This document shows positions 1-64,000 of a DNA stretch of 64,000 nucleotides, in pieces. The stretch spans positions 259,652 to 323,651 of the forward strand of contig CAILEP010000006.1 in NCBI GenBank assembly GCA_903833275.1, given 5' to 3'. How positions within the stretch are numbered: position 1 is the first letter of the stretch; every line of letters begins with the position of its first letter. This DNA comes from an uncultured Bdellovibrionales bacterium (GTDB lineage: Bacteria > Bdellovibrionota > Bdellovibrionia > Bdellovibrionales > UBA1609). Below the pieces are notes generated by a model, which saw only the letters and a list, made by a program, of their open reading frames with translations, did not search any database and was not told where the DNA came from. The position numbers and the translations under genes are program-made.

Positions 1-313
1 TCTGTGGTTTTAAAATAGCCGGGTGAAAGCGCACGTTTTGTTTTTGGTCGTACTCGTTGATAATTCGAATGGCAAAAGTATCGAGCAACTCTTTTTGCAA
101 TTCTTTTGTCATCACATTCGGGTGGCGCGGTGAAATCAAACCCATTTCTTTGGCTAAATTAAAATTGAAGTAAAGAACTTGGCAATTTTGTAACTTGCGC
201 ACCGGGTACATGACATAGGCGCCCGGCACGGATTCTTGCCAAGAATGCCATCCATCGAGTTGTTCAAAGCCTGTTGCTCGGCGCTTGGGCGCACGTCGCG
301 TTTCTGCTGCCAT
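1..313 (-). CDS. hypothetical protein, N-terminal fragment (gene runs off the window edge)
   Basis: A minus-strand ATG at 313 opens a frame (MAAETRRAPKRRATGFEQLDGWHSWQESVPGAYVMYP...) that stays open to position 1. It is absent from the ORF track because no stop is reached. No family recognised with confidence. Confidence 0.4.
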   Translation of the reverse strand, partial: MAAETRRAPKRRATGFEQLDGWHSWQESVPGAYVMYPVRKLQNCQVLYFNFNLAKEMGLISPRHPNVMTKELQKELLDTFAIRIINEYDQKQNVRFHPAILKPQ

Positions 314-423
314 CTTTAAACGTTTCGGCTACTTAGGCGTGCAATTTGAGTTTCTTGGCAGAAAAATTGAAAATAAACTTAGATTTTGGTCGAGCTCTGC
401 CGTGCTGCATTTCGCAGCCAGAT

Positions 424-1572
424 TTAGGTAAATACCAGAGGCGCAATGCCACCGCCTGGAGAGTTAAAGTTCGTCGTTTGCCCGGTATAAAGGCGTGCGC
501 ACCCGAGTTGAATCTCGTTTCGATACACAAAAAAACGCAAGTCAAACTTGCGACCATTGAATTCGCCGGCCGGTTGAAATTCTTGGGCAACGAAATCTTG
601 CTCAGCAATATCAGCAAAGACCTTGCGAGATATAGAATTACCGCGAAAAGCCGCCTTGCCCCCGTACATATTTTTTGGTTTGAAAAATAGTTGTTTTCGT
701 CGGGCCCAGAGGTCTTCAAGGGCCCCCTCGCGCTCAGGCCCGCTTTTGCTTCTAATGGTTTCGGTCAAAAGTTCTGTCGGCAAGAAACAGGGGTCGATGC
801 GGTGTCGGTAGAAATCAATGAGACGTTCTTTGTCGGCCATCAAAAGATATTCGCGAGGCTGGGGCGATAGAAAGACGGACCCCTTCAACCATGCATCGCG
901 AAGGGCTTTTGAGCGTGATTCTGATAAATAGAAATCAACGAAGCGATTGTAAACAAAATCATACTGTTCAATTTTCAAATCGTTTATATCAACCACATCG
1001 GCTTGCCAGCCCCAGGTCTTAAGTAAGTCGCGGTACATTAAAAATTCAAAATACATTCTTTGCTTCAATATGTTTTCGTCGACAATCGCTACACGAGGGG
1101 TGGCCATCGATTTCGAAAAGGTCGACCACTCTGCGAAAAAAGAATCGCGTAAGGCCTCAAGCGGCGTTCGTTTTTGATCGCCGAATGAAAGTTTGTGCAA
1201 TTCGTAAAGCGCGACGCAAGGTAAGAACATCGAGGCGTTCGTGTTGATTTCAATTAGAGACAAGCGATCGGCGGCAGCATCAAAGTGAAAATCATAAGCC
1301 ATCAAAACTGAACTGGGTGGGGCTTGGGCGAGCAAAATGGGCTGAAGCGCGGGTGGCAATTTGGCAGAGATTTCGTTCAACCACTCGGGCGAATGTGAGA
1401 ACTTGTAAATACGATCGACGGCCTCGGCCACGCGTTGAAAAACCGCTTTCGGCAGCGGCATGACCTCTGTTGAAAGGGTATTTTCAATTTGGCCAGAAAG
1501 ATTTTCGATTGTGAGAATCGACGGATAACTTTTCTGGCACAGGGCTATAAAATCTGAAATTGCAATGCCCAT
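424..1572 (-). CDS. ATP-grasp-like protein of unknown function
   Basis: Long ORF with LIEINTNASMF, FFKPKNMYGGKAAFRG and DFVAQEF motifs reminiscent of ATP-grasp ligases. Start moved to the internal ATG (MGIAISDF) at 1572 to avoid overlapping the upstream peroxiredoxin gene. Confidence 0.6.
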   Translation of the reverse strand: MGIAISDFIALCQKSYPSILTIENLSGQIENTLSTEVMPLPKAVFQRVAEAVDRIYKFSHSPEWLNEISAKLPPALQPILLAQAPPSSVLMAYDFHFDAAADRLSLIEINTNASMFLPCVALYELHKLSFGDQKRTPLEALRDSFFAEWSTFSKSMATPRVAIVDENILKQRMYFEFLMYRDLLKTWGWQADVVDINDLKIEQYDFVYNRFVDFYLSESRSKALRDAWLKGSVFLSPQPREYLLMADKERLIDFYRHRIDPCFLPTELLTETIRSKSGPEREGALEDLWARRKQLFFKPKNMYGGKAAFRGNSISRKVFADIAEQDFVAQEFQPAGEFNGRKFDLRFFVYRNEIQLGCARLYTGQTTNFNSPGGGIAPLVFT

Positions 1573-1583
1573 TTTTTGGGCGC

Positions 1584-2108
1584 TTACTTGGGCTGAACGT
1601 GTTTTGAGCCGGGCTTCCAGCCGGCGCCGCACAGCTCGCCCGATTTCAGGGCCTGTAAAACGCGCAAAATTTCGTTGGCGTCGCGGCCGACATTTAAATT
1701 ATGAATGCCCATATATTGAATCACGCCCTCGGGGTCGATGACAAATGTGCCGCGAGTGGCGATGCCTTTATCATGCATCAGAACACCATAATCACGCGCC
1801 ACTTGTTTCGTGACATCGCCAATCAGGGGGTAGCCTAAGTTTCCGAGATCATCTTTGAGCCAACGTTTGTGCGAGTGCACAGAATCGACACTACAGCCAA
1901 GAACTTCGGCGCCAGCCTCTTTAAAAGATTTAAGGCTGTCGCGAAATTGTGTGATTTCGGTGGGGCAAACAAAAGTAAAGTCGAGCGGGTAGAAAAATAA
2001 CACGACATATTTGCCGCGATAGTTCGCAAGACTGATCTCTTTAAAGTCACCACCGTCGACCACAGCATGGGCGGTGAAGAGCGGTGCTGGTTGACCAATC
2101 ATTGGCAT
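1584..2108 (-). CDS. 2-Cys peroxiredoxin (AhpC/TSA family)
   Basis: Has the FYPLDFTFVCPTEI peroxidatic-Cys motif and a second Cys near the C-terminus. Start chosen at MPMIGQPAP, which follows AAGGAG. Confidence 0.9.
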   Translation of the reverse strand: MPMIGQPAPLFTAHAVVDGGDFKEISLANYRGKYVVLFFYPLDFTFVCPTEITQFRDSLKSFKEAGAEVLGCSVDSVHSHKRWLKDDLGNLGYPLIGDVTKQVARDYGVLMHDKGIATRGTFVIDPEGVIQYMGIHNLNVGRDANEILRVLQALKSGELCGAGWKPGSKHVQPK

Positions 2109-2184
2109 AAAATTCTCCTTGTGTGAAAGATTCAGACGACCTAATTTATGTGCCATAAAAACAGCCCCTCAGCAAGGAGCTCAG

Positions 2185-2949
2185 ATGCGAATCATCACCT
2201 GGAACGTAAACGGCATTCGCGCCGTCGCCAAAAAAGGTCTTTTTGAATTTATCTCGGCGCGCGACCCAGATATTCTTTGTCTACAAGAAACTAAAGCTCA
2301 TCCTGATCAGTTGACGACGGAGCTTTTGGCTCCGCCAGGGCGTGAGAGTTTTTGGTCGGCAGCGCAAAAGCCAGGCTATTCAGGCACGGCCACCTTCGTT
2401 AAAAAGCCCTGCGAGGGCATAAAATACGGCATCGGGATTAAAAAGTTCGATAGCGAGGGTCGATTTGTGATCACTGATCACGGTCGCTTTCTCTTATATA
2501 ATGTTTACTTTCCGAATGGTGGGTCAGGTGAAGAACGCCATCTATTCAAGCAAGATTTTTTGCGTAAATTTAAAAGTCACCTAAAGCAGGTGCTAGACTC
2601 AGGTCGAGAAGTCATTCTTGTCGGCGACTACAACGTGGCGCACAAAGATGGCGATGTTTATGACCCAAAAAAACTCGCAAACGAGTCGGGTTTTTTGCCA
2701 GAAGAGCGCCAATGGTTCGGTGAATTTTTGGAAGTCGGCTTTGTCGATGCCTTTCGGCACTTGCACCCCAACGCACAAAAGCGGTTTACCTGGTGGAGTT
2801 ACCAAGATCGCGGGCGGCTCGCAAACCGTGGCTGGCGTATCGACTACATATGTTTGTCAAAGGGTCTAGCAGCCCAGCTTAAGAGCTGCGAAATTCTTGA
2901 TGACGTCGAGGGTTCTGACCATTGCCCGGTGGTATGTGAGTTAGACTGA
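2185..2949 (+). CDS. xth: exodeoxyribonuclease III
   Basis: MRIITWNVNGIRA N-terminus, LCLQETK, and C-terminal SDHCPV motif. AAGGAG lies upstream of the ATG at 2185. Confidence 0.9.
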   Translation: MRIITWNVNGIRAVAKKGLFEFISARDPDILCLQETKAHPDQLTTELLAPPGRESFWSAAQKPGYSGTATFVKKPCEGIKYGIGIKKFDSEGRFVITDHGRFLLYNVYFPNGGSGEERHLFKQDFLRKFKSHLKQVLDSGREVILVGDYNVAHKDGDVYDPKKLANESGFLPEERQWFGEFLEVGFVDAFRHLHPNAQKRFTWWSYQDRGRLANRGWRIDYICLSKGLAAQLKSCEILDDVEGSDHCPVVCELD

Positions 2950-2989
2950 GCCTCGACGAACAATCTTGTTTGCTGATAATCTATTGCTC

Positions 2990-3499
2990 ATGCGATTTGT
3001 GCGTTTTTTATTTTTAAGTGGCCAGCCTTATCAAATTTTCTCGTGCCTCAGTGCGAGTTTTTTTGTCGCGCTGTTTTCTTTAAGTGCCGGCGCTGGCCTG
3101 TGTGTGACGTCAAACGGGGTCAACTTGCGTGCCGGGCCTGGCTCAAAATACCCAATCACTTGGAAGGTAGAAAAGTTCACCCCGCTTGCTGAACTGCAAA
3201 GCTCAGGCGGGTGGATTCAAGTAGAAGATATGGACGGTGAGAAACATTGGGTTTACGGCGGTAACGTAACAAGAAAATTAGTGTGTGTGTCGGTGCGGGT
3301 GAATGCGGCGAGACTGAAAAAAGCACCGGGCCCGCAAGGCGAGCCGGCGGATATTAAATTCGTTGATAAATACACCGCCTTTAAACGTCTCGACGAGCAA
3401 GATGATTGGTATGAGGTTGAAGCGAGTTGGGGCGAGACCTACTGGGTTCAAAGTACAAATGTTTGGCGGCCGTTGCGAGTGGCTCGAGTTAACTTTTAG
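2990..3499 (+). CDS. secreted SH3b-domain protein
   Basis: Hydrophobic N-terminus followed by two SH3b-like segments (GVNLRAGPGSKYPITW..., VNAARLKKAPGPQGE...). Confidence 0.6.
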   Translation: MRFVRFLFLSGQPYQIFSCLSASFFVALFSLSAGAGLCVTSNGVNLRAGPGSKYPITWKVEKFTPLAELQSSGGWIQVEDMDGEKHWVYGGNVTRKLVCVSVRVNAARLKKAPGPQGEPADIKFVDKYTAFKRLDEQDDWYEVEASWGETYWVQSTNVWRPLRVARVNF

Positions 3500-3804
3500 C
3501 GGAAGACTCAATTTCGTTGATCGAGTCTTGACGATTTGTTAACTAATCGCTAGCCCTTAGACCAGGTAAAATTTATAGAATCTGCATGTTAAATTTGCAA
3601 AATTCGCATAGTAAACAGCTATAAATTTGATTAGAAAACAGGCAGTGTCTCGACCTGGAACATATAAAAATAGTAATAAAATTAGATACTTAATGTATTT
3701 AAGATATTTTCAGATTTAAAACTTGCCTTACCCTATGCGTTGTGTGTAAATAGTTCAGTTCCAAATTGGAACTACTTCATAAAGTACCTGAGGGGGATAA
3801 CTGC

Positions 3805-4176
3805 ATGGGACTTTCGAAATCACTGGTTGAGCGTTGCAAGAAGGCACTTCTCGAATCAAAAGCGGATATTTTAAACCGCGTTCGTGATGTGCGAAAAGAT
3901 TTGAATTCATCTGAAGATGGTAAATCTGGAGATGAAGGCGATCAGACGGTAAGAGCGCTAGCCGAGAGCGAAGCCCTTTCGAATAACGAAAGACTTCGTA
4001 ACCAATTGATGGAAATCGAAATGGCGCTGTCGAGAATCGAAGATGGCACTTATGGCGTTTGTGAAGAGACCGAAGAGGCTATCGAGCCCGATCGTCTTTT
4101 GGCGATCCCCTGGACACGCCTAAGCATCGAAGGCGCAGAAATTCGCGAATCGATGACCAAACGTTACGCACGATAA
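3805..4176 (+). CDS. DksA/TraR-family regulator lacking the C4 zinc finger
   Basis: Coiled-coil region with a DxxDxA-like acidic tip (GDEGDQTVRALAESEA) and a C-terminal RIEDGTYGVCEETEEAIEPDRLLAIPWTRLSIE segment. Only one Cys occupies the finger region. GAGGGGG RBS upstream. Confidence 0.7.
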   Translation: MGLSKSLVERCKKALLESKADILNRVRDVRKDLNSSEDGKSGDEGDQTVRALAESEALSNNERLRNQLMEIEMALSRIEDGTYGVCEETEEAIEPDRLLAIPWTRLSIEGAEIRESMTKRYAR

Positions 4177-4207
4177 TTTAATTTTAAAAGCAAATAGACC
4201 GGCTGTT

Positions 4208-5227
4208 TTACTTAGAAACAGCCGCCCATCCGCAGAGTTTAAAAAGCAAACGCGAACCAACATTGCCATCCCACTCGTCACCTTCGGGGCCCGGCGCGAC
4301 CTCATTCAAATCAAAGCCAATAATTTTGCGCCCTGATTTCACAATTTGAGCCAGTAAATAGCAGGCCTCGTCGAAGCTTAAGCCGCCCGGCACAGGCGTG
4401 CCTGTGTGTGGGCAAAAGTGCGGCGCAAGCCCATCAATATCAAATGAAACATAAACATTTTTTGGCAATGGCTTCAGAATTTTCTCAACGAGTTGCCCCC
4501 ATGCTTCGCCTTGCATTTGGGCGGACTTCAATTGTGAATCAAAAAATGTTGTGACTTGGCTCTCATTGCTTTGAATAAAGTCATACTCCTCTTGGCAGAA
4601 ATCACGAATGCCCACTTGCACCAGGTGTTTTGGCGGGGTTTTGAGCGCGCAAACATTGCGCATAATTGAAGCATGGGAGTGTGAAAAGCCTTGGTAGGCG
4701 AGCCGCAAATCGGCGTGGGCATCGATGTGCAAAATGCCAAAGTCGCCCGCGTAGTGTTCGCCAACGGCGCGAATAGCCCCGAGGGGCGTTGAGTGATCGC
4801 CGCCAATAAGGCCAGGGATCTTATTTTCTTTAATGACCGCCGCGGTTTTGCGATACACCAGCTCGGTCATTTCGGTGCAGGCCGAATTAATTTGCTTCAA
4901 AGTCGCCTTATGAGGGGCGCTGAGCTCGGTAGTTTCGTCCCAGGCGCCAATAATCTCTTGGGCCAGGGGTTTGAGTTTATTGTTGTTGGCCATAAAAAAG
5001 GGGTCTTCTTTTTCAAGAAAAAAGCCTTGTTCATAGGCATTGCCGAATTCGATATCAAAAAGGTCAATCTGGGGGCTCGCTTCAAGAATCGCACGCGGGC
5101 CATGGCTTGTACCCGAACCATATGAGGTCGTGACCTCCCACGGAACTGGCGTCAAAATCACCTTTGATTCTTTGCGCGTTGAGATCAGGCCAAAAATGCC
5201 ACCTGAGTTTGTGCTTTGTTTAATCAT
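4208..5227 (-). CDS. arginase/agmatinase/formiminoglutamase-family ureohydrolase
   Basis: Mn-binding motifs GGDHSTPLG, LHIDAHADLR and SFDIDGL. Start chosen at MIKQSTNS after AAAGG. Confidence 0.85.
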   Translation of the reverse strand: MIKQSTNSGGIFGLISTRKESKVILTPVPWEVTTSYGSGTSHGPRAILEASPQIDLFDIEFGNAYEQGFFLEKEDPFFMANNNKLKPLAQEIIGAWDETTELSAPHKATLKQINSACTEMTELVYRKTAAVIKENKIPGLIGGDHSTPLGAIRAVGEHYAGDFGILHIDAHADLRLAYQGFSHSHASIMRNVCALKTPPKHLVQVGIRDFCQEEYDFIQSNESQVTTFFDSQLKSAQMQGEAWGQLVEKILKPLPKNVYVSFDIDGLAPHFCPHTGTPVPGGLSFDEACYLLAQIVKSGRKIIGFDLNEVAPGPEGDEWDGNVGSRLLFKLCGWAAVSK

Positions 5228-5280
5228 TGGGTAACCTTTCATTGAACAAATTTCGACCACGCAACTCGGGGGTTCTTCAG

Positions 5281-6927
5281 ATGTGCAAAAGATCTTGTTT
5301 CGTTCTCTTTGTCTATATTATTGCGAGCTATTGTGGTGTTCAAGCAAATGCGACAGTTGTTATTGGTAACCCCGATGCTCCGGTGGGTGGGGTTGAAAGA
5401 TTGGCAATTGAATCTGAGCCGGCAACCTTGAATCCGTTGAAGGGCCAAGATGGGTATGCCCATATGGTCGAAAGCGCCTGCTTTGATGGCTTGCTTGATC
5501 GTAATATTGAGACCTTTGATTGGGAGCCCGCTGTAGCTGAAAAGTGGGAGGTCGCCAAAGACGGCAAGTCGATCACTTTTACATTGCGCAAAGGCGTTAA
5601 GTTTCACGATGGCACTCCGCTGACCGTTGAAGATGTTAAGTTTTCTTTCGAAGTTTATTTTAACCCTGAGCTCTCTGACGCCATTATGCGCGCCTATTAC
5701 GAAAATATTGAAAAAGCCGAGATTTTGGGCCCCGATAAAATTAAATTTATAATTAAAAAACCTTATTTTAAGAATTTGGATGTATTGGGTGGGTTGACGA
5801 TTCTACCGAAGGCCCATTATGGCGACAAAAACAAGAAAATGACAAAAACCATGGTGGGCTCGGGCGCCTATAAGTTCGAAAAATACGACCAGGGTAAGTC
5901 GATCACGCTTGTGCGCAACCCCGACTGGTGGGGCTTTAATCTGCCCGAATACAAGGGCTACAACAAAGTTGAAAAAATCGTCTATGAATTTATTAAGGAC
6001 GAGAACGCGCGACTTGAGTCATTTAAAAAAGGGGATCTCGACTATATAGATCTTACCGCTGATCAATTCGAAAAAAAGACCGACGGCCCGATGTGGGGCA
6101 CAACGGTTTTTAAAAAGCAGGTTGAGAATTCAGCGCCGAAACGAATTGGTTTTGTTGGTTTCAATTTGAAAAATAGAATATTCAAAGATCGTGATGTGCG
6201 TTTGGCGATGGTTAAACTTTTTGATCGAAGATCAATGATAAAAAAGTTTATGTATGACAAATGGGTTTTGGCAGCGGGGCCGTGGTACCCGCAAAGCCCG
6301 AGTGCGGATCACGATCTTAAGCCGATCGAGTTTGACCCAGCTTCGGCCCGCGAGCTTCTGAAAAAAGCGGGTTGGGCTGACCATGATAAAGACGGCGTGC
6401 TCGACAAAACCATTGATGGCAAAAAAGTGGAATTTCAATTTACCACTATTTTACCGAGTGGCAGCCCGAACGAAAAATACATGACGGTCTACCAAGAAGA
6501 GCTCAAAAAATCTGGCATTAAGATGGAAATCAAAACCGTTGACTGGAATACCTTTCAAAAAGTCATGGACGATCGTAACTTTGATGCCGTGGTATTGGCT
6601 TGGGGCGGGGTCGTCGAAATGGACCCCTATCAAATCTGGCATTCAAAAAGCGACGTCAAGGGCGGCTCGAATTTCATTGGCTATTCGAACCCTGAGGTTG
6701 ATAAACTTATCGAACTTATTCGCCACGAAATGGATCGAAATAAACGCGAAGCACTTCAGCGCAAAGTGTATCGTTTGATTGCAGAAGACTACCCCTATGT
6801 ATTTATGTGGAGCCCTAAATATGAGTTTCTGGCTTACAGCGCGCGCATGAAAATGGTGAAGCCCACTTACAAATACGGTGTTGGTGCGGGCACATGGTGG
6901 ATTGAAGATAAAAAAGCGGCACAGTAA
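5281..6927 (+). CDS. ABC transporter substrate-binding protein, family 5 (peptide/nickel, YejA/OppA-like)
   Basis: Signal peptide, about 550 aa, and typical SBP_bac_5 segments (LRKGVKFHDGTPLTVEDVKFSFE, NPDWWG). Confidence 0.85.
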   Translation: MCKRSCFVLFVYIIASYCGVQANATVVIGNPDAPVGGVERLAIESEPATLNPLKGQDGYAHMVESACFDGLLDRNIETFDWEPAVAEKWEVAKDGKSITFTLRKGVKFHDGTPLTVEDVKFSFEVYFNPELSDAIMRAYYENIEKAEILGPDKIKFIIKKPYFKNLDVLGGLTILPKAHYGDKNKKMTKTMVGSGAYKFEKYDQGKSITLVRNPDWWGFNLPEYKGYNKVEKIVYEFIKDENARLESFKKGDLDYIDLTADQFEKKTDGPMWGTTVFKKQVENSAPKRIGFVGFNLKNRIFKDRDVRLAMVKLFDRRSMIKKFMYDKWVLAAGPWYPQSPSADHDLKPIEFDPASARELLKKAGWADHDKDGVLDKTIDGKKVEFQFTTILPSGSPNEKYMTVYQEELKKSGIKMEIKTVDWNTFQKVMDDRNFDAVVLAWGGVVEMDPYQIWHSKSDVKGGSNFIGYSNPEVDKLIELIRHEMDRNKREALQRKVYRLIAEDYPYVFMWSPKYEFLAYSARMKMVKPTYKYGVGAGTWWIEDKKAAQ

Positions 6928-7976
6928 TGCATAAATATTTGTTAAAGCGTGTTCTCGTGTTGGTGCCGACGTTATTTGGCATCACGCTTTTTTCTTTTAT
7001 CATTATTAATCTAGCCCCGGGCGGGCCCATCGAGCAGAAAATCCAGCAGTTGCGCTTCGGCGCAATAATGGGTGGCGGCGGTGGCGGTGCCGGGGTTCAC
7101 GCCGATTCTGGCAGCCAAAACGAATCAGGGGTCTCACAAGAGGTGGTTGAGGCGCTCAAGAAGCAATATGGTTTTGATAAACCAATGTATGTGCGCTTTG
7201 GCATCTGGCTTAAGAACGTTGCGACGTTTAATTTCGGCGAAAGCTTTGTCTACGATCGCCCGGTGACCGAAGTGATCGTCAGTAAGTTGCCCGTGTCGCT
7301 TCAGTTTGGAGTTCTGTCGTTTATTTTAACCTACTTAATCTGCATACCTCTCGGGGTGATGAAGGCCGTTCGCAGCGGCTCGAAGTTTGACTCAGCTTCA
7401 AGTTTTGTCTTGTTTGTTTTGTACTCAATCCCGCCAGTGATGTTGGGCGTTTTGCTGATGGTATTCTTTGCGGGAGGGTCGTACTTCAACTGGTTTCCGG
7501 CAAAGGGGCTGGTATCAGAAGCCTACGATACCCTTTCTTTGGGCGGTAAAATTCTCGATCGCGCCCATCACTTTGCGCTGCCGCTCATTTGTTACATGAT
7601 CAATGGCTTTACAACGCTAACGTTACTGATGAAAAATTCTTTGTTAGATGAAATCAAATCAGATTATGTACGCACAGCACGGGCCAAAGGCTTAAGTGAA
7701 AATGTGGTGATCTATCGTCACGCCCTTCGCAATGCTTTGATACCAATTGTCACCGGCATGGGCGGCTTTCTGGGGCTCTTTTTGGCGGGGTCGATGATTA
7801 TTGAGCAGCTGTTCTCGCTCGATGGCATTGGTCTTTTGGGTTTTAGCGCGGCGCTGGCTCGAGATTATAATGTGTTGATGGCACTTATCTTTATATCAAG
7901 TCTTGTGGCGCTTTTGGGGCGCTTGATGAGTGACCTTCTTTATGTGGTGGTCGACCCGCGAATTGATTTTGACTAA
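6927..7976 (+). CDS. ABC transporter permease (YejB/OppB-like)
   Basis: N-terminus MHKYLLKRVLVLVPTLFGITLFSFIIINLAPGGP, an EAA-like loop (YVRTARAKGLSE) and C-terminal VDPRI. TAATG overlap with the SBP gene. Confidence 0.9.
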   Translation: MHKYLLKRVLVLVPTLFGITLFSFIIINLAPGGPIEQKIQQLRFGAIMGGGGGGAGVHADSGSQNESGVSQEVVEALKKQYGFDKPMYVRFGIWLKNVATFNFGESFVYDRPVTEVIVSKLPVSLQFGVLSFILTYLICIPLGVMKAVRSGSKFDSASSFVLFVLYSIPPVMLGVLLMVFFAGGSYFNWFPAKGLVSEAYDTLSLGGKILDRAHHFALPLICYMINGFTTLTLLMKNSLLDEIKSDYVRTARAKGLSENVVIYRHALRNALIPIVTGMGGFLGLFLAGSMIIEQLFSLDGIGLLGFSAALARDYNVLMALIFISSLVALLGRLMSDLLYVVVDPRIDFD

Positions 7977-7997
7977 CTTTACGAAACGGCGAGTGCA

Positions 7998-8957
7998 ATG
8001 AAAGCAGCTCTCTACATTTTTGGTTTTTTTCTGTTCTTGAGTTTGACTGCCGAATTTTGGGCCAACTCAAAGCCCATGGTAATGAAGTATCATGGCGAAT
8101 ACTATCTGCCGGTGGCGAAAACCTACTATCCGGATATTTTTGGCCAAAAAGATGAAGTGGTGACCAATTATCGCGCAATCGAGCTGGCCACCGACGATTG
8201 GGCTATCTGGCCGCCCGTTAAATGGGACCCTCTTGAAAGCAATAAGCGAGTCGAAAATTACCCCTCGCCGCCAACCTCAGAAAATATTTTCGGCACTGAC
8301 GATCGCGGGCGAGATGTGCTCTCGCGTCTTATTTACGGTTTTCGCTACAGCATCGTTTTCGCCTTACTTGTGTGGCTCGCTACCTATATTTTGGGCACAA
8401 TCGCAGGGGCCGTGATGGGCTATTTGGGCGGCCAAGTCGATCTGCAAGGTCAACGCGTCGTTGAGATTTTCGATTCGATGCCGACGATGTTACTTCTGAT
8501 CACCATGATTTCAATTTTTAGCGCGACATTGAAGTTGCTGGTTTTGTTCACCACGATTTTTGGTTGGATGATGATTTCAGTTTACATGCGGGCCGAGTTC
8601 TTGCGCTTGCGTCGGCGAGATTTTGTTGAAAGTGCCCGCGCTCTAGGGGCCGGCAATCTGCGTATTATTTTTCGTCATATATTACCAAATGCGCTCAGCC
8701 CGATTTTGACTTTTAGCGCCTTTACCATTGCCGGCGGGATTTCTTCGCTGGCGGCCCTCGACTATCTGGGTTTTGGATTGCCGCCGCCGACGCCTAGTTG
8801 GGGCGAGTTGCTCAATCAGGCGCAACGTAATTTTACTGTGGCCTGGTGGTTGGCGGTGTTTCCGTCAATGGCGCTGTTCTTCTCTTTGGTCATATTGAAT
8901 CTAATCGGCGAAGGAGTGCGCGACCGCTTGGACCCGCGCCGAAAGAAAATTAGCTAA
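7998..8957 (+). CDS. ABC transporter permease (YejE/OppC-like)
   Basis: Multi-TM protein with GTDDRGRDVLSRLIYG and ESARALGAGNLRIIFRHILPN motifs. Confidence 0.9.
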   Translation: MKAALYIFGFFLFLSLTAEFWANSKPMVMKYHGEYYLPVAKTYYPDIFGQKDEVVTNYRAIELATDDWAIWPPVKWDPLESNKRVENYPSPPTSENIFGTDDRGRDVLSRLIYGFRYSIVFALLVWLATYILGTIAGAVMGYLGGQVDLQGQRVVEIFDSMPTMLLLITMISIFSATLKLLVLFTTIFGWMMISVYMRAEFLRLRRRDFVESARALGAGNLRIIFRHILPNALSPILTFSAFTIAGGISSLAALDYLGFGLPPPTPSWGELLNQAQRNFTVAWWLAVFPSMALFFSLVILNLIGEGVRDRLDPRRKKIS

Positions 8958-9237
8958 TTAGGCCCAGCCCCAAAAGTCAGTTAAATGGCTCACTAAACCG
9001 AAACTGTTCAGCGGGCGGAGTTTTGATCCGACCCGAACGTTTTATGGACGTAGCCCCCACTTGGTTTGTGCTCGAGTTGGCTTGGGATTTGCTGAATTAA
9101 TAGACAGAATTTTAACCAGGTGGGGCGCCCTATAGATAGGTGCTCGACGCGCTGTTTACTCCTCGAAAGACGGTATCTTTCTGACTGAGGTGATATTAGA
9201 TTTTGGGTGGGGCAGCACTAATATAAGGAGACCTTAA

Positions 9238-10389
9238 ATGGCAACAATTGAACGATCTCATGATAAATCGGGCGGAACCGACAAAGTGAGCGATGGCGAC
9301 AAAGCAAAAGCACTAGAGCTTGCGTTTGCGGCGATCGAAAAACAATTTGGTAAAGGCGCGATCATGAAACTTGGCGGGGGCGAAAACCTCTTTCAAGACG
9401 TACCGGTTGTATCGACTGGTGCACTTAGCCTCGACATCGCACTTGGCATCGGCGGCTTGCCGCGCGGTCGAATCATTGAAATTTTTGGCCCAGAAAGCTC
9501 GGGTAAAACAACACTCGCACTTTCAACAGTGGCACAGGCGCAAAAAGCAGGCGGAACGGCCGCATACATTGACGCCGAACATGCTCTTGATTTGTCTTAT
9601 GCTCGTAAGTTGGGCGTGAACACTAAAGATATGTTGATCTCTCAACCCGATGCAGGCGAACAGGCTCTTGAAATTACTGAGACCCTTGTGCGTTCGGGCG
9701 CCATTGATATTTTGGTTGTCGATTCTGTAGCGGCATTGACCCCCAGAGCTGAAATCGAAGGCGAAATGGGCGACTCACACATGGGCTTACAAGCTCGTTT
9801 GATGTCACAAGCATTGCGTAAGTTAACTGCGGCCATTGCGCGATCGAATACGTTGGTGATTTTCATTAACCAAATTCGGATGAAGATCGGCGTTATGTTT
9901 GGCAACCCAGAGACGACAACTGGTGGTAACGCATTGAAGTTTTACTCATCTGTACGTTTGGATGTTCGTCGCATTGGCGCCATTAAAAATGGTGAAGATG
10001 TGGTGGGTTCACGCACAGCGGTTAAAGTTGTGAAAAACAAAATGGCGCCGCCGTTTGCTAAGGTTGAATTCGATCTTATGTACGGTGATGGCATTTCGCT
10101 TGAAGGCGATGTTTTAGATCTGGGCGTGAAGTATGAGCTGATCGACAAATCGGGCGCATGGTACAGTGTAAAAGAAGAGCGCATTGGTCAAGGTCGCGAA
10201 CAGGCGATTAAGTATTTCAAAGAGAATGCTAAATTGACTCAAGATTTACGAACTCAAATTTTGAAAATGACGATTCACAAAGAGCGCACAGCAGCGGCGG
10301 CAGCTGCAGTAACAGCGGGCACCGCGGCGAAGGCCGGCGAGAAGGCCACTGAAAAAACAGCTGAAAAGATCGCGCTTAAAAAGCACTAA
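9238..10389 (+). CDS. recA: recombinase RecA
   Basis: [12 protein letters not shown] Walker A, IDAEHALD and VVDSVAAL motifs. Strong RBS (AAGGAGA). Ala-rich C-terminal tail. Confidence 0.98.
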
Positions 10390-10437
10390 TCCTAATTGTT
10401 ACTTGTGGCGCCCAGTGACTGTGGCGGCTGACGAGAA

Positions 10438-10466
10438 AGCCTCATCAATGATGGGGCTTTTTTTTT
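10438..10466 (+). terminator. intrinsic terminator after recA
   Basis: Stem AGCCTCATC / GATGGGGCT (one mismatch) with a 3-nt loop, followed by a run of nine T. It overlaps the last codons of the convergent gene. Confidence 0.65.
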
Positions 10467-11818
10467 GTCACAGGGCTTAGTGGGCCCGGGTCGCGCATAT
10501 CCCAAGACGATATGCCGTCGAGATTAAGGGGGCCATTGAAGGCTTTTGTTAAAGCGAGGCCCTCTTCGTCGAGTTGAACTTTGGGCTCATCGTCCGAGCC
10601 GACATTTACGACTCCAAAAAAGTGCTTATCATCAAGTGGCATCGGGTGATCGAGTTCATTGGTCTCGCTGTCGAGTACAATTGAAATTGGTAACATTGCG
10701 GCAGATGACCCGAGCAGAACGGCCGTCACTTCGTAGAGATCTTTTTCGCGCATACGCATACAGCCATGAGAGACAAAGCCACGAAGTAAGTGGCCAGTGA
10801 TGGGGCCGTGTAAGCCAAGTTTAGTCCAGCCATATTTGGGGTTTGGGTTGTCAAAGACCGGCAAAAACGGTCTGCAATTGAAATAGTCGGGGTAGCAATG
10901 TTGCAGAAGCTGCTTCGCACTCGCTTTAATTAAAAATCCGTTTTCAATGTTGGGGGTCATTAAGCGACGAGCGCGATCGGCGGTGGTGACGCCGTCATCG
11001 AGGCCACCGACGCCAAGCGGATAAACGATCGTGATGTCGTTGCTAGAATCACGTGCAACAAGTTTTCGAGCGAAAAGATCAACGGTGTAAGAGAAACTTG
11101 TCTTTTGGATGTTAATCTCGGGGCCCTTTTCTTCGATGTTGACGACCCGTTTTGCTTTTAAGTCGACAGTGACGGTGAAGCGTTGAAAAAATGAGACCGA
11201 ATAGTCGCCCTTTAGATTTACAAAAGTGAGCAAAGGTACATAAACGAGATTTGAATTCTCGTCGTCAACACTGGGTTCAGACTCTATTTGGGCGCTAAAA
11301 ATCTTGCTAAAGCGGCTGTCGTTTGAGCGTTCGTGAATATAGGCAATGCGGGGTTTCTCGGCATCTTCTGGTTTGCCAATCGCCATTAAATCTTCTTTGG
11401 CATAATCAGACGGTACTTCGTCGGGGAGGTTATAAAATTCATTTTGCAGAGCGCTTTGACTTCGAAGCTCTGGGGGCAATTTCAACTTGTTCGCTGGGCT
11501 AAGTGGCACACGATAAAACGAATCGCCATGGGGGCCAGCCGGATCATATGAAACCACTTGCATAAAGTAATTCGGGTCTTCGGGTGCGAGATCGAGTCGC
11601 TTTGGGCGCTTAACCAAATCGGCATAAAGAATCTTGGCTATTTTACCGTAGGGGTGGTTGGTGAAGTTAACTAGATCACGAAGGTCGACATGCAGACCAG
11701 AAACGGGTTCTCGGGGTTCGGCGTGCAAAAACGGTGAAATCGTGAGAATGGCGAGGGCCGCGCCCATCTTAATCAATGTGCGCGCGAAAAACGTCAATGT
11801 TGTCGAAAAATTAAACAC
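10445..11818 (-). CDS. L,D-transpeptidase (YkuD) domain protein, secreted
   Basis: Signal-like N-terminus and catalytic motif LHGPITGHLLRGFVSHGCMRM near the C-terminal third. Confidence 0.8.
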   Translation of the reverse strand: MFNFSTTLTFFARTLIKMGAALAILTISPFLHAEPREPVSGLHVDLRDLVNFTNHPYGKIAKILYADLVKRPKRLDLAPEDPNYFMQVVSYDPAGPHGDSFYRVPLSPANKLKLPPELRSQSALQNEFYNLPDEVPSDYAKEDLMAIGKPEDAEKPRIAYIHERSNDSRFSKIFSAQIESEPSVDDENSNLVYVPLLTFVNLKGDYSVSFFQRFTVTVDLKAKRVVNIEEKGPEINIQKTSFSYTVDLFARKLVARDSSNDITIVYPLGVGGLDDGVTTADRARRLMTPNIENGFLIKASAKQLLQHCYPDYFNCRPFLPVFDNPNPKYGWTKLGLHGPITGHLLRGFVSHGCMRMREKDLYEVTAVLLGSSAAMLPISIVLDSETNELDHPMPLDDKHFFGVVNVGSDDEPKVQLDEEGLALTKAFNGPLNLDGISSWDMRDPGPLSPVTKKKPHH

Positions 11819-11897
11819 TTTTCACCTCTGAAAATGAACTAAATTGCTCTATACAAGTCGAAGTCAGATAGAGCAAATTTAGGGCCAGAGGGTAAGG

Positions 11898-13916
11898 CTA
11901 GAAACTCATCTTATAGTCAAGTTTGGCCACAATTTCACGAGAGGGGGCGGGGAGTGGCGAATGCTCGCCGCCCGAGCCACCGTAGGGCTGAATATAGCGC
12001 GCGTTTTGATTGAGAATGTTGAATATCCCGACGCCGCCCGAAAGGCCCTTTAAAAGGATGTCGTCGCGCGACAGGAAAAGGTTAAACAAAATATGCTCTT
12101 GTTCGGGCTTTAGCGCCATGGCCCCGAGAGCAGAGTCATATTCGTAGCCGTAGGTGTGGCTCATATAAACCAGGCTCGGATTCAATTTAATATTATGTTT
12201 TTTAAGAAGTACGACTGATGAATTTAAAGACACTTTGTGTTGAGGCTCACCCGCCAGCGCACTTTTGGTTTGGGCGACGGCAAATTTCGGTACCCCATTA
12301 CTGGTCACTTCGTAATATGAATAACTGAGCTGCATCTGACCCCAGATTTTTCTCAAACGATAATCGAGTTCGAGGCCGTGAGTGCCAACTTTTGAGAAGT
12401 TGTCATATTCGTCGCTGCCTGTGGGGCTAACCGAATAGATAATCGGGTTTTCTATTAAAGTGTCGTACAGATTGGCGGTTAAGTAGCTGCTTTGTGAAGT
12501 TTCAAAGCCGTATTCAATTTCAAAAGTTGAAGTCTTCTCGGGTAAGATGCCGGCGTGCACTTCGATATTTTGAAGGGCTGGCGTACGAAATGCCTCAGAA
12601 TAGAGAACCTTGCTGTGCCATTTTTTAGACTCTTTGGTTAGGCCAACACGAGGCAGAAAAGAATCGCGTGTAAAATTCGGATTTTCATATCGCGCGCCAA
12701 TGGCCAAATTGAAGTTTTGCGGTAAATTATAAAGAAGCTGCGTGTACGTTGCACGGCTATTAAAATCTTGGCTGTGTTTGCCGCCCTCGAGAAGGTTTGT
12801 GCCGGCGTAATTAATCGCCCAGTCGTGATCATTTAAATACTCAAAGCCTGCAAGTAGGTTCGCATTTTTGCTGGCTTCATAGCTCGCGGTGATACTCGTT
12901 TTAGTTCGTTGGGTTTTAAGGTCAAAAATGCCATAGCCGGCGGATATTAATTCGGGCTCTGTCTGGCGCCAGGGTTCAAAGTCGGAGAATTTAATTTGAG
13001 GGGTAATTTTCAATTTTGAATTGACGTTATAGGTGTAGTCGGCGACGACCGCAAACATTCTAAATTCATTTAGAAAATTAAAGCCAGAATTAGAATAGTT
13101 ATACATCGTGGCGGTCGTGAGTTTGTAGTCATTGTCGATTACACGAAAATTTAGGGTACCTTTCTTGAGCCCAAAATTGAAATAGGTCGGCGTTAAGACA
13201 TCTGCGTTTTTAAAATCGATTGAGCCCGATGCTGGAATAAGTGGGTTATAGCCGGTGTAGGTGCCTTCGCCACGATTAGCAACGCCGCCGTAGGCACCGA
13301 AGCTATACTCCCAATCATTAGATTTGCCGCCGAAAGTGACGCTTAGATTTTTTCGTTCTGAACCGCCAACCATTCGGCCGTAAGTCAATTCACTACTTGC
13401 GCCTTTAAGGTCGCCGCCACTTTTTGTCGTAATATTAAAAACAGCTAATTCGGCAAACCCGCCGTAAATGGCTGAGCCGGGGCCACGAATAATTTCAATT
13501 CTTTTAATTTGGTCAACCGGAAACTCATTGCCGAATTGAGTGGTGCCGTAAGCGGGTTCGTTCATTTCAACGCCGTCGACAATTAGTGCATACTTGCCTT
13601 CGTAGGCCCAGATGCCGCGTACACTCATCCCAACGACGCCCTGAACATCGTAATTGAAGTTGACGCTTGGTACGAGTCGCAAAACATCAATAAGATCGCG
13701 GGCGCCCATATCATGAATTTCTTGGTCGGTGATTACAGTAATAATGCCAGGGGTTGAATGAACGCTAACTTCTTTTTTGGTGGCGACTGTGGTTTTGACA
13801 TTCAATAGATCTTCGAGTGTGGTGCCACTGAGATCGAGATCTTGCGCTGGTGAGGCGTTGCTTAACAATAAAATCGAAACGAGAAGAAAAAGGCTTTGTA
13901 TATTTAGTCGCTGCAT
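11898..13916 (-). CDS. TonB-dependent outer-membrane receptor
   Basis: Signal peptide, plug-domain motifs (TPGIITVITDQEI, DLIDVLRLVPSV, IEIIRGPGSAIYG), a long beta-rich barrel and a terminal aromatic residue (KMSF). Confidence 0.9.
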   Translation of the reverse strand: MQRLNIQSLFLLVSILLLSNASPAQDLDLSGTTLEDLLNVKTTVATKKEVSVHSTPGIITVITDQEIHDMGARDLIDVLRLVPSVNFNYDVQGVVGMSVRGIWAYEGKYALIVDGVEMNEPAYGTTQFGNEFPVDQIKRIEIIRGPGSAIYGGFAELAVFNITTKSGGDLKGASSELTYGRMVGGSERKNLSVTFGGKSNDWEYSFGAYGGVANRGEGTYTGYNPLIPASGSIDFKNADVLTPTYFNFGLKKGTLNFRVIDNDYKLTTATMYNYSNSGFNFLNEFRMFAVVADYTYNVNSKLKITPQIKFSDFEPWRQTEPELISAGYGIFDLKTQRTKTSITASYEASKNANLLAGFEYLNDHDWAINYAGTNLLEGGKHSQDFNSRATYTQLLYNLPQNFNLAIGARYENPNFTRDSFLPRVGLTKESKKWHSKVLYSEAFRTPALQNIEVHAGILPEKTSTFEIEYGFETSQSSYLTANLYDTLIENPIIYSVSPTGSDEYDNFSKVGTHGLELDYRLRKIWGQMQLSYSYYEVTSNGVPKFAVAQTKSALAGEPQHKVSLNSSVVLLKKHNIKLNPSLVYMSHTYGYEYDSALGAMALKPEQEHILFNLFLSRDDILLKGLSGGVGIFNILNQNARYIQPYGGSGGEHSPLPAPSREIVAKLDYKMSF

Positions 13917-13992
13917 TTAGAAGTCCTTTGAGAATCAATGATGACTAATTGGCCTCTAAATTGAAGCATTATTTGCTAAAGTGGGCAACGCA

Positions 13993-14559
13993 CTATTTGG
14001 ACGATCGACTCGGCGGGTAGAGCTCGTAATAATTAACCAGAATATGAGGCGCGTCGCTCGGGGCAAGAACAGAATTGTAACTCCGCGGGCCTTTAAAGAT
14101 CATGCCAAGTTTCGCAAGTACGTTTTGCGAATTTATATGACTTGGCTCAGTGATGGCAAAAATTTTTTCAAGCTTAAGCTCTGAAAAGCCATATTCTATG
14201 ACGGCTCGAGAGGCCTCAGTCGCGAAGCCGCGGCCCCAGAATTTCTTTTTCAACCGATAGCCCAATTCGATTTCGTTATACTGAGGCAAGGGGCGCAACA
14301 TCACCCAGCCGACAAACTCATTGGTGTCCTTCGTCAGCAAAATCCAGTTGCCCATGCCAGGGTTTTCGCTCATAGACTTTAAAATGCGAGCTGTGGCCGC
14401 GTTGACTTGTTCGCGGGTTGACGGCGTGCCGCCATTGATAAAGTTCATAACGGCCGGGTCGCTGTCGAGATCAAATAAATGGTCGCAGTCGGTTGCCTCA
14501 AAAACTTTGTACTTGAGGCGATCTGATTTCAGTTGAAACTGCTTAGCGCTGTTCTTCAT
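13993..14559 (-). CDS. GNAT-family N-acetyltransferase (RimJ/RimL-like)
   Basis: FWGRGFATEASRAVIEYGF acetyl-CoA-binding motif. 17-nt overlap with the aspartate kinase gene. Confidence 0.8.
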   Translation of the reverse strand: MKNSAKQFQLKSDRLKYKVFEATDCDHLFDLDSDPAVMNFINGGTPSTREQVNAATARILKSMSENPGMGNWILLTKDTNEFVGWVMLRPLPQYNEIELGYRLKKKFWGRGFATEASRAVIEYGFSELKLEKIFAITEPSHINSQNVLAKLGMIFKGPRSYNSVLAPSDAPHILVNYYELYPPSRSSK

Positions 14560-15679
14560 GGCTCACGCCCTTGTGGTAAGCCCGAACCGTCTCGACCAGA
14601 TTTATGCGCTCGACAATTTCAGTTTCGCTTTTGGCATCAGAGTAGGTTTTGGTCACTGTGGCAATGGGCCCGCGTTCTAGTCGCAAGCTCGATGATGACT
14701 TGAGCTCGGCAATAATGCTGTCGAGAGCATAATGATCAGAGGTGCCTGCGGTAATTAACGATCGATAGGTGCCGTTACTAAAGTTTTGTCGCAATATTTG
14801 CAGCGGTGCTAAATCGAGTTTGTCCTGCAGTTCGCGAAGTAATTTTTCTCCGTGTTGTAGGTCATTGGCCAAGCCACTGATTTCTGCTACGTAGGCGTGA
14901 GAATTGACGCCTAGAAGTTTTCGTGCGGAAGGTCTTTCGCTTTGAAGAACAATTTCGGTGCCAAGCTTGAAGTTTTCAGAGCGCCCGATATGTAAGTGCG
15001 CGCGGTGCTCACGAGCCCACTCGACCGAACGATAATTGAGCACTTTAGCTCCCCAAAAACAAAATTCATAAAGCACGTCAATGGGCAGTTTTTTAAAGAG
15101 CACTGCGCTCTCAACAATTTTGGGGTCGGCTGAATAGACGCCGTCGACGTCTTTCAATATTTCGCAACGAGCGGCCTTGAAGTGTGCCGCCATGGCCACG
15201 GCCGTGGTGTCTGAGCCGCCGCGGCCAAGGGTCGTGATTTCGCGGCTAATGGGGTCGACACCTTGAAAGCCGGCAAGCACAACGACCTTTTGGGTTGCCA
15301 AAGCTTCAGCGACGCGAATGGGCTTGAGCTCAATTATTTTTGCATTGGTAAAAGAGGCATCAGTGAGCACTCCGGCTTGGCTGCCGGTAAAGCTGATCGA
15401 GGGGCAATTTAAGTCGTGTAGGGCCATAGACATCAGCGCCATCGAAACCCGTTCGCCGGTTGTCAGAAGCATGTCGAGCTCGCGGCGATTTGGTTTTTCG
15501 GAGACTTCGCGGGCGAGTCGCAAAAGTTCGTCGGTGCTTTTGCCCATGGCGCTGACGACAACAATGAGTGGGTGCCCTTGGCTATGCAATTCAGAAATTC
15601 GCTGAGCTACACTTCGAATTAACTGCGGAGTGGCCAGGCTTGAGCCGCCAAATTTAAGAACGATGAGTGGTTTTGACAT
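14543..15679 (-). CDS. lysC: aspartate kinase
   Basis: MSKPLIVLKFGGSSLA N-terminus, TLGRGGSDTTAV motif and a C-terminal ACT-like region. Confidence 0.9.
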   Translation of the reverse strand: MSKPLIVLKFGGSSLATPQLIRSVAQRISELHSQGHPLIVVVSAMGKSTDELLRLAREVSEKPNRRELDMLLTTGERVSMALMSMALHDLNCPSISFTGSQAGVLTDASFTNAKIIELKPIRVAEALATQKVVVLAGFQGVDPISREITTLGRGGSDTTAVAMAAHFKAARCEILKDVDGVYSADPKIVESAVLFKKLPIDVLYEFCFWGAKVLNYRSVEWAREHRAHLHIGRSENFKLGTEIVLQSERPSARKLLGVNSHAYVAEISGLANDLQHGEKLLRELQDKLDLAPLQILRQNFSNGTYRSLITAGTSDHYALDSIIAELKSSSSLRLERGPIATVTKTYSDAKSETEIVERINLVETVRAYHKGVSHEEQR

Positions 15680-15729
15680 CGCGACCAATTTAATTCGAGT
15701 CACCAAAATTAGCCAGTCGAATTTCTCTT

Positions 15730-16686
15730 CTAGTTCGACATGGCAAGGCGAGATCTGGCATAGCGCTGAGCGCGCCCCAACGAACCTCTGGGGATTCTGA
15801 TTTTATGGCGACTGAGAAAGTGCGGTATAAAGCCCCGAGTGATTTCAGGGTTCATTGTCACCAAAGATTCGCGATCGAGGCCGAGATACTCCGAAAGACT
15901 TTCAAGGTCGGTGCCGCCGGGGGCGTAAAATTCGTCATAGGTGATTGGTGATTGTGGGCTCAAGTCGCGAAAGCCATAGAGGCGGGGCGATTTCGCAATT
16001 AACATCGCGGCAATAAGTTTTGGAATGTACTGTTCGGTCTCTTGCGGAAAGTCTCTTTTCTTCGACAGCGCCCAATAATTTCGGGTTTGGTATTTACTGA
16101 CTAAAGCTTTAACGCGACCCTCGCCCATATTGTAGGCTGCCGCGGCGAGATACCAAGAATTGAACATGCGATAAAGATCGTTAAGATAGGTGGCGGCCGC
16201 GAGAGTGCTTTTCACCATGTCTCGGCGCTCGTCGAGCCACCAATCCGTCTTAAGGCCGTAGCGGTTGGCTGTTGATTTCATAAACTGCCAAGGGCCCACG
16301 GCATCAGCGGTGCTTGTAGCCTTCATCGAAAACCCGCTTTCGATCATCGCCAGATAGGCCAAATCAGAGGGCAAGCCCTGCGCCGAGAGAACCGGAGTAA
16401 TTTTTGGCAAATATTTGTAAGATCTTTCGAGCCAAACTTTAAAATCTCGTTTGCCACTGGTCTGGTAGAATTGAATCCAGGTTTTTACTTTGGAGTTATA
16501 GGTCACCGGGAGGTCGAAGTAGGGCCCTTCGTTAACCGAAGTGTAAACAAGGTCGCCGTGAACTTCGGTGTGAATAGGCGGGGGGGCCAGCGCCGCACTA
16601 GAGGGCAATTCACCGCGCGCCGAAGTGTCGGTCGAAGCAAATGCGATATTTACAAAAAGAAAAACAATAAATGAAATCCATTTCAT
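15730..16686 (-). CDS. lytic murein transglycosylase (SLT domain)
   Basis: Signal peptide and catalytic motif LAMIESGFSMKATSTADAVGPWQFM, then AAAYNMGEGRV. Divergent from the flgF operon. Confidence 0.85.
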   Translation of the reverse strand: MKWISFIVFLFVNIAFASTDTSARGELPSSAALAPPPIHTEVHGDLVYTSVNEGPYFDLPVTYNSKVKTWIQFYQTSGKRDFKVWLERSYKYLPKITPVLSAQGLPSDLAYLAMIESGFSMKATSTADAVGPWQFMKSTANRYGLKTDWWLDERRDMVKSTLAAATYLNDLYRMFNSWYLAAAAYNMGEGRVKALVSKYQTRNYWALSKKRDFPQETEQYIPKLIAAMLIAKSPRLYGFRDLSPQSPITYDEFYAPGGTDLESLSEYLGLDRESLVTMNPEITRGFIPHFLSRHKIRIPRGSLGRAQRYARSRLAMSN

Positions 16687-16924
16687 CCATAAACAGTATG
16701 TGAGTATTTAGCGGCGACGTCGAGGTAGATGCGCGTAGTCCAGACAAAATCGTGATGGTCGATGTCATGAAAATGACGTGTTTTATGAAAATGCTGCGTG
16801 ACCTAGGTCTAGCGGCTGAGAATATCGCCAGTGCACCTATCGCCGCTCTTTCGAAGTAAATAGACAAAAACTTTAGCTAAAAAAACAATTACAGACTTGT
16901 AGCGAGCTCGCCCTGTGGCGGGGG

Positions 16925-16940
16925 TGGCATGGCCCTTGCT
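16925..16940 (+). promoter_or_regulatory. sigma-54 (RpoN) promoter of the flgFGAHI operon
   Basis: TGGCAT-GGCCC-TTGCT with the canonical GG-N10-GC spacing, about 65 nt upstream of the flgF start. Confidence 0.75.
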
Positions 16941-17005
16941 CTACATGTTTGTGGAAGTCTAGGTAGAACTCGAAGTCAGTACTGAAAACCTAGACAGGAG
17001 GGGTT

Positions 17006-17815
17006 GTGAGCGCAAAAGGTATTTATTCAGCCTTAAGCGGAGCGATGGCACAAAGTCAGCGCCTCGAAACTATTTCGAACAACCTTGCAAACGCCAGCAC
17101 GACAGGTTTCAAAAAAGACACCCAGACCTTTAGCGAATACGTCACGGCCAACGAAAAAATGCCAGACTCTATAACTGTGCCACGAATCACCGCCTCGGTT
17201 GAAAGTTTTTACGACATGCAGGGTGGCGATCGCGCCTATACAGACTCGGCTGGCACTTATTCTGATTTCAGCCAAGGGGCTTTGAAAAATACCGAAGGCA
17301 ATCTTGATTTTGCTCTTGAGGGCAAAGGCTTTTTCGAAGTTCTGACACCCGACGGAGTAAAGCTCACGCGTGGCGGCGCCTTAAAGGTGGATAGCGAAAG
17401 TCATTTAGTGACCGCAGACGGTTTTCTTGTGCTCAAGGGCGGCAGTGGCGCCGACCCGGCTCAACGGGCCATTCAGGTCAGCGGCAAAAACCTCACCGTC
17501 GGCTTCGGTGGCGAGATTTTCGACGGCGAAAATTCAGTTGGCAAATTATCTGTTGTTGATGTTGAAAATCGCGACGCTCTTCAAAAGGTCGGCAATTCGA
17601 TGTACAGCCTCAAGCCGAACTATGCCGCGACCACTAAGCCAGCCGAAGAATTTAAAGTTCATCAAGGCTTTCTTGAGATGAGTAACGTCAACATAGTCGA
17701 CGAAATGACAAATATGATTCAGGCATCTCGAACCTTTGAAGCAAATAGAAATGCGATTAAGGCTTTCGACCAAATGGATGAAAAGTTAGTGAACGTAGTG
17801 CCAAAGACGACTTGA
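17006..17815 (+). CDS. flgF: flagellar basal-body rod protein FlgF
   Basis: N-terminal ISNNLANASTTGFKKD and C-terminal LEMSNVNIVDEMTNMIQASRTFEAN rod-protein motifs. GTG start after AGGAGGGG. Confidence 0.9.
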   Translation: MSAKGIYSALSGAMAQSQRLETISNNLANASTTGFKKDTQTFSEYVTANEKMPDSITVPRITASVESFYDMQGGDRAYTDSAGTYSDFSQGALKNTEGNLDFALEGKGFFEVLTPDGVKLTRGGALKVDSESHLVTADGFLVLKGGSGADPAQRAIQVSGKNLTVGFGGEIFDGENSVGKLSVVDVENRDALQKVGNSMYSLKPNYAATTKPAEEFKVHQGFLEMSNVNIVDEMTNMIQASRTFEANRNAIKAFDQMDEKLVNVVPKTT

Positions 17816-17851
17816 TAATTTCGGGTCACCTAATGTGACCGTGGAGTAAGA

Positions 17852-18637
17852 ATGTTCAAAGCTCTCAATACGGCAGCGACTGGCATGAAGGCTCAGCAGA
17901 CCAACATGGACGTCATCGCCAACAATCTTGCCAACGTCTCGACTATGGGTTTTAAAAAGGCCCGTGCAGAATTTGAAGATCTACTTTATGAAAACGTAAA
18001 AGAGCCGGGTTCGGCTACGGGCGCAAACTCAATTTCACCGACGGGCGTGCAAGTCGGCCTTGGTGCAAAAACATCGGCTGTTGAAAAAGATTTTACTCAA
18101 GGTTCGACGAAGGTGACCAATGCTCCGTTTGACGTCGAGGTAAATGGTTCAGGGTTCTTTCCGGTTATGCAGCAAAACGGCCAAGTGGCCTATACTCGCG
18201 ACGGAGCCTTTAAAAAAGGCCCAGACGGTCGCCTTCAAGATAAAAACGGCAACCTTCTTCAGCCAGAAATCACGATACCTGGCAATGCTCAAGGGGTTGA
18301 GATTGGCCAAACCGGTGTCGTTCAAGTTATTTTTCAAGATAGCATGGCCCCACAAAACGTTGGGCAACTTCAACTTGTTTCATTCGTGAACCCAGCGGGC
18401 TTAAAGAGTGTGGGCGGCAACTTGTTTGTGCCGTCGCCCTCAAGCGGGGTACCGCAGCAGGGGATACCTGGTCAAAATGGCCTCGGGACAATTTCGCAGG
18501 GGCAGCTTGAAACGAGCAACGTAAATATAGTTGATGAAATGGTAAATATGATTACGGCGCAGAGATCTTACGAGACAAATTCGAAGGTTGTGCAAGCGTC
18601 AGATCAAATGCTGCAGTCGACGAACAACTTGAGGTAG
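17852..18637 (+). CDS. flgG: flagellar distal rod protein FlgG
   Basis: MFKALNTAATGMKAQQTNMDVIANNLANVSTMGFKK N-terminus and LETSNVNIVDEMVNMITAQRSYE C-terminus. Confidence 0.95.
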   Translation: MFKALNTAATGMKAQQTNMDVIANNLANVSTMGFKKARAEFEDLLYENVKEPGSATGANSISPTGVQVGLGAKTSAVEKDFTQGSTKVTNAPFDVEVNGSGFFPVMQQNGQVAYTRDGAFKKGPDGRLQDKNGNLLQPEITIPGNAQGVEIGQTGVVQVIFQDSMAPQNVGQLQLVSFVNPAGLKSVGGNLFVPSPSSGVPQQGIPGQNGLGTISQGQLETSNVNIVDEMVNMITAQRSYETNSKVVQASDQMLQSTNNLR

Positions 18638-18641
18638 TGAT

Positions 18642-19619
18642 TTGAAGTCAGGTCTAGATACTTTTATTTCAATTTTGATATCGGTGGCGGTTTTGCCATC
18701 GCTCCTATTTTTGTCGGCCCCCGCTGTTCATGCTGGCCAGCATATTGAAATTAAAGTTTTGCCGTATATTAGAATCGAGAAGGGCGATAAAATCACCCTG
18801 CTTGATATCGTCAGCCGCAAAAATATCCCGACCGAAATTGAGAGCGAACTCGCCGCTATAACTTTGGCTGATGCGCCCAAGCTCGGCGAGCAGCGTGTTT
18901 TTAAAAATAGTGTAGTGGCCGGTGCGCTTCGCCAAAGCTCGACCCATCGCGACTGGGTTTTGCAAATCCCTCGTGAGGTAGTTGTCGAAAATCGCGGTTT
19001 TGAAATTAGCGAAGAGGCGATTCGCCAAGAGCTTAATTCGCGTTGGAAGACTATTTGCGGCGAATGCCAACTTGATATCAAAAATTTGCAGCTGCCAGTC
19101 ATTTCGGCTGAATACAAAAATACGCCCTGGTTTATCGAAAATGATGAAAAATTGCCGCGTGGGCATTTTGCTCAAAAAATCATTCTCACCAAGCCAGATG
19201 GTCGCCCGGTTATTTATTGGGTCAATGGCCAGCTCGAAATTCGAAAAAAAGTACCAGTGCTTAGCGGCAGTATTGTTTCGAGCACTCGCTTAACTGATGC
19301 CGATTTTTCTCTTGATTGGCGCGACGTGACCTATGCAACAGATTCGGCCGCCGACGCCAAGGATATTGTCGGGCAACAAACTAAATTTATGATGAACTCA
19401 GGCGACATTCTTTGGCGCGGTTCTCTAGTTAGAGAAAAGGCTGTTCAACGCGGCGAAATCGTACGCGTCATTTCTGGCGACGGAAGTTGGAAGATTTCGA
19501 TTACGGCCAAAACAGAGCAAGACGGCTTTGTGGGCGACACGGTTAACTTAAGAAACGTGCAAACTAACAAGTTAATTTCGGGGCGAGTGGTTAGTCGCGG
19601 CGAGGTTGAAGTCCAATGA
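18642..19619 (+). CDS. flgA: flagellar P-ring assembly chaperone FlgA (long form, 325 aa)
   Basis: Signal peptide, C-terminal SAF-like GEIVRVISGDG...GDTVNLRNVQTNKLISGRVVSRGEVEV, and position between flgG and flgH. Confidence 0.8.
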   Translation: MKSGLDTFISILISVAVLPSLLFLSAPAVHAGQHIEIKVLPYIRIEKGDKITLLDIVSRKNIPTEIESELAAITLADAPKLGEQRVFKNSVVAGALRQSSTHRDWVLQIPREVVVENRGFEISEEAIRQELNSRWKTICGECQLDIKNLQLPVISAEYKNTPWFIENDEKLPRGHFAQKIILTKPDGRPVIYWVNGQLEIRKKVPVLSGSIVSSTRLTDADFSLDWRDVTYATDSAADAKDIVGQQTKFMMNSGDILWRGSLVREKAVQRGEIVRVISGDGSWKISITAKTEQDGFVGDTVNLRNVQTNKLISGRVVSRGEVEVQ

Positions 19620-20491
19620 AAACACTTCGCGTAGCTCTGAGTTTAATAAGTTCAATAGCCATTTTGCTAAGCCTCGTTGGCAGCACCGGTTGCACGACGC
19701 TGGGCAAAGAATGGAAGAAAGTCATTGGTGATGACAGCGGTGAAAAGGCAAAAGCCTCGGGCGCCTCGGCGAGGCCCTTAAGTTATAATCAACAGAGCAA
19801 TGTAATGCCGAACACTTATCGAAAGTATAAACGCACCACGCGTGGTGATTTAGAGAACCAAGCTCACCTTGAAAGTAAGGCCGGGTCTCTTTGGGTGATG
19901 GAGGGTCAGGGCGCTTACCTTTTTTCGCAAAATATCGTGCGCATGATTGGCGACCCAATTGCGATTAAGCTCGAAGGCGACCCGGTTGAGCAGCTTTCGG
20001 CGAAATCAAAAGTGATTGCAAAATTGCTGGCTCAACTTGAAGAGCGTCGTCGTCGCGCAATGGGCCGCGCTCCGGCGGGTGGCGAAGAGGGTGCGAAACC
20101 CGATGATAAAGCAGCCGCGGCAAATGGGGCACCTGCGCCTGGCGCGCCGGGTGCACCGGCAGAAAAAGCGGCGAATGGCAAAAATGGTCAGCCGGGAGCT
20201 AACAGCCAAAATGCAAATGCGGCTAATGGTGGCGCTGCCGCTCCGGGTGTCGAAGAAACCAAAGATTTTGCGGTGAAAACAGTACCAACTCGAGTGGTCG
20301 AAAGAATGGTCGATGGCAACTATCGAATTCGCGGTATGCAGCCCTTTATGATTGGCCAGCGCGAATACAAGGTCATTGTTTCTGGGGTCGTAAAAGCTGA
20401 AGACTTTAATGAAGAGGGTATCAACTCTTCACAATTAATTGATTCGAGTTTCGATATCGTGAGTTCAAAGAGCGCGGAGAGTAGACAATGA
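19616..20491 (+). CDS. flgH: flagellar L-ring lipoprotein FlgH with a low-complexity insertion
   Basis: Lipobox LVGSTGC, GSLW motif, and C-terminal YRIRGMQPFMIGQREYKVIVSGVV. Contains an Ala/Gly/Pro/Asn-rich insert of about 70 aa. Confidence 0.9.
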   Translation: MKTLRVALSLISSIAILLSLVGSTGCTTLGKEWKKVIGDDSGEKAKASGASARPLSYNQQSNVMPNTYRKYKRTTRGDLENQAHLESKAGSLWVMEGQGAYLFSQNIVRMIGDPIAIKLEGDPVEQLSAKSKVIAKLLAQLEERRRRAMGRAPAGGEEGAKPDDKAAAANGAPAPGAPGAPAEKAANGKNGQPGANSQNANAANGGAAAPGVEETKDFAVKTVPTRVVERMVDGNYRIRGMQPFMIGQREYKVIVSGVVKAEDFNEEGINSSQLIDSSFDIVSSKSAESRQ

Positions 20492-21507
20492 GAACGTTTT
20501 TAATTCTACAGGTTATGTTTATAGTTCTGGCCGCAGCTCTTTCAGCAAAAGCGGCGAGACTAAAAGACATTTGTAATATCCGCGGCGTTCGTTCGAATCA
20601 ACTTGTGGGTTACGGTGTCGTGGTCGGTCTTAACGGTACGGGCGACAGCAAAGCCGAATTCACCAATAACAGTATGAGTCGCATGCTCGATCGCCTTGGC
20701 ATGAAGCTCACCCAAAAAGATATCGCAAGCAAAAATGTGGCAGCCGTTGTGATCACCGCCGAACTTCCGCCTTTTGCGCGTGCAGGCAATAAATTGGATG
20801 TCACAGTGAGTTCAATTGGCGATGCTTCGAGCTTAAAAGGCGGCACGCTTATTCAAACGCCTCTTCGCGCGGCCGATCAGCAAACCTACGCCGTGGCTCA
20901 GGGCTCACTACTTGTTGGTTTTAGTGCGACGGGGGTTCATGAGACTGGTGCGCGTATGCCCGATGGCGCGATGATCGAGCGTGATCTCGGCGGCGATTTC
21001 GCCGCTCGCAATATGTTTCGACTGACTTTGCACAATCCTGATTTTACGACCGCCGCACGGGTTGCGAAAAAAGTCGATTTAGAGTTGGGCGGCAAGTATG
21101 CGACAGCGCTTGATGCTGGCACGATAGATATAATCTCGCCGCCTTCTTATGAGGGCAAAGGCGTTGATCTGCTCGCCACAATAGAAACATTAGACGTCGC
21201 GCCCGACACACAAGCCAAAGTGGTGGTGAACGAGAAAACTGGCACGGTTGTTATCGGCAACGGTGTTAAAATTTCGAAGGTCGCCATTTCACACGGTGAT
21301 ATTTCGTTGAAAGTTGGCGGTGGCGGCGGTGAAGCCGGCGGCAAAAAGACTGAGGGCGATAAACTTATTATTTTAGATGAATCGGCGAGCGTCGGCGACA
21401 TCGTGAAAGCGATCAATCGTCTTGGGGTAGCGCCGAAAGATTTGATTACGATTTTGCAAAGTATAAAGGCGGCCGGGGCATTGCAGGCCGAGTTACAGAT
21501 TTTATAA
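20488..21507 (+). CDS. flgI: flagellar P-ring protein FlgI
   Basis: RLKDICNIRGVRSNQLVGYGVVVGLNGTGD and the C-terminal ILQSIKAAGALQAELQI motifs. Confidence 0.95.
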   Translation: MRTFLILQVMFIVLAAALSAKAARLKDICNIRGVRSNQLVGYGVVVGLNGTGDSKAEFTNNSMSRMLDRLGMKLTQKDIASKNVAAVVITAELPPFARAGNKLDVTVSSIGDASSLKGGTLIQTPLRAADQQTYAVAQGSLLVGFSATGVHETGARMPDGAMIERDLGGDFAARNMFRLTLHNPDFTTAARVAKKVDLELGGKYATALDAGTIDIISPPSYEGKGVDLLATIETLDVAPDTQAKVVVNEKTGTVVIGNGVKISKVAISHGDISLKVGGGGGEAGGKKTEGDKLIILDESASVGDIVKAINRLGVAPKDLITILQSIKAAGALQAELQIL

Positions 21508-21767
21508 TAGTTAACGAGGGATGACACAGGATGTGTTGTTTCTCAGGGGGAGAAGTGAGTTAGAGAGCGTTTGACCATGGATGGTCAAGAGATTCCAGGT
21601 GTCTGGCAGGAGACTTAAGGGCAAATATTCAGTACTGGCCAAGGAATGGCCGACCGATCGTTTGCTGGAAATAAGCGCAGGATGCGCACGGGTTCCTGAC
21701 TCACTTTCCCCATTTTTTTTCGAGCGCCCCCATAATAGACAGCGGAGCTGGGGGTTCGGGCGCCGAA

Positions 21768-22475
21768 ATGAAAGAGAGGCCCATGATGGCCGATATTAAA
21801 ATCCCGCACGGGATACCGATACGACCGAAAATTGATCAAGAAAAGCAAGATGCAAAAATTCGCGATGCGGCCAAATTGTACGAGAAGTATTTTTTGGGCG
21901 AGATGATGAAGGCTATGCGCCAAACCGTGCAACATGCGAACGAGCCCTCGATGGCAGAGAACATTTATTCTGAGCAGCGTGATGCGCAGTATGTTGAGGC
22001 CTGGGGCGATCGCGGTGGGGTCGGTTTTGCCGATCTTATTTACAATCAAGTTCAAGAAAGATTTTTCAACCACGCGCAGGCGCGCCCGCACCCGCATATG
22101 CCAATCCCGATTGAAAAGGGGACGACAATTAAAATCGATCAACCGAAACAGATGGGCATTCCGATTGTTTCGCCTGGCGGTGTGGCCAAACAAAAAGATG
22201 TGAGTTTTCTTTATGAGTGGCAAAATGGGCGATCACCCGAAGCCCGTGACGTGGTGAGCCCGTATGCTGGTGAAGTTATGCAATCGTTTCATGCTGGTGA
22301 CGAGCGCCAAATCGTGAAGTTGGCCCACGACCATGGTCTAGTGTCGACAATAAGTTTTTTGGGTCGAAGCCAAAATCTTCAGCCGGGCGACTCGATTTCG
22401 GCCGGCCAGAAGTTGGGGTCACTTTCACCGCAAGCAATGGGTTTGACGTGGCAAATAAGTGAAGTCGAGTCGTAA
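21768..22475 (+). CDS. flgJ: FlgJ-like rod-binding protein fused to a degenerate LytM/M23-like domain
   Basis: The N-terminal part has the rod-binding motif AAKLYEKYFLGEMMKAMRQT...GFADLIYNQV. The C-terminal part (SPYAGEV...VKLAHDHGLVSTISFLG...LQPGDSISAGQKLGSLS...LTWQI) follows the M23 beta-fold pattern without canonical HxxxD/HxH placement. Confidence 0.7.
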   Translation: MKERPMMADIKIPHGIPIRPKIDQEKQDAKIRDAAKLYEKYFLGEMMKAMRQTVQHANEPSMAENIYSEQRDAQYVEAWGDRGGVGFADLIYNQVQERFFNHAQARPHPHMPIPIEKGTTIKIDQPKQMGIPIVSPGGVAKQKDVSFLYEWQNGRSPEARDVVSPYAGEVMQSFHAGDERQIVKLAHDHGLVSTISFLGRSQNLQPGDSISAGQKLGSLSPQAMGLTWQISEVES

Positions 22476-22578
22476 ACACAGACTGCGATTGCATTGTGTC
22501 ACGACGTCTCAATATGATACGATTTATACTGATAGCGTGTTTGAGTAATTCAGGGCGCATTCATAAGGCGGAGGAGCC

Positions 22579-22890
22579 ATGAAAGTTAATAACAATAGTA
22601 TCAACCCTTCGAAAACTGGTTCGGTTCGTGGCCCCGATGTTGGCAAAACAAAAGGCCGCGACGGCAAGGTTGAAGCCGAAAAAACATTAGCTGACTTGGG
22701 TTCAACAAAAATTGAAATGTCGAAAGATGCGATGGCCATGCAAAAAGCAAAAGCAATTGCGAGCAAAGATGTGTCGGATGATGCCAAAATCGCACGTCTG
22801 CAAAAAATGATTGATGAAGGTAATTACAAAATCGATTCAGAGGCCGTGGCCGATCGATTGGTGGATGAACACTTACTTACGGGCGAGTAA
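22579..22890 (+). CDS. flgM: anti-sigma-28 factor FlgM
   Basis: 103 aa with the C-terminal KIARLQKMIDEGNYKIDSEAVADRLV motif. GGAGGAG RBS. Confidence 0.85.
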   Translation: MKVNNNSINPSKTGSVRGPDVGKTKGRDGKVEAEKTLADLGSTKIEMSKDAMAMQKAKAIASKDVSDDAKIARLQKMIDEGNYKIDSEAVADRLVDEHLLTGE

Positions 22891-22931
22891 GAGCTGTTAA
22901 ACAATAGCCCAAAGAGAGATAGGTTTTACGG

Positions 22932-23444
22932 ATGAAACCTGAGAGTCGCGACAGTTATAATAAGCTCGAAAAGTCACTTGATGAACTTATCAAGGTGTAT
23001 CGGCATATTTTGCAAGTTGTGCGAAATGAACGCGACATCCTCATTTCAGTAAATCTCAATGAATTAAGTGAAAGCAATAAATCGAAAGAAGTGGCGTTTG
23101 TAAAAGCGCGACAACTTGAAGAAGAGCGCCAAGTGGCGGCCAAAGAACTCGCTACCGCTGAAGGCCTTGTTGAAACGACCAAGCTTGTGGAGTTTGCTCG
23201 TCACTTGGGTGGCGAACCCGGTGATCGCTTGCGCAGTCGCCAATCGGTACTCGAATTATTGCTAAAGCGCGTGCGAGAACACAATCAGCATAATGAAATT
23301 TTAGTTAAGTCTGCTTTAGAAAATGTCACAGGGGCGATCGGCTCAATTCGCGATCAGCTTCGAGATAAACCCACATACAAAAAATCAGGGGGGATTGCTG
23401 CACGCCCGGCTGAGTCTGGGCAATTGGTCAGCAAAGAGGTCTAA
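22932..23444 (+). CDS. flgN: FlgN-family flagellar export chaperone
   Basis: 170-aa helical protein between flgM and flgK with FlgN-like heptad composition. Confidence 0.65.
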   Translation: MKPESRDSYNKLEKSLDELIKVYRHILQVVRNERDILISVNLNELSESNKSKEVAFVKARQLEEERQVAAKELATAEGLVETTKLVEFARHLGGEPGDRLRSRQSVLELLLKRVREHNQHNEILVKSALENVTGAIGSIRDQLRDKPTYKKSGGIAARPAESGQLVSKEV

Positions 23445-23516
23445 GGCACGAATTGCGAATCGATCGGACGATTTAACTGAGAAGCTCAAGGATGAGCTTC
23501 GAAGGGTGAGACAGGG

Positions 23517-24941
23517 ATGTCACGAATTTGGGGAATGATGGATACCGGCAAGCGGTCGATGCAGAACAGCCAAACGGCTCTGCAGACCACTGCCCATAAC
23601 GTCTCCAGTAAAAACGTTGAAGGTTTTTCTCGTCAACGCATCGATTTGCAAACCACTGAGCCAACGGGTACCGGTAAACTGCGTATTGGTAATGGCGCAC
23701 GAGCCACGCAGGTCAGTCGAATCAATAACAGTTACATCGAAAAACAAATTGAACGAGAAGGCAATAATTTGGGCAGCAAAGAGGCCCAATCTCAGCTTAT
23801 GTCTCGAGTCGAGCAGGTTTTCAACGAGCAGTCGAACAAGGGCTTTAATAAGTTCATGTCTGACTTTTTTAATGCCTATCGAGAAATGTCGAATAGCCCA
23901 GAAAACTTGGCGCTGCGAAACGTGGTTAAAGAGACCGGCGATTTCTTGGCCCGAGACTTTAAGCGCATCAATGGGCAGCTTGGTCATATTCAAGGTGAGG
24001 CGGACTTTCAAATCGCCACAGAAGTTGCCGAAATTAACAGTATGACTCGCGAGATCGCGACTTTGAACGACAAGATCGCCATGGTCGAGATCAATGGCAT
24101 CACCGCTAACGACGAACGCGATCGCCGTGATCTTCTCTTGAAGAACATGAGCTCGCACATCGATATTCGTTGGGGCGAAAGCAAAGACGGTATTCTAACA
24201 ATCACGGCAGGTAATACGGCGGTTCTTGTCACTGGCAATGAGCAGCGTGACCTATCGGCTGCAGCGTCGGCCGCGCGCGAGGGCAAGCGCTCTGGTAATT
24301 TCGATATCTTCTACAAGGCGACCGAGTCGGGCACGGCTATCGCCATCACCGATCAACTTAAGGGTGGCTCTCTCGGCGGTCTGTTAAATATTCGAGATAA
24401 ATTTATTAACGAAACCCTGGGTCAGGTCGACGAGCTCGCGTACAACTTTGCCAGCGAAGTGAATCGCGCCCACGAGTCGGGCTATGATCGCTATAATAAA
24501 AAGGGCATCGCATTTTTTGAAGTTGCCGGTCGTGATGGCGCCTCTGATGCGATAAAAATTAATGACCGAATTCTTGAAGACCCAGGTCGTATCGTTGCGG
24601 CGGCACAGGCGAACTCACCGGGCGATAACCGAATCGCCAACATCATTTCTTCATTGCCCTATCAGCAGAAGTTGGCCAACGGGCAGAGTACGTTCGATGA
24701 TTTCTATAATAATATTGTTGGTCGCATCGGGGTTACCGCGAGTCGGGCCAATGCCGAATTCGACGCGCAAAAAGATATTGTCGGCCAGCTTAAAAATATT
24801 CGTGAAAGCATTAGCGGTGTCAGCTTAGACGAAGAAACGACTAAAATGATCGAATATCAAAAGTCTTACGAGGCCTCGGCGCGAATTATTAAAGCTGCAG
24901 ACGAGATGATGGACACCGTTTTGAATTTGAAACGTTTGTAA
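23517..24941 (+). CDS. flgK: flagellar hook-associated protein 1 FlgK
   Basis: N-terminal SMQNSQTALQTTAHNVSSKNVEGFSRQR and C-terminal SGVSLDEETTKMIEYQKSYEASARIIKAADEMMDTVLNL. Confidence 0.9.
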   Translation: MSRIWGMMDTGKRSMQNSQTALQTTAHNVSSKNVEGFSRQRIDLQTTEPTGTGKLRIGNGARATQVSRINNSYIEKQIEREGNNLGSKEAQSQLMSRVEQVFNEQSNKGFNKFMSDFFNAYREMSNSPENLALRNVVKETGDFLARDFKRINGQLGHIQGEADFQIATEVAEINSMTREIATLNDKIAMVEINGITANDERDRRDLLLKNMSSHIDIRWGESKDGILTITAGNTAVLVTGNEQRDLSAAASAAREGKRSGNFDIFYKATESGTAIAITDQLKGGSLGGLLNIRDKFINETLGQVDELAYNFASEVNRAHESGYDRYNKKGIAFFEVAGRDGASDAIKINDRILEDPGRIVAAAQANSPGDNRIANIISSLPYQQKLANGQSTFDDFYNNIVGRIGVTASRANAEFDAQKDIVGQLKNIRESISGVSLDEETTKMIEYQKSYEASARIIKAADEMMDTVLNLKRL

Positions 24942-24966
24942 TGATGAACTCTTTAGGGATTAGAAG

Positions 24967-26142
24967 ATGAGAATCGCGGACAAAATGGCCTACGAACAAG
25001 TGAATCGGTCGATCACCAAGAATCGCACCGAGATGGCCAATTTGCAAAACCAAGCGGCGACTCAAAAAAGAGTTACGCGGCCATCAGATGACCCTATTTC
25101 TGCAGCGCGGGTTTTGGGTGAGCGAGTCGATTTGCGCGGCAACGAGCAGTATATTAAAAATTTAAATTACGCGAAGAGCTTTCTCGACTATTCGGAGCAA
25201 TCTCTTGGCGATCTTTCAGATATTATCGTGCGTGCCAAAGATCTCACCCTCAGTCAGTCCAACGACGCGAGTGCCAATGCGCAAACCAGAAGAAGCGTGG
25301 CCGAAGAGATTAAGCAGCTCAGAGAGCACGCCATTCAGGTCGGTAACCGTAAGCTCGGCGAAAGATTTATATTCGCCGGTTACAAGACCATGACGTCGCC
25401 CTTCGAAGATGATGGTTCGTATAGTGGTGATGACGGCGAATTGAAGATTCACATCGACAAAGATTCTTTTTTACCAATGAACATGCCGGGCTCATTTATT
25501 TTTGAAGGTAAGGGTCTTTCTAAAGATGGATTCACCCACCATGCCGCGAACCAGCCCAAGACGGTTGAGGACCTCCAAGACCAACGAAAAGAACGGCCGG
25601 GCGAGTTTAAAAACAATCCGAATTTTGCACAGGCGCGCCAGGCACGAATCAATGCCCAAGGCGAAGCGAGCAATGCAAAGAGCGAGGCGAGCAGCCCAGG
25701 CAAGAGCGGTGGGGCCATGCGCGGGCCGGCCTCAGTTAGAATCACCGATCAAAGTTTACCTGTTCAGGTTTCGGAGAGTGCCAAAGACGGCAAGTTTTAT
25801 GAGGGCATAAATCTCTTTGATGCATTGAAGAAACTTGAAATCTCATTGACCACAAACGACAAGACCGGGATCCAGGACTCTATCGATCGCATGGATGATG
25901 GTCTTCAGCAGGTCGTGGTCGCTCGTTCAGCCCTTGGTTCAAGAGTGTCGACGATTGATAGCACGCTCAATGCCATGTCAGCCAAGGTTGTGGACAGCCG
26001 ACAGGCCATCTCATCACTTGAGGACGTTGATACGTTTGAGGTCATCAGTGACATGAACCGCACGGAGAGCGCTCTTCACGGTGCTCTGCAAACGTCCGGC
26101 AAATTGATGCAAAAGAGCCTAATGGACTTTGTCCAGATCTAA
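24967..26142 (+). CDS. flgL: flagellar hook-associated protein 3 FlgL
   Basis: Flagellin-like termini (RITKNRTEMANLQNQAATQKRV...; ...LEDVDTFEVISDMNRTESALHGALQTSGKLMQKSLMDF). Low-complexity central insert. Confidence 0.85.
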   Translation: MRIADKMAYEQVNRSITKNRTEMANLQNQAATQKRVTRPSDDPISAARVLGERVDLRGNEQYIKNLNYAKSFLDYSEQSLGDLSDIIVRAKDLTLSQSNDASANAQTRRSVAEEIKQLREHAIQVGNRKLGERFIFAGYKTMTSPFEDDGSYSGDDGELKIHIDKDSFLPMNMPGSFIFEGKGLSKDGFTHHAANQPKTVEDLQDQRKERPGEFKNNPNFAQARQARINAQGEASNAKSEASSPGKSGGAMRGPASVRITDQSLPVQVSESAKDGKFYEGINLFDALKKLEISLTTNDKTGIQDSIDRMDDGLQQVVVARSALGSRVSTIDSTLNAMSAKVVDSRQAISSLEDVDTFEVISDMNRTESALHGALQTSGKLMQKSLMDFVQI

Positions 26143-26210
26143 TTCGATAACGTTTTGCCAAACCTTTAGTTTAGTAATTGGCGTTGACATTCGTTCTTCG
26201 AAATAATAGC

Positions 26211-26238
26211 TAAAGCTCTCGAAATGGACCGCCGTTAA
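26211..26238 (+). promoter_or_regulatory. sigma-28 (FliA)-type promoter upstream of csrA-fliW
   Basis: TAAA-N16-GCCGTTAA, compared with the consensus TAAA-N15-GCCGATAA. About 48 nt upstream of the csrA ATG. Confidence 0.5.
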
Positions 26239-26285
26239 GGTCATACGAGTAGTCTTTGACTAGGATGTTGAAGGAGACCTTTCTA

Positions 26286-26525
26286 ATGTTAGTTTTGACA
26301 CGAAAATTGGGCGAGAGTATCACGATCGATGACAATATTAAGATTCGCATCGAGAAAATCCGTGGAAAACAGGTCCGCCTAGGCATAGAAGCCCCAAAAG
26401 AAACGCGTATTTACCGCGAAGAAGTCTATCAAGCGATCAAGCAGCAGAACGAGGACGCCTCTCAGGCTAAGCCCGATTCTACACGCGCCGTGGCAAGACT
26501 CCTAAAGCCTGAATCTGGATCTTAA
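26286..26525 (+). CDS. csrA: carbon storage / translational regulator CsrA
   Basis: MLVLTRKLGESITIDDNIKIRIEKIRGKQVRLGIEAPKETRIYREEVY. GAAGGAG RBS. Confidence 0.95.
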   Translation: MLVLTRKLGESITIDDNIKIRIEKIRGKQVRLGIEAPKETRIYREEVYQAIKQQNEDASQAKPDSTRAVARLLKPESGS

Positions 26526-26607
26526 TCTAATAATTTTTAAAAAATTTACCTTCTCAGGGCTTGCGGTGTCTTTATTTTAAAGGCATCCTCGTTATGTTAG
26601 GGGGGAC

Positions 26608-27135
26608 ATGAAAATCATCACGACGCGGTTTGGTGAGCTAGAAGTTACGCCAGACGACATGTTGGAGTTCGCTGAAGGTCTATTAGGCTTTGGCCATTTG
26701 CGTCGCTTTGTTCTTCTTGACGACCCCAATGACGATATTTTTGCCTGGTTACAAAGCTGCGAAAGCCCCGAAATTGCTTTTCCGGTTCTTGAGCCCGAAC
26801 TTTTTTCGCCGTTATACCAAATCGATCTTTCAAAAACTGATCTCGAAGCACTCAAAATTGCTTCAGCAAAAGAAGCTAGGCTTCTGACTATTATCACAAT
26901 CCCGATGGACCCAACGTTAATGACGGCCAATTTAAAAGCGCCGATTGTTATCAATTCGAAAAAACGCACGGCACGCCAAGTTGTTCTTCAAGACAACGCT
27001 TTGCCGATTCGCGAGCCGATTTTTGCAAAACTACAGCAGCGAGTGGTGCAAAACCCGAATGCGGCTTTCAAGACTCAAGCCCAAGATATTGGCGCCGTTC
27101 GCATTGAGCGACGGACTCCAGAATTAGAAGTCTAG
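26608..27135 (+). CDS. fliW: flagellar assembly factor FliW (CsrA antagonist)
   Basis: MKIITTRFGELEVTPDDMLEFAEGLLGFGHLRRFVLL...ANLKAPIVIN motifs. Confidence 0.9.
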   Translation: MKIITTRFGELEVTPDDMLEFAEGLLGFGHLRRFVLLDDPNDDIFAWLQSCESPEIAFPVLEPELFSPLYQIDLSKTDLEALKIASAKEARLLTIITIPMDPTLMTANLKAPIVINSKKRTARQVVLQDNALPIREPIFAKLQQRVVQNPNAAFKTQAQDIGAVRIERRTPELEV

Positions 27136-27245
27136 GCCTGTTAAGTCTCAAAATGCCTCAACCGAATATAACATTGTAATAATTTGAGCCATGATGGCTC
27201 TTATATCTTTCGATCGCGCCAGGACGGCCAGCTTCACTTAAGAGG

Positions 27246-27806
27246 ATGACTATGTTCATTGGCCGTATCTTATCTTTCGCATTATTAGTTAATATTTTAC
27301 TCGCGCAAAATTCTTTTGCTAAAGACGTGACCGTGTTTGATGTTCGGCGCCCATTGGCGATGGAAAACGATCAGACCCCGCCCAAAGATTATTATATTAA
27401 TGCTGGCACAAACGATGGGCTTCGGGTGGGTGTAATTCTCACGGTGTATCGCCGCCAAACGCTTTATGATGTTTATCAAAATAAATCGCCCGGGGATTTA
27501 ATTGTTGCGGTTGGCGAGCTGAGAATCATTCACGTACAGGGTGAAATCAGTGTGGCGCGCCTCGAAAAACTACACACCCACGACGACTATCCAAATGTTG
27601 ATTTCGACGCGATCATGGTTGGCGACAAGGCCGACCTCGGCTCGGCTCGTATGGCCCCACGAAAAACCGCCTCTCTCACAGAGGGTTTGCCGATCGATAT
27701 CAAGGCGGGTTCGCCCAGTGCGCCGTCGACGTCGCCAGGCCTAACCGGCTCTAAAGATTTTTCATCGGTCAGCCCCACGCCGGTCTCAACTAGCGCACCC
27801 CTCTAG
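27246..27806 (+). CDS. secreted hypothetical protein (beta-rich core, Ser/Pro/Thr-rich tail)
   Basis: Signal peptide ending NSFA-KD and a GTNDGLRVGVILTVYRR...GELRIIHVQGEISVARL...VGDKADL pattern. No family recognised. Confidence 0.6.
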   Translation: MTMFIGRILSFALLVNILLAQNSFAKDVTVFDVRRPLAMENDQTPPKDYYINAGTNDGLRVGVILTVYRRQTLYDVYQNKSPGDLIVAVGELRIIHVQGEISVARLEKLHTHDDYPNVDFDAIMVGDKADLGSARMAPRKTASLTEGLPIDIKAGSPSAPSTSPGLTGSKDFSSVSPTPVSTSAPL

Positions 27807-27828
27807 AGTGTGATAGTCACTGCGGTCA

Positions 27829-28728
27829 ATGAAGACCGATCAGTACTTTGTAATCACCGCTAAAAATTTAACTGAGCTCGAAGCCGAGCTCTTGGCCGCT
27901 GATGCGTTTGAAAACGGCGCAGCCGGCACCGAAGAGCAATTGTCTTTCGAACAAAAAAATCGTGAATACGAACCCGTTACTTTAAGCAAAGAGCGTACGG
28001 CGCTTAAAATCTATTTTGAAGTGGCGCCGTCTCTTGAGTGGTTTGAGCAGTTGCGCGGGGCCTACCCCGAGGCCCAATTTGAACTTCAGTCAGAAAAGAA
28101 TCAAGACTGGCTCGCTGAATGGAAGAAAGGCTTTAACCCCTTCGAGTTGGCCAGCGGGGTTTGGATCGTACCGAGTTGGTGTGAGGCCCCTAAAGAGGCA
28201 AAGCAGGTGATTCGAATCGACCCCGGTATGGCATTCGGCACCGGGACACACGAGACCACCCGCCTTGCTTCACAATTTATTGGTCGCCACGCGCAAAGCA
28301 TTTTGGGCGGTGGCCATCGTAGCGCGCTGGACGTCGGCACCGGCACGGGGATCTTGGCTTTTCTCGCCGAGCTGCTCGGGTTTCAAACAATTTTAGCCAA
28401 TGATATCGACCCTGAAGCGCGTCGGGTGGCGCGCGAAAATCTAGCGCTCAATACTTTCAAGAAAGTGCGAATTATCGATGAAGACCTAAATAAAATCCCA
28501 GGCGCTTTTGGCTTGGTGATTGCCAACATTATTGATGGCGTGTTGGTGCGGTTGCAAAATGAACTGAAGCCAAGAGTGGGCGCCAATGGCTACCTGCTTT
28601 TGACCGGCATTCTCGAAGAGCGCGAGGCGATTTTCTTAAGCGAGTTTTCGTTTGCGGGTTTTCGCCTCGTCGAGCGCACCCAACTCGGGGAGTGGGTCGG
28701 GTTCTTGCTTCAGAAAGAGGAAAGCTAA
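27829..28728 (+). CDS. prmA: ribosomal protein L11 methyltransferase
   Basis: IDPGMAFGTGTHETTRL and LDVGTGTGILA motifs. Confidence 0.9.
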   Translation: MKTDQYFVITAKNLTELEAELLAADAFENGAAGTEEQLSFEQKNREYEPVTLSKERTALKIYFEVAPSLEWFEQLRGAYPEAQFELQSEKNQDWLAEWKKGFNPFELASGVWIVPSWCEAPKEAKQVIRIDPGMAFGTGTHETTRLASQFIGRHAQSILGGGHRSALDVGTGTGILAFLAELLGFQTILANDIDPEARRVARENLALNTFKKVRIIDEDLNKIPGAFGLVIANIIDGVLVRLQNELKPRVGANGYLLLTGILEEREAIFLSEFSFAGFRLVERTQLGEWVGFLLQKEES

Positions 28729-28730
28729 AA

Positions 28731-29492
28731 ATGCGACGAATTTGGTTAGACCTCGGCGGCCGTTTACCGGCTGATATTTCTGATGGTGAAACTCTCAAAC
28801 TTTCAGACGAGGCGTTTCATCACGCCATAAAAGTTTCGCGTCTTGAACTGGGTGAGCGATTTGAAAGCATTACGGGCCATGACATTTTGCTGCAGCTTGA
28901 GATCATGCAAATCGACAAAAAATCGGCCTTAGTTAAAGTGGTGGGCCGTCGAATGCTGCCCGCATTGCGCGGGCCTGAGGTTCATTTGGCAGTGAGCCTT
29001 TGCAAATGGGATGCTTTTGATTGGATCATAGAGAAATCTGTTGAGCTGGGAGTGAGCTCAATCCAGCCCATTATTTCTCAAAATAGCTTCATTAAACGCG
29101 TGGATGAGATTTCGCCGGCGCGCCGGCAGCGTTGGCAAAAAACCGTTGAGTCGGCCACAACCCAATCGGTCAGAGGTTCGCTAATGCGAATTGAGCCGCC
29201 GGTTGGCCTGTACGATTTCATTAAGAAAATTAACCAAGACCCCTCGATTAAGTGTCTGTTTGCTTATGAGGGTGCGAGAAAAGTCGACCTTAAAGCGGGC
29301 CTCAAAAATATCATGGTAGGCAAACCTCGCGCGGTTTGGGCGCTGGTTGGGTCTGAGGGTGGTTTTAGTGCTGCTGAAGCTGAAGAGATTCAAAGACAAG
29401 GGTTTGAGCCCCTGACCATGGGTGATCAGATTTTGAGAGTCGAAACGGCTTGCATAGCCCTCATGAGCATCATAAAATACGAGCTCAATTAA
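28731..29492 (+). CDS. rsmE: 16S rRNA (uracil1498-N3)-methyltransferase
   Basis: MRRIWLD N-terminus, HHAIKVSRL, GSEGGFSAAE, and LRVETA near the C-terminus. Confidence 0.85.
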   Translation: MRRIWLDLGGRLPADISDGETLKLSDEAFHHAIKVSRLELGERFESITGHDILLQLEIMQIDKKSALVKVVGRRMLPALRGPEVHLAVSLCKWDAFDWIIEKSVELGVSSIQPIISQNSFIKRVDEISPARRQRWQKTVESATTQSVRGSLMRIEPPVGLYDFIKKINQDPSIKCLFAYEGARKVDLKAGLKNIMVGKPRAVWALVGSEGGFSAAEAEEIQRQGFEPLTMGDQILRVETACIALMSIIKYELN

Positions 29493-29515
29493 TTCGAGTT
29501 CTGGGGGACGAAAAA

Positions 29516-30391
29516 ATGGATCAAGATCAAAACGAAGATTTTGAAATGCGACCAATCACGGCAGGGCTTGGTTTTCATAAGCGACCGGTGAGTTTGCGAG
29601 AACACGTCGCCAATTCGGGCATGGCGCAGCAGAATATGCGCAGAAGTTTGCCTGTCCCCCCGGCTGAAGAAATGCTTGAAGCCCCGAAGGGCCGAACATC
29701 AAAAGAGATTATTGCTGAACTTCACAGGGCGCTTGAGCCGAAAGCTGCCGGGCGCGAGGCCACGGCCGCATCTCAAGTTAAATTATCTGAAGCCTTGCCG
29801 CGTGAACAGCGCGACCTGCCGAGAAACCGACCCGAGATTAATATTCAGCGTGAGCGCAATTCAAACCCTGTAGATAAAATTGATTTTCAGATCCCGGATA
29901 AAAAAATGCGCGAGGCCAATACTGTTGGCACTCGGCGTGGGGCCCATGATGGTTTGACGAACCCTTTGACGCCCGTGTCGGTCAGTTTTGCATCACTCGC
30001 GCTTGATGGCATGATCGTGATGGCGATTGCACTTATATTTTTGGTCAGCCTTGTCACCGTGACGGGTATAAATTTAAATTCGGTGATTCACAGTGCGCGC
30101 ACCGAATTTGCGGCCCAGCTCAGCCTGATCGTGATGTATTTCGCAGTTTTTGAAATGTACATGATCGTGGCGCGCAGTTTTTACGGCCGAACCATTGGCG
30201 AGTGGACGTTCGATCTTCAGCTTGGCGACGACAAGCAGATTCAGCGGGCTTACTACCCCGCACTTGTGCTCTGGCGTTCAGTTTTGAATCTCATCACCGG
30301 TCTTGTGGTCTTGCCGCTGGTGTCGCTTGTTTTGCGACGCGATTTTGCGGCATCGTTTACCGGGCTTCAGCTGTATCGAAAGAACGTATAA
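29516..30391 (+). CDS. RDD-family membrane protein with a long cytoplasmic N-terminal region
   Basis: C-terminal 3-TM region with a GRTIGEWTFDLQL motif. ATG at 29516 chosen. Confidence 0.6.
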   Translation: MDQDQNEDFEMRPITAGLGFHKRPVSLREHVANSGMAQQNMRRSLPVPPAEEMLEAPKGRTSKEIIAELHRALEPKAAGREATAASQVKLSEALPREQRDLPRNRPEINIQRERNSNPVDKIDFQIPDKKMREANTVGTRRGAHDGLTNPLTPVSVSFASLALDGMIVMAIALIFLVSLVTVTGINLNSVIHSARTEFAAQLSLIVMYFAVFEMYMIVARSFYGRTIGEWTFDLQLGDDKQIQRAYYPALVLWRSVLNLITGLVVLPLVSLVLRRDFAASFTGLQLYRKNV

Positions 30392-30394
30392 ATC

Positions 30395-30862
30395 TTGGGC
30401 CGGGTATTTAAGAACAGTTCTGAGCTGGGGCAACACCTGGCGAGTATTCGTAAAGGCAAAAAAGTGGTCTTTACCAATGGCTGTTTCGATATACTGCACA
30501 TCGGGCACGTGCGCTATTTACAAGAGGCGAAAGCGCTCGGCGACTTTTTAGTCGTCGCCATCAATACTGATCAAAGTGTTAAAGTTATTAAAGGGCCATC
30601 GCGGCCTATCCAAAACGAGAGTGACCGAGCCGAAATATTAGCGGCCCTGGGCGCAGTTGATTTTGTGACCTACTTTTCTGAAGATACTCCCGAGAAGGTT
30701 ATTGGCCAAATCAAGCCCGATATTTTAGTCAAGGGCGGCGACTGGCCGGTAGATAAAATCGTCGGTGCAAAATTCGTAATGTCGTACGGCGGCGAGGTTC
30801 GCACGCTTCAGTTTATCGAGGGGCGCTCTACGACGAGTATTGTCGACAAGATGAAGAACTAA
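30395..30862 (+). CDS. D-glycero-beta-D-manno-heptose-1-phosphate adenylyltransferase (RfaE/HldE domain II, stand-alone)
   Basis: VVFTNGCFDILHIGHVRYLQEAK cytidylyltransferase motif and LVKGGDW. Apparent TTG start. Confidence 0.85.
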   Translation: MGRVFKNSSELGQHLASIRKGKKVVFTNGCFDILHIGHVRYLQEAKALGDFLVVAINTDQSVKVIKGPSRPIQNESDRAEILAALGAVDFVTYFSEDTPEKVIGQIKPDILVKGGDWPVDKIVGAKFVMSYGGEVRTLQFIEGRSTTSIVDKMKN

Positions 30863-30939
30863 TTAATTCGTTGCAGCCGGGCGAGACTAGATTTTTTAAT
30901 TATTCGGCCTATTATGTGATCAACCAAATGGGGGATTAC

Positions 30940-31560
30940 ATGGCTAAATCACTAAATAGAACATTCAGCAAAATTTCGAGCGCGATTCTAGCGGTCACAG
31001 CTATTGCAAGTGTCTCAGCTGCGGCTTACGTAAGCTCACCATCATCCGGCACTGATGTCGGCTATATGTTCGGTGTAAAAAACGCGAATTTCTCAACGTC
31101 GGGCAGCCCAGCCCCTACGTTCACTTCTGAAACCGGTCTTATGGCAGGGGTAATTGCAATTGGCGATTTAGGTAGTGGAGTGAAGTTTCGTTCTGGCGGT
31201 TATTACGCCGAGCGTACGGCCAAAACAACTCTCAGCGGGGCGACCAGCACAATAAAATTTAGCTACCTCGACGTGCCCGTAACGGCGCTTTATAAGTTTA
31301 ACGACATGGTCGGCGCGTTTGGTGGTCTTGCACTCGGCCTAAAGATTGCTGACTCTTGCACGGGTGACTCAACAGTCTGCTCAAGCACGACCGGCGGTTA
31401 CAATTTGCCAGCGAGTTTCATAACGGCTGGCCAATTAGGTTTAGATGCAAAATTTCACCCGAATTGGTCTGGCGAAATTTTTTACGAATTTGGATTGTCA
31501 GATATTTCACAAAGTACCAAAGCAAGTTCGATCAGCGCCGCTCTTATTTTTATTTACTAG
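30940..31560 (+). CDS. outer-membrane beta-barrel protein (OmpA-like/porin family)
   Basis: Signal peptide (AIASVSAAA), alternating beta-strand pattern and terminal aromatic residue (LIFIY). Confidence 0.65.
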   Translation: MAKSLNRTFSKISSAILAVTAIASVSAAAYVSSPSSGTDVGYMFGVKNANFSTSGSPAPTFTSETGLMAGVIAIGDLGSGVKFRSGGYYAERTAKTTLSGATSTIKFSYLDVPVTALYKFNDMVGAFGGLALGLKIADSCTGDSTVCSSTTGGYNLPASFITAGQLGLDAKFHPNWSGEIFYEFGLSDISQSTKASSISAALIFIY

Positions 31561-31588
31561 TTTGTTTTTTGCTTAGCAGGCTTGCGAA

Positions 31589-32365
31589 TCAATATCGCAA
31601 GCCCAATTTCGCGCTGTAAACCGGGTTGGCATAGCGGTCAATTTCAGCCGCTAAAAAGAAATTTGATATTTCAGTTTGAACGCCAATCAGCCCGTGTGTT
31701 TGGTGGTCGACATTGACGAGAGAGCGGTTGTCGCTCAAGTCTGAGTTGTTCGCGACATCGGTCAAATCGAGAATGCTTTTAGAAAAAACGTGTCGACCAG
31801 AAATTGTCCCCCCTCCCATATAGAGAGAGACGTGATTTACGTTTATACCGGCGATCAAATCGGCGCCGTAGTCTTCGCTCATAAATTGGTCACCAAAATT
31901 AATCGAATCATAATGCACGAGTGTCGAAAGAGTCAGCGGCAAGAATTGGCCTTCGAAAAAAGTCCATTTGATGCTGGCACCATAAGACGACACTTCATTC
32001 GCGCCTGAAAATGGGATGAAGTTCAAAAAAATATCGAGGCCGCCGTAGAGGCCTTTGCCGATCGAAAGGCGATCGACCTCAACGCTGCTCTGTGTGGCGC
32101 TGCCACTGCCAAGGCTTGAAAAATCAGAGGTATTTATAAATTCGGCGCCGACACCGAGTTCGACCCCAGAAAATCCACCGAGAGGGTAAGGGTTGCTTAA
32201 AAATTTATTGCTTGTGCCGTGCCCCAGAGCGTTTGAGAGGGTGGTCAGTTGTGAGTTTTTGAGATTTGTGGGTATTGAAAAGGCCCGCGCGCCATTGCTA
32301 AAAAAAAGAGCGAGGCAAAGGGCTGATAGCGAAAAAAAGCTATTTCTATAAATGAAGAGATCCAT
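31589..32365 (-). CDS. outer-membrane beta-barrel protein, hypothetical
   Basis: Signal peptide (FFSNGARA-FS), Gly/Ser-rich amphipathic strands and terminal LGLRY. Confidence 0.6.
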   Translation of the reverse strand: MDLFIYRNSFFSLSALCLALFFSNGARAFSIPTNLKNSQLTTLSNALGHGTSNKFLSNPYPLGGFSGVELGVGAEFINTSDFSSLGSGSATQSSVEVDRLSIGKGLYGGLDIFLNFIPFSGANEVSSYGASIKWTFFEGQFLPLTLSTLVHYDSINFGDQFMSEDYGADLIAGINVNHVSLYMGGGTISGRHVFSKSILDLTDVANNSDLSDNRSLVNVDHQTHGLIGVQTEISNFFLAAEIDRYANPVYSAKLGLRY

Positions 32366-32387
32366 CTCACAAGACTATATCCGAGAA

Positions 32388-33524
32388 TTAATGCGAGACA
32401 ACCGGAACTATAGTGTTGATGAGCATAAGCGATTGCTGGGCGGCATTTGCGATTGTCGCATTGCCTTTGTAGGTATTGATAACTTGTTCAAGTACGATCG
32501 GAAAGCCAGTATAGGCCCGAGCAAGAGCGGCGTGGGTGGTGGCACTAGTCGTGGCAGCGGTTGCCCCAGTTGTGGTGCCGGTCGAGCCAGTTGAGCCGGC
32601 GGCTGCTGGTGCGCGATTTGCGATGTACATCGTTACCGAGCTTTGCAATACGGCGGTGGCGATTTGAATGGTGGCCGCGTCGGTGAGATATGTTGTCATG
32701 ACGGTTCGAAGCAAACCGACCGTGCCGAGAGCTTCGTAGCTATTAAGTTCGGTTTGAGCTTGGCTGCCAAGTTGGGCCGACGGTGGGGCTTTTTCAACCT
32801 GAACTAAAAAGTTAAAACTCTGAGCGCTCGGCGCTTCGCCGGCCGCCGAAACAGCGAGATGCTGTTGTTGCGGATTTCGTTCAGCGATCAATGCGTCTAA
32901 AATATTATAAAAAATTTCGGCAGAAACCATGCCCGACTTATAGTATTCAACCAGCATCTGAACATTTTTTGGTGACGGAGCTGGTAATATTAACTGCGCC
33001 CATTCTTGATAGGTCATTGGGATCGTATTGTTTTTTGCGCCGCCGGCGTTCGCCACAGTCGTTGTCGTCGTGCCACCATCACCGTTCAATGAATCTTGAA
33101 TTGGTGTTTTCGGTTTTTCGGCATAATAGGGGCGAGTGTCGGCTAAAATATTTTTCTTGTCGTCGGTTTTGCCGCGCGCGCTTTTCTTTTTCTTCTTCTT
33201 TTTCTTGATGGTTTCTTTGCCTTTAGCATTTTCGGCCACAACTTTTGCGCCGCCAAAGTCATATTGATTAAATTGAGAGACGGTAGAGGGCCCACCTGCA
33301 AGCTTTAGCCCACCAGCGCCGCGGCCACGAGCGTTTGAGCGCGCGCGCTCTTCGTCCATCTCTTCATTTGAAACGTGGTACGGAGTATCGTCGATATCCC
33401 CAAGCGCCAAGGTGGCGTGTTCGGCGGCTTGAAATCGATTGTGCCGCATAGATTTGAGGCCCTGCACAAAGATAGCGAAGGCGGCGACAAGCAATAGGAT
33501 GATAACTGTCTGTTTGCGGTCCAT
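32388..33524 (-). CDS. membrane-anchored low-complexity protein (poly-Lys tract, Thr/Ala/Gly-rich segment)
   Basis: Single N-terminal TM (VIILLLVAAFAIFV), KKKKKKKKSARGK, and GSTGSTGTTTGATAATTSATT. Start chosen at the second ATG (33524), preceded by AGGAG. Confidence 0.6.
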   Translation of the reverse strand: MDRKQTVIILLLVAAFAIFVQGLKSMRHNRFQAAEHATLALGDIDDTPYHVSNEEMDEERARSNARGRGAGGLKLAGGPSTVSQFNQYDFGGAKVVAENAKGKETIKKKKKKKKSARGKTDDKKNILADTRPYYAEKPKTPIQDSLNGDGGTTTTTVANAGGAKNNTIPMTYQEWAQLILPAPSPKNVQMLVEYYKSGMVSAEIFYNILDALIAERNPQQQHLAVSAAGEAPSAQSFNFLVQVEKAPPSAQLGSQAQTELNSYEALGTVGLLRTVMTTYLTDAATIQIATAVLQSSVTMYIANRAPAAAGSTGSTGTTTGATAATTSATTHAALARAYTGFPIVLEQVINTYKGNATIANAAQQSLMLINTIVPVVSH

Positions 33525-33719
33525 TTGATTTGGTCTCCTACCCAACATAAAGGCAGTATTCGTGCCGCCAGTGCCAGTTCTAACCCGCTGAAATCACTGC
33601 ATTACTTACCCCCTCCAAAATAGGCCAAATTAGGGGGTGTCGAAAGTGCTGACACATAGACAAGGTGAGATAAGATCCTTAAGATTTTCAATAGGTTATA
33701 GGAGCATAAAGAAAACGCC

Positions 33720-34622
33720 GTGAGTGACAATCTTAGCAACAAGCACAGTAGCAACGTAGGCAGCGCCCTCAAACGCGCTCAACTGTCGAAATCGACGCAG
33801 GATTTTGCGCGATTGCTGACGGCGATTGAGCGCGCGGGCCCACAAGCATTAAGGTGCCAGGGTTTGCTGACGCCTAAAAGGCAGGCATATCGAGTGGGCA
33901 TAACGGGGCCCCCGGGTGCCGGCAAATCAACACTGCTCTCTGAGCTGTTAAAAAAATACACTAAAACAAATTTGAAAATTGGAGTCATCGCAGTCGACCC
34001 CACGAGCCCGTTTTCACAGGGCGCCATTCTGGGTGACCGAATTCGCTATGCCGAAGAGGCGCTCGGTGAAAATATCTTTGTGCGTTCATTGGGCACACGG
34101 GGCAGCTTGGGTGGCCTGGCCTCGGCGGTTTACCTTATGTTGCGGGCGTTTGACGCTTGTAATTTTGATTTAGTTTTTGTCGAAACAGTTGGCGTTGGCC
34201 AAGTTGAAGTCGAAGTTATGAATGTGGCTGACCAAGTAGTGCTTGTGTTGGTCCCAGAATCCGGTGATTCGATTCAGGCCATGAAGGCCGGGGTCATTGA
34301 AATGGCCGATTTGATTGTGGTCAATAAAAGCGACCGGCCTGGGGCTGAAACGTTGAAACGTGAACTTGAGTCGCAACTCAATCTTTTTGAAAATTCGGAT
34401 GCGAAAGTGATTTCGGCGTCAGCCCTGAATGGTGAGGGCGTTAGCGAAATTAGCAAGGCCATCGCCGAAATGAAAAAAGAAGGTCGGCAAAAAACCGAGC
34501 GGCAATCGCCCGAAAGATTGCAGGCCGAAGCTCTCGCCCTTAAGCGCTTTGAAATCGAAAATCAGGCGCGCCGTAAAACCCGAAATATTAAGACCGCCGC
34601 CGACCTCAAAAAGCTTTTCTAA
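33720..34622 (+). CDS. meaB: MeaB/ArgK-type G3E GTPase
   Basis: GITGPPGAGKSTL P-loop, VETVGVGQ and VVNKSD motifs. Confidence 0.85.
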   Translation: MSDNLSNKHSSNVGSALKRAQLSKSTQDFARLLTAIERAGPQALRCQGLLTPKRQAYRVGITGPPGAGKSTLLSELLKKYTKTNLKIGVIAVDPTSPFSQGAILGDRIRYAEEALGENIFVRSLGTRGSLGGLASAVYLMLRAFDACNFDLVFVETVGVGQVEVEVMNVADQVVLVLVPESGDSIQAMKAGVIEMADLIVVNKSDRPGAETLKRELESQLNLFENSDAKVISASALNGEGVSEISKAIAEMKKEGRQKTERQSPERLQAEALALKRFEIENQARRKTRNIKTAADLKKLF

Positions 34623-34711
34623 AAGGCTGACCTGAAAAATTGCTCCAAATGACTGTTTCAATTAGGGTCGGTGAATCTCAATAAGAGAATATAACGCATA
34701 GCATTAACTTT

Positions 34712-35107
34712 TTGCCCAGACTTCCGATGAGTCTAGTCGGTGGGAGGTGTGGGCGAGTGCGTGTAACTAAGCTTGAGCCACATGTGTTGGGCGGTCCTCC
34801 GCCTGATGTGGATGTGGATCTCTTTTTATCGGATCTTGATGAGCAATCACAGGACGTAGATGCGGCTCACGAGGTGACCGATCAGCCACTCGGTTCTGAA
34901 ACATCAGAGGGCGGAGGAGCCAACGAAGGCTTCGTTCGCCTGGCTGATTATCTAAAGAAAAAAATGGCCAAAAATGCCCTTAAGAAATACCCCAATAGTA
35001 TGCGTTCTGTTGCCATCCTAGCCTATCAGACTCAAATAGAGATTGGCCCCCATTCTGACCAAGAATCTGAGGTCGAAGAATTGCCTCATTTTGACGCCAA
35101 AGTTTAG
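34712..35107 (+). CDS. hypothetical acidic protein (doubtful)
   Basis: Open frame only. It has a non-ATG start in the ORF track, no clear RBS and no family. Confidence 0.25.
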   Translation: MPRLPMSLVGGRCGRVRVTKLEPHVLGGPPPDVDVDLFLSDLDEQSQDVDAAHEVTDQPLGSETSEGGGANEGFVRLADYLKKKMAKNALKKYPNSMRSVAILAYQTQIEIGPHSDQESEVEELPHFDAKV

Positions 35108-35175
35108 GCGCTTAAAAATCTGTTCAAAAAACCACCTGTCATTTTAAATAATTAACTATTTGCGTCATTTTTTAC

Positions 35176-35202
35176 TAAAGTCCTGACGCGATGCGACGAT
35201 AA
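35176..35202 (+). promoter_or_regulatory. sigma-28 promoter of flagellin 1
   Basis: TAAA-N15-GACGATAA (consensus TAAA-N15-GCCGATAA), about 87 nt upstream of the ATG at 35289. Confidence 0.7.
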
Positions 35203-35288
35203 GTGTTGTGACTGCTGAAATGAAACTGTCTGTGGGCACACCAGATATGACCCCGTGGGGGGGTCTCGAGATCTGGAAGGAGTGCTCT

Positions 35289-36116
35289 ATGTCTTTGAGG
35301 ATTAACTCAAACATCGCGTCTATTACGGCTCAGAGATACCTAGATAAGACCCAACGACAAGTGGACTCCTCTTTTAAAGCTTTGGCCTCAGGGTCGAGGC
35401 TCTCATCGCCTCAAAACGATGCGGCCGGATTTGCGATCAGTGAATTGCTGCGGGCGCAAGTCGCAGGTCTAGATCAGTCTGGGCACAATGCTCGGTCGGC
35501 GCAGGCGCTGATTCAAACTGCCGAGGGCGGCCTCAACGAACAAAACAATATATTGGTGAGAATGCGCGAGCTCGCGGTGAACTCGGCGAGTGATACGATC
35601 GGTGATAAAGAGCGCGGTTTTGTGAATGAAGAATTTCAACTTCTCACCAACGAATTCGACCGAATTTCAAAGGCCACAAGGTTTGGTACAAAAAGCCTTC
35701 TGACCGGCAGTGGTGAAGATTTCTCGTTTCAGGTCGGGCCCAACAAGGGTGAGGACAACGTAATCAAATTTAAACTCGACGCGAATACCACAGCTTCAAA
35801 CTCTGGCATCGATGGCCTTGATATTTCTGATAAAGGTGGTGCGGTCGACGCGCTCGGTGCCATTGACGAGGCCGTCAGTCACGTTTCGGGTGTTCGGGCC
35901 CGGCTCGGGGGAGTGCAAAGTCGCTTTCAATACGCCAGTGATAACCTCGACGTGCAAAAGCAAAACGTCGAAGAGGCAAGATCAATGATTGCCGATGTCG
36001 ATGTGGCTGAAGAAACCAGCAAACTAGCGAGAGCACAGGTGCTACAGCAATCAGGGCTGGCGGTGTTAGCGCAGGCGAACTCGTTTCCAAAAACATTGTT
36101 GAGGCTGATCGAGTAG
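35289..36116 (+). CDS. fliC: flagellin (paralog 1, 275 aa, short form without D2/D3)
   Basis: MSLRINSNIASITAQR N-terminus, NDAAGFAISE, and C-terminal ARAQVLQQSGLAVLAQANSFPKTLLRL. GAAGGAG RBS. Confidence 0.95.
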   Translation: MSLRINSNIASITAQRYLDKTQRQVDSSFKALASGSRLSSPQNDAAGFAISELLRAQVAGLDQSGHNARSAQALIQTAEGGLNEQNNILVRMRELAVNSASDTIGDKERGFVNEEFQLLTNEFDRISKATRFGTKSLLTGSGEDFSFQVGPNKGEDNVIKFKLDANTTASNSGIDGLDISDKGGAVDALGAIDEAVSHVSGVRARLGGVQSRFQYASDNLDVQKQNVEEARSMIADVDVAEETSKLARAQVLQQSGLAVLAQANSFPKTLLRLIE

Positions 36117-36220
36117 CCAACTTCACGGCGCCCTCGGCAGCTTAAGTGCCAGGCGCTTTTGTGGATTCATTTTCAATTCTAAGTTCATTTCGTGTACAGG
36201 GCGGGCAAAACCCTAGTTAT

Positions 36221-36258
36221 GGCCGTGTAGTCATTTAAGACTACACGGCCTTTTTTTT
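36221..36258 (+). terminator. intrinsic terminator after flagellin 1
   Basis: Perfect 12-bp stem GGCCGTGTAGTC / GACTACACGGCC with a 6-nt loop, followed by TTTTTTTT. Confidence 0.85.
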
Positions 36259-36453
36259 GCCTAAACGGGCCTTGTCTAAGAAGCTGAAGGCTCGCGACTT
36301 TGACCTAGACCTTGGTCAGTGCACGGTGAGTAATCGTCGATTTGGCCATTCGCCAGCTCCACCGAGCTAAATAACGCACAGCAATATTAAAATAAATTTC
36401 AGCTGCAAATATGAGTGAAAACATTCACTAGACGTTTCGCGTTATAAAACACC

Positions 36454-36467
36454 TAGACCAAGGTCTA
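36454..36467. promoter_or_regulatory. palindromic candidate operator TAGACC-AA-GGTCTA abutting the -35 of the flagellin-2 promoter
   Basis: Perfect 6-bp inverted arms. A related copy lies at 36301-36318 (TGACCTAGACCTTGGTCA) and a half-site sits in the promoter spacer (36474-36480). Confidence 0.35.
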
Positions 36468-36492
36468 AAGTTACCTAGACCAAAGCCGAGAA
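36466..36492 (+). promoter_or_regulatory. sigma-28 promoter of flagellin 2 (predicts a leader of about 230 nt)
   Basis: TAAA-N15-GCCGAGAA, a 7/8 match to the -10 consensus. Confidence 0.65.
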
Positions 36493-36728
36493 GTTACATG
36501 AACACGTTGGAGCACTCTTAAGAGTTTCATTTCAGCAGTCACTGTAAATGATTCTTTTAGGAGCTTAGAAGGTAAGGGGCGCTCGCCCCTGGCCTCCCAA
36601 GTTACCTCCAACACTAAATTTTAACTCGGCAAGGATTGCCAACTACGAACCGGTTTATCAGGCATGGGGCTTGATGGATTTAACAGTAGTGTCGCGCAGG
36701 ATGCTTTGGTGTCTGTTGGAGGGCTACC

Positions 36729-37556
36729 ATGGGCTTAAGAATTAACACGAACATAGCGTCGATTTCGGCTCAACGCCAATTGTTCAAGAACGAAAATCGC
36801 TTAGAGCACGCACAAGAAGCTCTAGCGTCAGGTAAACGAATTATTAATGCATCAGACGATGCCGCTGGTCTTGCGATCAGTGAGAACATCCGCGGTCAAG
36901 TTGCCGGATTAAAGATGGCAAAGCAGAACGCGCTTAACGCACAATCTGTGATTCAAGTGAGTGAAGGCGGTTTGAACGAAATTTCAAACATCTTCATCCG
37001 CATCAGAGAGTTGGGTGTGCAAGCAGCGTCTGACACAGTTTCAGATGTTGAACGCGGGTTTATCAATACAGAAGGTAAACAATTAATCACAGAAGCGGAT
37101 CGTATCGCTAAGTCGACACGTTTCGGTAACAAACAGTTGTTAAATAACTCTGGCGAAGATATGGAGTTTCATGTCGGCCCGTTTGGCGGCGAAGAGAACA
37201 TCGTGAAAGCGACAATCTCTGCAGATGCGACGACCTCAACTCTTGGAATGGACAGCATCGACCTTTCAGATAAGGGCGGCGCTCGCGATGCACTTTCATC
37301 GGTTGATGAAGCATTGGTTAAGTTGAGTAAAATTCGCGCCGACTTCGGTGCCGTTCAAAGTCGATTGGTGTCAGTGAACTCGAACACAGACATTCAGTTC
37401 GAAAACTTGTCAGCAGCGCAATCACGAATTGCAGACGCCGACATCGCTTATGAGAGTGCAGAGGCAGCGTCAGCTCAAGTATTGCATAACGCCGCGATCT
37501 CGACACTTGCACAAGCCAACAACAATGGCATGTCAGCAATGAAGTTGATCAACTAA
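36729..37556 (+). CDS. fliC: flagellin (paralog 2, 275 aa)
   Basis: MGLRINTNIASISAQR, DDAAGLAISE, and C-terminal AQVLHNAAISTLAQANNNGMSAMKLI. Confidence 0.95.
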   Translation: MGLRINTNIASISAQRQLFKNENRLEHAQEALASGKRIINASDDAAGLAISENIRGQVAGLKMAKQNALNAQSVIQVSEGGLNEISNIFIRIRELGVQAASDTVSDVERGFINTEGKQLITEADRIAKSTRFGNKQLLNNSGEDMEFHVGPFGGEENIVKATISADATTSTLGMDSIDLSDKGGARDALSSVDEALVKLSKIRADFGAVQSRLVSVNSNTDIQFENLSAAQSRIADADIAYESAEAASAQVLHNAAISTLAQANNNGMSAMKLIN

Positions 37557-37686
37557 GGTCATTCGGCTTGGGCGCTCGTCGCCCAGGTCATGAATTGAAT
37601 CCTTAGGCTTCAGCTAACTATATTATTTTTAGAAAATTTTAGAGTGAGGGGTAGCCCACAGACATACATCCTCACTCTTGAGCCCG

Positions 37687-37718
37687 CCCTGGGGACCCCA
37701 CGCACCCCAGGGTTTTTT
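37687..37718 (+). terminator. intrinsic terminator after flagellin 2
   Basis: Stem CCCTGGGG / CCCCAGGG with a 10-nt loop, followed by TTTTTT. Confidence 0.7.
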
Positions 37719-37750
37719 AAAAGGTGCCAAGCACTTTTGGGTAGAAATTA

Positions 37751-37999
37751 TTACAGCTCCTCAAACTCTAAAGCCGATGTCCGGCGATCTTTTCTCATAG
37801 GTGCCAATCGAAATTCCGCTCGCTTCAAGGCACGGCGGACGTTTTGGATATTCTCAGCGTCAGGCATTTCGTTAATCCAACTTAGCGTATCTTCGATTTC
37901 GCCCATTAGCATTTGGTCCGCCTCAATTGGATTAATTAGGGGTGACTGGCCCAAAAGTTCCGCAAACGTACTGTACCGGTATTCTTCTGCGGTCGACAT
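37751..37999 (-). CDS. small acidic hypothetical protein (82 aa)
   Basis: ATG-initiated ORF 18 nt downstream of the preceding minus-strand ORF. No family recognised. Confidence 0.4.
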   Translation of the reverse strand: MSTAEEYRYSTFAELLGQSPLINPIEADQMLMGEIEDTLSWINEMPDAENIQNVRRALKRAEFRLAPMRKDRRTSALEFEEL

Positions 38000-38017
38000 G
38001 ATTCGCCAGGGCGCCTT

Positions 38018-38449
38018 TTACAACATCCCAATTATATTCGTGAGGCGCTTTGTTTTTTTGGTGAAGACGCTCGATGAGCCTAGGCACCCGGTTTTTGATT
38101 CGCGGTGATCTTTCTTTTCGAAGGTCACGCGCACGTACGATTTTGGGCAGGTCGAAATATCGGCATCGCCACTCTCGTCATAGATATCATTGAGGGCTCT
38201 GAGAAAAAACGCCTTGCTGTTGCTTTTCAGTTTCTGCGTGTGGCCTTTAGAAAAACTGGCTTGCTTGCTAATCAGTAGATCGCCCGGCCAGCGCATATAA
38301 TAGATCTTTCGTTTGCTTCCGTCTGCGACTTCAACTCGCGCCGCTTGAAACCTGTTTTCGAAACGAGAAACAAAGCTGCTCTTTTCGCCGGCGACCGCGG
38401 CCTGCGCAAAATAGAGAGCAATGATGAAAGAGAAAATTGGCTTAGTCAT
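38018..38449 (-). CDS. secreted hypothetical protein (143 aa)
   Basis: Clear signal peptide MTKPIFSFIIALYFAQAAVA. No family recognised. Confidence 0.55.
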   Translation of the reverse strand: MTKPIFSFIIALYFAQAAVAGEKSSFVSRFENRFQAARVEVADGSKRKIYYMRWPGDLLISKQASFSKGHTQKLKSNSKAFFLRALNDIYDESGDADISTCPKSYVRVTFEKKDHRESKTGCLGSSSVFTKKTKRLTNIIGML

Positions 38450-38844
38450 TTTTTTACTCCTTCGTTTTAGTAAGGTCTGACAGTCAAACGCAATTGCCGA
38501 CTCTCACTCTATTTTCACGCCAAAATCTATTGGCGACAATCAAATCATTCAAAAAGTGCGCGACATATATCTAGTAAGACTCGACTCGCGATAGAAAGTA
38601 GCCTCGACCGACACTACGTCTGTAGGCCCTCGGTCTATCAACTCTAAGTCTGATCGAACTTCGTCGAGCTCGACTCGACTTACAGCCAAATAAAACTTCA
38701 TCTTTCGTCGAGAAATTCTCGACCAACATCCTCCCCCAGACTCGCACTAAGACCAGATCGCTTCTATCGAAAGTCTAGATTCGCTCGACGCGACTTAAGA
38801 ATGTGCTGGCCTCGCCGAATGGTTTGGTACAAACGTCGATCAAT

Positions 38845-38872
38845 CAAAGGTCAGATGACCCTTGGTCGAGAA
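38845..38872 (+). promoter_or_regulatory. possible sigma-28 promoter of flagellin 3
   Basis: CAAA-N16-GTCGAGAA. This is weaker than the other three: imperfect -35, and a 6/8 match at -10. Confidence 0.4.
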
Positions 38873-38974
38873 AGATCGAGAAAAGTTAGCCCAGAAGGCT
38901 ATCGAGTTTGTTGCAGTCCAAGGGTGAAGGTGAGGAAGCCCTGTGGACAGTAAAACACATTTAAGGAGGCCAAA

Positions 38975-39808
38975 ATGGGCTTACGAGTAACGACAAATCT
39001 TCCATCCCTAGCAGCACAAAAAGAAATGGGTACAATCACCCGCGACTTGCAGAAGAGTTTTGCACAACTCTCTTCAGGCAGTCGAATTACCAAGGCCGCA
39101 GATGATGCAGCCGGCTTGTCTATGAGCGAAGTGTTGAAATCAACAATTCGCGGTTATCGCCAAGCGCATCGCAACGCTGAAGACGGCGTGTCGATGGTGC
39201 AAGTGGCTGAAGGTGGAATGAGCGAAATTTCGAACATGTTAGTGCGCATGCGTGAATTGGCGGTTCAAAGTGCATCTGACACTATTGCCGATCGCGAGCG
39301 TGGCTTTGTAGATTTAGAAGCTCAGCAACTTAAAAACGAAATTCAGCGTATCGCACAGACCACTAGATTCGGCTCAATCAAACTTCTTGATGGTTCAGGC
39401 GACAAATATGGCTTTCAAATTGATATTAACAATGACGACTTTAAAGATCGTATCAGTTTCGATGCCAGCAAAACAAATGTTCAACTTGGAGCACTCGGAA
39501 TTGACGGTATGGAGCTCGCCTCAAAAGACGGCGCTCATAACGCACTTGAAATTATCGAAGACGCACAGGTGAAATTGAACAGCAACCGCGCAAATTTGGG
39601 CGCAATGCAGAATCGTTTGATTTCAACTCAAGAGAACTTGTCGACATCAATCGAGAACTTCTCAGCTGCGAACTCGCGCATCCGTGACACAGACATTGCT
39701 GAATCTTCTGCGAACTTGGCTCGTGGGCAAGTTTTGCAACAAGCAACAGTTGGTGTAATGGCGCAAGCGAATCAGAGCACCGCAGTTGCACTGAAATTAA
39801 TTGCCTAA
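38975..39808 (+). CDS. fliC: flagellin (paralog 3, 277 aa)
   Basis: MGLRVTTNLPSLAAQK, DDAAGLSMSE, and C-terminal ARGQVLQQATVGVMAQANQSTAVALKLI. AAGGAGG RBS. Confidence 0.95.
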   Translation: MGLRVTTNLPSLAAQKEMGTITRDLQKSFAQLSSGSRITKAADDAAGLSMSEVLKSTIRGYRQAHRNAEDGVSMVQVAEGGMSEISNMLVRMRELAVQSASDTIADRERGFVDLEAQQLKNEIQRIAQTTRFGSIKLLDGSGDKYGFQIDINNDDFKDRISFDASKTNVQLGALGIDGMELASKDGAHNALEIIEDAQVKLNSNRANLGAMQNRLISTQENLSTSIENFSAANSRIRDTDIAESSANLARGQVLQQATVGVMAQANQSTAVALKLIA

Positions 39809-39898
39809 GCAATTAATTGAATAAGCGGCGCGATTTCTTATTATAGTGTTTTAAAGTTCGGGCGAAGTTGAGGTCTCGATTTCGCCTGACCTCACCCT

Positions 39899-39925
39899 CG
39901 AGGGGTTTTCTGGCCCCTCGTTTTT
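39899..39925 (+). terminator. intrinsic terminator after flagellin 3
   Basis: Stem CGAGGGG / CCCCTCG with an 8-nt loop, followed by TTTTT. Confidence 0.65.
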
Positions 39926-40129
39926 ACCGGGTGATTAATAGTATTGAGGCCCGATTGCGAATGGTTTTAACCAAAGGCGATCGATCCGATCGAAATCTAC
40001 TCGACGATAGTCCTGACTCATCAGGACCAAAATCCAAAAATGCCTTCAAAATACAAGACAAAGGTCGAGTTTGCGCGAGACCTACGTCTAGTTTACACGC
40101 GACTATGGTCCAGTTTAGCTGGACTCGAC

Positions 40130-40156
40130 TAAAGGTTGCCTCGACCTGGCCGAAGA
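40130..40156 (+). promoter_or_regulatory. sigma-28 promoter of flagellin 4 (predicts a leader of about 240 nt)
   Basis: TAAA-N15-GCCGAAGA. The spacer (GGTTGCCTCGACC) is alignable with the flagellin-2 promoter spacer (GTTACCTAGACC). Confidence 0.55.
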
Positions 40157-40397
40157 GAGGGTATCAACAACGAGCCATTCCTTAGTCCGGCTCACTGTAG
40201 AGAATCTCACGCGAGTGACTGCGCGAGAGGTTTTCGTAAGCACCTCGACGAAAGTCGGGCGCATAAAGGTGGAAGGACATAAAGAATAGCTCCAACGTGT
40301 TCAACCAATGCACTCGGATGGTGCGATTGCTCGGCGGTTTTGTAGGGAGACCGCTGAGCAAGTGAGAAGGATTCTCAACTAACCAAGGAGGCTCAAA

Positions 40398-41231
40398 ATG
40401 AGTTTACGAGTCGCAACAAACATTCCTTCAATAGCAGCGCAAAAGACGTTGGATAGCACCCAACGAGATATGGAAAAATCTTTTGCACAACTTTCATCTG
40501 GCAGCCGAATTACAAAGGCAGCGGATGATGCAGCCGGCTTGTCAATCAGCGAGACGTTGAAATCAACGATTCGCGGTTACGGCCAAGCCAAGCGAAACGC
40601 CAGTGATGCGATTTCGATGGTGCAGGTTTCGGAAGGTGGGCTTGGTGAAGTTTCGAACATCCTCTCACGCATGCGCGAGTTGGGCGTTCAAGCTGCATCT
40701 GATACTGTAGGCGATAAAGAACGTGGGTTCATCGACCTCGAAGTTCAGCAAATGAAAATGGAAGTGCAACGTATTGCACAGACCACACGCTTCGGTAGCG
40801 TAAAATTGCTCGACGGATCAGGTGGAAATTATCAGTTCCAAGTCGACATTAACAATGATGACTTTAACGATCGTATTACCTTCGATGCTGGCAAACAAAA
40901 CGTACAAACCGGCAACATTGGTATCGATAGTTTTGATTTTAACTCTAAAGATGGCGCACGAAGTGCACTAGATGTCTTAGAGACGGCGCAACAACAAGTG
41001 AATGGCCAGCGAGCTACGCTCGGCGCGATTCAGAATCGCTTGATCTCGACACAAGAGAATTTGAGTTCTTCGATTGAGAATTTCTCAGCCGCAAACTCTC
41101 GAATTCGCGACACAGACATTGCTGAGTCTTCAGCTAACTTGGCTCGTGGGCAAGTTCTGCAGCAAGCAACAATCAGCGTATTGGCTCAGGCAAATCAGAG
41201 CACAGCCGCTGCATTGAAACTGGTCGGTTAA
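40398..41231 (+). CDS. fliC: flagellin (paralog 4, 277 aa; close paralog of paralog 3)
   Basis: MSLRVATNIPSIAAQK. Shares long identical blocks with paralog 3 (KSFAQLSSGSRITKAADDAAGLS; SIENFSAANSRIRDTDIAESSANLARGQVLQQAT). Confidence 0.95.
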   Translation: MSLRVATNIPSIAAQKTLDSTQRDMEKSFAQLSSGSRITKAADDAAGLSISETLKSTIRGYGQAKRNASDAISMVQVSEGGLGEVSNILSRMRELGVQAASDTVGDKERGFIDLEVQQMKMEVQRIAQTTRFGSVKLLDGSGGNYQFQVDINNDDFNDRITFDAGKQNVQTGNIGIDSFDFNSKDGARSALDVLETAQQQVNGQRATLGAIQNRLISTQENLSSSIENFSAANSRIRDTDIAESSANLARGQVLQQATISVLAQANQSTAAALKLVG

Positions 41232-41252
41232 TTTATTTTAGAAAAACGATTT

Positions 41253-41276
41253 GGAGAGCGAGCCTCCTCGCCCTCC
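41253..41276 (+). terminator. stem-loop after flagellin 4 (possible terminator, no T-tract)
   Basis: GGAGAGCGAG-CCTC-CTCGCCCTCC, 10-bp stem with one mismatch. No U-run follows. Confidence 0.3.
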
Positions 41277-41377
41277 AGTACCTCACCTACCCAGGGGGAG
41301 CAATCTCTCTGGGGTACTTTTGGTGATCTAAGGCTCCGTCGAGTCTAGAAAAGGTTGAGGGTGCGTGACTATATCGA

Positions 41378-41800
41378 TTGAGTCAGGGGGGCGCTAAGGC
41401 TCAGTTGTATTTCTCCGATAGAGATGGCGTGAACATACGATCGGTTACGAACCCCATTCTACCGCCAGAGATCAATCGCGTTGGTACAGCCCGCGATGTG
41501 AAGACAGGTACAAGCTCAGAAGACCGCGACGCCAATGGGCGCCGAGAGCAGAATCAAGAGCAAAACAAAAATCCACTCTCTGAAGAAGAAATGAAAAAGG
41601 CACGAGATTATCTCGAGGGCTTAACTGGACTAAAAGCCAATGGCCTTTCGATTGAGGTCAGTGACTCAAACGGTGTTAAATTTTTTCTTATCAAAAATGA
41701 CCAAGGCCAAGTCATACGTCGTATTTTCGACTGGGAAATGCGCCTTCTCATTGGTGAAACCGACAAAAAGGTCGGTCAGATTTTTGACAAATCGGCCTAA
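41378..41800 (+). CDS. flaG: FlaG-family flagellar protein
   Basis: C-terminal GLSIEVSDSNGVKFFLIKNDQGQVIRRI pattern typical of FlaG, and position before fliD. The start codon is uncertain (non-ATG). Confidence 0.7.
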   Translation: MSQGGAKAQLYFSDRDGVNIRSVTNPILPPEINRVGTARDVKTGTSSEDRDANGRREQNQEQNKNPLSEEEMKKARDYLEGLTGLKANGLSIEVSDSNGVKFFLIKNDQGQVIRRIFDWEMRLLIGETDKKVGQIFDKSA

Positions 41801-41900
41801 ACCGGCCTCTGGTCGATAGCCAGATTATTGGCTCACGCAAAACACATAAAATCGTTGAAAATATAAATGTATCGCAATCACTCTTTTGTGGAGTTTAGTT

Positions 41901-43292
41901 GTGGCAACGGTCACCTTTGGTGGAATAAATTCAGGCTTACCCCCGAACCTCGTGGAGCAAATCCTTGAGTCGGAGAAAACGCCTATCAAGTTGCTCGAGA
42001 AGAAAAAAGAAAAAGCTGAAGGCAAAATGAAGCTCGTCACAGAGCTCGAAGATAAACTTCATGCAGTCGAAACTTCGTTGGGCACTCTCGCTTCTGTTAA
42101 AGGTTTCAATGACATTAAACTAGAGAGCGGCGATCAGAATATCGTGTCGGGCCATGCTGACACCTCGGCGCCTAAAGGGACTTGGAATGTCGAGGTGGTG
42201 CAGTTGGCCCAAAAAGCCTCGGCGATCACCAATGGCTTTCCGGATAAAGACAAAACCCAAATTGGAACGGGGTATTTTAAGTTCGATACTCCGGAGGGTC
42301 AAAAAGAAGTCTACGTAAATAGTTCGAACAATACGCTCGAGGGTGCGGCCAATGCCATTAATTCAGCGGGCATTGGAGTAAAGGCAGCAGTCATTAACGA
42401 TCGAAAGGACCCCGAAAACCCTTTTAAGATTATGCTTTCGGGCGATAACGTAGGCGGCGACAACAAAATTGAATATCCGCGCTTGTACTTTCTCGATGGC
42501 GATCAGGACTTAGAGTTTGAACGTGAAACGCCCGCTTTAAACGGCATTATCAAAGTCGATGGCTTTGAGTTCGAAATTGCGAGCAATACGGTCACCGATG
42601 TTGTGCCTGGTGTGACCCTTGATCTTCGTCAGGCGGCCCCGGGTCGCCAAGTCGCGGTCACCATCAAAGAAAACCGTGAAGTTGTAAGCACCAAAATTGG
42701 TGAGTTCGTAAAAACGATGAATGACGTTTTGGGCTTTATTCAGACCCAGAACCATCTTGATGAGAAAACTGACACCACCAAGACTCTTGGGGGCGATCAG
42801 ATTATCCGCAGCATTCAGGGGCGGCTAACCAATTTAATTCAAAACCAGCAATACGGGGTCAATAGTTCAATCACTCGACTTAACGAGTTGGGCATTGAAA
42901 TCACGCGAACTGGTGTTCTTAAGCTTAACGAAGAAAAATTTAATAACGTTCTTTCAAGGTCTCCAGACGAAGTACGAAAGTTCTTCGCGGGCGATGGGTT
43001 TAATACGGGGTTTGTGCCGTCACTGCGCCGAGAAATTTCGACACTTACGAACCAGGCCTTTGGTTCTATCAGCAATCGAAAAAAGGCCTTGCAGGATGAG
43101 GTCACTCGAATTGACCAGGGGATTGATAATAAGACTCGGCAACTTGGAAGACGTGAAGAGCAGCTTCGCCGTCAATTTGCCAATTTGGAAGAAACGATGG
43201 GGCGACTGAAGCAGCAAGGCGCTGCGGTCGCAAGTATGGGCGCCCCCGCGGGCGGGCTCAACCTTAGTGGGGGCACAATGCAGCAGGGCTAA
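41901..43292 (+). CDS. fliD: flagellar filament cap protein FliD
   Basis: A GTG start after GGAG gives MATVTFGGINSGLPPNLVEQILESEKTPI, a typical FliD N-terminus. C-terminal coiled coil (QLRRQFANLEETMGRLKQQ). Confidence 0.9.
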   Translation: MATVTFGGINSGLPPNLVEQILESEKTPIKLLEKKKEKAEGKMKLVTELEDKLHAVETSLGTLASVKGFNDIKLESGDQNIVSGHADTSAPKGTWNVEVVQLAQKASAITNGFPDKDKTQIGTGYFKFDTPEGQKEVYVNSSNNTLEGAANAINSAGIGVKAAVINDRKDPENPFKIMLSGDNVGGDNKIEYPRLYFLDGDQDLEFERETPALNGIIKVDGFEFEIASNTVTDVVPGVTLDLRQAAPGRQVAVTIKENREVVSTKIGEFVKTMNDVLGFIQTQNHLDEKTDTTKTLGGDQIIRSIQGRLTNLIQNQQYGVNSSITRLNELGIEITRTGVLKLNEEKFNNVLSRSPDEVRKFFAGDGFNTGFVPSLRREISTLTNQAFGSISNRKKALQDEVTRIDQGIDNKTRQLGRREEQLRRQFANLEETMGRLKQQGAAVASMGAPAGGLNLSGGTMQQG

Positions 43293-43345
43293 AAACTAAG
43301 TAATGAAGTGCTAAATAGTTTACAAAAAAAACCGAAAGATAATAC

Positions 43346-43744
43346 ATGAACGACGCATCAAAAAAATATAAAGCCCAAGCTGTTCAGTCAGCCAGTCGCG
43401 AGAAGCTGTTGTTAATGCTTTATGAAGCTGCAATTAAATTCACCAAGCTCGCAATCCAGGCCTGTAACGAAAAGAATATTTCTAACCGGGGCTACAATAT
43501 TGGTCGCGCCTTCGACATCGTAAATGAGCTTAATAATTCGTTGAATCATAATGTGGCCGCAGAGATCGCTAAAAACCTCGAGCAACTTTACATGTTCGTC
43601 ACGGATCAGTATGTGCAGGCCAATATTTCTGGCAAAGCCAAGCCACTTGAAGACGCCCTAAAAGTTCTCGAGATTTTATACAGTGGTTGGTTACAGGCCG
43701 TAGAGAAGATTAAGAAAGATAATAAAGTGGGTAAGCCCGCGTAG
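43346..43744 (+). CDS. fliS: flagellin-specific export chaperone FliS
   Basis: KYKAQAVQSASREKLLLMLYEAAIKF...LEQLYMFV pattern, 132 aa. Confidence 0.9.
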   Translation: MNDASKKYKAQAVQSASREKLLLMLYEAAIKFTKLAIQACNEKNISNRGYNIGRAFDIVNELNNSLNHNVAAEIAKNLEQLYMFVTDQYVQANISGKAKPLEDALKVLEILYSGWLQAVEKIKKDNKVGKPA

Positions 43745-43803
43745 AGATTGTTTTTAAATTTAGATTTTAACGCAACGCCAGGAAGGCAAAAACAGGAGAG
43801 ACA

Positions 43804-44247
43804 ATGAAGTCGTCAGAAACGCCCCAGACCGTCGTCGAATTATTATGTGAGAAAAATTTCTATCTTGAAAAATTCTATAGTTTAAATGAGAGCCAGCTTG
43901 AGTTTATCCAAGCCCACAGGTTTGAGGGGCTTGAAACCTTCTATCGCACCCGCGACGGGATTCTCGACATCATTCGAAAAATCGACGAATTGGTCGACAC
44001 CTCTTACGATATCCCCAAGAGTCTTGCGGATGTTGACCAGGTGATGAAGGGGCAAATTATTGAGTGCCTGCAAATTAAAAACAATTTGGTAGCAAAAATT
44101 CTCGAGCAAGACCTTCAAATTCTTTCGGCCATCGAAAGTGCGAAGTCTTTTGTAATCAAAGAACTCGCACAAGTGCGGGGCGCCCGAAAGGCGATTGGTG
44201 CCTATAAGTCGGGCCCGGCGAATAAACGCCTGGACGAAGAGGCATAA
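43804..44247 (+). CDS. helical hypothetical protein after fliS (possible FliT/FlgN-like chaperone)
   Basis: 147 aa, predicted all-helical, AGGAGAG RBS. It sits where fliT is often found. No motif-level identification. Confidence 0.55.
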   Translation: MKSSETPQTVVELLCEKNFYLEKFYSLNESQLEFIQAHRFEGLETFYRTRDGILDIIRKIDELVDTSYDIPKSLADVDQVMKGQIIECLQIKNNLVAKILEQDLQILSAIESAKSFVIKELAQVRGARKAIGAYKSGPANKRLDEEA

Positions 44248-44367
44248 ACTAAATAATCTCGACCTTAATTCAGACAAAATACTGACGTCCGGTCAAATCG
44301 GTTCAGTCGAAAACTTGACGACCGATCTGTTTTTTAAACCCAAATTGAACCTCGCGCATTTCGATGC

Positions 44368-44383
44368 TGGCACCCAAGTTGCT
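44368..44383 (+). promoter_or_regulatory. sigma-54 promoter of the TPR/GT9 operon
   Basis: TGGCAC-CCAAG-TTGCT with exact GG-N10-GC spacing, 30 nt upstream of the ATG at 44413. Confidence 0.75.
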
Positions 44384-44412
44384 CTAGATATCCTCGAACG
44401 AGGAGTCAAACT

Positions 44413-45540
44413 ATGTCTAGACCAGAGTCTGAACGCGAACCATCATTTCAAATTGCTAAAGAAGAGATCGCTTCACCAGAGCATTTTGCTCCTGGTCTTG
44501 CGGCGCGGCCGTTAAATCTTCGAAAGCAAACGATCGCCGAATTCGACCTCGAATTAAAGAGAGATTCGATACAACGCGAGAACAAGGCGAAATTCGACAT
44601 CCGCACGGGGTCTTCAGCCGAGCCCCAAAGTGTCGCGAACACCGAAATGGCTGAACATCTCGCCAATGCTCAGCTTTTAGTACGTGAAAGAGAATTTCAA
44701 GTAGCACAAAGTCTTTTTAGAGCCGCACTCAAAGTGGACCCTCGCAATGAAATTGCAATTCGCGGCATGGCCGAGTGTGCCCGCGAGCAACATCAGCACG
44801 AAGAGGCCATTCACGTGTTGAAAACGCTTGTGAGCGCTCACACCACCGCCGAAAACTACAAGCTACTCGCAGACGAATTATTTGCCCTTGAGTACAATCA
44901 AGACGCGCTCGAGGCCTATATGCGAGCTTTAACCGCTCCGGGCATCGATGAGTCGATGTTATTTGGCATATACAAAAATGTAGGCAACGTTCTATTGCGC
45001 CTCGGGGATGCCGACGGCGCTGAAGAGTATTACAACAAAGCTTACACGGTTGACCCTGATTCTGATGTTCTGCTGGTGAACTTTGGTTCGCTGGCACTTT
45101 ATCGGGGGCAGCTCGACAAAGCCTTGGCGCGATTTCGTGCGGCGGTTTCAATAAACGATAAAAACGATAAGGCGTGGGTCGGGCTGGCTATGATCCATCG
45201 CGAGTACGGCGATAGCGAACTCGCGTGGGCCAATGTTGAAAAGGCCCTCGATATATTGCCAGGCAATGAGTCGGGTATAAAACTTGTAGCGGAGTGGGCT
45301 TTAAAAGATAACGAAATCGAAAAAGCAATTCGTCGAATAGAGGCGTATTTGCAGGTCGACGTTGAAAACGCTCAAATGTCGATGTGGCTCGCAAAGTTCT
45401 ATTACTTTTCAAGTCGCCTCGAGCACGCACTAGTTGAAATTGAAAAGGCCCTCTATCTCAACCCTGAACTTGAAGGGGCCGAAGAAGTTTTAGGTGTGAT
45501 TCGCGCAGAAATCCAAGAACGAGAGGTTCGGGCGCAATGA
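44413..45540 (+). CDS. TPR-repeat protein
   Basis: About 100 aa of non-repeat N-terminus, then multiple 34-aa TPR-like units (AQSLFRAALKVDPRNEIA..., AEEYYNKAYTVDPDSD..., ALARFRAAVSINDKNDKA...). Confidence 0.8.
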   Translation: MSRPESEREPSFQIAKEEIASPEHFAPGLAARPLNLRKQTIAEFDLELKRDSIQRENKAKFDIRTGSSAEPQSVANTEMAEHLANAQLLVREREFQVAQSLFRAALKVDPRNEIAIRGMAECAREQHQHEEAIHVLKTLVSAHTTAENYKLLADELFALEYNQDALEAYMRALTAPGIDESMLFGIYKNVGNVLLRLGDADGAEEYYNKAYTVDPDSDVLLVNFGSLALYRGQLDKALARFRAAVSINDKNDKAWVGLAMIHREYGDSELAWANVEKALDILPGNESGIKLVAEWALKDNEIEKAIRRIEAYLQVDVENAQMSMWLAKFYYFSSRLEHALVEIEKALYLNPELEGAEEVLGVIRAEIQEREVRAQ

Positions 45541-46163
45541 TCGAACGGGTAAAAGCCAAGGATGGGCAAACTATTCTCAAATTGAACGGGCGACAAATTT
45601 GCACCTCGTTGAACCCATTGCGAGAGGCCCGAGATTGGGTCAAAAAGAATTCACGTCGGTTCGCCGAGATGAAAACAGTGATAGTAATCGGTGTGGGCTG
45701 CGGTTTTCATCTGGCAGAGATTCGCCGCCGCTTTGAAAACACAAAAATTGTCGCTCTTGATTTTAATCAAGAGCTGATAGACTTTTCTGCCGAAACACAC
45801 GGGCTTGATTTGGTTGGCGCGGAACTGATAAAAGTGGGTTCTGTGACCGAAGTGGCGAAGAATAGCACGATTCGGGCCGCAATCGCAGGTTCGTACGCGG
45901 TCGTGCGGTTTATGCCCTGCACGAACCAACAGCTTGAGCAATATAACGAACTAGAATGCACTATGCTTGGCCGAAACATTCTCGGCTTTAAAATGGTAGT
46001 GGGTGCGCGCGCGCGAATGGGCGAAATTTTTAACCCCAAAGTCAACATGGCCGCGATCACCTCGAACCCTACGGTGACAATTAAGAGTTTATTTGAGTCG
46101 CTCGGCCCTAATGAAACTTCTGAGAGTTTGATGGTCAGAGCACTCAGAGAGTTGGTCAATTGA
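45537..46163 (+). CDS. hypothetical protein resembling the N-terminal module of Maf (motility accessory factor) proteins
   Basis: LNGRQICTSLNPLREARDWVKKN...KTVIVIGVGCGFHLAEIRRRF...KIVALDFNQELIDF matches, from memory, the Maf N-terminal pattern. At 208 aa it is too short to hold the MptE-like catalytic domain. ATGA overlap with the TPR gene. Confidence 0.45.
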   Translation: MIERVKAKDGQTILKLNGRQICTSLNPLREARDWVKKNSRRFAEMKTVIVIGVGCGFHLAEIRRRFENTKIVALDFNQELIDFSAETHGLDLVGAELIKVGSVTEVAKNSTIRAAIAGSYAVVRFMPCTNQQLEQYNELECTMLGRNILGFKMVVGARARMGEIFNPKVNMAAITSNPTVTIKSLFESLGPNETSESLMVRALRELVN

Positions 46164-47836
46164 GAATTTTAGTTTTATCTCTTCTTAGATTGGGAGACAT
46201 TCTGCTTGCGGCCCCGGCCCTAGCTGGGCTGAGAGCAAAAAACCCCAAGGCTGAAATTCACATTGTGGTGAATCAGTCGTTTATCGCAGTTGCGTCTCTG
46301 TTGCCGATGGTCGACAAAGTGATTGGTTTTGACAGAGAGCTTTTGCAACAGGGCCTTGTTGAGGCCGATCGCGCGCTCTTTGAGCCATTCGATCGACTTC
46401 AATCTTTCGTTCAAGAGCTTAATTCAGCCAATTACGATCAGGTTATTAATCTAACCCAAAACCGATTTAGCGGATATTTAAGTGCACTCATTCATGCCGA
46501 AGATAAAGTTGGGATGTCTCTCAACAATAGAGGCCAGGCTAGCTTTGGCTCGACTTGGTTTCGTTATCTCAACAACATAGTGGGCGCGGGTGCTCGCACA
46601 ATTTTTCACTACTCAGATATTTTTCAATTCGGTGTTGGCATTTCAGTTGATAAGATGGCCGTAATCAAATTGAGCGAAACGGCGGCGGGCCGCGCCGAGT
46701 ACGAAGCCTGGCGGCGAGGGCACCCCTATACCAACGAAGCAAAAATTGTTTTGCAGTGTCAAACCAGCGATGACAAAAAGAATTGGCCCATTGAATCTTG
46801 GGTAAAAGCGCTTGAAGTGTTGGCATTGACTTATCCAAAAGCCGAATTGGTGGCTCTAGGCGCCCCATTTGAAAAAGCAAAAATAGACAAATTTGTCGAA
46901 GCGGCCGCAGCCAAGAAAGTACGAATTCTGCCGGCGTTCTTAAGTCTTGAGGGCGCACTAACGTTGATAAATGAGAGCGATTTGTTAGTGACTGGCGACA
47001 CAAGCATTAAACATTTAGCGGCGCTCTCGTCGACGCGAATAATCGAAATAGCACTTGGCAGCAGTGACCTTAGAAAAACGGGCGCCCTTAAGCCCGACTC
47101 AATTATTCTCTCATCGGCCGAGTCTTGCGCGCCGTGTTCGCACGAAGCGAAATGCTATCGTGATCGACACTACTGCGCAGAATCGCTAGCCCCAGAGTTG
47201 GTCGGGCTTGTGATTGGCCGCTATCTTCAAAAAGATTGGCAGGGGCTGCGACTTCTGGCTGACGAATACTCTGACACCTCTCGTATTCAACGATCGCGGC
47301 GTATGGTCAACGGCTTTTGGTACGCCGAAGACCTTCGTCAAGATCAGCTCAATCAACAAATTTCAGATAATCTTGATCGCGCCGCCTGGAAGTTTTTGCT
47401 CGAAAAAGAACATACGCGGCGCCTCGCCACTTACGGATCCGAAAGTATGAATCTCAAAAATTGGCTCGATAACTATCATTTAGTCGAAGATGGGTCGCGG
47501 CATCTTAAGATTTACCTCGAACAGATTGAGAATGCCACGTTGAGCAATGAAGAGCGCTTGAGCCGCTTGATCGACGACGTCACTCGACAGATGCGTACGG
47601 TCGGCACACTTTCTGAGTTAGATTTTATCGATCGATCAATGCTGAAAGAGATGGGCGAAATCGAAAAGGTTTTGGGTCTTGGTCATTACCTTACCGAAAA
47701 AACGCAAATTGAAAGAGACACCGGCCTGTTTCGAGCTCGACAGCTGCAGACCTCGCTAAATGAAGCCGCCCTCCACCAACAAATTAAACTTAAGTTAGTG
47801 AGAAGCCTAAAAAACATGATCCTGGAGTATCAATGA
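46160..47836 (+). CDS. glycosyltransferase family 9 (heptosyltransferase fold) with a helical C-terminal extension of about 215 aa
   Basis: MRILVLSLLRLGDILLAAPALAGLRAKNPKAEIHIVVN is a classic GT9 N-terminus. LVTGDTSIKHLAAL lies in the C-terminal Rossmann half. A Cys cluster CAPCSHEAKCYRDRHYC and then a coiled-coil-like tail follow. Confidence 0.8.
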   Translation: MRILVLSLLRLGDILLAAPALAGLRAKNPKAEIHIVVNQSFIAVASLLPMVDKVIGFDRELLQQGLVEADRALFEPFDRLQSFVQELNSANYDQVINLTQNRFSGYLSALIHAEDKVGMSLNNRGQASFGSTWFRYLNNIVGAGARTIFHYSDIFQFGVGISVDKMAVIKLSETAAGRAEYEAWRRGHPYTNEAKIVLQCQTSDDKKNWPIESWVKALEVLALTYPKAELVALGAPFEKAKIDKFVEAAAAKKVRILPAFLSLEGALTLINESDLLVTGDTSIKHLAALSSTRIIEIALGSSDLRKTGALKPDSIILSSAESCAPCSHEAKCYRDRHYCAESLAPELVGLVIGRYLQKDWQGLRLLADEYSDTSRIQRSRRMVNGFWYAEDLRQDQLNQQISDNLDRAAWKFLLEKEHTRRLATYGSESMNLKNWLDNYHLVEDGSRHLKIYLEQIENATLSNEERLSRLIDDVTRQMRTVGTLSELDFIDRSMLKEMGEIEKVLGLGHYLTEKTQIERDTGLFRARQLQTSLNEAALHQQIKLKLVRSLKNMILEYQ

Positions 47837-48021
47837 GCCGAGAAGAATTGGAGACCCACCTAAGTGAGTCCTTAGAAAAGTTAGAGGCGGCAACCGAGCG
47901 CATGGCGAAAACACAGGGCTATGTGGTTGCGGAAACAAAAAAGATGAGAATGCTGATCGAGCTTGTGAAGGAGCAACTGCGCAATGAACATACTTTGTCT
48001 TCAGCTAGCCCGGTTCGGTGA
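47833..48021 (+). CDS. small helical hypothetical protein (62 aa)
   Basis: The ATG overlaps the upstream stop (ATGA). The last 38 nt overlap the next GT9 gene in another frame. Helical, charged composition. Confidence 0.35.
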   Translation: MSREELETHLSESLEKLEAATERMAKTQGYVVAETKKMRMLIELVKEQLRNEHTLSSASPVR

Positions 48022-49459
48022 CGTCTACCAAACTTGGCCGGTGTTAAACGCCCTAAGGCGAACGCACCCGACGGCGAATATCCATCTTGTTGTGCGCGAA
48101 AGATTTTCGGGCGCGACGGTGGGCCTGTCTGCGGTAAATAAAATTGTAACACTTCCGACAGAATTTATCTTGCGGCCACTGATCTCGGGGCACGCTCGTG
48201 TTGAATCCTCACTTCAGAATCTGAATGCTTGGCTCAAAGAATTACAGGGCACTCGTTATGACCAAATTATTAATTTGTCGTTTTCGCCAGTTTCGAGTTA
48301 CCTCACAGATATTCTAGCGGGCCCCGAAACTGAGATCCGTGGATACTCGCGCTTTTCGGATGGCTTTCTCAATATCGTCGATGATGCCAGCAGCTATTTC
48401 TACGCGCAGGTGGGTATTGATAGAAGCAATCGCATACACCTTACCGATCTTTTTGGCCTCGTCGCGGGGGTTGAGCTTTGCGATGGCGATTTCGCGACTG
48501 AAGCGAGTTTATTGCCCGACGCCTTGGCGACCCAGTTGCCGAAGTGCGAATATGTAGTTGTGCACTTGGGCGCTAGCGACAAGAATAAAACCTGTTCGAT
48601 CGAAAAGTGGGGCGAAGTAATTGAGCGAGTGCTAGAGGTTTGGGCCGGTGCCGTTGTTTTGATTGGCTCTGCAGAAGACAACAGGGGGTCAGCGCGAATT
48701 TCAAATCGGGCTCGAGTTATTGATTTAACCGGGCAGACAAATCTAGCCGAACTTTTTTCGGTCATTCGTGGCGCAGCAGCACTTATCGGCGGGGACAGCG
48801 TCGCCCTTCATATAGGTTCGCTAACAAAAACCGCGACGCTCAATGTTTCTTTTGCGGCCGTTAGATTTTGGGAGACCGGCCCGCGCGCCAAAGGCAGCCG
48901 CGTTCTTTGGTTTGACGACCCGAGTGCGGCCGATGCGGCCCGCATCGCGCGAGAGTTAATTGCAATGTTGCAAAAGACTCGTACCGGGCATCCAATAATT
49001 TTAAAAGAAGAAGACTTTGGCGTTCTTTACTCGCTTGTCGGTTACGAAGAAGAAGATTTCGCATGGAGCTTGACTCGCGCGCTCTACATGTCGAGCGCCT
49101 TTCCGACGACAACTTCGTCTTCAACAATTTTGGCGTTTCAACGGCTCACTGAATTGGGTCAGCTTGGCGTTGAGCAAATTCGTTCGATTGAAAAAGGTAA
49201 AGACAATAAGTTGGCCACCAGTATTCTTGATCAAATCGACGATCTCGTCGAACAGGTCGGTAAGCTTTCAGAAGACGTTGCGCCGGCAGTACGGTGGTTT
49301 CGCGCTGAGAAAACGCGCATTGGCCCTGGTGAAATCGAGGGCATTCTACAGTCAACAGAAAGACTTTTTTCGAAGTTGCGTGATATTGGGCAACTTTATT
49401 CAATCAATCAGAAGCTGAACGATAATCTTAACCGAGAGAATCTGACATGGAAGTCATAA
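47984..49459 (+). CDS. glycosyltransferase family 9 (heptosyltransferase fold) with a helical C-terminal extension of about 160 aa
   Basis: MNILCLQLARFGDVYQTWPVLNALRRTHPTANIHLVVR GT9 N-terminus and LIGGDSVALHIGS motif. The tail shares blocks with the first GT9 tail (DFAWSL / AAWKFL; VEQIRSIE / LEQIENAT). Confidence 0.8.
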   Translation: MNILCLQLARFGDVYQTWPVLNALRRTHPTANIHLVVRERFSGATVGLSAVNKIVTLPTEFILRPLISGHARVESSLQNLNAWLKELQGTRYDQIINLSFSPVSSYLTDILAGPETEIRGYSRFSDGFLNIVDDASSYFYAQVGIDRSNRIHLTDLFGLVAGVELCDGDFATEASLLPDALATQLPKCEYVVVHLGASDKNKTCSIEKWGEVIERVLEVWAGAVVLIGSAEDNRGSARISNRARVIDLTGQTNLAELFSVIRGAAALIGGDSVALHIGSLTKTATLNVSFAAVRFWETGPRAKGSRVLWFDDPSAADAARIARELIAMLQKTRTGHPIILKEEDFGVLYSLVGYEEEDFAWSLTRALYMSSAFPTTTSSSTILAFQRLTELGQLGVEQIRSIEKGKDNKLATSILDQIDDLVEQVGKLSEDVAPAVRWFRAEKTRIGPGEIEGILQSTERLFSKLRDIGQLYSINQKLNDNLNRENLTWKS

Positions 49460-50055
49460 AAATTAGTAAGACGGCGATTGCCACGGATTTCACTCAATGC
49501 AATAGCCTAAAAGAAATAATTGCCAAGCTCGAAGACCAGCTCAGCCAAAAAGGCCGTGTTATTTGCCGAGTTCATGTCAACGGCATGCCCCTGACCGAAG
49601 ATGACGAGCAGAGATTTGCCGAATCGAAACTTGCAGAAATCTCAGATATCGAAGTTGAATCTGAAGAGATTGAGCATTTGGTTGCGAGTTCGATGAAGTC
49701 ATTGGTTTCGTTTATAGAAGAGTTAAAGGAAGACTGCGTTCAAACGGCAGAAAAAATTCGCGCCAGTAAATCACCAAAAAATGAAAATCTGGTGAGCGGT
49801 GTTTTTAAAAATGTTCAGTGGATTATTTCTGCCCTTCAGGCGCTGCGGCCGCAGCTAGACCCGGTTGCAGACGATTTTGCCGAGCGCTGGCTGACCAACG
49901 AAACCCACATGGTGCACACGGCTCGAGAATTGGCGGCGGCAGTCGATAGTGATGACTATATGCTGCTGGCGGATGTTTTAGAGTACGAACTCTATAACTC
50001 CCTAGACAAATGGCGAGAGACGTTGCGCCTCTACCCTACAGCCGCATTGACTTAG
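49447..50055 (+). CDS. hypothetical protein (202 aa)
   Basis: 13-nt overlap with the preceding gene. Acidic, helical, no recognisable family. Confidence 0.55.
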   Translation: MEVIKISKTAIATDFTQCNSLKEIIAKLEDQLSQKGRVICRVHVNGMPLTEDDEQRFAESKLAEISDIEVESEEIEHLVASSMKSLVSFIEELKEDCVQTAEKIRASKSPKNENLVSGVFKNVQWIISALQALRPQLDPVADDFAERWLTNETHMVHTARELAAAVDSDDYMLLADVLEYELYNSLDKWRETLRLYPTAALT

Positions 50056-50082
50056 AATTTAACTTCACGATACGAATGTAGA

Positions 50083-51951
50083 GTGAAAGATGAAACAGCC
50101 CAAGGGCTAAGCGCACTTATCAAAGGCAAAAAAGAAATTCTCTGGCTGGGCAGTGACGATATCAGGGTCACGGCCATGCTGGGGTCTGATAAAAACCGAG
50201 CTCGCTTTGCCACCATTAGTCAGTTTAAAAAACTAAAAATATCAGACGAAATATCGTTGGTGGTGGTGGTGCCGGGGCAGCTCGAGTTTGATAAGCGTGC
50301 CATTGAAAAATTGAAGAGAGTCGGTGCCAAGAAGATTCTCATTGTCTCGGATCACGCGCCGAAAGAGTCATTGGCCGAAGTGCTTGCGCAGGTTAGTTTT
50401 GCTAAGATTATTTTTGAAAACAATTTACGAGCAGAATTGAATTTGGCCATCGAAGAGACCAGGCGAGGGCAGGGCCCCGAAGAGAGCGACGCCTCAGTGC
50501 CGCGCACGAAGGCCATGGTTTCGTTTATCAAAAATTTGTCGGCGGCATTGACCATTCAAGAGGTTCTAAAAACTCTTCGTGAAGAGCTGCGTAATTTTCA
50601 GGCGGTAAAAGAGCCGCTTCTGGCTTTTGTAAACGCCCAAAACGAGTTGGCGGTGATGTTCTTTCAGGGGCATCAAATTTTAGAACGAAAAATTCAAGAG
50701 CCGTGGCCACAAAGGCCTCAGGTGCGGCTTAATGACCTCAAGGATAGTCAGTATTTAGCTAATATTTTCGGTCGTCCATTTGCAAAATTATTATCGATAC
50801 CGCTTCGGCTGCGGTATCTTTCGACAGAGCATAGTCTTAAAGTGGGTGCCGTTTTGTTTTTTGAGCACGGCCTAAGCGAAATTGAGGCCAATGATTTCTT
50901 ACAATCAATTGAAGAGCGTCTTGAGCCGTTGGGTTTAGCGCTTGATCGCCTTTTGGTCGAACAGTATTTGAAGGACGTGTCGCGCTTGTGGGAGCGTACC
51001 TTTGATGGCCTCAAAGACCCAGTGGCGATATTCGATGCTGACAGTCAGATTCTTCGCGCCAATCGCGCCTTTGCCGAGAACCTAATCGATGTTCGAAGTG
51101 CTGACCTGATGAGCGATAAATTACGGCACCGTGATCATGATTACGAAGTGCAGTCTTACCCAATTACGTTTGGGCTATCGGCGCGGCCGACCAATATCAT
51201 CAATCACTATGTTGATGTGACTATTTCGAATCGCCTCAAGAAGCAAATGATTCAAAACGAAAAGATGGCGGCCTTGGGCCATCTGGCCGGCAATATCGCG
51301 CACGAATTGAACAATCCACTGACGGGGGTCAGGTCTCTGGCTCAAATTCTAATCACTCAGGTTAAGCCGGGCACAACGCTCTCAAATGATTTGACAGAAG
51401 TCGAAAAGGCCTCAGAGCGTTGTCAGGAAGTCATTCAAAACCTGCTCGAGTTCTCGTCGGGTGGTTACGAAAAGCACCAACAGTATATTTCTCTGCGCGC
51501 TGTCGTGCAAAAGACTCTGCCTTTGATAAAAACACTCACCAGCCGTTTCGAAGTCAACTCCGACTTTTTTTCGGGTGACGATAAAGTCTTTGTCGAGCCT
51601 CGCCTGCTTCAGCACGTTGTTTTTAATTTGATAAAAAACGCTTGCGAGTCAATGGGCGATAAAGGTTTGCTCGATATTCGAACCAAAATTCAGGTAGAAA
51701 AAATGAATAACTACGCCGTCTTGTCGGTGCGCGACACCGGTGTTGGTATCGACCCCATTGTTCAGAAACAAATTTTCGATTTCTTCTATACAACGAAAAA
51801 AGAGGGTCAGGGCACGGGTTTAGGTTTGAGTATGAGTAAAACCATTGTTGAAAGATTTGGCGGCGTCATCAAGCTTGAGAGCGCAGTGGGGGCGGGCAGC
51901 GAGTTTCAGATCTGGTTGCCATTGGGTAACTCAGGCGAGCTGCCATCATGA
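50083..51951 (+). CDS. cytoplasmic sensor histidine kinase (unknown N-domain + PAS + HisKA + HATPase)
   Basis: H-box AALGHLAGNIAHELNNPLTG, N-box NLIKNACES, G-boxes RDTGVGI and GTGLGLS, and a PAS-like WERTFDGLKDPVAIFD. No TM segments seen. Confidence 0.85.
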   Translation: MKDETAQGLSALIKGKKEILWLGSDDIRVTAMLGSDKNRARFATISQFKKLKISDEISLVVVVPGQLEFDKRAIEKLKRVGAKKILIVSDHAPKESLAEVLAQVSFAKIIFENNLRAELNLAIEETRRGQGPEESDASVPRTKAMVSFIKNLSAALTIQEVLKTLREELRNFQAVKEPLLAFVNAQNELAVMFFQGHQILERKIQEPWPQRPQVRLNDLKDSQYLANIFGRPFAKLLSIPLRLRYLSTEHSLKVGAVLFFEHGLSEIEANDFLQSIEERLEPLGLALDRLLVEQYLKDVSRLWERTFDGLKDPVAIFDADSQILRANRAFAENLIDVRSADLMSDKLRHRDHDYEVQSYPITFGLSARPTNIINHYVDVTISNRLKKQMIQNEKMAALGHLAGNIAHELNNPLTGVRSLAQILITQVKPGTTLSNDLTEVEKASERCQEVIQNLLEFSSGGYEKHQQYISLRAVVQKTLPLIKTLTSRFEVNSDFFSGDDKVFVEPRLLQHVVFNLIKNACESMGDKGLLDIRTKIQVEKMNNYAVLSVRDTGVGIDPIVQKQIFDFFYTTKKEGQGTGLGLSMSKTIVERFGGVIKLESAVGAGSEFQIWLPLGNSGELPS

Positions 51952-52310
51952 GGGCTTTGATTGTTGACGATGAAGACTTGATCAGAACGTCATTAAAGCG
52001 CGTATTTGAAATGCGGCATCATGAAGTGTTTGTCGCTGAAAATGGCCAGCAAGGCCTCGAAATGTGGCAGGCGCATGACCCCGAATTGGTCATTTTGGAT
52101 ATGTTGATGCCTGGCCTAACCGGCGCCCAGGTTCTGAAGAAAATCGGCGCGCAAACCCGCTCAAAGGTCATCTTGATCTCCGCCTACACGGGCGAATATG
52201 ACGTAAAGAAGGCTTCGGAGCTTGGCGCGACGCTTTTTATCGCCAAACCGTTTCAAAATATTTTCGATGTTGTTGATCGCGCCGAGAAATTGGTCGAGAA
52301 TGGCAAGTAG
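51948..52310 (+). CDS. single-domain response regulator (CheY-like receiver)
   Basis: ALIVDDE, the phospho-acceptor context LVILDMLMPGLTG, and KPF. ATGA overlap with the kinase gene. Confidence 0.9.
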   Translation: MRALIVDDEDLIRTSLKRVFEMRHHEVFVAENGQQGLEMWQAHDPELVILDMLMPGLTGAQVLKKIGAQTRSKVILISAYTGEYDVKKASELGATLFIAKPFQNIFDVVDRAEKLVENGK

Positions 52311-52327
52311 TGAATTTTTGAGGTCAT

Positions 52328-52696
52328 ATGATCGACGATCCTTTGCCCATATCTTTAGACAGCGGGACAGAGAAAATCTCTGGCTTTATCGTTAAGATTA
52401 GCCAGACCGGTATGCTTGTTGAGTTAGAGAAGACTACATTCAAGATTGGCGCCTATTTTACCGCGACCTTTGAGTTTAAGCCAGGCCGCCCCCTTAATGA
52501 ACGAGTTCGCTCGATCAAGCACTACGATAAATTTTTTCGCAAAACTCCTAAAAAGAAATTAAAAGAAGGCGAAGCCGCACCCGTGCCGAAGCGCCTGGCC
52601 GAATTTCATTTTCATTTGCCAACTGAAAGAACAAAAACGCAAATCACAAAATTTCTACTGCGCGCTCAGCGTGATAGCGAAATCAGAAAGAGATGA
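52328..52696 (+). CDS. PilZ-like small protein (degenerate c-di-GMP motifs)
   Basis: ISGFIVKISQTGMLVELE resembles the PilZ (D/N)xSxxG strand context. No N-terminal RxxxR motif. Lys-rich C-terminal part. Confidence 0.4.
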   Translation: MIDDPLPISLDSGTEKISGFIVKISQTGMLVELEKTTFKIGAYFTATFEFKPGRPLNERVRSIKHYDKFFRKTPKKKLKEGEAAPVPKRLAEFHFHLPTERTKTQITKFLLRAQRDSEIRKR

Positions 52697-53271
52697 GAAT
52701 AATCTCGGGGCGCTTTAAGGGCCGAAACCTTGTTTCTTTTAAGGCCGACCATATTCGCCCGACCACAGATCGAGTTAAAGAAACTTTATTTAATATTCTT
52801 ATGCATGACGTGGCTGAGCAAAGAGTGCTCGATCTTTTTGCCGGCACGGGCAATCTTGGGCTAGAGGCTCTTTCGCGCGGAGCAAAGGATGTGACCTTTG
52901 TTGAGGCTCACCGCGATTCAATTAAAATAATTCGAGAAAATATTCGGCTTTTGAAGGTTGAAAAAGAGTGCGAAATTATCGCCAAGGACGTCTTTCGTTT
53001 TTTGAAAGACGACCGCGGCGGCCCCTACCATCTTATTTTTTGCGACCCACCCTTTACTGAAAAAATCGCCCATCCCACCATGGGCGCTTTGGCCAATAGC
53101 CCCTGCGTCGAGTACGGCTCGATTGCGGTGATCGAGAGCAGCCGCCACGAACGAATTGACGATGTATACGAATCTGATCGAAAAGGCGCATTTCAGCTCT
53201 TGGATCGGCGCCAATTTGGTGATAAATCTGCTTCGTTCTTCGTCTTCAAACCTAAGGAGCCACCCAAGTGA
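52693..53271 (+). CDS. rsmD: 16S rRNA (guanine966-N2)-methyltransferase
   Basis: MRIISGRFKGR, LDLFAGTGNLGLEALSRGA and FCDPPF motifs. Confidence 0.9.
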   Translation: MRIISGRFKGRNLVSFKADHIRPTTDRVKETLFNILMHDVAEQRVLDLFAGTGNLGLEALSRGAKDVTFVEAHRDSIKIIRENIRLLKVEKECEIIAKDVFRFLKDDRGGPYHLIFCDPPFTEKIAHPTMGALANSPCVEYGSIAVIESSRHERIDDVYESDRKGAFQLLDRRQFGDKSASFFVFKPKEPPK

Positions 53272-53777
53272 GCGCCGTGGTCTACCCGGGCAGCTTTGAC
53301 CCCGTTACAAAGGGTCATATCGACGTTATTGTGCGATTGAGCGCGATTTTTGATCGCGTTGTCGTTTTGGTTGCTGACTCGCCTCGCAAAAATTATCTTT
53401 TCTCGCATGACGAGCGCGTTGCGCTCATTCAGCAGGCGATAAAGCAGGTGAAGAAACGTTCAGGCAAGATCGAGGTCGTGAGCTCAAAGATGCTAACGGT
53501 TAATTTCGCGATTCAAAAAAAGATCGACGTTATTGCCAGAAGTGTTCGAACCGTTTCTGATTGGGAGTACGAGTACGCCATGGCCGATGCCAATAAAAAA
53601 TTAGCCCCCAAAATTGAGACCCTATTTATAATGGCAGACCCGACATTTGGTTTTATCTCTTCGTCTTTGGTGCGAGAAGTGGCCGCTTTTGAGGGCGACA
53701 CAACGCCATTTGTGCCGGGCAATGTTTCGCGAGCATTGAAAAATAAAAATTCTGTTAAAACACGAGGTAAGAAATGA
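53268..53777 (+). CDS. coaD: phosphopantetheine adenylyltransferase
   Basis: AVVYPGSFDPVTKGHIDVI and ISSSLVREV motifs. GTGA overlap with rsmD. Confidence 0.92.
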   Translation: MSAVVYPGSFDPVTKGHIDVIVRLSAIFDRVVVLVADSPRKNYLFSHDERVALIQQAIKQVKKRSGKIEVVSSKMLTVNFAIQKKIDVIARSVRTVSDWEYEYAMADANKKLAPKIETLFIMADPTFGFISSSLVREVAAFEGDTTPFVPGNVSRALKNKNSVKTRGKK

Positions 53778-54967
53778 TTTCCGAACGCGCAAAAAGTTTA
53801 AAGCCGTCACCAACACTGGCCTTGGCGGCTAAAGCCAAAGAACTTGCGGCCCTTGGGCATGATGTGATTTCGCTTTCAGTCGGCGAGCCCGACTGGGACA
53901 CTTTTGAGTGCGCGAAACGCGCCGGCATTGAGGCGATTCAAAAAGGGTTTTCAAAGTACACTCCAGCCAATGGGATTGTTGAATTAAGAAAAGCGATCGC
54001 CGCGCAAACGTCTAAAGATTTGGGATTAAACTTTACGCCCGACGAAGTGACGGTCTCGACGGGTGGTAAGTTCGTTATTTTTTCGGCACTCCAGATGGTG
54101 TTGGACCCAGGTGACGAGGTCATTATCCCTGCGCCTTATTGGGTGAGCTACCCCGTGATGGTTGAGCTTGCTGGCGGCAAAGCTAAAATTGCGGTCTGTG
54201 ACGAGACCGTCAATTTCAAGTTAACTCCTGAAATTTTGCGAAACAGTATTACGCCTAAAACAAAGGTTTTAATTCTTAACAGCCCAAGTAACCCGACGGG
54301 GTTGGCTTATACTCGCGAAGAACTGGCGGCATTGGCAAAAGTGCTCACTGACTTTCCGAAAGTTTTGATTTTGTCGGATGATATTTACAATCGATTATTC
54401 TTTGCGGCGCCCTTAGCGCCACATATTTTGCATGTGGCGCCTGAGTTGCGACCGCGCACGTTGGTCATGAACGGCGCCTCTAAAACTTACGCAATGACAG
54501 GCTGGCGAGTGGGCTGGGCCCTCGGGCCACTCGAATGGGTTAAGGCCATGTCGAATTATCAATCGCAATCTGTTAGCCAAGCCGCGACGATGTCGCAATG
54601 GGCGACAATCCGAGCCATTGAAGATGGTGCCTCTGAGTTGAGAACTTCGCTTGGTGAATTAAAAACTCGTCGCGATCGCGGTCTTGAAATGCTGCGGGCG
54701 ATACCGGGCATGAGTGTTTCGACGCCAGATGGGGCTTTCTATTTTTGGCCGAACGTTCGGGCCTTTCTTGGTCGCCAATTTCAGGGTGCCACTCTCAACA
54801 CCGCGAGCGATTTTTCAAATGCACTTCTTAATACGCAAAAGGTCGCTGTTGTGCCAGGCATCGAGTTTGGTCTCGAGGGTTATGTTCGCCTGAGCTTTGC
54901 GCTCAAAGAGCAACGGATGGCCCAGGCATTTGAGCGCATCAGATTATTTGTAAGCCAGATCACCTAA
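53774..54967 (+). CDS. PLP-dependent aminotransferase class I (aspartate aminotransferase-like)
   Basis: SVGEPD, LNSPSNPTG, SKTYAMTGWRVGW (PLP Lys) and VRLSFA motifs. Confidence 0.9.
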   Translation: MISERAKSLKPSPTLALAAKAKELAALGHDVISLSVGEPDWDTFECAKRAGIEAIQKGFSKYTPANGIVELRKAIAAQTSKDLGLNFTPDEVTVSTGGKFVIFSALQMVLDPGDEVIIPAPYWVSYPVMVELAGGKAKIAVCDETVNFKLTPEILRNSITPKTKVLILNSPSNPTGLAYTREELAALAKVLTDFPKVLILSDDIYNRLFFAAPLAPHILHVAPELRPRTLVMNGASKTYAMTGWRVGWALGPLEWVKAMSNYQSQSVSQAATMSQWATIRAIEDGASELRTSLGELKTRRDRGLEMLRAIPGMSVSTPDGAFYFWPNVRAFLGRQFQGATLNTASDFSNALLNTQKVAVVPGIEFGLEGYVRLSFALKEQRMAQAFERIRLFVSQIT

Positions 54968-55041
54968 GTTTCGCAAGACGTTGGTCGCGGTCGCACAGGT
55001 CTGCATTGTCTGAAGTGCGCATCGCAGCGTAGACTTAGAGT

Positions 55042-55995
55042 ATGTCTATATGGATTCTTGCCGCCATCGTGGTTCAAATATTTATGTTTCTCTCAATCGC
55101 TATTTTGTGGGTTCGCCAATCGCGACCCGCAAAAGAAGACCCCCGCTTGAGCCGCGGGCTTCAGTTGCTACAAAGCAAGATAGCGGTTCTCGAAGATCTT
55201 TCTGATCGCACCGAAACTCAAGTGCGTCAGTTGACTCAAATTCTTGAAGAGCGGGCTCGCGCGCTGCAAACCAAAATTCTTAATGCAGAAGAAATGATCA
55301 TTAAGATCGAGCATTCAATGCGAAAAAGTCTCGACGTCGCCGAAATTTTTCAAGATAAAATCCCGCACGAAGAAATTATCGGGCGCAATCAAACTCAGAA
55401 GTACGTGACAGCTGCAAAGCTGGCTCACGAAGGTCTTTCGATCGATGAAATCGTCGCTCAGGTAGGCTTGCCACGCAGCGAAGTTGAATTTATTTCGAAG
55501 GTAAATCGTGAAGAGCTGACCTTCGACCCGGCCCTTTTGCCTGAGTGGGCAAAGCCGCGCGAAGACTCGCAGGCGATGACTGAATCAAGAATGGACTCAA
55601 TGTCGGCCCCGGCGTCAATGCGCCAAAACGCCGCAACTCAAGCGGTTGAGCAAGTGTTTCAACCCAAAGTAACGGACCTCAGTTCGTTGCATCGAATAGA
55701 AGAAGATTTTAAGCAGAGCGTACGCCAAGCTGAAGATTTTGAGAGAAGAGAGGCTGAGAAGTTTCGCCAAGCCGAAGAGCGGCTCAATGCGCTTAAGAAA
55801 ACGGCAACACGCATGACACAAAACCTGGTGACGTCGGCAGAGTCAATAGTACGGCATTCGGGTGAAGTTATTAAAACGGCAGCCGAGCGCGCCGGCGAGA
55901 AAATGGTTGAGCGAGCGAATGAGCGAGCGGCGGATCGTTCGGCGGCGTCAAGAAATGGGCCGATTGTTCGTAAGGTTGAGTTTCCGAGAATTTAA
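55042..55995 (+). CDS. membrane-anchored coiled-coil protein with an HTH-like segment
   Basis: N-terminal TM, long charged helices, and AAKLAHEGLSIDEIVAQVGLPRSEVEFISKVNR, which resembles the DUF2802-type motif seen in some flagellar loci (from memory). Confidence 0.55.
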   Translation: MSIWILAAIVVQIFMFLSIAILWVRQSRPAKEDPRLSRGLQLLQSKIAVLEDLSDRTETQVRQLTQILEERARALQTKILNAEEMIIKIEHSMRKSLDVAEIFQDKIPHEEIIGRNQTQKYVTAAKLAHEGLSIDEIVAQVGLPRSEVEFISKVNREELTFDPALLPEWAKPREDSQAMTESRMDSMSAPASMRQNAATQAVEQVFQPKVTDLSSLHRIEEDFKQSVRQAEDFERREAEKFRQAEERLNALKKTATRMTQNLVTSAESIVRHSGEVIKTAAERAGEKMVERANERAADRSAASRNGPIVRKVEFPRI

Positions 55996-56027
55996 TTAAC
56001 GTGGGCCTTTGAGCCACTAAAACTATT

Positions 56028-56279
56028 ATGAAATTCACAGTTCACAAATTAAGAGTCGGAGATCATGTTCGCGCCCAGGTTGTTGAGTACGTGGGCGACG
56101 ATGAAATGATTGTTAGTTTTCAAGGCGATCTCATTCGCGTCCAAAATAAAAGCCAAAGGCAATTGCGGGCTGGTGATAAAATTCTCGTGCGCGTAACTAA
56201 TATTACGCCGCTGTTTTTTCAGTTGGTCGACGAGAACGATCGCTTGCGTGGGGCCACGCGAATTAATTTACAGGCCTAA
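56028..56279 (+). CDS. small hypothetical protein (83 aa, beta-rich)
   Basis: ATG ORF. The pattern VGDHVRAQVVEY...GDKILVRV suggests a small beta-barrel. No family assigned. Confidence 0.45.
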   Translation: MKFTVHKLRVGDHVRAQVVEYVGDDEMIVSFQGDLIRVQNKSQRQLRAGDKILVRVTNITPLFFQLVDENDRLRGATRINLQA

Positions 56280-56282
56280 TAG

Positions 56283-56786
56283 TTACTTCGCGCTCTCGCG
56301 AATAAAGCGGCTGATGTAGTGCCGCACTAAGAAGTCAATTTTGACTGGCAGGTTGCGGTAATGCCATTGAAGCTCACCAAAAGCACCCCATTGGGCGCGC
56401 AGAATATCTTTTTCAGTGGGCTTCACATTTTCGCTCTCAGAGGCGGCTAAAAAGTGCGAAGCCAGTAGGCTGTGATAAATTTCAACTTCGCCCGAACGAC
56501 GAAACGAGAATATTAACTTGTAGCCGTTACGAAAGAGCATGAAGTCCGATTTGGTATTTGAAATGCCATAGATTTTGAGTGTGCCGGCCGCTGAACCCTT
56601 GAGTTGATTAAAAGTGGCGCTCGCCTCAACCATGGCGGCTTTGATGTCGCGCAGAAATTCGAGAGTTTGTTCTTCGAGGTGAGCTTCCGGGTCGATGGCC
56701 GATAAACTAACGACACCAGATTCTTCCATCTGTTGTTCGCTCATGACCAATTCTTTGATCCAGTCGAGATTTGAGATAGTCCCCAC
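56283..56786 (-). CDS. hypothetical protein (167 aa)
   Basis: ORF with AAAGGGG upstream of its GTG start. No family recognised. Confidence 0.5.
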   Translation of the reverse strand: MGTISNLDWIKELVMSEQQMEESGVVSLSAIDPEAHLEEQTLEFLRDIKAAMVEASATFNQLKGSAAGTLKIYGISNTKSDFMLFRNGYKLIFSFRRSGEVEIYHSLLASHFLAASESENVKPTEKDILRAQWGAFGELQWHYRNLPVKIDFLVRHYISRFIRESAK

Positions 56787-56924
56787 GGCCCATACCCCTT
56801 TGCAGAGTTAGTAAAACCCACGGCAGGCGTCGCTCAGATCTGCGTTACAGACCTCGGCGCCGCACAGCACAAATATATGTTTGTGTCTGGCGGCGCAAAA
56901 GTCAAGCTAGACCTAAATCTAGGG

Positions 56925-57404
56925 TTATATATTGGCTTCGAGTTCAGCCGCCTCTTCAATGGGTCGCGTGGTCGGCTCTTCTTCATCGGCCGGTATCAGA
57001 AATGAGGTGTCGTCATCGCCATCTTCGGGTTGTTGCGCACCATCACGAGGGCCCCCATCGCGAATGTTGCGGGGCAGAAAATCAACGTGGATTGCGTGAA
57101 TGCTAGTGCGGCGTTCAATTTTGCCTTCTCGCTGTTGCGCGTACTGAGTTAAATAGCCTTCAACGAGAACAGGGTTCCCTTTGCTCAAGTAGCGGGCGCA
57201 GGTTTCAGCCTCTTTGCCCCAAACGCGCACGTAATGCCAATCGGTGGCTTGCTTAAATTTCTTTTCACCTTCACCTTCGACCCCGCCAATGTGGCGATGG
57301 GTGGCGATTGAGAGCGAAGTGTACTTCTTGCCGGTCTTTGTCGGGTGTGTCTGTGGGTCACTTCCGAGAAAGCCCATGATAAAAATGCGATTTAGTCCGT
57401 TCAT
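56925..57404 (-). CDS. ssb: single-stranded DNA-binding protein
   Basis: MNGLNRIFIMGFLGSDP OB-fold N-terminus, WHYVRVWGKEAE, and an acidic C-terminal tail. Confidence 0.9.
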   Translation of the reverse strand: MNGLNRIFIMGFLGSDPQTHPTKTGKKYTSLSIATHRHIGGVEGEGEKKFKQATDWHYVRVWGKEAETCARYLSKGNPVLVEGYLTQYAQQREGKIERRTSIHAIHVDFLPRNIRDGGPRDGAQQPEDGDDDTSFLIPADEEEPTTRPIEEAAELEANI

Positions 57405-57613
57405 ATTACCTCCAAACGACTAAGCGGGTTAAATGTGAATGGGTCTCATTGCAAATGTTGGGCTGAGGCGAGAATAGCCACAATCCTCACCGGGTTCGGT
57501 ATCATCCGATTTCGGATTCGTTTGACATTCTTTCGGCCATTTTCGAAACTAGGCTCTGTCAATTTTTGCAATAAAATTGCAGCATTAGATTAATAACAAA
57601 GGAGCCACTTTTT

Positions 57614-58135
57614 ATGCGAACAACCTTACGCCTTCTCTCATTGGGATTTATCGGTCTCGCGATCGCCCTCTCGGTTGCTTGTAGCAAAAAAGTCAAAGAA
57701 GACAAAAATGCAAAAGACGGAGCCGGGGGCGAAGAAAAAGCCGCCATTTCTCAAGAAGCAATGACCTTTAGCCCAACGGGCAGCGATAGCGGCAGCATCG
57801 AAGGTCTTTCAACTGTGCACTTCAAATTGGACTCATCACTGATCGATGCCGATGCACGCAAGACTCTCACTGACAACGCCGGCTGGATCAAAGGGCATCA
57901 AGCGTTGACCATTCAAATTGAGGGGCATTGTGATGCACGCGGTTCTGTTGAATACAACTTGGCGCTCGGTGAGCGACGAGCTAAAGCGGTAAAAGAGTAT
58001 CTCGTGAGCTTGGGCGTCGATAGCAAGCATTTGACGATTATTTCTTATGGCAAAGAGAAGCCAATTGTGGCGGGTGAGTCTGAAGATGCATGGTCGAAAA
58101 ATCGCCGTGCTAACTTTGTTCCACTTTCAAACTAG
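57614..58135 (+). CDS. pal: peptidoglycan-associated lipoprotein (OmpA-family, Pal)
   Basis: Lipobox LSVAC, plus OmpA-like FKLDSSLIDADAR, IEGHCDARGSVEYNLALGERRA and NRRANF. Confidence 0.9.
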   Translation: MRTTLRLLSLGFIGLAIALSVACSKKVKEDKNAKDGAGGEEKAAISQEAMTFSPTGSDSGSIEGLSTVHFKLDSSLIDADARKTLTDNAGWIKGHQALTIQIEGHCDARGSVEYNLALGERRAKAVKEYLVSLGVDSKHLTIISYGKEKPIVAGESEDAWSKNRRANFVPLSN

Positions 58136-58156
58136 ATTTATACTGAACAAGAGTGA

Positions 58157-58483
58157 ATGAGGTTTAAAGACGTTCGTGCCATTTTGTTTGTCGCCACTTT
58201 CGTGGCGGCCAATTTGGGTTTAGTCGGCTGCGCGGGGCGCGCGCCCTATGAAGACTACACTTTAGCCCATACTGCGCTTGAGTCGGCCCGAGCCGCTCAA
58301 GCCCCGCGAGTTTCGCCCGGCTATTATTCGCGCGCAGACGAATTTTACCATCGCGGCGTGACTCATTTTGACGAGCGCCATTTTAACGCTGCTAAAGAAG
58401 ACTTTGATCAAGCACGATTTTTTGCAGAACAAGCTGAGAACTACACGGTTTTGAAAAAAGCCGAAACTGGTGAGAGCAATTGA
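58157..58483 (+). CDS. small lipoprotein (DUF4398-like helical)
   Basis: Lipobox LGLVGC and a helical Ala-rich body. Sits between pal and ybgF. Confidence 0.55.
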   Translation: MRFKDVRAILFVATFVAANLGLVGCAGRAPYEDYTLAHTALESARAAQAPRVSPGYYSRADEFYHRGVTHFDERHFNAAKEDFDQARFFAEQAENYTVLKKAETGESN

Positions 58484-58500
58484 ACTTGAGGGGGCCCGTT

Positions 58501-59196
58501 ATGAAATTAAAAAAGTCTTTTGTGATTAATGTTTCTAAATGGATTGTGATCGGTGCTCTCGAGCTAGCGGTTACGGGTTGTCTCGCAACAAGAGATGAAA
58601 TTCGTGAAGGGGTTAAGGCTGAGCCACCAACGCAAGAGCAACAATCGATTGCCAATAATAACGTTCGCTATCAAGAACTCGAAGAGCAGACGCGAAAAAT
58701 GATGGGGCGAATCGAAACCCTTGAAAACAGCATGAACATTCTCGGGGCCGATAAAACCGGCACGCGTAGTGAGCAAGTCGCGGCTAAAAAAGCGACCGAC
58801 GAAAAGCTCAAGATTCTAGAAGATGCGGTGACAAAACTTGAAAATGAAAATGTAGTTTTGTTACAGAAATTAGAGGCGTTGAAAACTTCGCAGGTGAGTG
58901 CCGATTCAAGCGCCAAAGAAGCTAAGGCCGCGGCCAGCAAAAAAAGCCCCTTCGAACAGGCCGAGGGCGAATATCAAAAAAGAAAATGGAAAGAGTCGAT
59001 TGTGCTCTATCAAAAGTACCGTGACACAAGCCCGACCGGGCGGCACTACGCAGAGGCGAGTTATAAAATTGGCTCGGCTTTTCATGAGCTTGGTATGAAG
59101 GCTGAAGCCAAATCATTTTATGCCGAAGTGGCTGAAAAATTTCCGCGTTCTGAGTGGGCGAAGAAAGCTGCGGCCAAACTGAAAATACTGAAGTGA
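58501..59196 (+). CDS. ybgF: Tol-Pal system protein YbgF/CpoB
   Basis: N-terminal coiled coil and a C-terminal TPR-like region (YQKYRDTSPTGRHYAEASYKIGSAFHELGMKAEAKSFYAEVAEKFPRSEWAKKA). GAGGGGG RBS. Confidence 0.8.
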   Translation: MKLKKSFVINVSKWIVIGALELAVTGCLATRDEIREGVKAEPPTQEQQSIANNNVRYQELEEQTRKMMGRIETLENSMNILGADKTGTRSEQVAAKKATDEKLKILEDAVTKLENENVVLLQKLEALKTSQVSADSSAKEAKAAASKKSPFEQAEGEYQKRKWKESIVLYQKYRDTSPTGRHYAEASYKIGSAFHELGMKAEAKSFYAEVAEKFPRSEWAKKAAAKLKILK

Positions 59197-59201
59197 GCGC
59201 G

Positions 59202-60284
59202 ATGCGATTTCAGCATGTGTTGGCACTTGAAACAAGTTGCGACGACACCTCTGCCGCGATCGTGCGTGCCGATGGCTTCGTCGTCGGTTGCATTTCAGCC
59301 AATCAAGATCTTCAGCACCGACCCTTTGGCGGCGTTGTGCCTGAAATCGCAAGTCGCAATCACACATTGCAAATACTGCCTTTGATCGAAGAGCTTTTTG
59401 CGCGCACCAAATTTTCGGCGGCACAAATTGATGGCATGGCCGTGACCTCGCGACCCGGCCTTATCGGCTCTTTGCTTGTGGGGGTCGTCACCGCCAAAAC
59501 ACTTGCGCTTATTTATGGGCGACCCTTTGTCGGAGTAAATCATCTTGAGGGCCATTTACTTGCGCCTTTTTTGCGAGACGAAAAATACACTCCGCCAGAG
59601 GGGTTTACCTACCCCTATCTCGCTCTCGCCGTAAGTGGTGGCCACACGACGCTTTATCACGTTAAGGGGCTGGGGGCTTACGAGGTTTTGGGTCGAACGG
59701 TTGACGATGCCGCGGGCGAGGCTCTTGATAAATTTGCCAAGGTGGTGGGGCTCGGCTTTCCGGGTGGCGCGCGAGTTGACGAGGCCGCAAAGCAGGGCAA
59801 TGCCAAGGCTTTTCAATTGCCGCGCACCATGCGCAATGAAGACAGTTTAGATTTTAGTTTCTCAGGGCTGAAGGCGGCGGCTGTTCGTTTGGTTGAGTCA
59901 ATCCCGCCCGAGCAACTTATGCAAAAAACAGCTGATCTTTGTGCGAGTTATCAAGAGGCGGTTGTCGACAGCCTTATGTACAAACTGGATCTGGCCCAAA
60001 AAAATATTTCAAATATTAAACGTATTGTCGTCACGGGTGGCGTTAGCGCTAATTCACGTTTGCGAGCGGTTGCCGCGGAGTGGGCTCAGGCGCGCTCTTT
60101 GCAACTTGTTCTACCGCCTTTGCGTTATTGCACCGACAACGCGGCGATGATCGGCTTCGCGGGCATTCAGCGTCTCAACCGTGGTGAAAGTGCGGATCAA
60201 CGGTTGGCGCCGTCATCGGCGAGTTACGATGAAGACTTTACGGCAAGTCGATTTGCACTACACAGCGCGAGAGGTAAGACATGA
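59202..60284 (+). CDS. tsaD: tRNA N6-adenosine threonylcarbamoyltransferase
   Basis: LALETSCDDTSAAIV, VNHLEGH and VSGGHT motifs. Confidence 0.95.
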   Translation: MRFQHVLALETSCDDTSAAIVRADGFVVGCISANQDLQHRPFGGVVPEIASRNHTLQILPLIEELFARTKFSAAQIDGMAVTSRPGLIGSLLVGVVTAKTLALIYGRPFVGVNHLEGHLLAPFLRDEKYTPPEGFTYPYLALAVSGGHTTLYHVKGLGAYEVLGRTVDDAAGEALDKFAKVVGLGFPGGARVDEAAKQGNAKAFQLPRTMRNEDSLDFSFSGLKAAAVRLVESIPPEQLMQKTADLCASYQEAVVDSLMYKLDLAQKNISNIKRIVVTGGVSANSRLRAVAAEWAQARSLQLVLPPLRYCTDNAAMIGFAGIQRLNRGESADQRLAPSSASYDEDFTASRFALHSARGKT

Positions 60285-61081
60285 GTTCGGCACTGACGCC
60301 TAAAGAAGAGCTTCTCAAAAAACTGCACGCCTTGGGGGTAGAGCCCAAGCGCGGGTTGGGACAAAATTTCTTAATCAGCGGCCACGTGATCAGTCGAATC
60401 TTTGACGATGTTGATCGTTTGAAGCCGACGTTTGTGGTGGAGGTTGGCCCAGGGCTTGGCGCCCTGACTGAGTCGTTGATTCGGCGCAAGGGTCGACGGC
60501 TGCTTATTGAAATGGATAACAAGTATGCCAAATATTGGCGCGACCAGGGCGAAGAAGTCATTGAAGACGATGCGCTTCAGGTTGATTGGGTTAAAATGCC
60601 CTTGCCCGAGCCGACATTGCTATTGAGTAACCTGCCTTATCAAATTTCATCGCGATTGGTGATTGATCGATCGCCTGGCCCTCGGCAAATAACCGATATG
60701 ATTTTGATGTTTCAAAAAGAAGTGGCAGAGCGATTGGTCGCTGGGCCAAGTACAGCCGACTACGGTTTTCTATCAGTGGTCGCCCAAAGTTTTTGGTCAA
60801 TGCGTGTGGTGGTCGATGCGTCGCCTGAATGCTTCTATCCGATCCCGAATGTATCAAGCCGTGTGATGGGCTTTTCGCGACGTAAAGATGTCGTGCTGAG
60901 CGAAAGCTATATAAAATTTGTAAAAGAGGCTTTTCAGTTTCGCCGTAAATTATTGATTAAAAACTTGAAACCGAGAGAGGCTAAACTGCGGCCAGCCCTG
61001 CAAGAGCTCGGTTTTAGCGATAAAACACGGGCCGAAGAGCTTTCTGCCCAAGATTTTCAGCGCCTCTTCGCGAAGATGTGA
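60281..61081 (+). CDS. rsmA: 16S rRNA (adenine1518/1519-N6)-dimethyltransferase
   Basis: GLGQNFL, VVEVGPGLGALTE and SNLPYQISS motifs. Confidence 0.93.
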   Translation: MSSALTPKEELLKKLHALGVEPKRGLGQNFLISGHVISRIFDDVDRLKPTFVVEVGPGLGALTESLIRRKGRRLLIEMDNKYAKYWRDQGEEVIEDDALQVDWVKMPLPEPTLLLSNLPYQISSRLVIDRSPGPRQITDMILMFQKEVAERLVAGPSTADYGFLSVVAQSFWSMRVVVDASPECFYPIPNVSSRVMGFSRRKDVVLSESYIKFVKEAFQFRRKLLIKNLKPREAKLRPALQELGFSDKTRAEELSAQDFQRLFAKM

Positions 61082-61136
61082 GGCCTGGCGGCATTATGCT
61101 TGCACTGGGTGAGCCCATAGTTATAAATCAAGATAG

Positions 61137-61598
61137 ATGAGCAATATCAAAATCATAGTTGAAAATAAGAAAGCTCGTTTCGACTTTCATATTGTCGAGA
61201 CCTATGAGGCCGGCTTGGTGCTTGTTGGTAGCGAGGTCAAGTCGCTGAGGAAAGGGCACGCGCAGCTTAAAGATGCTTACGTGAGCTTTGTGGGCGATGA
61301 GATTTTTTTGCAAAGGGCAAACATCAGCCAGTATGCGGCGAGCTCCTACAATAACCATGTGCCTGAACGTTTGCGCAAGCTTCTGATGAATCGAAACGAA
61401 ATCAACAAGATCTATTCGGCCACTGTTGAAAAAGGCATGTCGTGCATCCCGCTCAAATTGTATTTTAAAGACGGCCGCGTGAAGGTTGAGATTGCCATTG
61501 CGAAGGGCAAGAAGAAGGGCGATAAGCGCGAGGCGATTAAGACGCGTGAGATGAACCGCGAGGTTTCTCGGGCGCTTCGCCATGCAAAGGGCTCGTAA
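61137..61598 (+). CDS. smpB: SsrA-binding protein
   Basis: ENKKARFDFHIVETYEAGLVLVGSEVKSLR, and IPLKLYFKDGRVKVEIAIAKGKK. Confidence 0.95.
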   Translation: MSNIKIIVENKKARFDFHIVETYEAGLVLVGSEVKSLRKGHAQLKDAYVSFVGDEIFLQRANISQYAASSYNNHVPERLRKLLMNRNEINKIYSATVEKGMSCIPLKLYFKDGRVKVEIAIAKGKKKGDKREAIKTREMNREVSRALRHAKGS

Positions 61599-62208
61599 CT
61601 CGATGGGGCATTTCGCTCGGTAAATCGAGACGCAATGCGCGCTCCTCAATAAATTGATCAAGAATCTTAATGGCCAAAGGGTTTGTCGTGGTTTTCTTGA
61701 GGCTCTTCAAGTCTTCAAGTTCGCGCAAGTACTGAGACTGCAAGAGTTTATAAAAATAGTTATAAGAATTTATAAGGTCTTTGAATTCGTCGCCTTCTCT
61801 AATTCGAATGGGTTGAAGTGAGAAGTCACCGCGGCTCGAAATACGAATGTGATTGCGTAAAATTTTGGCAGGTGCCGCGATTTTCTCGGTCATTTTTCGA
61901 GTAAAGAAGTACCAAAACACGACCTGAGCGGCGAGGGCAACGATGAAGATAACATCGAGGCCCACGCGTTCGCGATAAAGGTAGTTTGAAATTTGAGGGT
62001 TCATCAAGTCAGCCAGATCGACAAAAATCGAATAATTCTGGTTGGTAAAGTACAAAGCGGGTAGAAGAAAAAGCATCGACGAAACGGCCGATAGGCCAAT
62101 CAAATAACGCGTGATGCGCTCTTGAAAGTCGCGGTCGACGTAAGCTGTAGATCGCCGCGTATAGGTTGCCGGCTGAAGATGTTTAAGTTCGCGTAGGGGC
62201 CACATCAT
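61537..62208 (-). CDS. two-TM membrane protein with a HAMP-like linker
   Basis: Two hydrophobic segments followed by KIAAPAKILRNHIRISSRGDFSLQPIRIREGDEFKDLINSYNY. The 3' end overlaps smpB by 62 nt. Confidence 0.55.
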   Translation of the reverse strand: MMWPLRELKHLQPATYTRRSTAYVDRDFQERITRYLIGLSAVSSMLFLLPALYFTNQNYSIFVDLADLMNPQISNYLYRERVGLDVIFIVALAAQVVFWYFFTRKMTEKIAAPAKILRNHIRISSRGDFSLQPIRIREGDEFKDLINSYNYFYKLLQSQYLRELEDLKSLKKTTTNPLAIKILDQFIEERALRLDLPSEMPHRVTSPLHGEAPEKPRGSSHAS

Positions 62209-62261
62209 TCTATTCTATCGCCTGGTTGTGTTTTACTAAAAGCTCTTCTATCATCTTCACT

Positions 62262-63035
62262 ATGAAGTCACTGCAAACGTCAGAGGGCAAAAAATTCCTG
62301 TCGCTTGGGCTGGTCGCATCTTTGGCGATCACCTTGGCCCTCGGTCTTATTCTGTCGTCTTGTGCCATCAATACTCACCACGACCAAGAGCCCAGTAAGG
62401 CGGGCGAGGCGGCCACCGCAAGCGGCAAAGCGGGTGAATCAGAGGTTACGTTGACGGGCGATCGGCGGTCGGTTGAAGACTTGAGAAAAAGTATTCCGAC
62501 CGAAAAACGTCATGCGAATGATGACCTCAAGGCCGTGTTGGCTTTTTTTGGTGAAGTGAAAGAGCCGCCGCAAAAAATTCGAGATCGATACCAGCGGATC
62601 ATTCAACGCGAACGAGAAAAATTTCGACGCGACAGCGAGCGCGAGCGCGAGGCTTTTAATCGCGAAGAAAAAAAACGTCGCGATGATTTTAATGCGAAAA
62701 ACAAGGCTGAGCGCGAAGACTTTAACCCAAAGCGTTCTTCGAGCGACGAAAAGAAAAGATTTTTCGATGAGCTCGAGCAAAAGCGTCGCGACTTCAATAA
62801 CGACGAGCGAACCAAGCGCGACGATTTCAATGGTGCCACGAAACAAAAGAGCGATGACTTTAATGCTGAAATGCGCGACCGCGACCAAGAATTTAATGAG
62901 CAGTACCGCGCCTATTCGGTGCGCTACAGCGATTGGCAAAAAGAATTGAAAGAAAAATCAAATGGCAATTCGCTTTTTAAAAATTCGCCGACAAGTGGCC
63001 ACGGCCAAAATAATGGTCAAGGCGATGATCAATAG
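62262..63035 (+). CDS. lipoprotein with about nine charged 11-residue repeats
   Basis: Lipobox LILSSC. Phe recurs every 11 residues in an (R/K/E)-rich xxDFNxx context. Confidence 0.7.
   Translation: MKSLQTSEGKKFLSLGLVASLAITLALGLILSSCAINTHHDQEPSKAGEAATASGKAGESEVTLTGDRRSVEDLRKSIPTEKRHANDDLKAVLAFFGEVKEPPQKIRDRYQRIIQREREKFRRDSEREREAFNREEKKRRDDFNAKNKAEREDFNPKRSSSDEKKRFFDELEQKRRDFNNDERTKRDDFNGATKQKSDDFNAEMRDRDQEFNEQYRAYSVRYSDWQKELKEKSNGNSLFKNSPTSGHGQNNGQGDDQ
62613..62903 (+). repeat. intragenic 33-nt (11-aa) tandem repeat region
   Basis: Phe at protein positions 121, 132, 143, 154, 167/168, 178, 189, 200 and 211. Units include EAFNREEKKRR, DDFNAKNKAER, EDFNPKR..., RDFNNDERTKR, DDFNGATKQKS, DDFNAEMRDRD and QEFNEQ. 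Confidence 0.8.
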
Positions 63036-63037
63036 CC

Positions 63038-63856
63038 ATGGACAATCACAAGACCTACATTCACGGTTTCTCAAAAGATGAACAAGACCGACTTCGGCGC
63101 CAAGCCGAATTTATGGAGTTCTTGGTTTATCAAGACGTCAATCTCTCTGAAATTTCAAACCTGCTAGAGGTCGGCTGCGGTGTCGGCGCCCAAACGCAGA
63201 TTTTGCTTCGGCGCTTTCCGCACTTAAAAGTGAATTGCATTGATCTCAACGAGCAGCAGATCGAAGTGGCGCGCCAGGCGCTTTCTGAATCGCCTTATGC
63301 CAAGGGTCGGTACGAAATTTCAAAGATGAACGCTGAGAAGATGACGTTCGCTGACGACACCTTTGGCGGGGCCTTCTTCTGTTGGGTGCTTGAGCATGTG
63401 CCGAACCCAGCACGAGTTCTGGCCGAAACGCGTCGGGTGCTTAAGCCCAACGCGCGTGTCTTTTTAACTGAGGTTACCAACTTCGCTTTTTTTCTCGACC
63501 CATATTGTCCGGCGATTTGGAAATTTTGGATGGCCTTCAACGATTTTCAATATGACCAGGGCGGCGACCCGTTTGTGGGTGTGAAACTTGGCAGTCTGCT
63601 GCGAGATGCCGGGTTTTCTGACGTGCTCACCAACGTGAAAGTGGTTTACGCTGACAAGCGAGAGCCAGATCGTCGAAAGAAATTAATACTGTACTGGCAA
63701 GAACTTATGATGAGCGCCACCGACGAGCTTGTGAAGAGCTGTCGCGTTGATGTTGGTTTGGTTAATGCGATGAAGTATGAGTTTTCAGACATTATAGTAG
63801 ACCCAAATGCGATCATTTTTGACTCGTTTATGCAGGCCACCGCGCGCGTCCCGTGA
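63038..63856 (+). CDS. class I SAM-dependent methyltransferase
   Basis: LLEVGCGVGAQTQILL motif I and a later FFCWVLEHVPNP. Confidence 0.85.
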   Translation: MDNHKTYIHGFSKDEQDRLRRQAEFMEFLVYQDVNLSEISNLLEVGCGVGAQTQILLRRFPHLKVNCIDLNEQQIEVARQALSESPYAKGRYEISKMNAEKMTFADDTFGGAFFCWVLEHVPNPARVLAETRRVLKPNARVFLTEVTNFAFFLDPYCPAIWKFWMAFNDFQYDQGGDPFVGVKLGSLLRDAGFSDVLTNVKVVYADKREPDRRKKLILYWQELMMSATDELVKSCRVDVGLVNAMKYEFSDIIVDPNAIIFDSFMQATARVP

Positions 63857-63875
63857 GACGCACCGAAAGTAGATT

Positions 63876-64000
63876 ATGAGTTTTGCTGAAGTCATTATTT
63901 TTATTTTATTAGGCATAGGCGTTTTTTATATTTTGTCTCCATTGCAAAAACGTCTCGAAGCTTATTTTTATAGACTCTTTCGCGGGCAGCGCGGTCGTTC
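63876..64000 (+). CDS. hypothetical membrane protein, N-terminal fragment
   Basis: ATG at 63876 reads MSFAEVIIFILLGIGVFYILSPLQKRLE... and stays open to the window end. Confidence 0.3.
   Translation, partial: MSFAEVIIFILLGIGVFYILSPLQKRLEAYFYRLFRGQRGR

Follow-up and report, generated by a model that had tools for sequence, protein, structure and literature searches.

A six-gene unit containing two glycosyltransferases of family GT9 is conserved behind the flagellar filament genes of predatory Bdellovibrio-type bacteria. It is probably a module specific to the Bdellovibrionota, with the two enzymes decorating a flagellar component. The copy analyzed here lies in a window of 64,000 nucleotides from an uncultured Bdellovibrionales bacterium. 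The reading that we tentatively prefer is a cytoplasmic glycosylation module of the flagellar regulon, the acceptor being flagellin or another exported flagellar protein, in which a logic like that of Maf and FlmG is built on GT9 enzymes.

Gene order, promoter and conservation

All of the genes of the unit are on the + strand, in the order TPR, p208, GT9a, p62, GT9b and p202 (Table 1), with overlaps of 4, 4, 4, 38 and 13 nt between consecutive ORFs. The anatomy described in the first-pass annotation, a sigma-54 promoter followed by six packed ORFs, was recovered. None of the six proteins had a signal peptide or transmembrane-like segment. The FliT-like ORF upstream matched Pfam FliT below the cut-off (E = 8.4e-5; 5.2e-5 for the L002 orthologue). 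No + strand terminator-like site with at least 8 stem pairs was detected from 44.2 to 53.3 kb, and the histidine kinase and REC-only regulator are possibly cotranscribed with the cassette.

Table 1. Features of the cassette and its surroundings in the 64-kb window
Feature	Coordinates	Strand	Basis
Sigma-54 type -24/-12 promoter, TGGCAC-N5-TTGCT	44368..44383	+	Read directly in sequence
Second promoter copy, same motif	16925..16940	+	Before flgF/flgG rod operon
FliT-like helical protein, 147 aa	43804..44247	+	Upstream of promoter; Pfam FliT below cut-off
TPR protein, 375 aa	44413..45540	+	ORF; multiple Pfam TPR families
p208, 208 aa, small Rossmann protein	45537..46163	+	ORF; subthreshold Maf_flag10_N
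GT9a, 558 aa, TTG start	46160..47836	+	ORF; Pfam Glyco_transf_9
p62, 62 aa	47833..48021	+	ORF; no family match
GT9b, 491 aa	47984..49459	+	ORF; Pfam Glyco_transf_9
p202, 202 aa, DUF8042-type, very acidic	49447..50055	+	Pfam hits on orthologues
Cytoplasmic histidine kinase	50083..51951	+	Pfam HisKA, HATPase_c, PAS
REC-only response regulator, 120 aa	51948..52310	+	Precomputed Response_reg hits on orthologues

The promoter sequence, TGGCACccaagTTGCT, stands ahead of the six packed ORFs, the distance from TGGCACCCAAGTTGCT (44368-44383) to the ATG of the TPR gene being 30 nt. An exact TGGCAC-N5-TTGC was present once in the window, at 44368, while TGGCAY-N5-TTGCT had exactly two matches in the 64 kb (44368 and 16925) against 0.03 expected from shuffles, a count of two being reached in 0 of 100 shuffles. 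The second match precedes a rod operon confirmed at 17006-21507 (flgF, flgG, flgA, flgH and flgI). In 70 of 72 related loci, TGGCA[C/T]-N5-TTGC, nearly always TTGCT, was found between the FliT-like and TPR genes. This strong phylogenetic footprint upheld the proposed sigma-54 promoter, and the proposal that the rod operon has the same class of promoter also held, as the motif was seen at 16925 and, apart from the cassette copy, nowhere else in the window.

The order fliC-flaG-fliD-fliS-FliT-like-TPR-p208-GT9a-p62-GT9b-p202 was observed in essentially all of the 85 related loci with enough flanking sequence, all from the Bdellovibrionota, B. bacteriovorus included, and extending down to 30% identity. 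An orthologue of the TPR protein was present in 81 loci, the FliT-like protein was syntenic in 74, and at least 52 had a p62 orthologue (47 to 68 aa) in the corresponding place. Wherever the flank was long enough, the histidine kinase and response regulator were syntenic, and the downstream set that they form with a PilZ-like protein was syntenic everywhere. Synteny also extended past the cassette into the housekeeping genes rsmD and coaD. The earlier claim of flagellar linkage was thus confirmed insofar as the cassette is joined to fliD-fliS in every related locus with enough flank, but this linkage is weaker evidence than it appears, because the relatives come from a single phylum and synteny through rsmD and coaD means that it could reflect inherited gene order rather than common function. 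In the HD100 proteome, Bd0615, which from accession order is probably the p208 orthologue, shared a temporal cluster with FliS, Bd0613 and Bd0627, a DUF2802 protein.

Catalytic cores and tails of the GT9 pair

Both enzymes scored above the cut-off for Pfam Glyco_transf_9 (1.3e-18 for GT9a and 4e-13 for GT9b), GT9a matched WaaC at 3e-9, and the two cores were paralogous (hhalign probability 100%, E = 4.6e-49). The family and the GT-B fold are common to WaaC (HepI), WaaF (HepII) and Veillonella 3TOV, all of CAZy GT9. GT9a consists of a GT-B core (aa 1 to 344) and a tail of a beta-hairpin and long helices (aa 345 to 558; nt 47192-47833). GT9b has a core of aa 1 to ~317 and then a ~174-aa tail unrelated to that of GT9a, no homology between the tails being found by hhalign. 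An AF2 model of GT9a (pLDDT 89.6, pTM 0.89) showed the tail as long helices with high confidence, and its best Foldseek hits were 3TOV, WaaC and WaaF. Solved GT9 enzymes are 326 to 349 aa long, and the WaaC and WaaF chains among them (326 to 348 aa) aligned only to the core, indicating that both cassette enzymes are truly extended, GT9a by 214 aa and GT9b by ~174 aa. Helical tails of 160 to 215 aa had been proposed for both enzymes; both tails are present (about 175 to 215 aa and family specific), while the helices are those of the GT9a model. A Cys4 knuckle at aa 323 to 339 of GT9a (nt 47126-47176) was conserved in 73 of 77 GT9a orthologues as opposed to 0 of 75 GT9b orthologues.

Residue conservation was assessed over about 75 to 78 orthologues of 30 to 60% identity. 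D13, K207, D280-T281 and H285 were invariant in GT9a, and G12-D13, K202 and D271-S272 were near-invariant in GT9b. The catalytic Asp, Lys and Asp of WaaC have equivalents in both enzymes, WaaC Asp13, Lys192 and Asp261/Thr262/His266 being the residues whose counterparts are conserved; the residues kept by both paralogues serve WaaC in catalysis and in ADP-heptose binding. Judged by these kept residues, both enzymes would be catalytically competent. Such conservation bears on an improbable alternative in which the GT9 folds glycosylate no product but act, in a complex for flagellar assembly or regulation, as scaffolds or as sensors of nucleotide sugars, together with the histidine kinase, the REC-only regulator and the PilZ-like protein. 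That role is consistent with the ability of GT9-like folds to serve as structural subunits, Foldseek having hit chains 9grx_1, 7wff_a and 7f9o_6 of chloroplast NDH-PSI supercomplexes, a GT9-like structural subunit. It is also consistent with continuation of the cassette without a terminator into the syntenic regulatory set, and with the size of the helical tails and the presence of small helical partners, which suggest complex assembly. It is disfavored because invariance or near-invariance of the catalytic base and donor-binding residues across these orthologues is hard to explain without catalysis.

Neither enzyme resembled a dedicated LPS heptosyltransferase by NCBIfam, the models for heptosyltransferases I, II and III giving at most 76 bits against cut-offs of 135 to 185. 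The median charge of the N-lobe (acceptor lobe) was -1.9 in GT9a and -5.1 in GT9b, compared with +9.1 for E. coli WaaC as the single reference enzyme. Bdellovibrio lipid A is unusually neutral, which weakens this comparison. The cell is supplied with a heptose-1-P adenylyltransferase (HldC; 30395-30862) scoring 212.6 bits against an NCBIfam cut-off of 181.5. The earlier statement that ADP-heptose is made by the organism was supported, at minimum to the extent that HldC is encoded. HD100 has the ADP-heptose pathway and GT9 enzymes elsewhere, namely Bd1504, annotated as heptosyltransferase II, and Bd2366, annotated as heptosyltransferase (PMC12546842 supplement).

These data make it very unlikely that the pair are ordinary housekeeping LPS inner-core heptosyltransferases, equivalent to WaaC and WaaF and located beside flagellar genes by chance. 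Membership of GT9, the WaaC and WaaF structures as best PDB hits and the inclusion of housekeeping genes in the synteny block would all fit such a role. It is opposed by the sub-cut-off NCBIfam scores, the nonbasic lobes and the separate GT9 enzymes of HD100, which bear out the doubt about a plain WaaC/WaaF role voiced in the first-pass annotation. Furthermore, the tails, and the Cys4 knuckle of GT9a, are absent from the solved WaaC and WaaF chains, and essential envelope genes would hardly be expected to share a conserved sigma-54 promoter with the rod operon. The cassette enzymes thus differ from WaaC and WaaF in their C-terminal tails (174 to 214 aa), in the knuckle of GT9a and in lying under a sigma-54 promoter within a flagellar filament locus.

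Accessory proteins and known glycosylation systems

The TPR protein has a disordered N terminus of ~75 aa followed by TPR repeats (Pfam TPR E values down to 1.6e-19), a net charge of -19.7 and no hydrophobic segment. Its best natural PDB matches were the TPR domains of OGT and SPINDLY, making it a candidate cytoplasmic adaptor for a substrate or partner. The small p208 contains no glycosyltransferase domain of its own; it carries the conserved motifs G..L.S..DP..EA..W and VxVLGxGxGYH, and it resembles a Maf N-terminal domain, weakly but recurrently, or a truncated class-I methyltransferase. Among 41 orthologues, 18 matched Pfam Maf_flag10_N (best, 4.9e-6) and 10 matched Methyltransf_25. The Maf-N-like description given earlier was supported by recurrent profile matches but not by the window copy, which was subthreshold (E = 0.01), or by Maf 5MU5, which was absent from both the PDB profile search and the Foldseek top 50. 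The similarity to Maf is below the Pfam cut-off and lies mainly over the GxGxG Rossmann stretch. An AF2 model of p208 (pLDDT 86.4) had spermidine synthases and methyltransferases as top Foldseek hits (TM about 0.49). Profile searches gave no family match for p62, a conserved small protein that is probably helical. Orthologues of p202 had precomputed hits to Pfam PF26154 (DUF8042) and weak hits to PF27299 (TP0873_N), and p202 relatives formed 500 clusters at 50% identity (E ≤ 1e-3), with no informative PDB or Pfam match for p202 itself.

Besides WaaC and WaaF, four known systems were compared with the cassette. Enzymes of the TibC/AAH (BAHT) family are GT9-related GT-B proteins that use ADP-heptose to heptosylate Ser residues of proteins in the cytoplasm, and toward the end of their C-lobe a Cys4 metal knuckle is inserted (PMC4358343). 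The Cys4 cluster of GT9a is at a comparable position, but its spacing is C-x2-C-x6-C-x5-C as opposed to Cys339/342/358/370 in TibC, GT9b has no cluster, the GT9a model showed no N-terminal beta-barrel like that of TibC, and the cassette has no adjacent autotransporter gene. TibC did not appear among sequence matches at E ≤ 10, nor among the 50 best Foldseek hits. Similarity to this protein-heptosylating branch was not found, the nearest structures being LPS-type GT9 enzymes.

The Caulobacter flagellin O-glycosyltransferase FlmG joins TPR and GT-B modules in a cytoplasmic protein under flagellar-hierarchy control (PMC7591256). Likened by architecture only, the cassette also combines TPR repeats, as a candidate substrate binder, with GT-B catalysis, but it encodes the TPR part in a gene of its own, has GT9 as its catalytic domain, in two copies, and probably uses a heptose where FlmG uses pseudaminic acid. 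In Maf proteins, a catalytic domain lies between an N-terminal domain and a coiled-coil C-terminal domain (PMC7988653). The p208 match to the Maf N-terminal profile and the long helices of the GT9a model recall the first and last of these, and both systems adjoin flagellin and fliS genes. Differences are that Pfam detected no MAF_flag10 catalytic domain in the entire cassette and that nonulosonic-acid synthesis genes are missing from it. In Enterobacterales, variable region 1 of flag-2 contains GT9-1 to GT9-5, to which flagellin glycosylation has been assigned by prediction alone (PMC6993521). Compared by description, both cases have GT9 genes embedded in a flagellar locus, but flag-2 is a distinct flagellar system from another phylum, and no tails, TPR or Maf-N-like partners are described there. 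A GT9-based flagellar module, said earlier to have no characterized example, is accordingly uncharacterized but not unprecedented, comparative genomics having already noted GT9 in flag-2 (PMC6993521).

Proposed donor and acceptor of the GT9 pair

In the preferred reading, GT9a and GT9b would be active inverting GT-B transferases, with the donor most likely the ADP-heptose already made by the cell for LPS; dedicated sugar-synthesis genes are absent from the cassette. The acceptor would not be Kdo-lipid A but a substrate of flagellar type III export, most likely flagellin, modified in the cytoplasm ahead of export. The TPR protein would serve as a split-off substrate-binding adaptor, comparable to those of FlmG or OGT. 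With p208 in the role of the Maf N-terminal domain and the GT9 tails in that of the Maf coiled-coil domain, the module would be Maf-like in logic with a GT9 catalytic core, while p62 and p202 may be accessory or assembly partners. The existence of two paralogues suggests two sequential sugars or two classes of acceptor. Counted in favor of this reading were the conserved promoter and its second copy at the rod operon, the synteny, the kept catalytic residues, the three arguments against a core-LPS role (score, charge and redundancy), the parallels with FlmG, Maf, OGT and SPINDLY, the temporal grouping of Bd0615 with FliS, and the lack of signal peptides and transmembrane-like segments in all six proteins. 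No report of flagellin glycosylation in Bdellovibrio was found in the open literature. Bdellovibrio flagellin masses have been reported as ~28 to 29.5 kDa, near the predicted masses, which counts against glycosylation. Other points weighed against flagellar protein glycosylation were the LPS-type nearest relatives, the absence of TibC, the one-phylum linkage, the sub-cut-off p208-Maf match and the one-enzyme charge reference.

The main alternative, which we consider unlikely though worth weighing, is that the pair modifies a special LPS core, or another glycolipid, destined for a membranous flagellar sheath, the sugar added being heptose or one related to it. Coexpression with basal-body genes would then provide sheath lipid during growth of the flagellum, with the TPR protein, p208 and the tails serving to localize the enzymes at the flagellated pole. 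The timing does fit rod and ring genes, given the same motif ahead of the rod operon, a cassette without sugar-synthesis genes fits a shared ADP-heptose pool, and LPS heptosyltransferases (3TOV, WaaC and WaaF) are nearest by both sequence and fold. Bdellovibrio flagella are sheathed, and the LPS composition of the sheath differs from that of the cell (Thomashow and Rittenberg 1985, via PMC7175336); the differences reported are in fatty acids rather than sugars. Scores far below the LPS heptosyltransferase equivalog cut-offs and acceptor lobes that are acidic or neutral rather than basic also argue against a glycolipid acceptor, and accessories of the TPR, Maf-N-like and coiled-coil kinds typically accompany glycosyltransferases that modify proteins, not those of the LPS core.

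Organization, promoter and conservation of the cassette

All six open reading frames (ORFs) claimed by the first-pass annotation were present at the coordinates it had assigned (see table) and overlapped their neighbours by 4, 4, 4, 38 and 13 nt in gene order. On the 5′ side lay flaG, fliD and fliS, followed by a 147-aa helical ORF with a sub-threshold match to Pfam FliT (E = 8.4e-5); the orthologue in the related locus L002 behaved similarly. The sequence TGGCACCCAAGTTGCT, located at 44368-44383 and 30 nt 5′ of the TPR start codon, is an exact sigma-54 match, with GG at −24, GC at −12 and TGGCAC-N5-TTGC(A/T) spacing. The clade-specific form TGGCAY-N5-TTGCT was detected at two sites in the 64-kb window (0.03 expected from shuffles), namely 44368 and 16925, the latter being followed by the rod genes flgF, flgG, flgA, flgH and flgI. 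Between the FliT-like and TPR genes, TGGCA[C/T]-N5-TTGC (nearly always TTGCT) was retained in 70/72 loci while the N5 spacer varied freely, indicating that conservation of this predicted promoter is a phylogenetic footprint and not due to chance. These observations bore out the suggestion that the cassette and the rod operon have sigma-54 type promoters of one class. No + strand terminator-like sites with at least 8 stem pairs were found from 44.2 to 53.3 kb, and strong terminator-like sites were present 3′ of the flagellin genes.

Features of the window and of two related loci from the most divergent lineage
Feature	Coordinates	Strand	Description
TPR protein	44413-45540	+	ORF
p208	45537-46163	+	ORF; Rossmann protein, 208 aa
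GT9a	46160-47836	+	ORF; GT9-fold enzyme, 558 aa
p62	47833-48021	+	ORF; 62 aa
GT9b	47984-49459	+	ORF; GT9-fold enzyme, 491 aa
p202	49447-50055	+	ORF; 202 aa
Histidine kinase			cytoplasmic, 622 aa; PAS, HisKA, HATPase
Response regulator			120 aa; REC-only
PilZ-like protein			122 aa; weak match
FliW gene	26608-27135
FlgT_C-like ORF	27246-27806		weak match
Four flagellin paralogues	35208-41231		~275-277 aa, without D2/D3 domains
DUF2802 gene	55042-55995
Extra ORF, divergent lineage	L004 7290-8336; L005 2421-3599		348-392 aa; no family match
Shortened p208, divergent lineage	L004 9576-10004; L005 4839-5267		142 aa; most of helical C-terminal part lost

A search of a 5.8-billion-protein set returned 99 homologues of GT9a, the best being 62% identical, and every source name giving an organism was Bdellovibrionales or Bdellovibrionaceae. 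Across GTDB species, each represented by a single genome, 129 relatives were detected; the best 80 of these were nearly all labelled Bdellovibrionota (Bdellovibrionales, Pseudobdellovibrionaceae or Bdellovibrio), with two generic Proteobacteria/Pseudomonadota titles, and included three strains of B. bacteriovorus. Of the loci retrieved, 85 had sufficient flank, and all of them showed the order fliC, flaG, fliD, fliS, FliT-like, TPR, p208, GT9a, p62, GT9b, p202. The linkage to flagellar genes seen in the window extends to related genomes. In locus L076, p208 was missed by BLAST, yet a right-sized ORF was in place. The same 85 loci continued 3′ of p202 with the histidine kinase, the response regulator, the PilZ-like gene, and then rsmD and coaD. 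Linkage of the cassette to filament, cap and chaperone genes is strict, and it was kept in every recovered Bdellovibrionota locus with enough flank (80 species-representative genomes, the best 80 of 129). Gene linkage alone is nevertheless weak functional evidence, since the relatives all belong to one phylum and the synteny runs into rsmD and coaD. The window p208 itself was found on 6 contigs of the searched collection, of up to 366 kb, and the DNA seems to come from a Bdellovibrionales lineage that has not been described. The most divergent lineage, with a GT9a of 30% identity, has an extra ORF between the FliT-like and TPR genes.

The histidine kinase, response regulator and PilZ-like genes occupy 50083-52696, in this order. 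No + strand terminator separates them from the cassette, and their synteny holds throughout the related loci, although the kinase of the L002 lineage has an additional REC domain at its N-terminus. These genes may share the sigma-54 transcript of the cassette and regulate motility.

Two GT9 paralogues with C-terminal tails

Against Pfam PF01075 (Glyco_transf_9; cut-off, 22 bits), GT9a and GT9b scored 67.7 and 49.7 bits, respectively, and their cores were clear paralogues (hhalign E = 4.6e-49). GT9a aligned to E. coli WaaC over residues 1-290. Residues Asp13, Lys192 and Asp261 of WaaC are catalytic and donor-binding residues. The GT9a residues D13, K207 (equivalent to Lys192) and D280-T281...H285 (WaaC D261-T262...H266) were invariant in 24 family members of 23 to 62% identity, while D13, K202 and D271-S272 of GT9b were kept in at least 90 to 95% of 76 sequences. 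This conservation indicates that both paralogues are likely to be catalytically intact. Besides a GT-B core, the AF2 model of GT9a (pLDDT 89.6, pTM 0.89) contained a beta-hairpin (374-391), long helices extending to residue 557 and a Cys-rich loop of poor order. Its top-ranked Foldseek matches were 3TOV, at E = 1e-13 with TMt 0.77-0.80, and the heptosyltransferases WaaC and WaaF, at E values of about 1e-12 up to 5e-12. Model and matches are in agreement with a two-lobe GT-B fold for GT9a, and the core homology predicts the same fold for GT9b.

Below the bacterial GT9 enzymes, the Foldseek ranking contained chains of chloroplast NDH-PSI supercomplexes (9grx_1, 7wff_a and 7f9o_6), in which a GT9-like fold serves as a structural subunit; not every GT9 fold need be an enzyme. 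That the GT9 folds of the cassette act as scaffold or sensor would fit these matches and the kinase, regulator and PilZ-like genes downstream, but conflicts with the invariant catalytic residues and is improbable.

The first-pass annotation had described extra tails on both enzymes. As solved GT9 enzymes have chain lengths of only 326 to 349 aa, the predicted tails of GT9a (~214 aa) and GT9b (~174 aa) are real additions. In hhalign comparisons the GT9a tail showed no homology to that of GT9b, and neither was homologous to p62, p202, the FliT-like protein or FliS.

Scores with the NCBIfam models for heptosyltransferases I, II and III (TIGR02193, TIGR02195 and TIGR02201) were 76.2, 44.4 and 52.6 bits for GT9a and 69.4, 23.1 and 40.3 bits for GT9b, all far under the equivalog cut-offs of 185.3, 134.6 and 170.2 bits. 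The acceptor lobes were also non-basic, with family medians of −1.9 for GT9a and −5.1 for GT9b versus +9.1 for E. coli WaaC (residues 1-165), a crude proxy based on a single reference enzyme. Both comparisons suggest that GT9a and GT9b are not standard LPS heptosyltransferases of the WaaC, WaaF or WaaQ type. A housekeeping WaaC/WaaF role is highly improbable on these scores and lobe values, and the proteome of B. bacteriovorus HD100 lists other GT9 proteins, Bd1504 (heptosyltransferase II) and Bd2366 (PMC12546842 supplement). Remodelling of LPS or glycolipid in a flagellar sheath was also considered. The nearest relatives of the two enzymes are LPS-type and a distinct sheath LPS has been reported for B. 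bacteriovorus (PMC7175336), but the non-basic acceptor lobes and the protein-type accessory modules weaken this explanation, which seems unlikely though it is the main rival reading. If true, it would provide the first genes tied to the making of the flagellar sheath, the biogenesis of which is an open question (PMC7175336).

The enzymes were also compared with the protein-modifying TibC/AAH (BAHT) branch. No TibC chain was found at E ≤ 10 in a PDB profile search or within the Foldseek top 50 for the GT9a model, and the paralogues are not detectably TibC-like. BAHT enzymes carry an iron-finger Cys4 motif (Cys339/342/358/370 in TibC) and assemble as dodecamers (PMC4358343). A Cys4 cluster, C323-x2-C326-x6-C333-x5-C339, was present in 73/77 orthologues of GT9a and 0/75 of GT9b, with a spacing unlike that of TibC. 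BAHT genes adjoin an autotransporter gene, whereas the cassette is flanked by flagellar genes and by those for a histidine kinase and a response regulator, with no autotransporter. Comparable Cys motifs are found elsewhere among GT9 enzymes; for this reason, and due to the differing spacing and the lack of TibC similarity, the cluster was rejected as a mark of TibC-like ancestry.

Accessory proteins

The TPR protein had many TPR family matches (E down to 1.6e-19), was very acidic and contained no hydrophobic segment. Among natural PDB entries it was best matched by the TPR domains of OGT and SPINDLY, two O-glycosyltransferases that act on proteins, but these matches may only reflect near-consensus repeats.

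The resemblance of p208 to the N-terminal module of Maf was only partly substantiated, as it was sub-threshold in the window copy (15.8 bits against Maf_flag10_N, PF20157; cut-off, 23.5) but recurred in 18/41 orthologues at E ≤ 0.01 (best, 4.9e-6). Only profile positions ~110-150 were matched, and none of the orthologues listed individually reached the cut-off, one of them falling just short at 23.4 bits. Methyltransf_25 was matched by 10/41 orthologues. The p208 model (pLDDT 86.4) started with beta-hairpins, continued with half a Rossmann fold of four strands and ended in helices. Foldseek returned spermidine synthases and class-I methyltransferases (TM ~0.49), and the modelled Rossmann fold is like that of spermidine synthase or of a class-I methyltransferase in truncated form. 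A PDB profile search gave weak methyltransferase matches only, with Maf 5MU5 absent. On the profile matches, model and Foldseek results, p208 resembles the Maf N-terminal module, has no glycosyltransferase domain and is too truncated for an ordinary methyltransferase. Conserved motifs were G..L.S..DP..EA..W and VxVLGxGxGYH; the GxGxG loop was kept, strand 2 recurrently ended in an acidic residue in the displayed orthologues, and p208 could thus still bind an adenosine-containing ligand. Homologue searches yielded 2 proteins from the single sequence and 12 from a 41-sequence profile, and the alignment for modelling was shallow; p208 is a fast-evolving protein that is poorly followed by word-index searching.

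Both p62 and p202 were conserved. Family searches with p62 gave no informative match. The p202 family (500 clusters at 50% identity) takes its labels from precomputed matches of orthologues to DUF8042 and, weakly, to TP0873_N; a p202 profile matched only designed helical bundles and noise in the PDB and in a local Pfam copy without these two families. TP0873_N takes its name from a Treponema pallidum protein, apparently encoded beside fliD (TP0872); in that case, DUF8042 proteins could be a filament-associated factor also present in spirochaetes.

Possible role in flagellar glycosylation

Our preferred reading, by analogy, is that the cassette glycosylates a flagellar export substrate, most likely flagellin, inside the cytoplasm with ADP-heptose as the donor sugar nucleotide; we regard this as possible while falling somewhat short of probable. 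It draws on the conserved promoter, the two GT9 paralogues with intact catalytic residues, the strict linkage and cytoplasmic partners that include the TPR and Maf-N-like proteins. The design would parallel those of FlmG and Maf, with the pieces split across genes and a GT9 catalytic fold. In FlmG, TPR and GT-B domains form a single protein (PMC7591256), whereas the cassette has both modules on separate polypeptides, which would be a likeness of architecture. Maf proteins consist of N-terminal, catalytic and coiled-coil C-terminal domains (PMC7988653). The MAF_flag10 (PF01973) catalytic domain was matched by none of the six cassette proteins, and the cassette therefore does not encode a Maf enzyme. 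GT9 genes in the flag-2 flagellar loci of Enterobacterales have been noted once, with no experiment (PMC6993521). The complete scheme would be the first GT9-based machine for glycosylating flagellar proteins, but seems somewhat unlikely. In it, every Bdellovibrionales-type predator would O-heptosylate flagellin, or a different axial or export substrate, in its cytoplasm, by means of both GT9 heptosyltransferases with their tails, the TPR protein as a separate adaptor and a Maf-N-like domain standing on its own.

To our knowledge, the enzymes of characterised flagellin glycosylation systems are of the Maf, FlmG/OGT-like or GT2/Fgt types, only autotransporters are known to be heptosylated proteins (TibC/AAH) and no GT9-based flagellar glycosylation system has been characterised. 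Such a system, if real, would be a third route, would extend protein heptosylation beyond autotransporters and would represent the modular logic of Maf and FlmG rebuilt around a different catalytic fold. The cassette is unstudied. It also occurs in B. bacteriovorus, a model predator amenable to genetics, and under either the glycosylation or the sheath reading it offers concrete deletion targets with clear read-outs. No report of a glycosylated Bdellovibrio flagellin was found in the searchable open literature, and flagellin sizes are reportedly close to predicted masses. An alignment of the four flagellin paralogues of the window contained no obvious conserved Ser/Thr-rich patch.

The heptose-1-P adenylyltransferase reported for the window was recovered as an HldC-type enzyme scoring above cut-off. 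Its gene, at 30395, sits among the housekeeping genes prmA and rsmE and genes for an RDD protein and an outer-membrane beta-barrel protein, and was therefore rejected as part of a cassette-dedicated heptose pathway. The HD100 proteome contains the ADP-heptose pathway enzymes Bd3536 and Bd0720 (PMC12546842 supplement). Accession order would place the HD100 cassette between Bd0613 and Bd0620, the histidine kinase, with Bd0615 as the probable orthologue of p208. The HD100 proteome puts Bd0615 into one temporal cluster with FliS, Bd0613 and the DUF2802 protein Bd0627, which shows expression of Bd0615 alongside filament-stage proteins. Nothing specific emerged from literature searches on the tags Bd0613-Bd0622, TP0873/DUF8042 or heptose in Bdellovibrio LPS.

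Several further features of the window were observed. Strong bidirectional terminators lie 3′ of the last two flagellin paralogues, and a FliW gene and a weak FlgT_C-like ORF were also present. Bd0627, which clusters with FliS in the time course, is the HD100 orthologue of the DUF2802 gene of the window. A near-consensus sigma-54 site, TGGCGCctgagTTGC, was located at 54435-54449, within the 3′ part of an aminotransferase gene and ~600 nt upstream of this DUF2802 gene.
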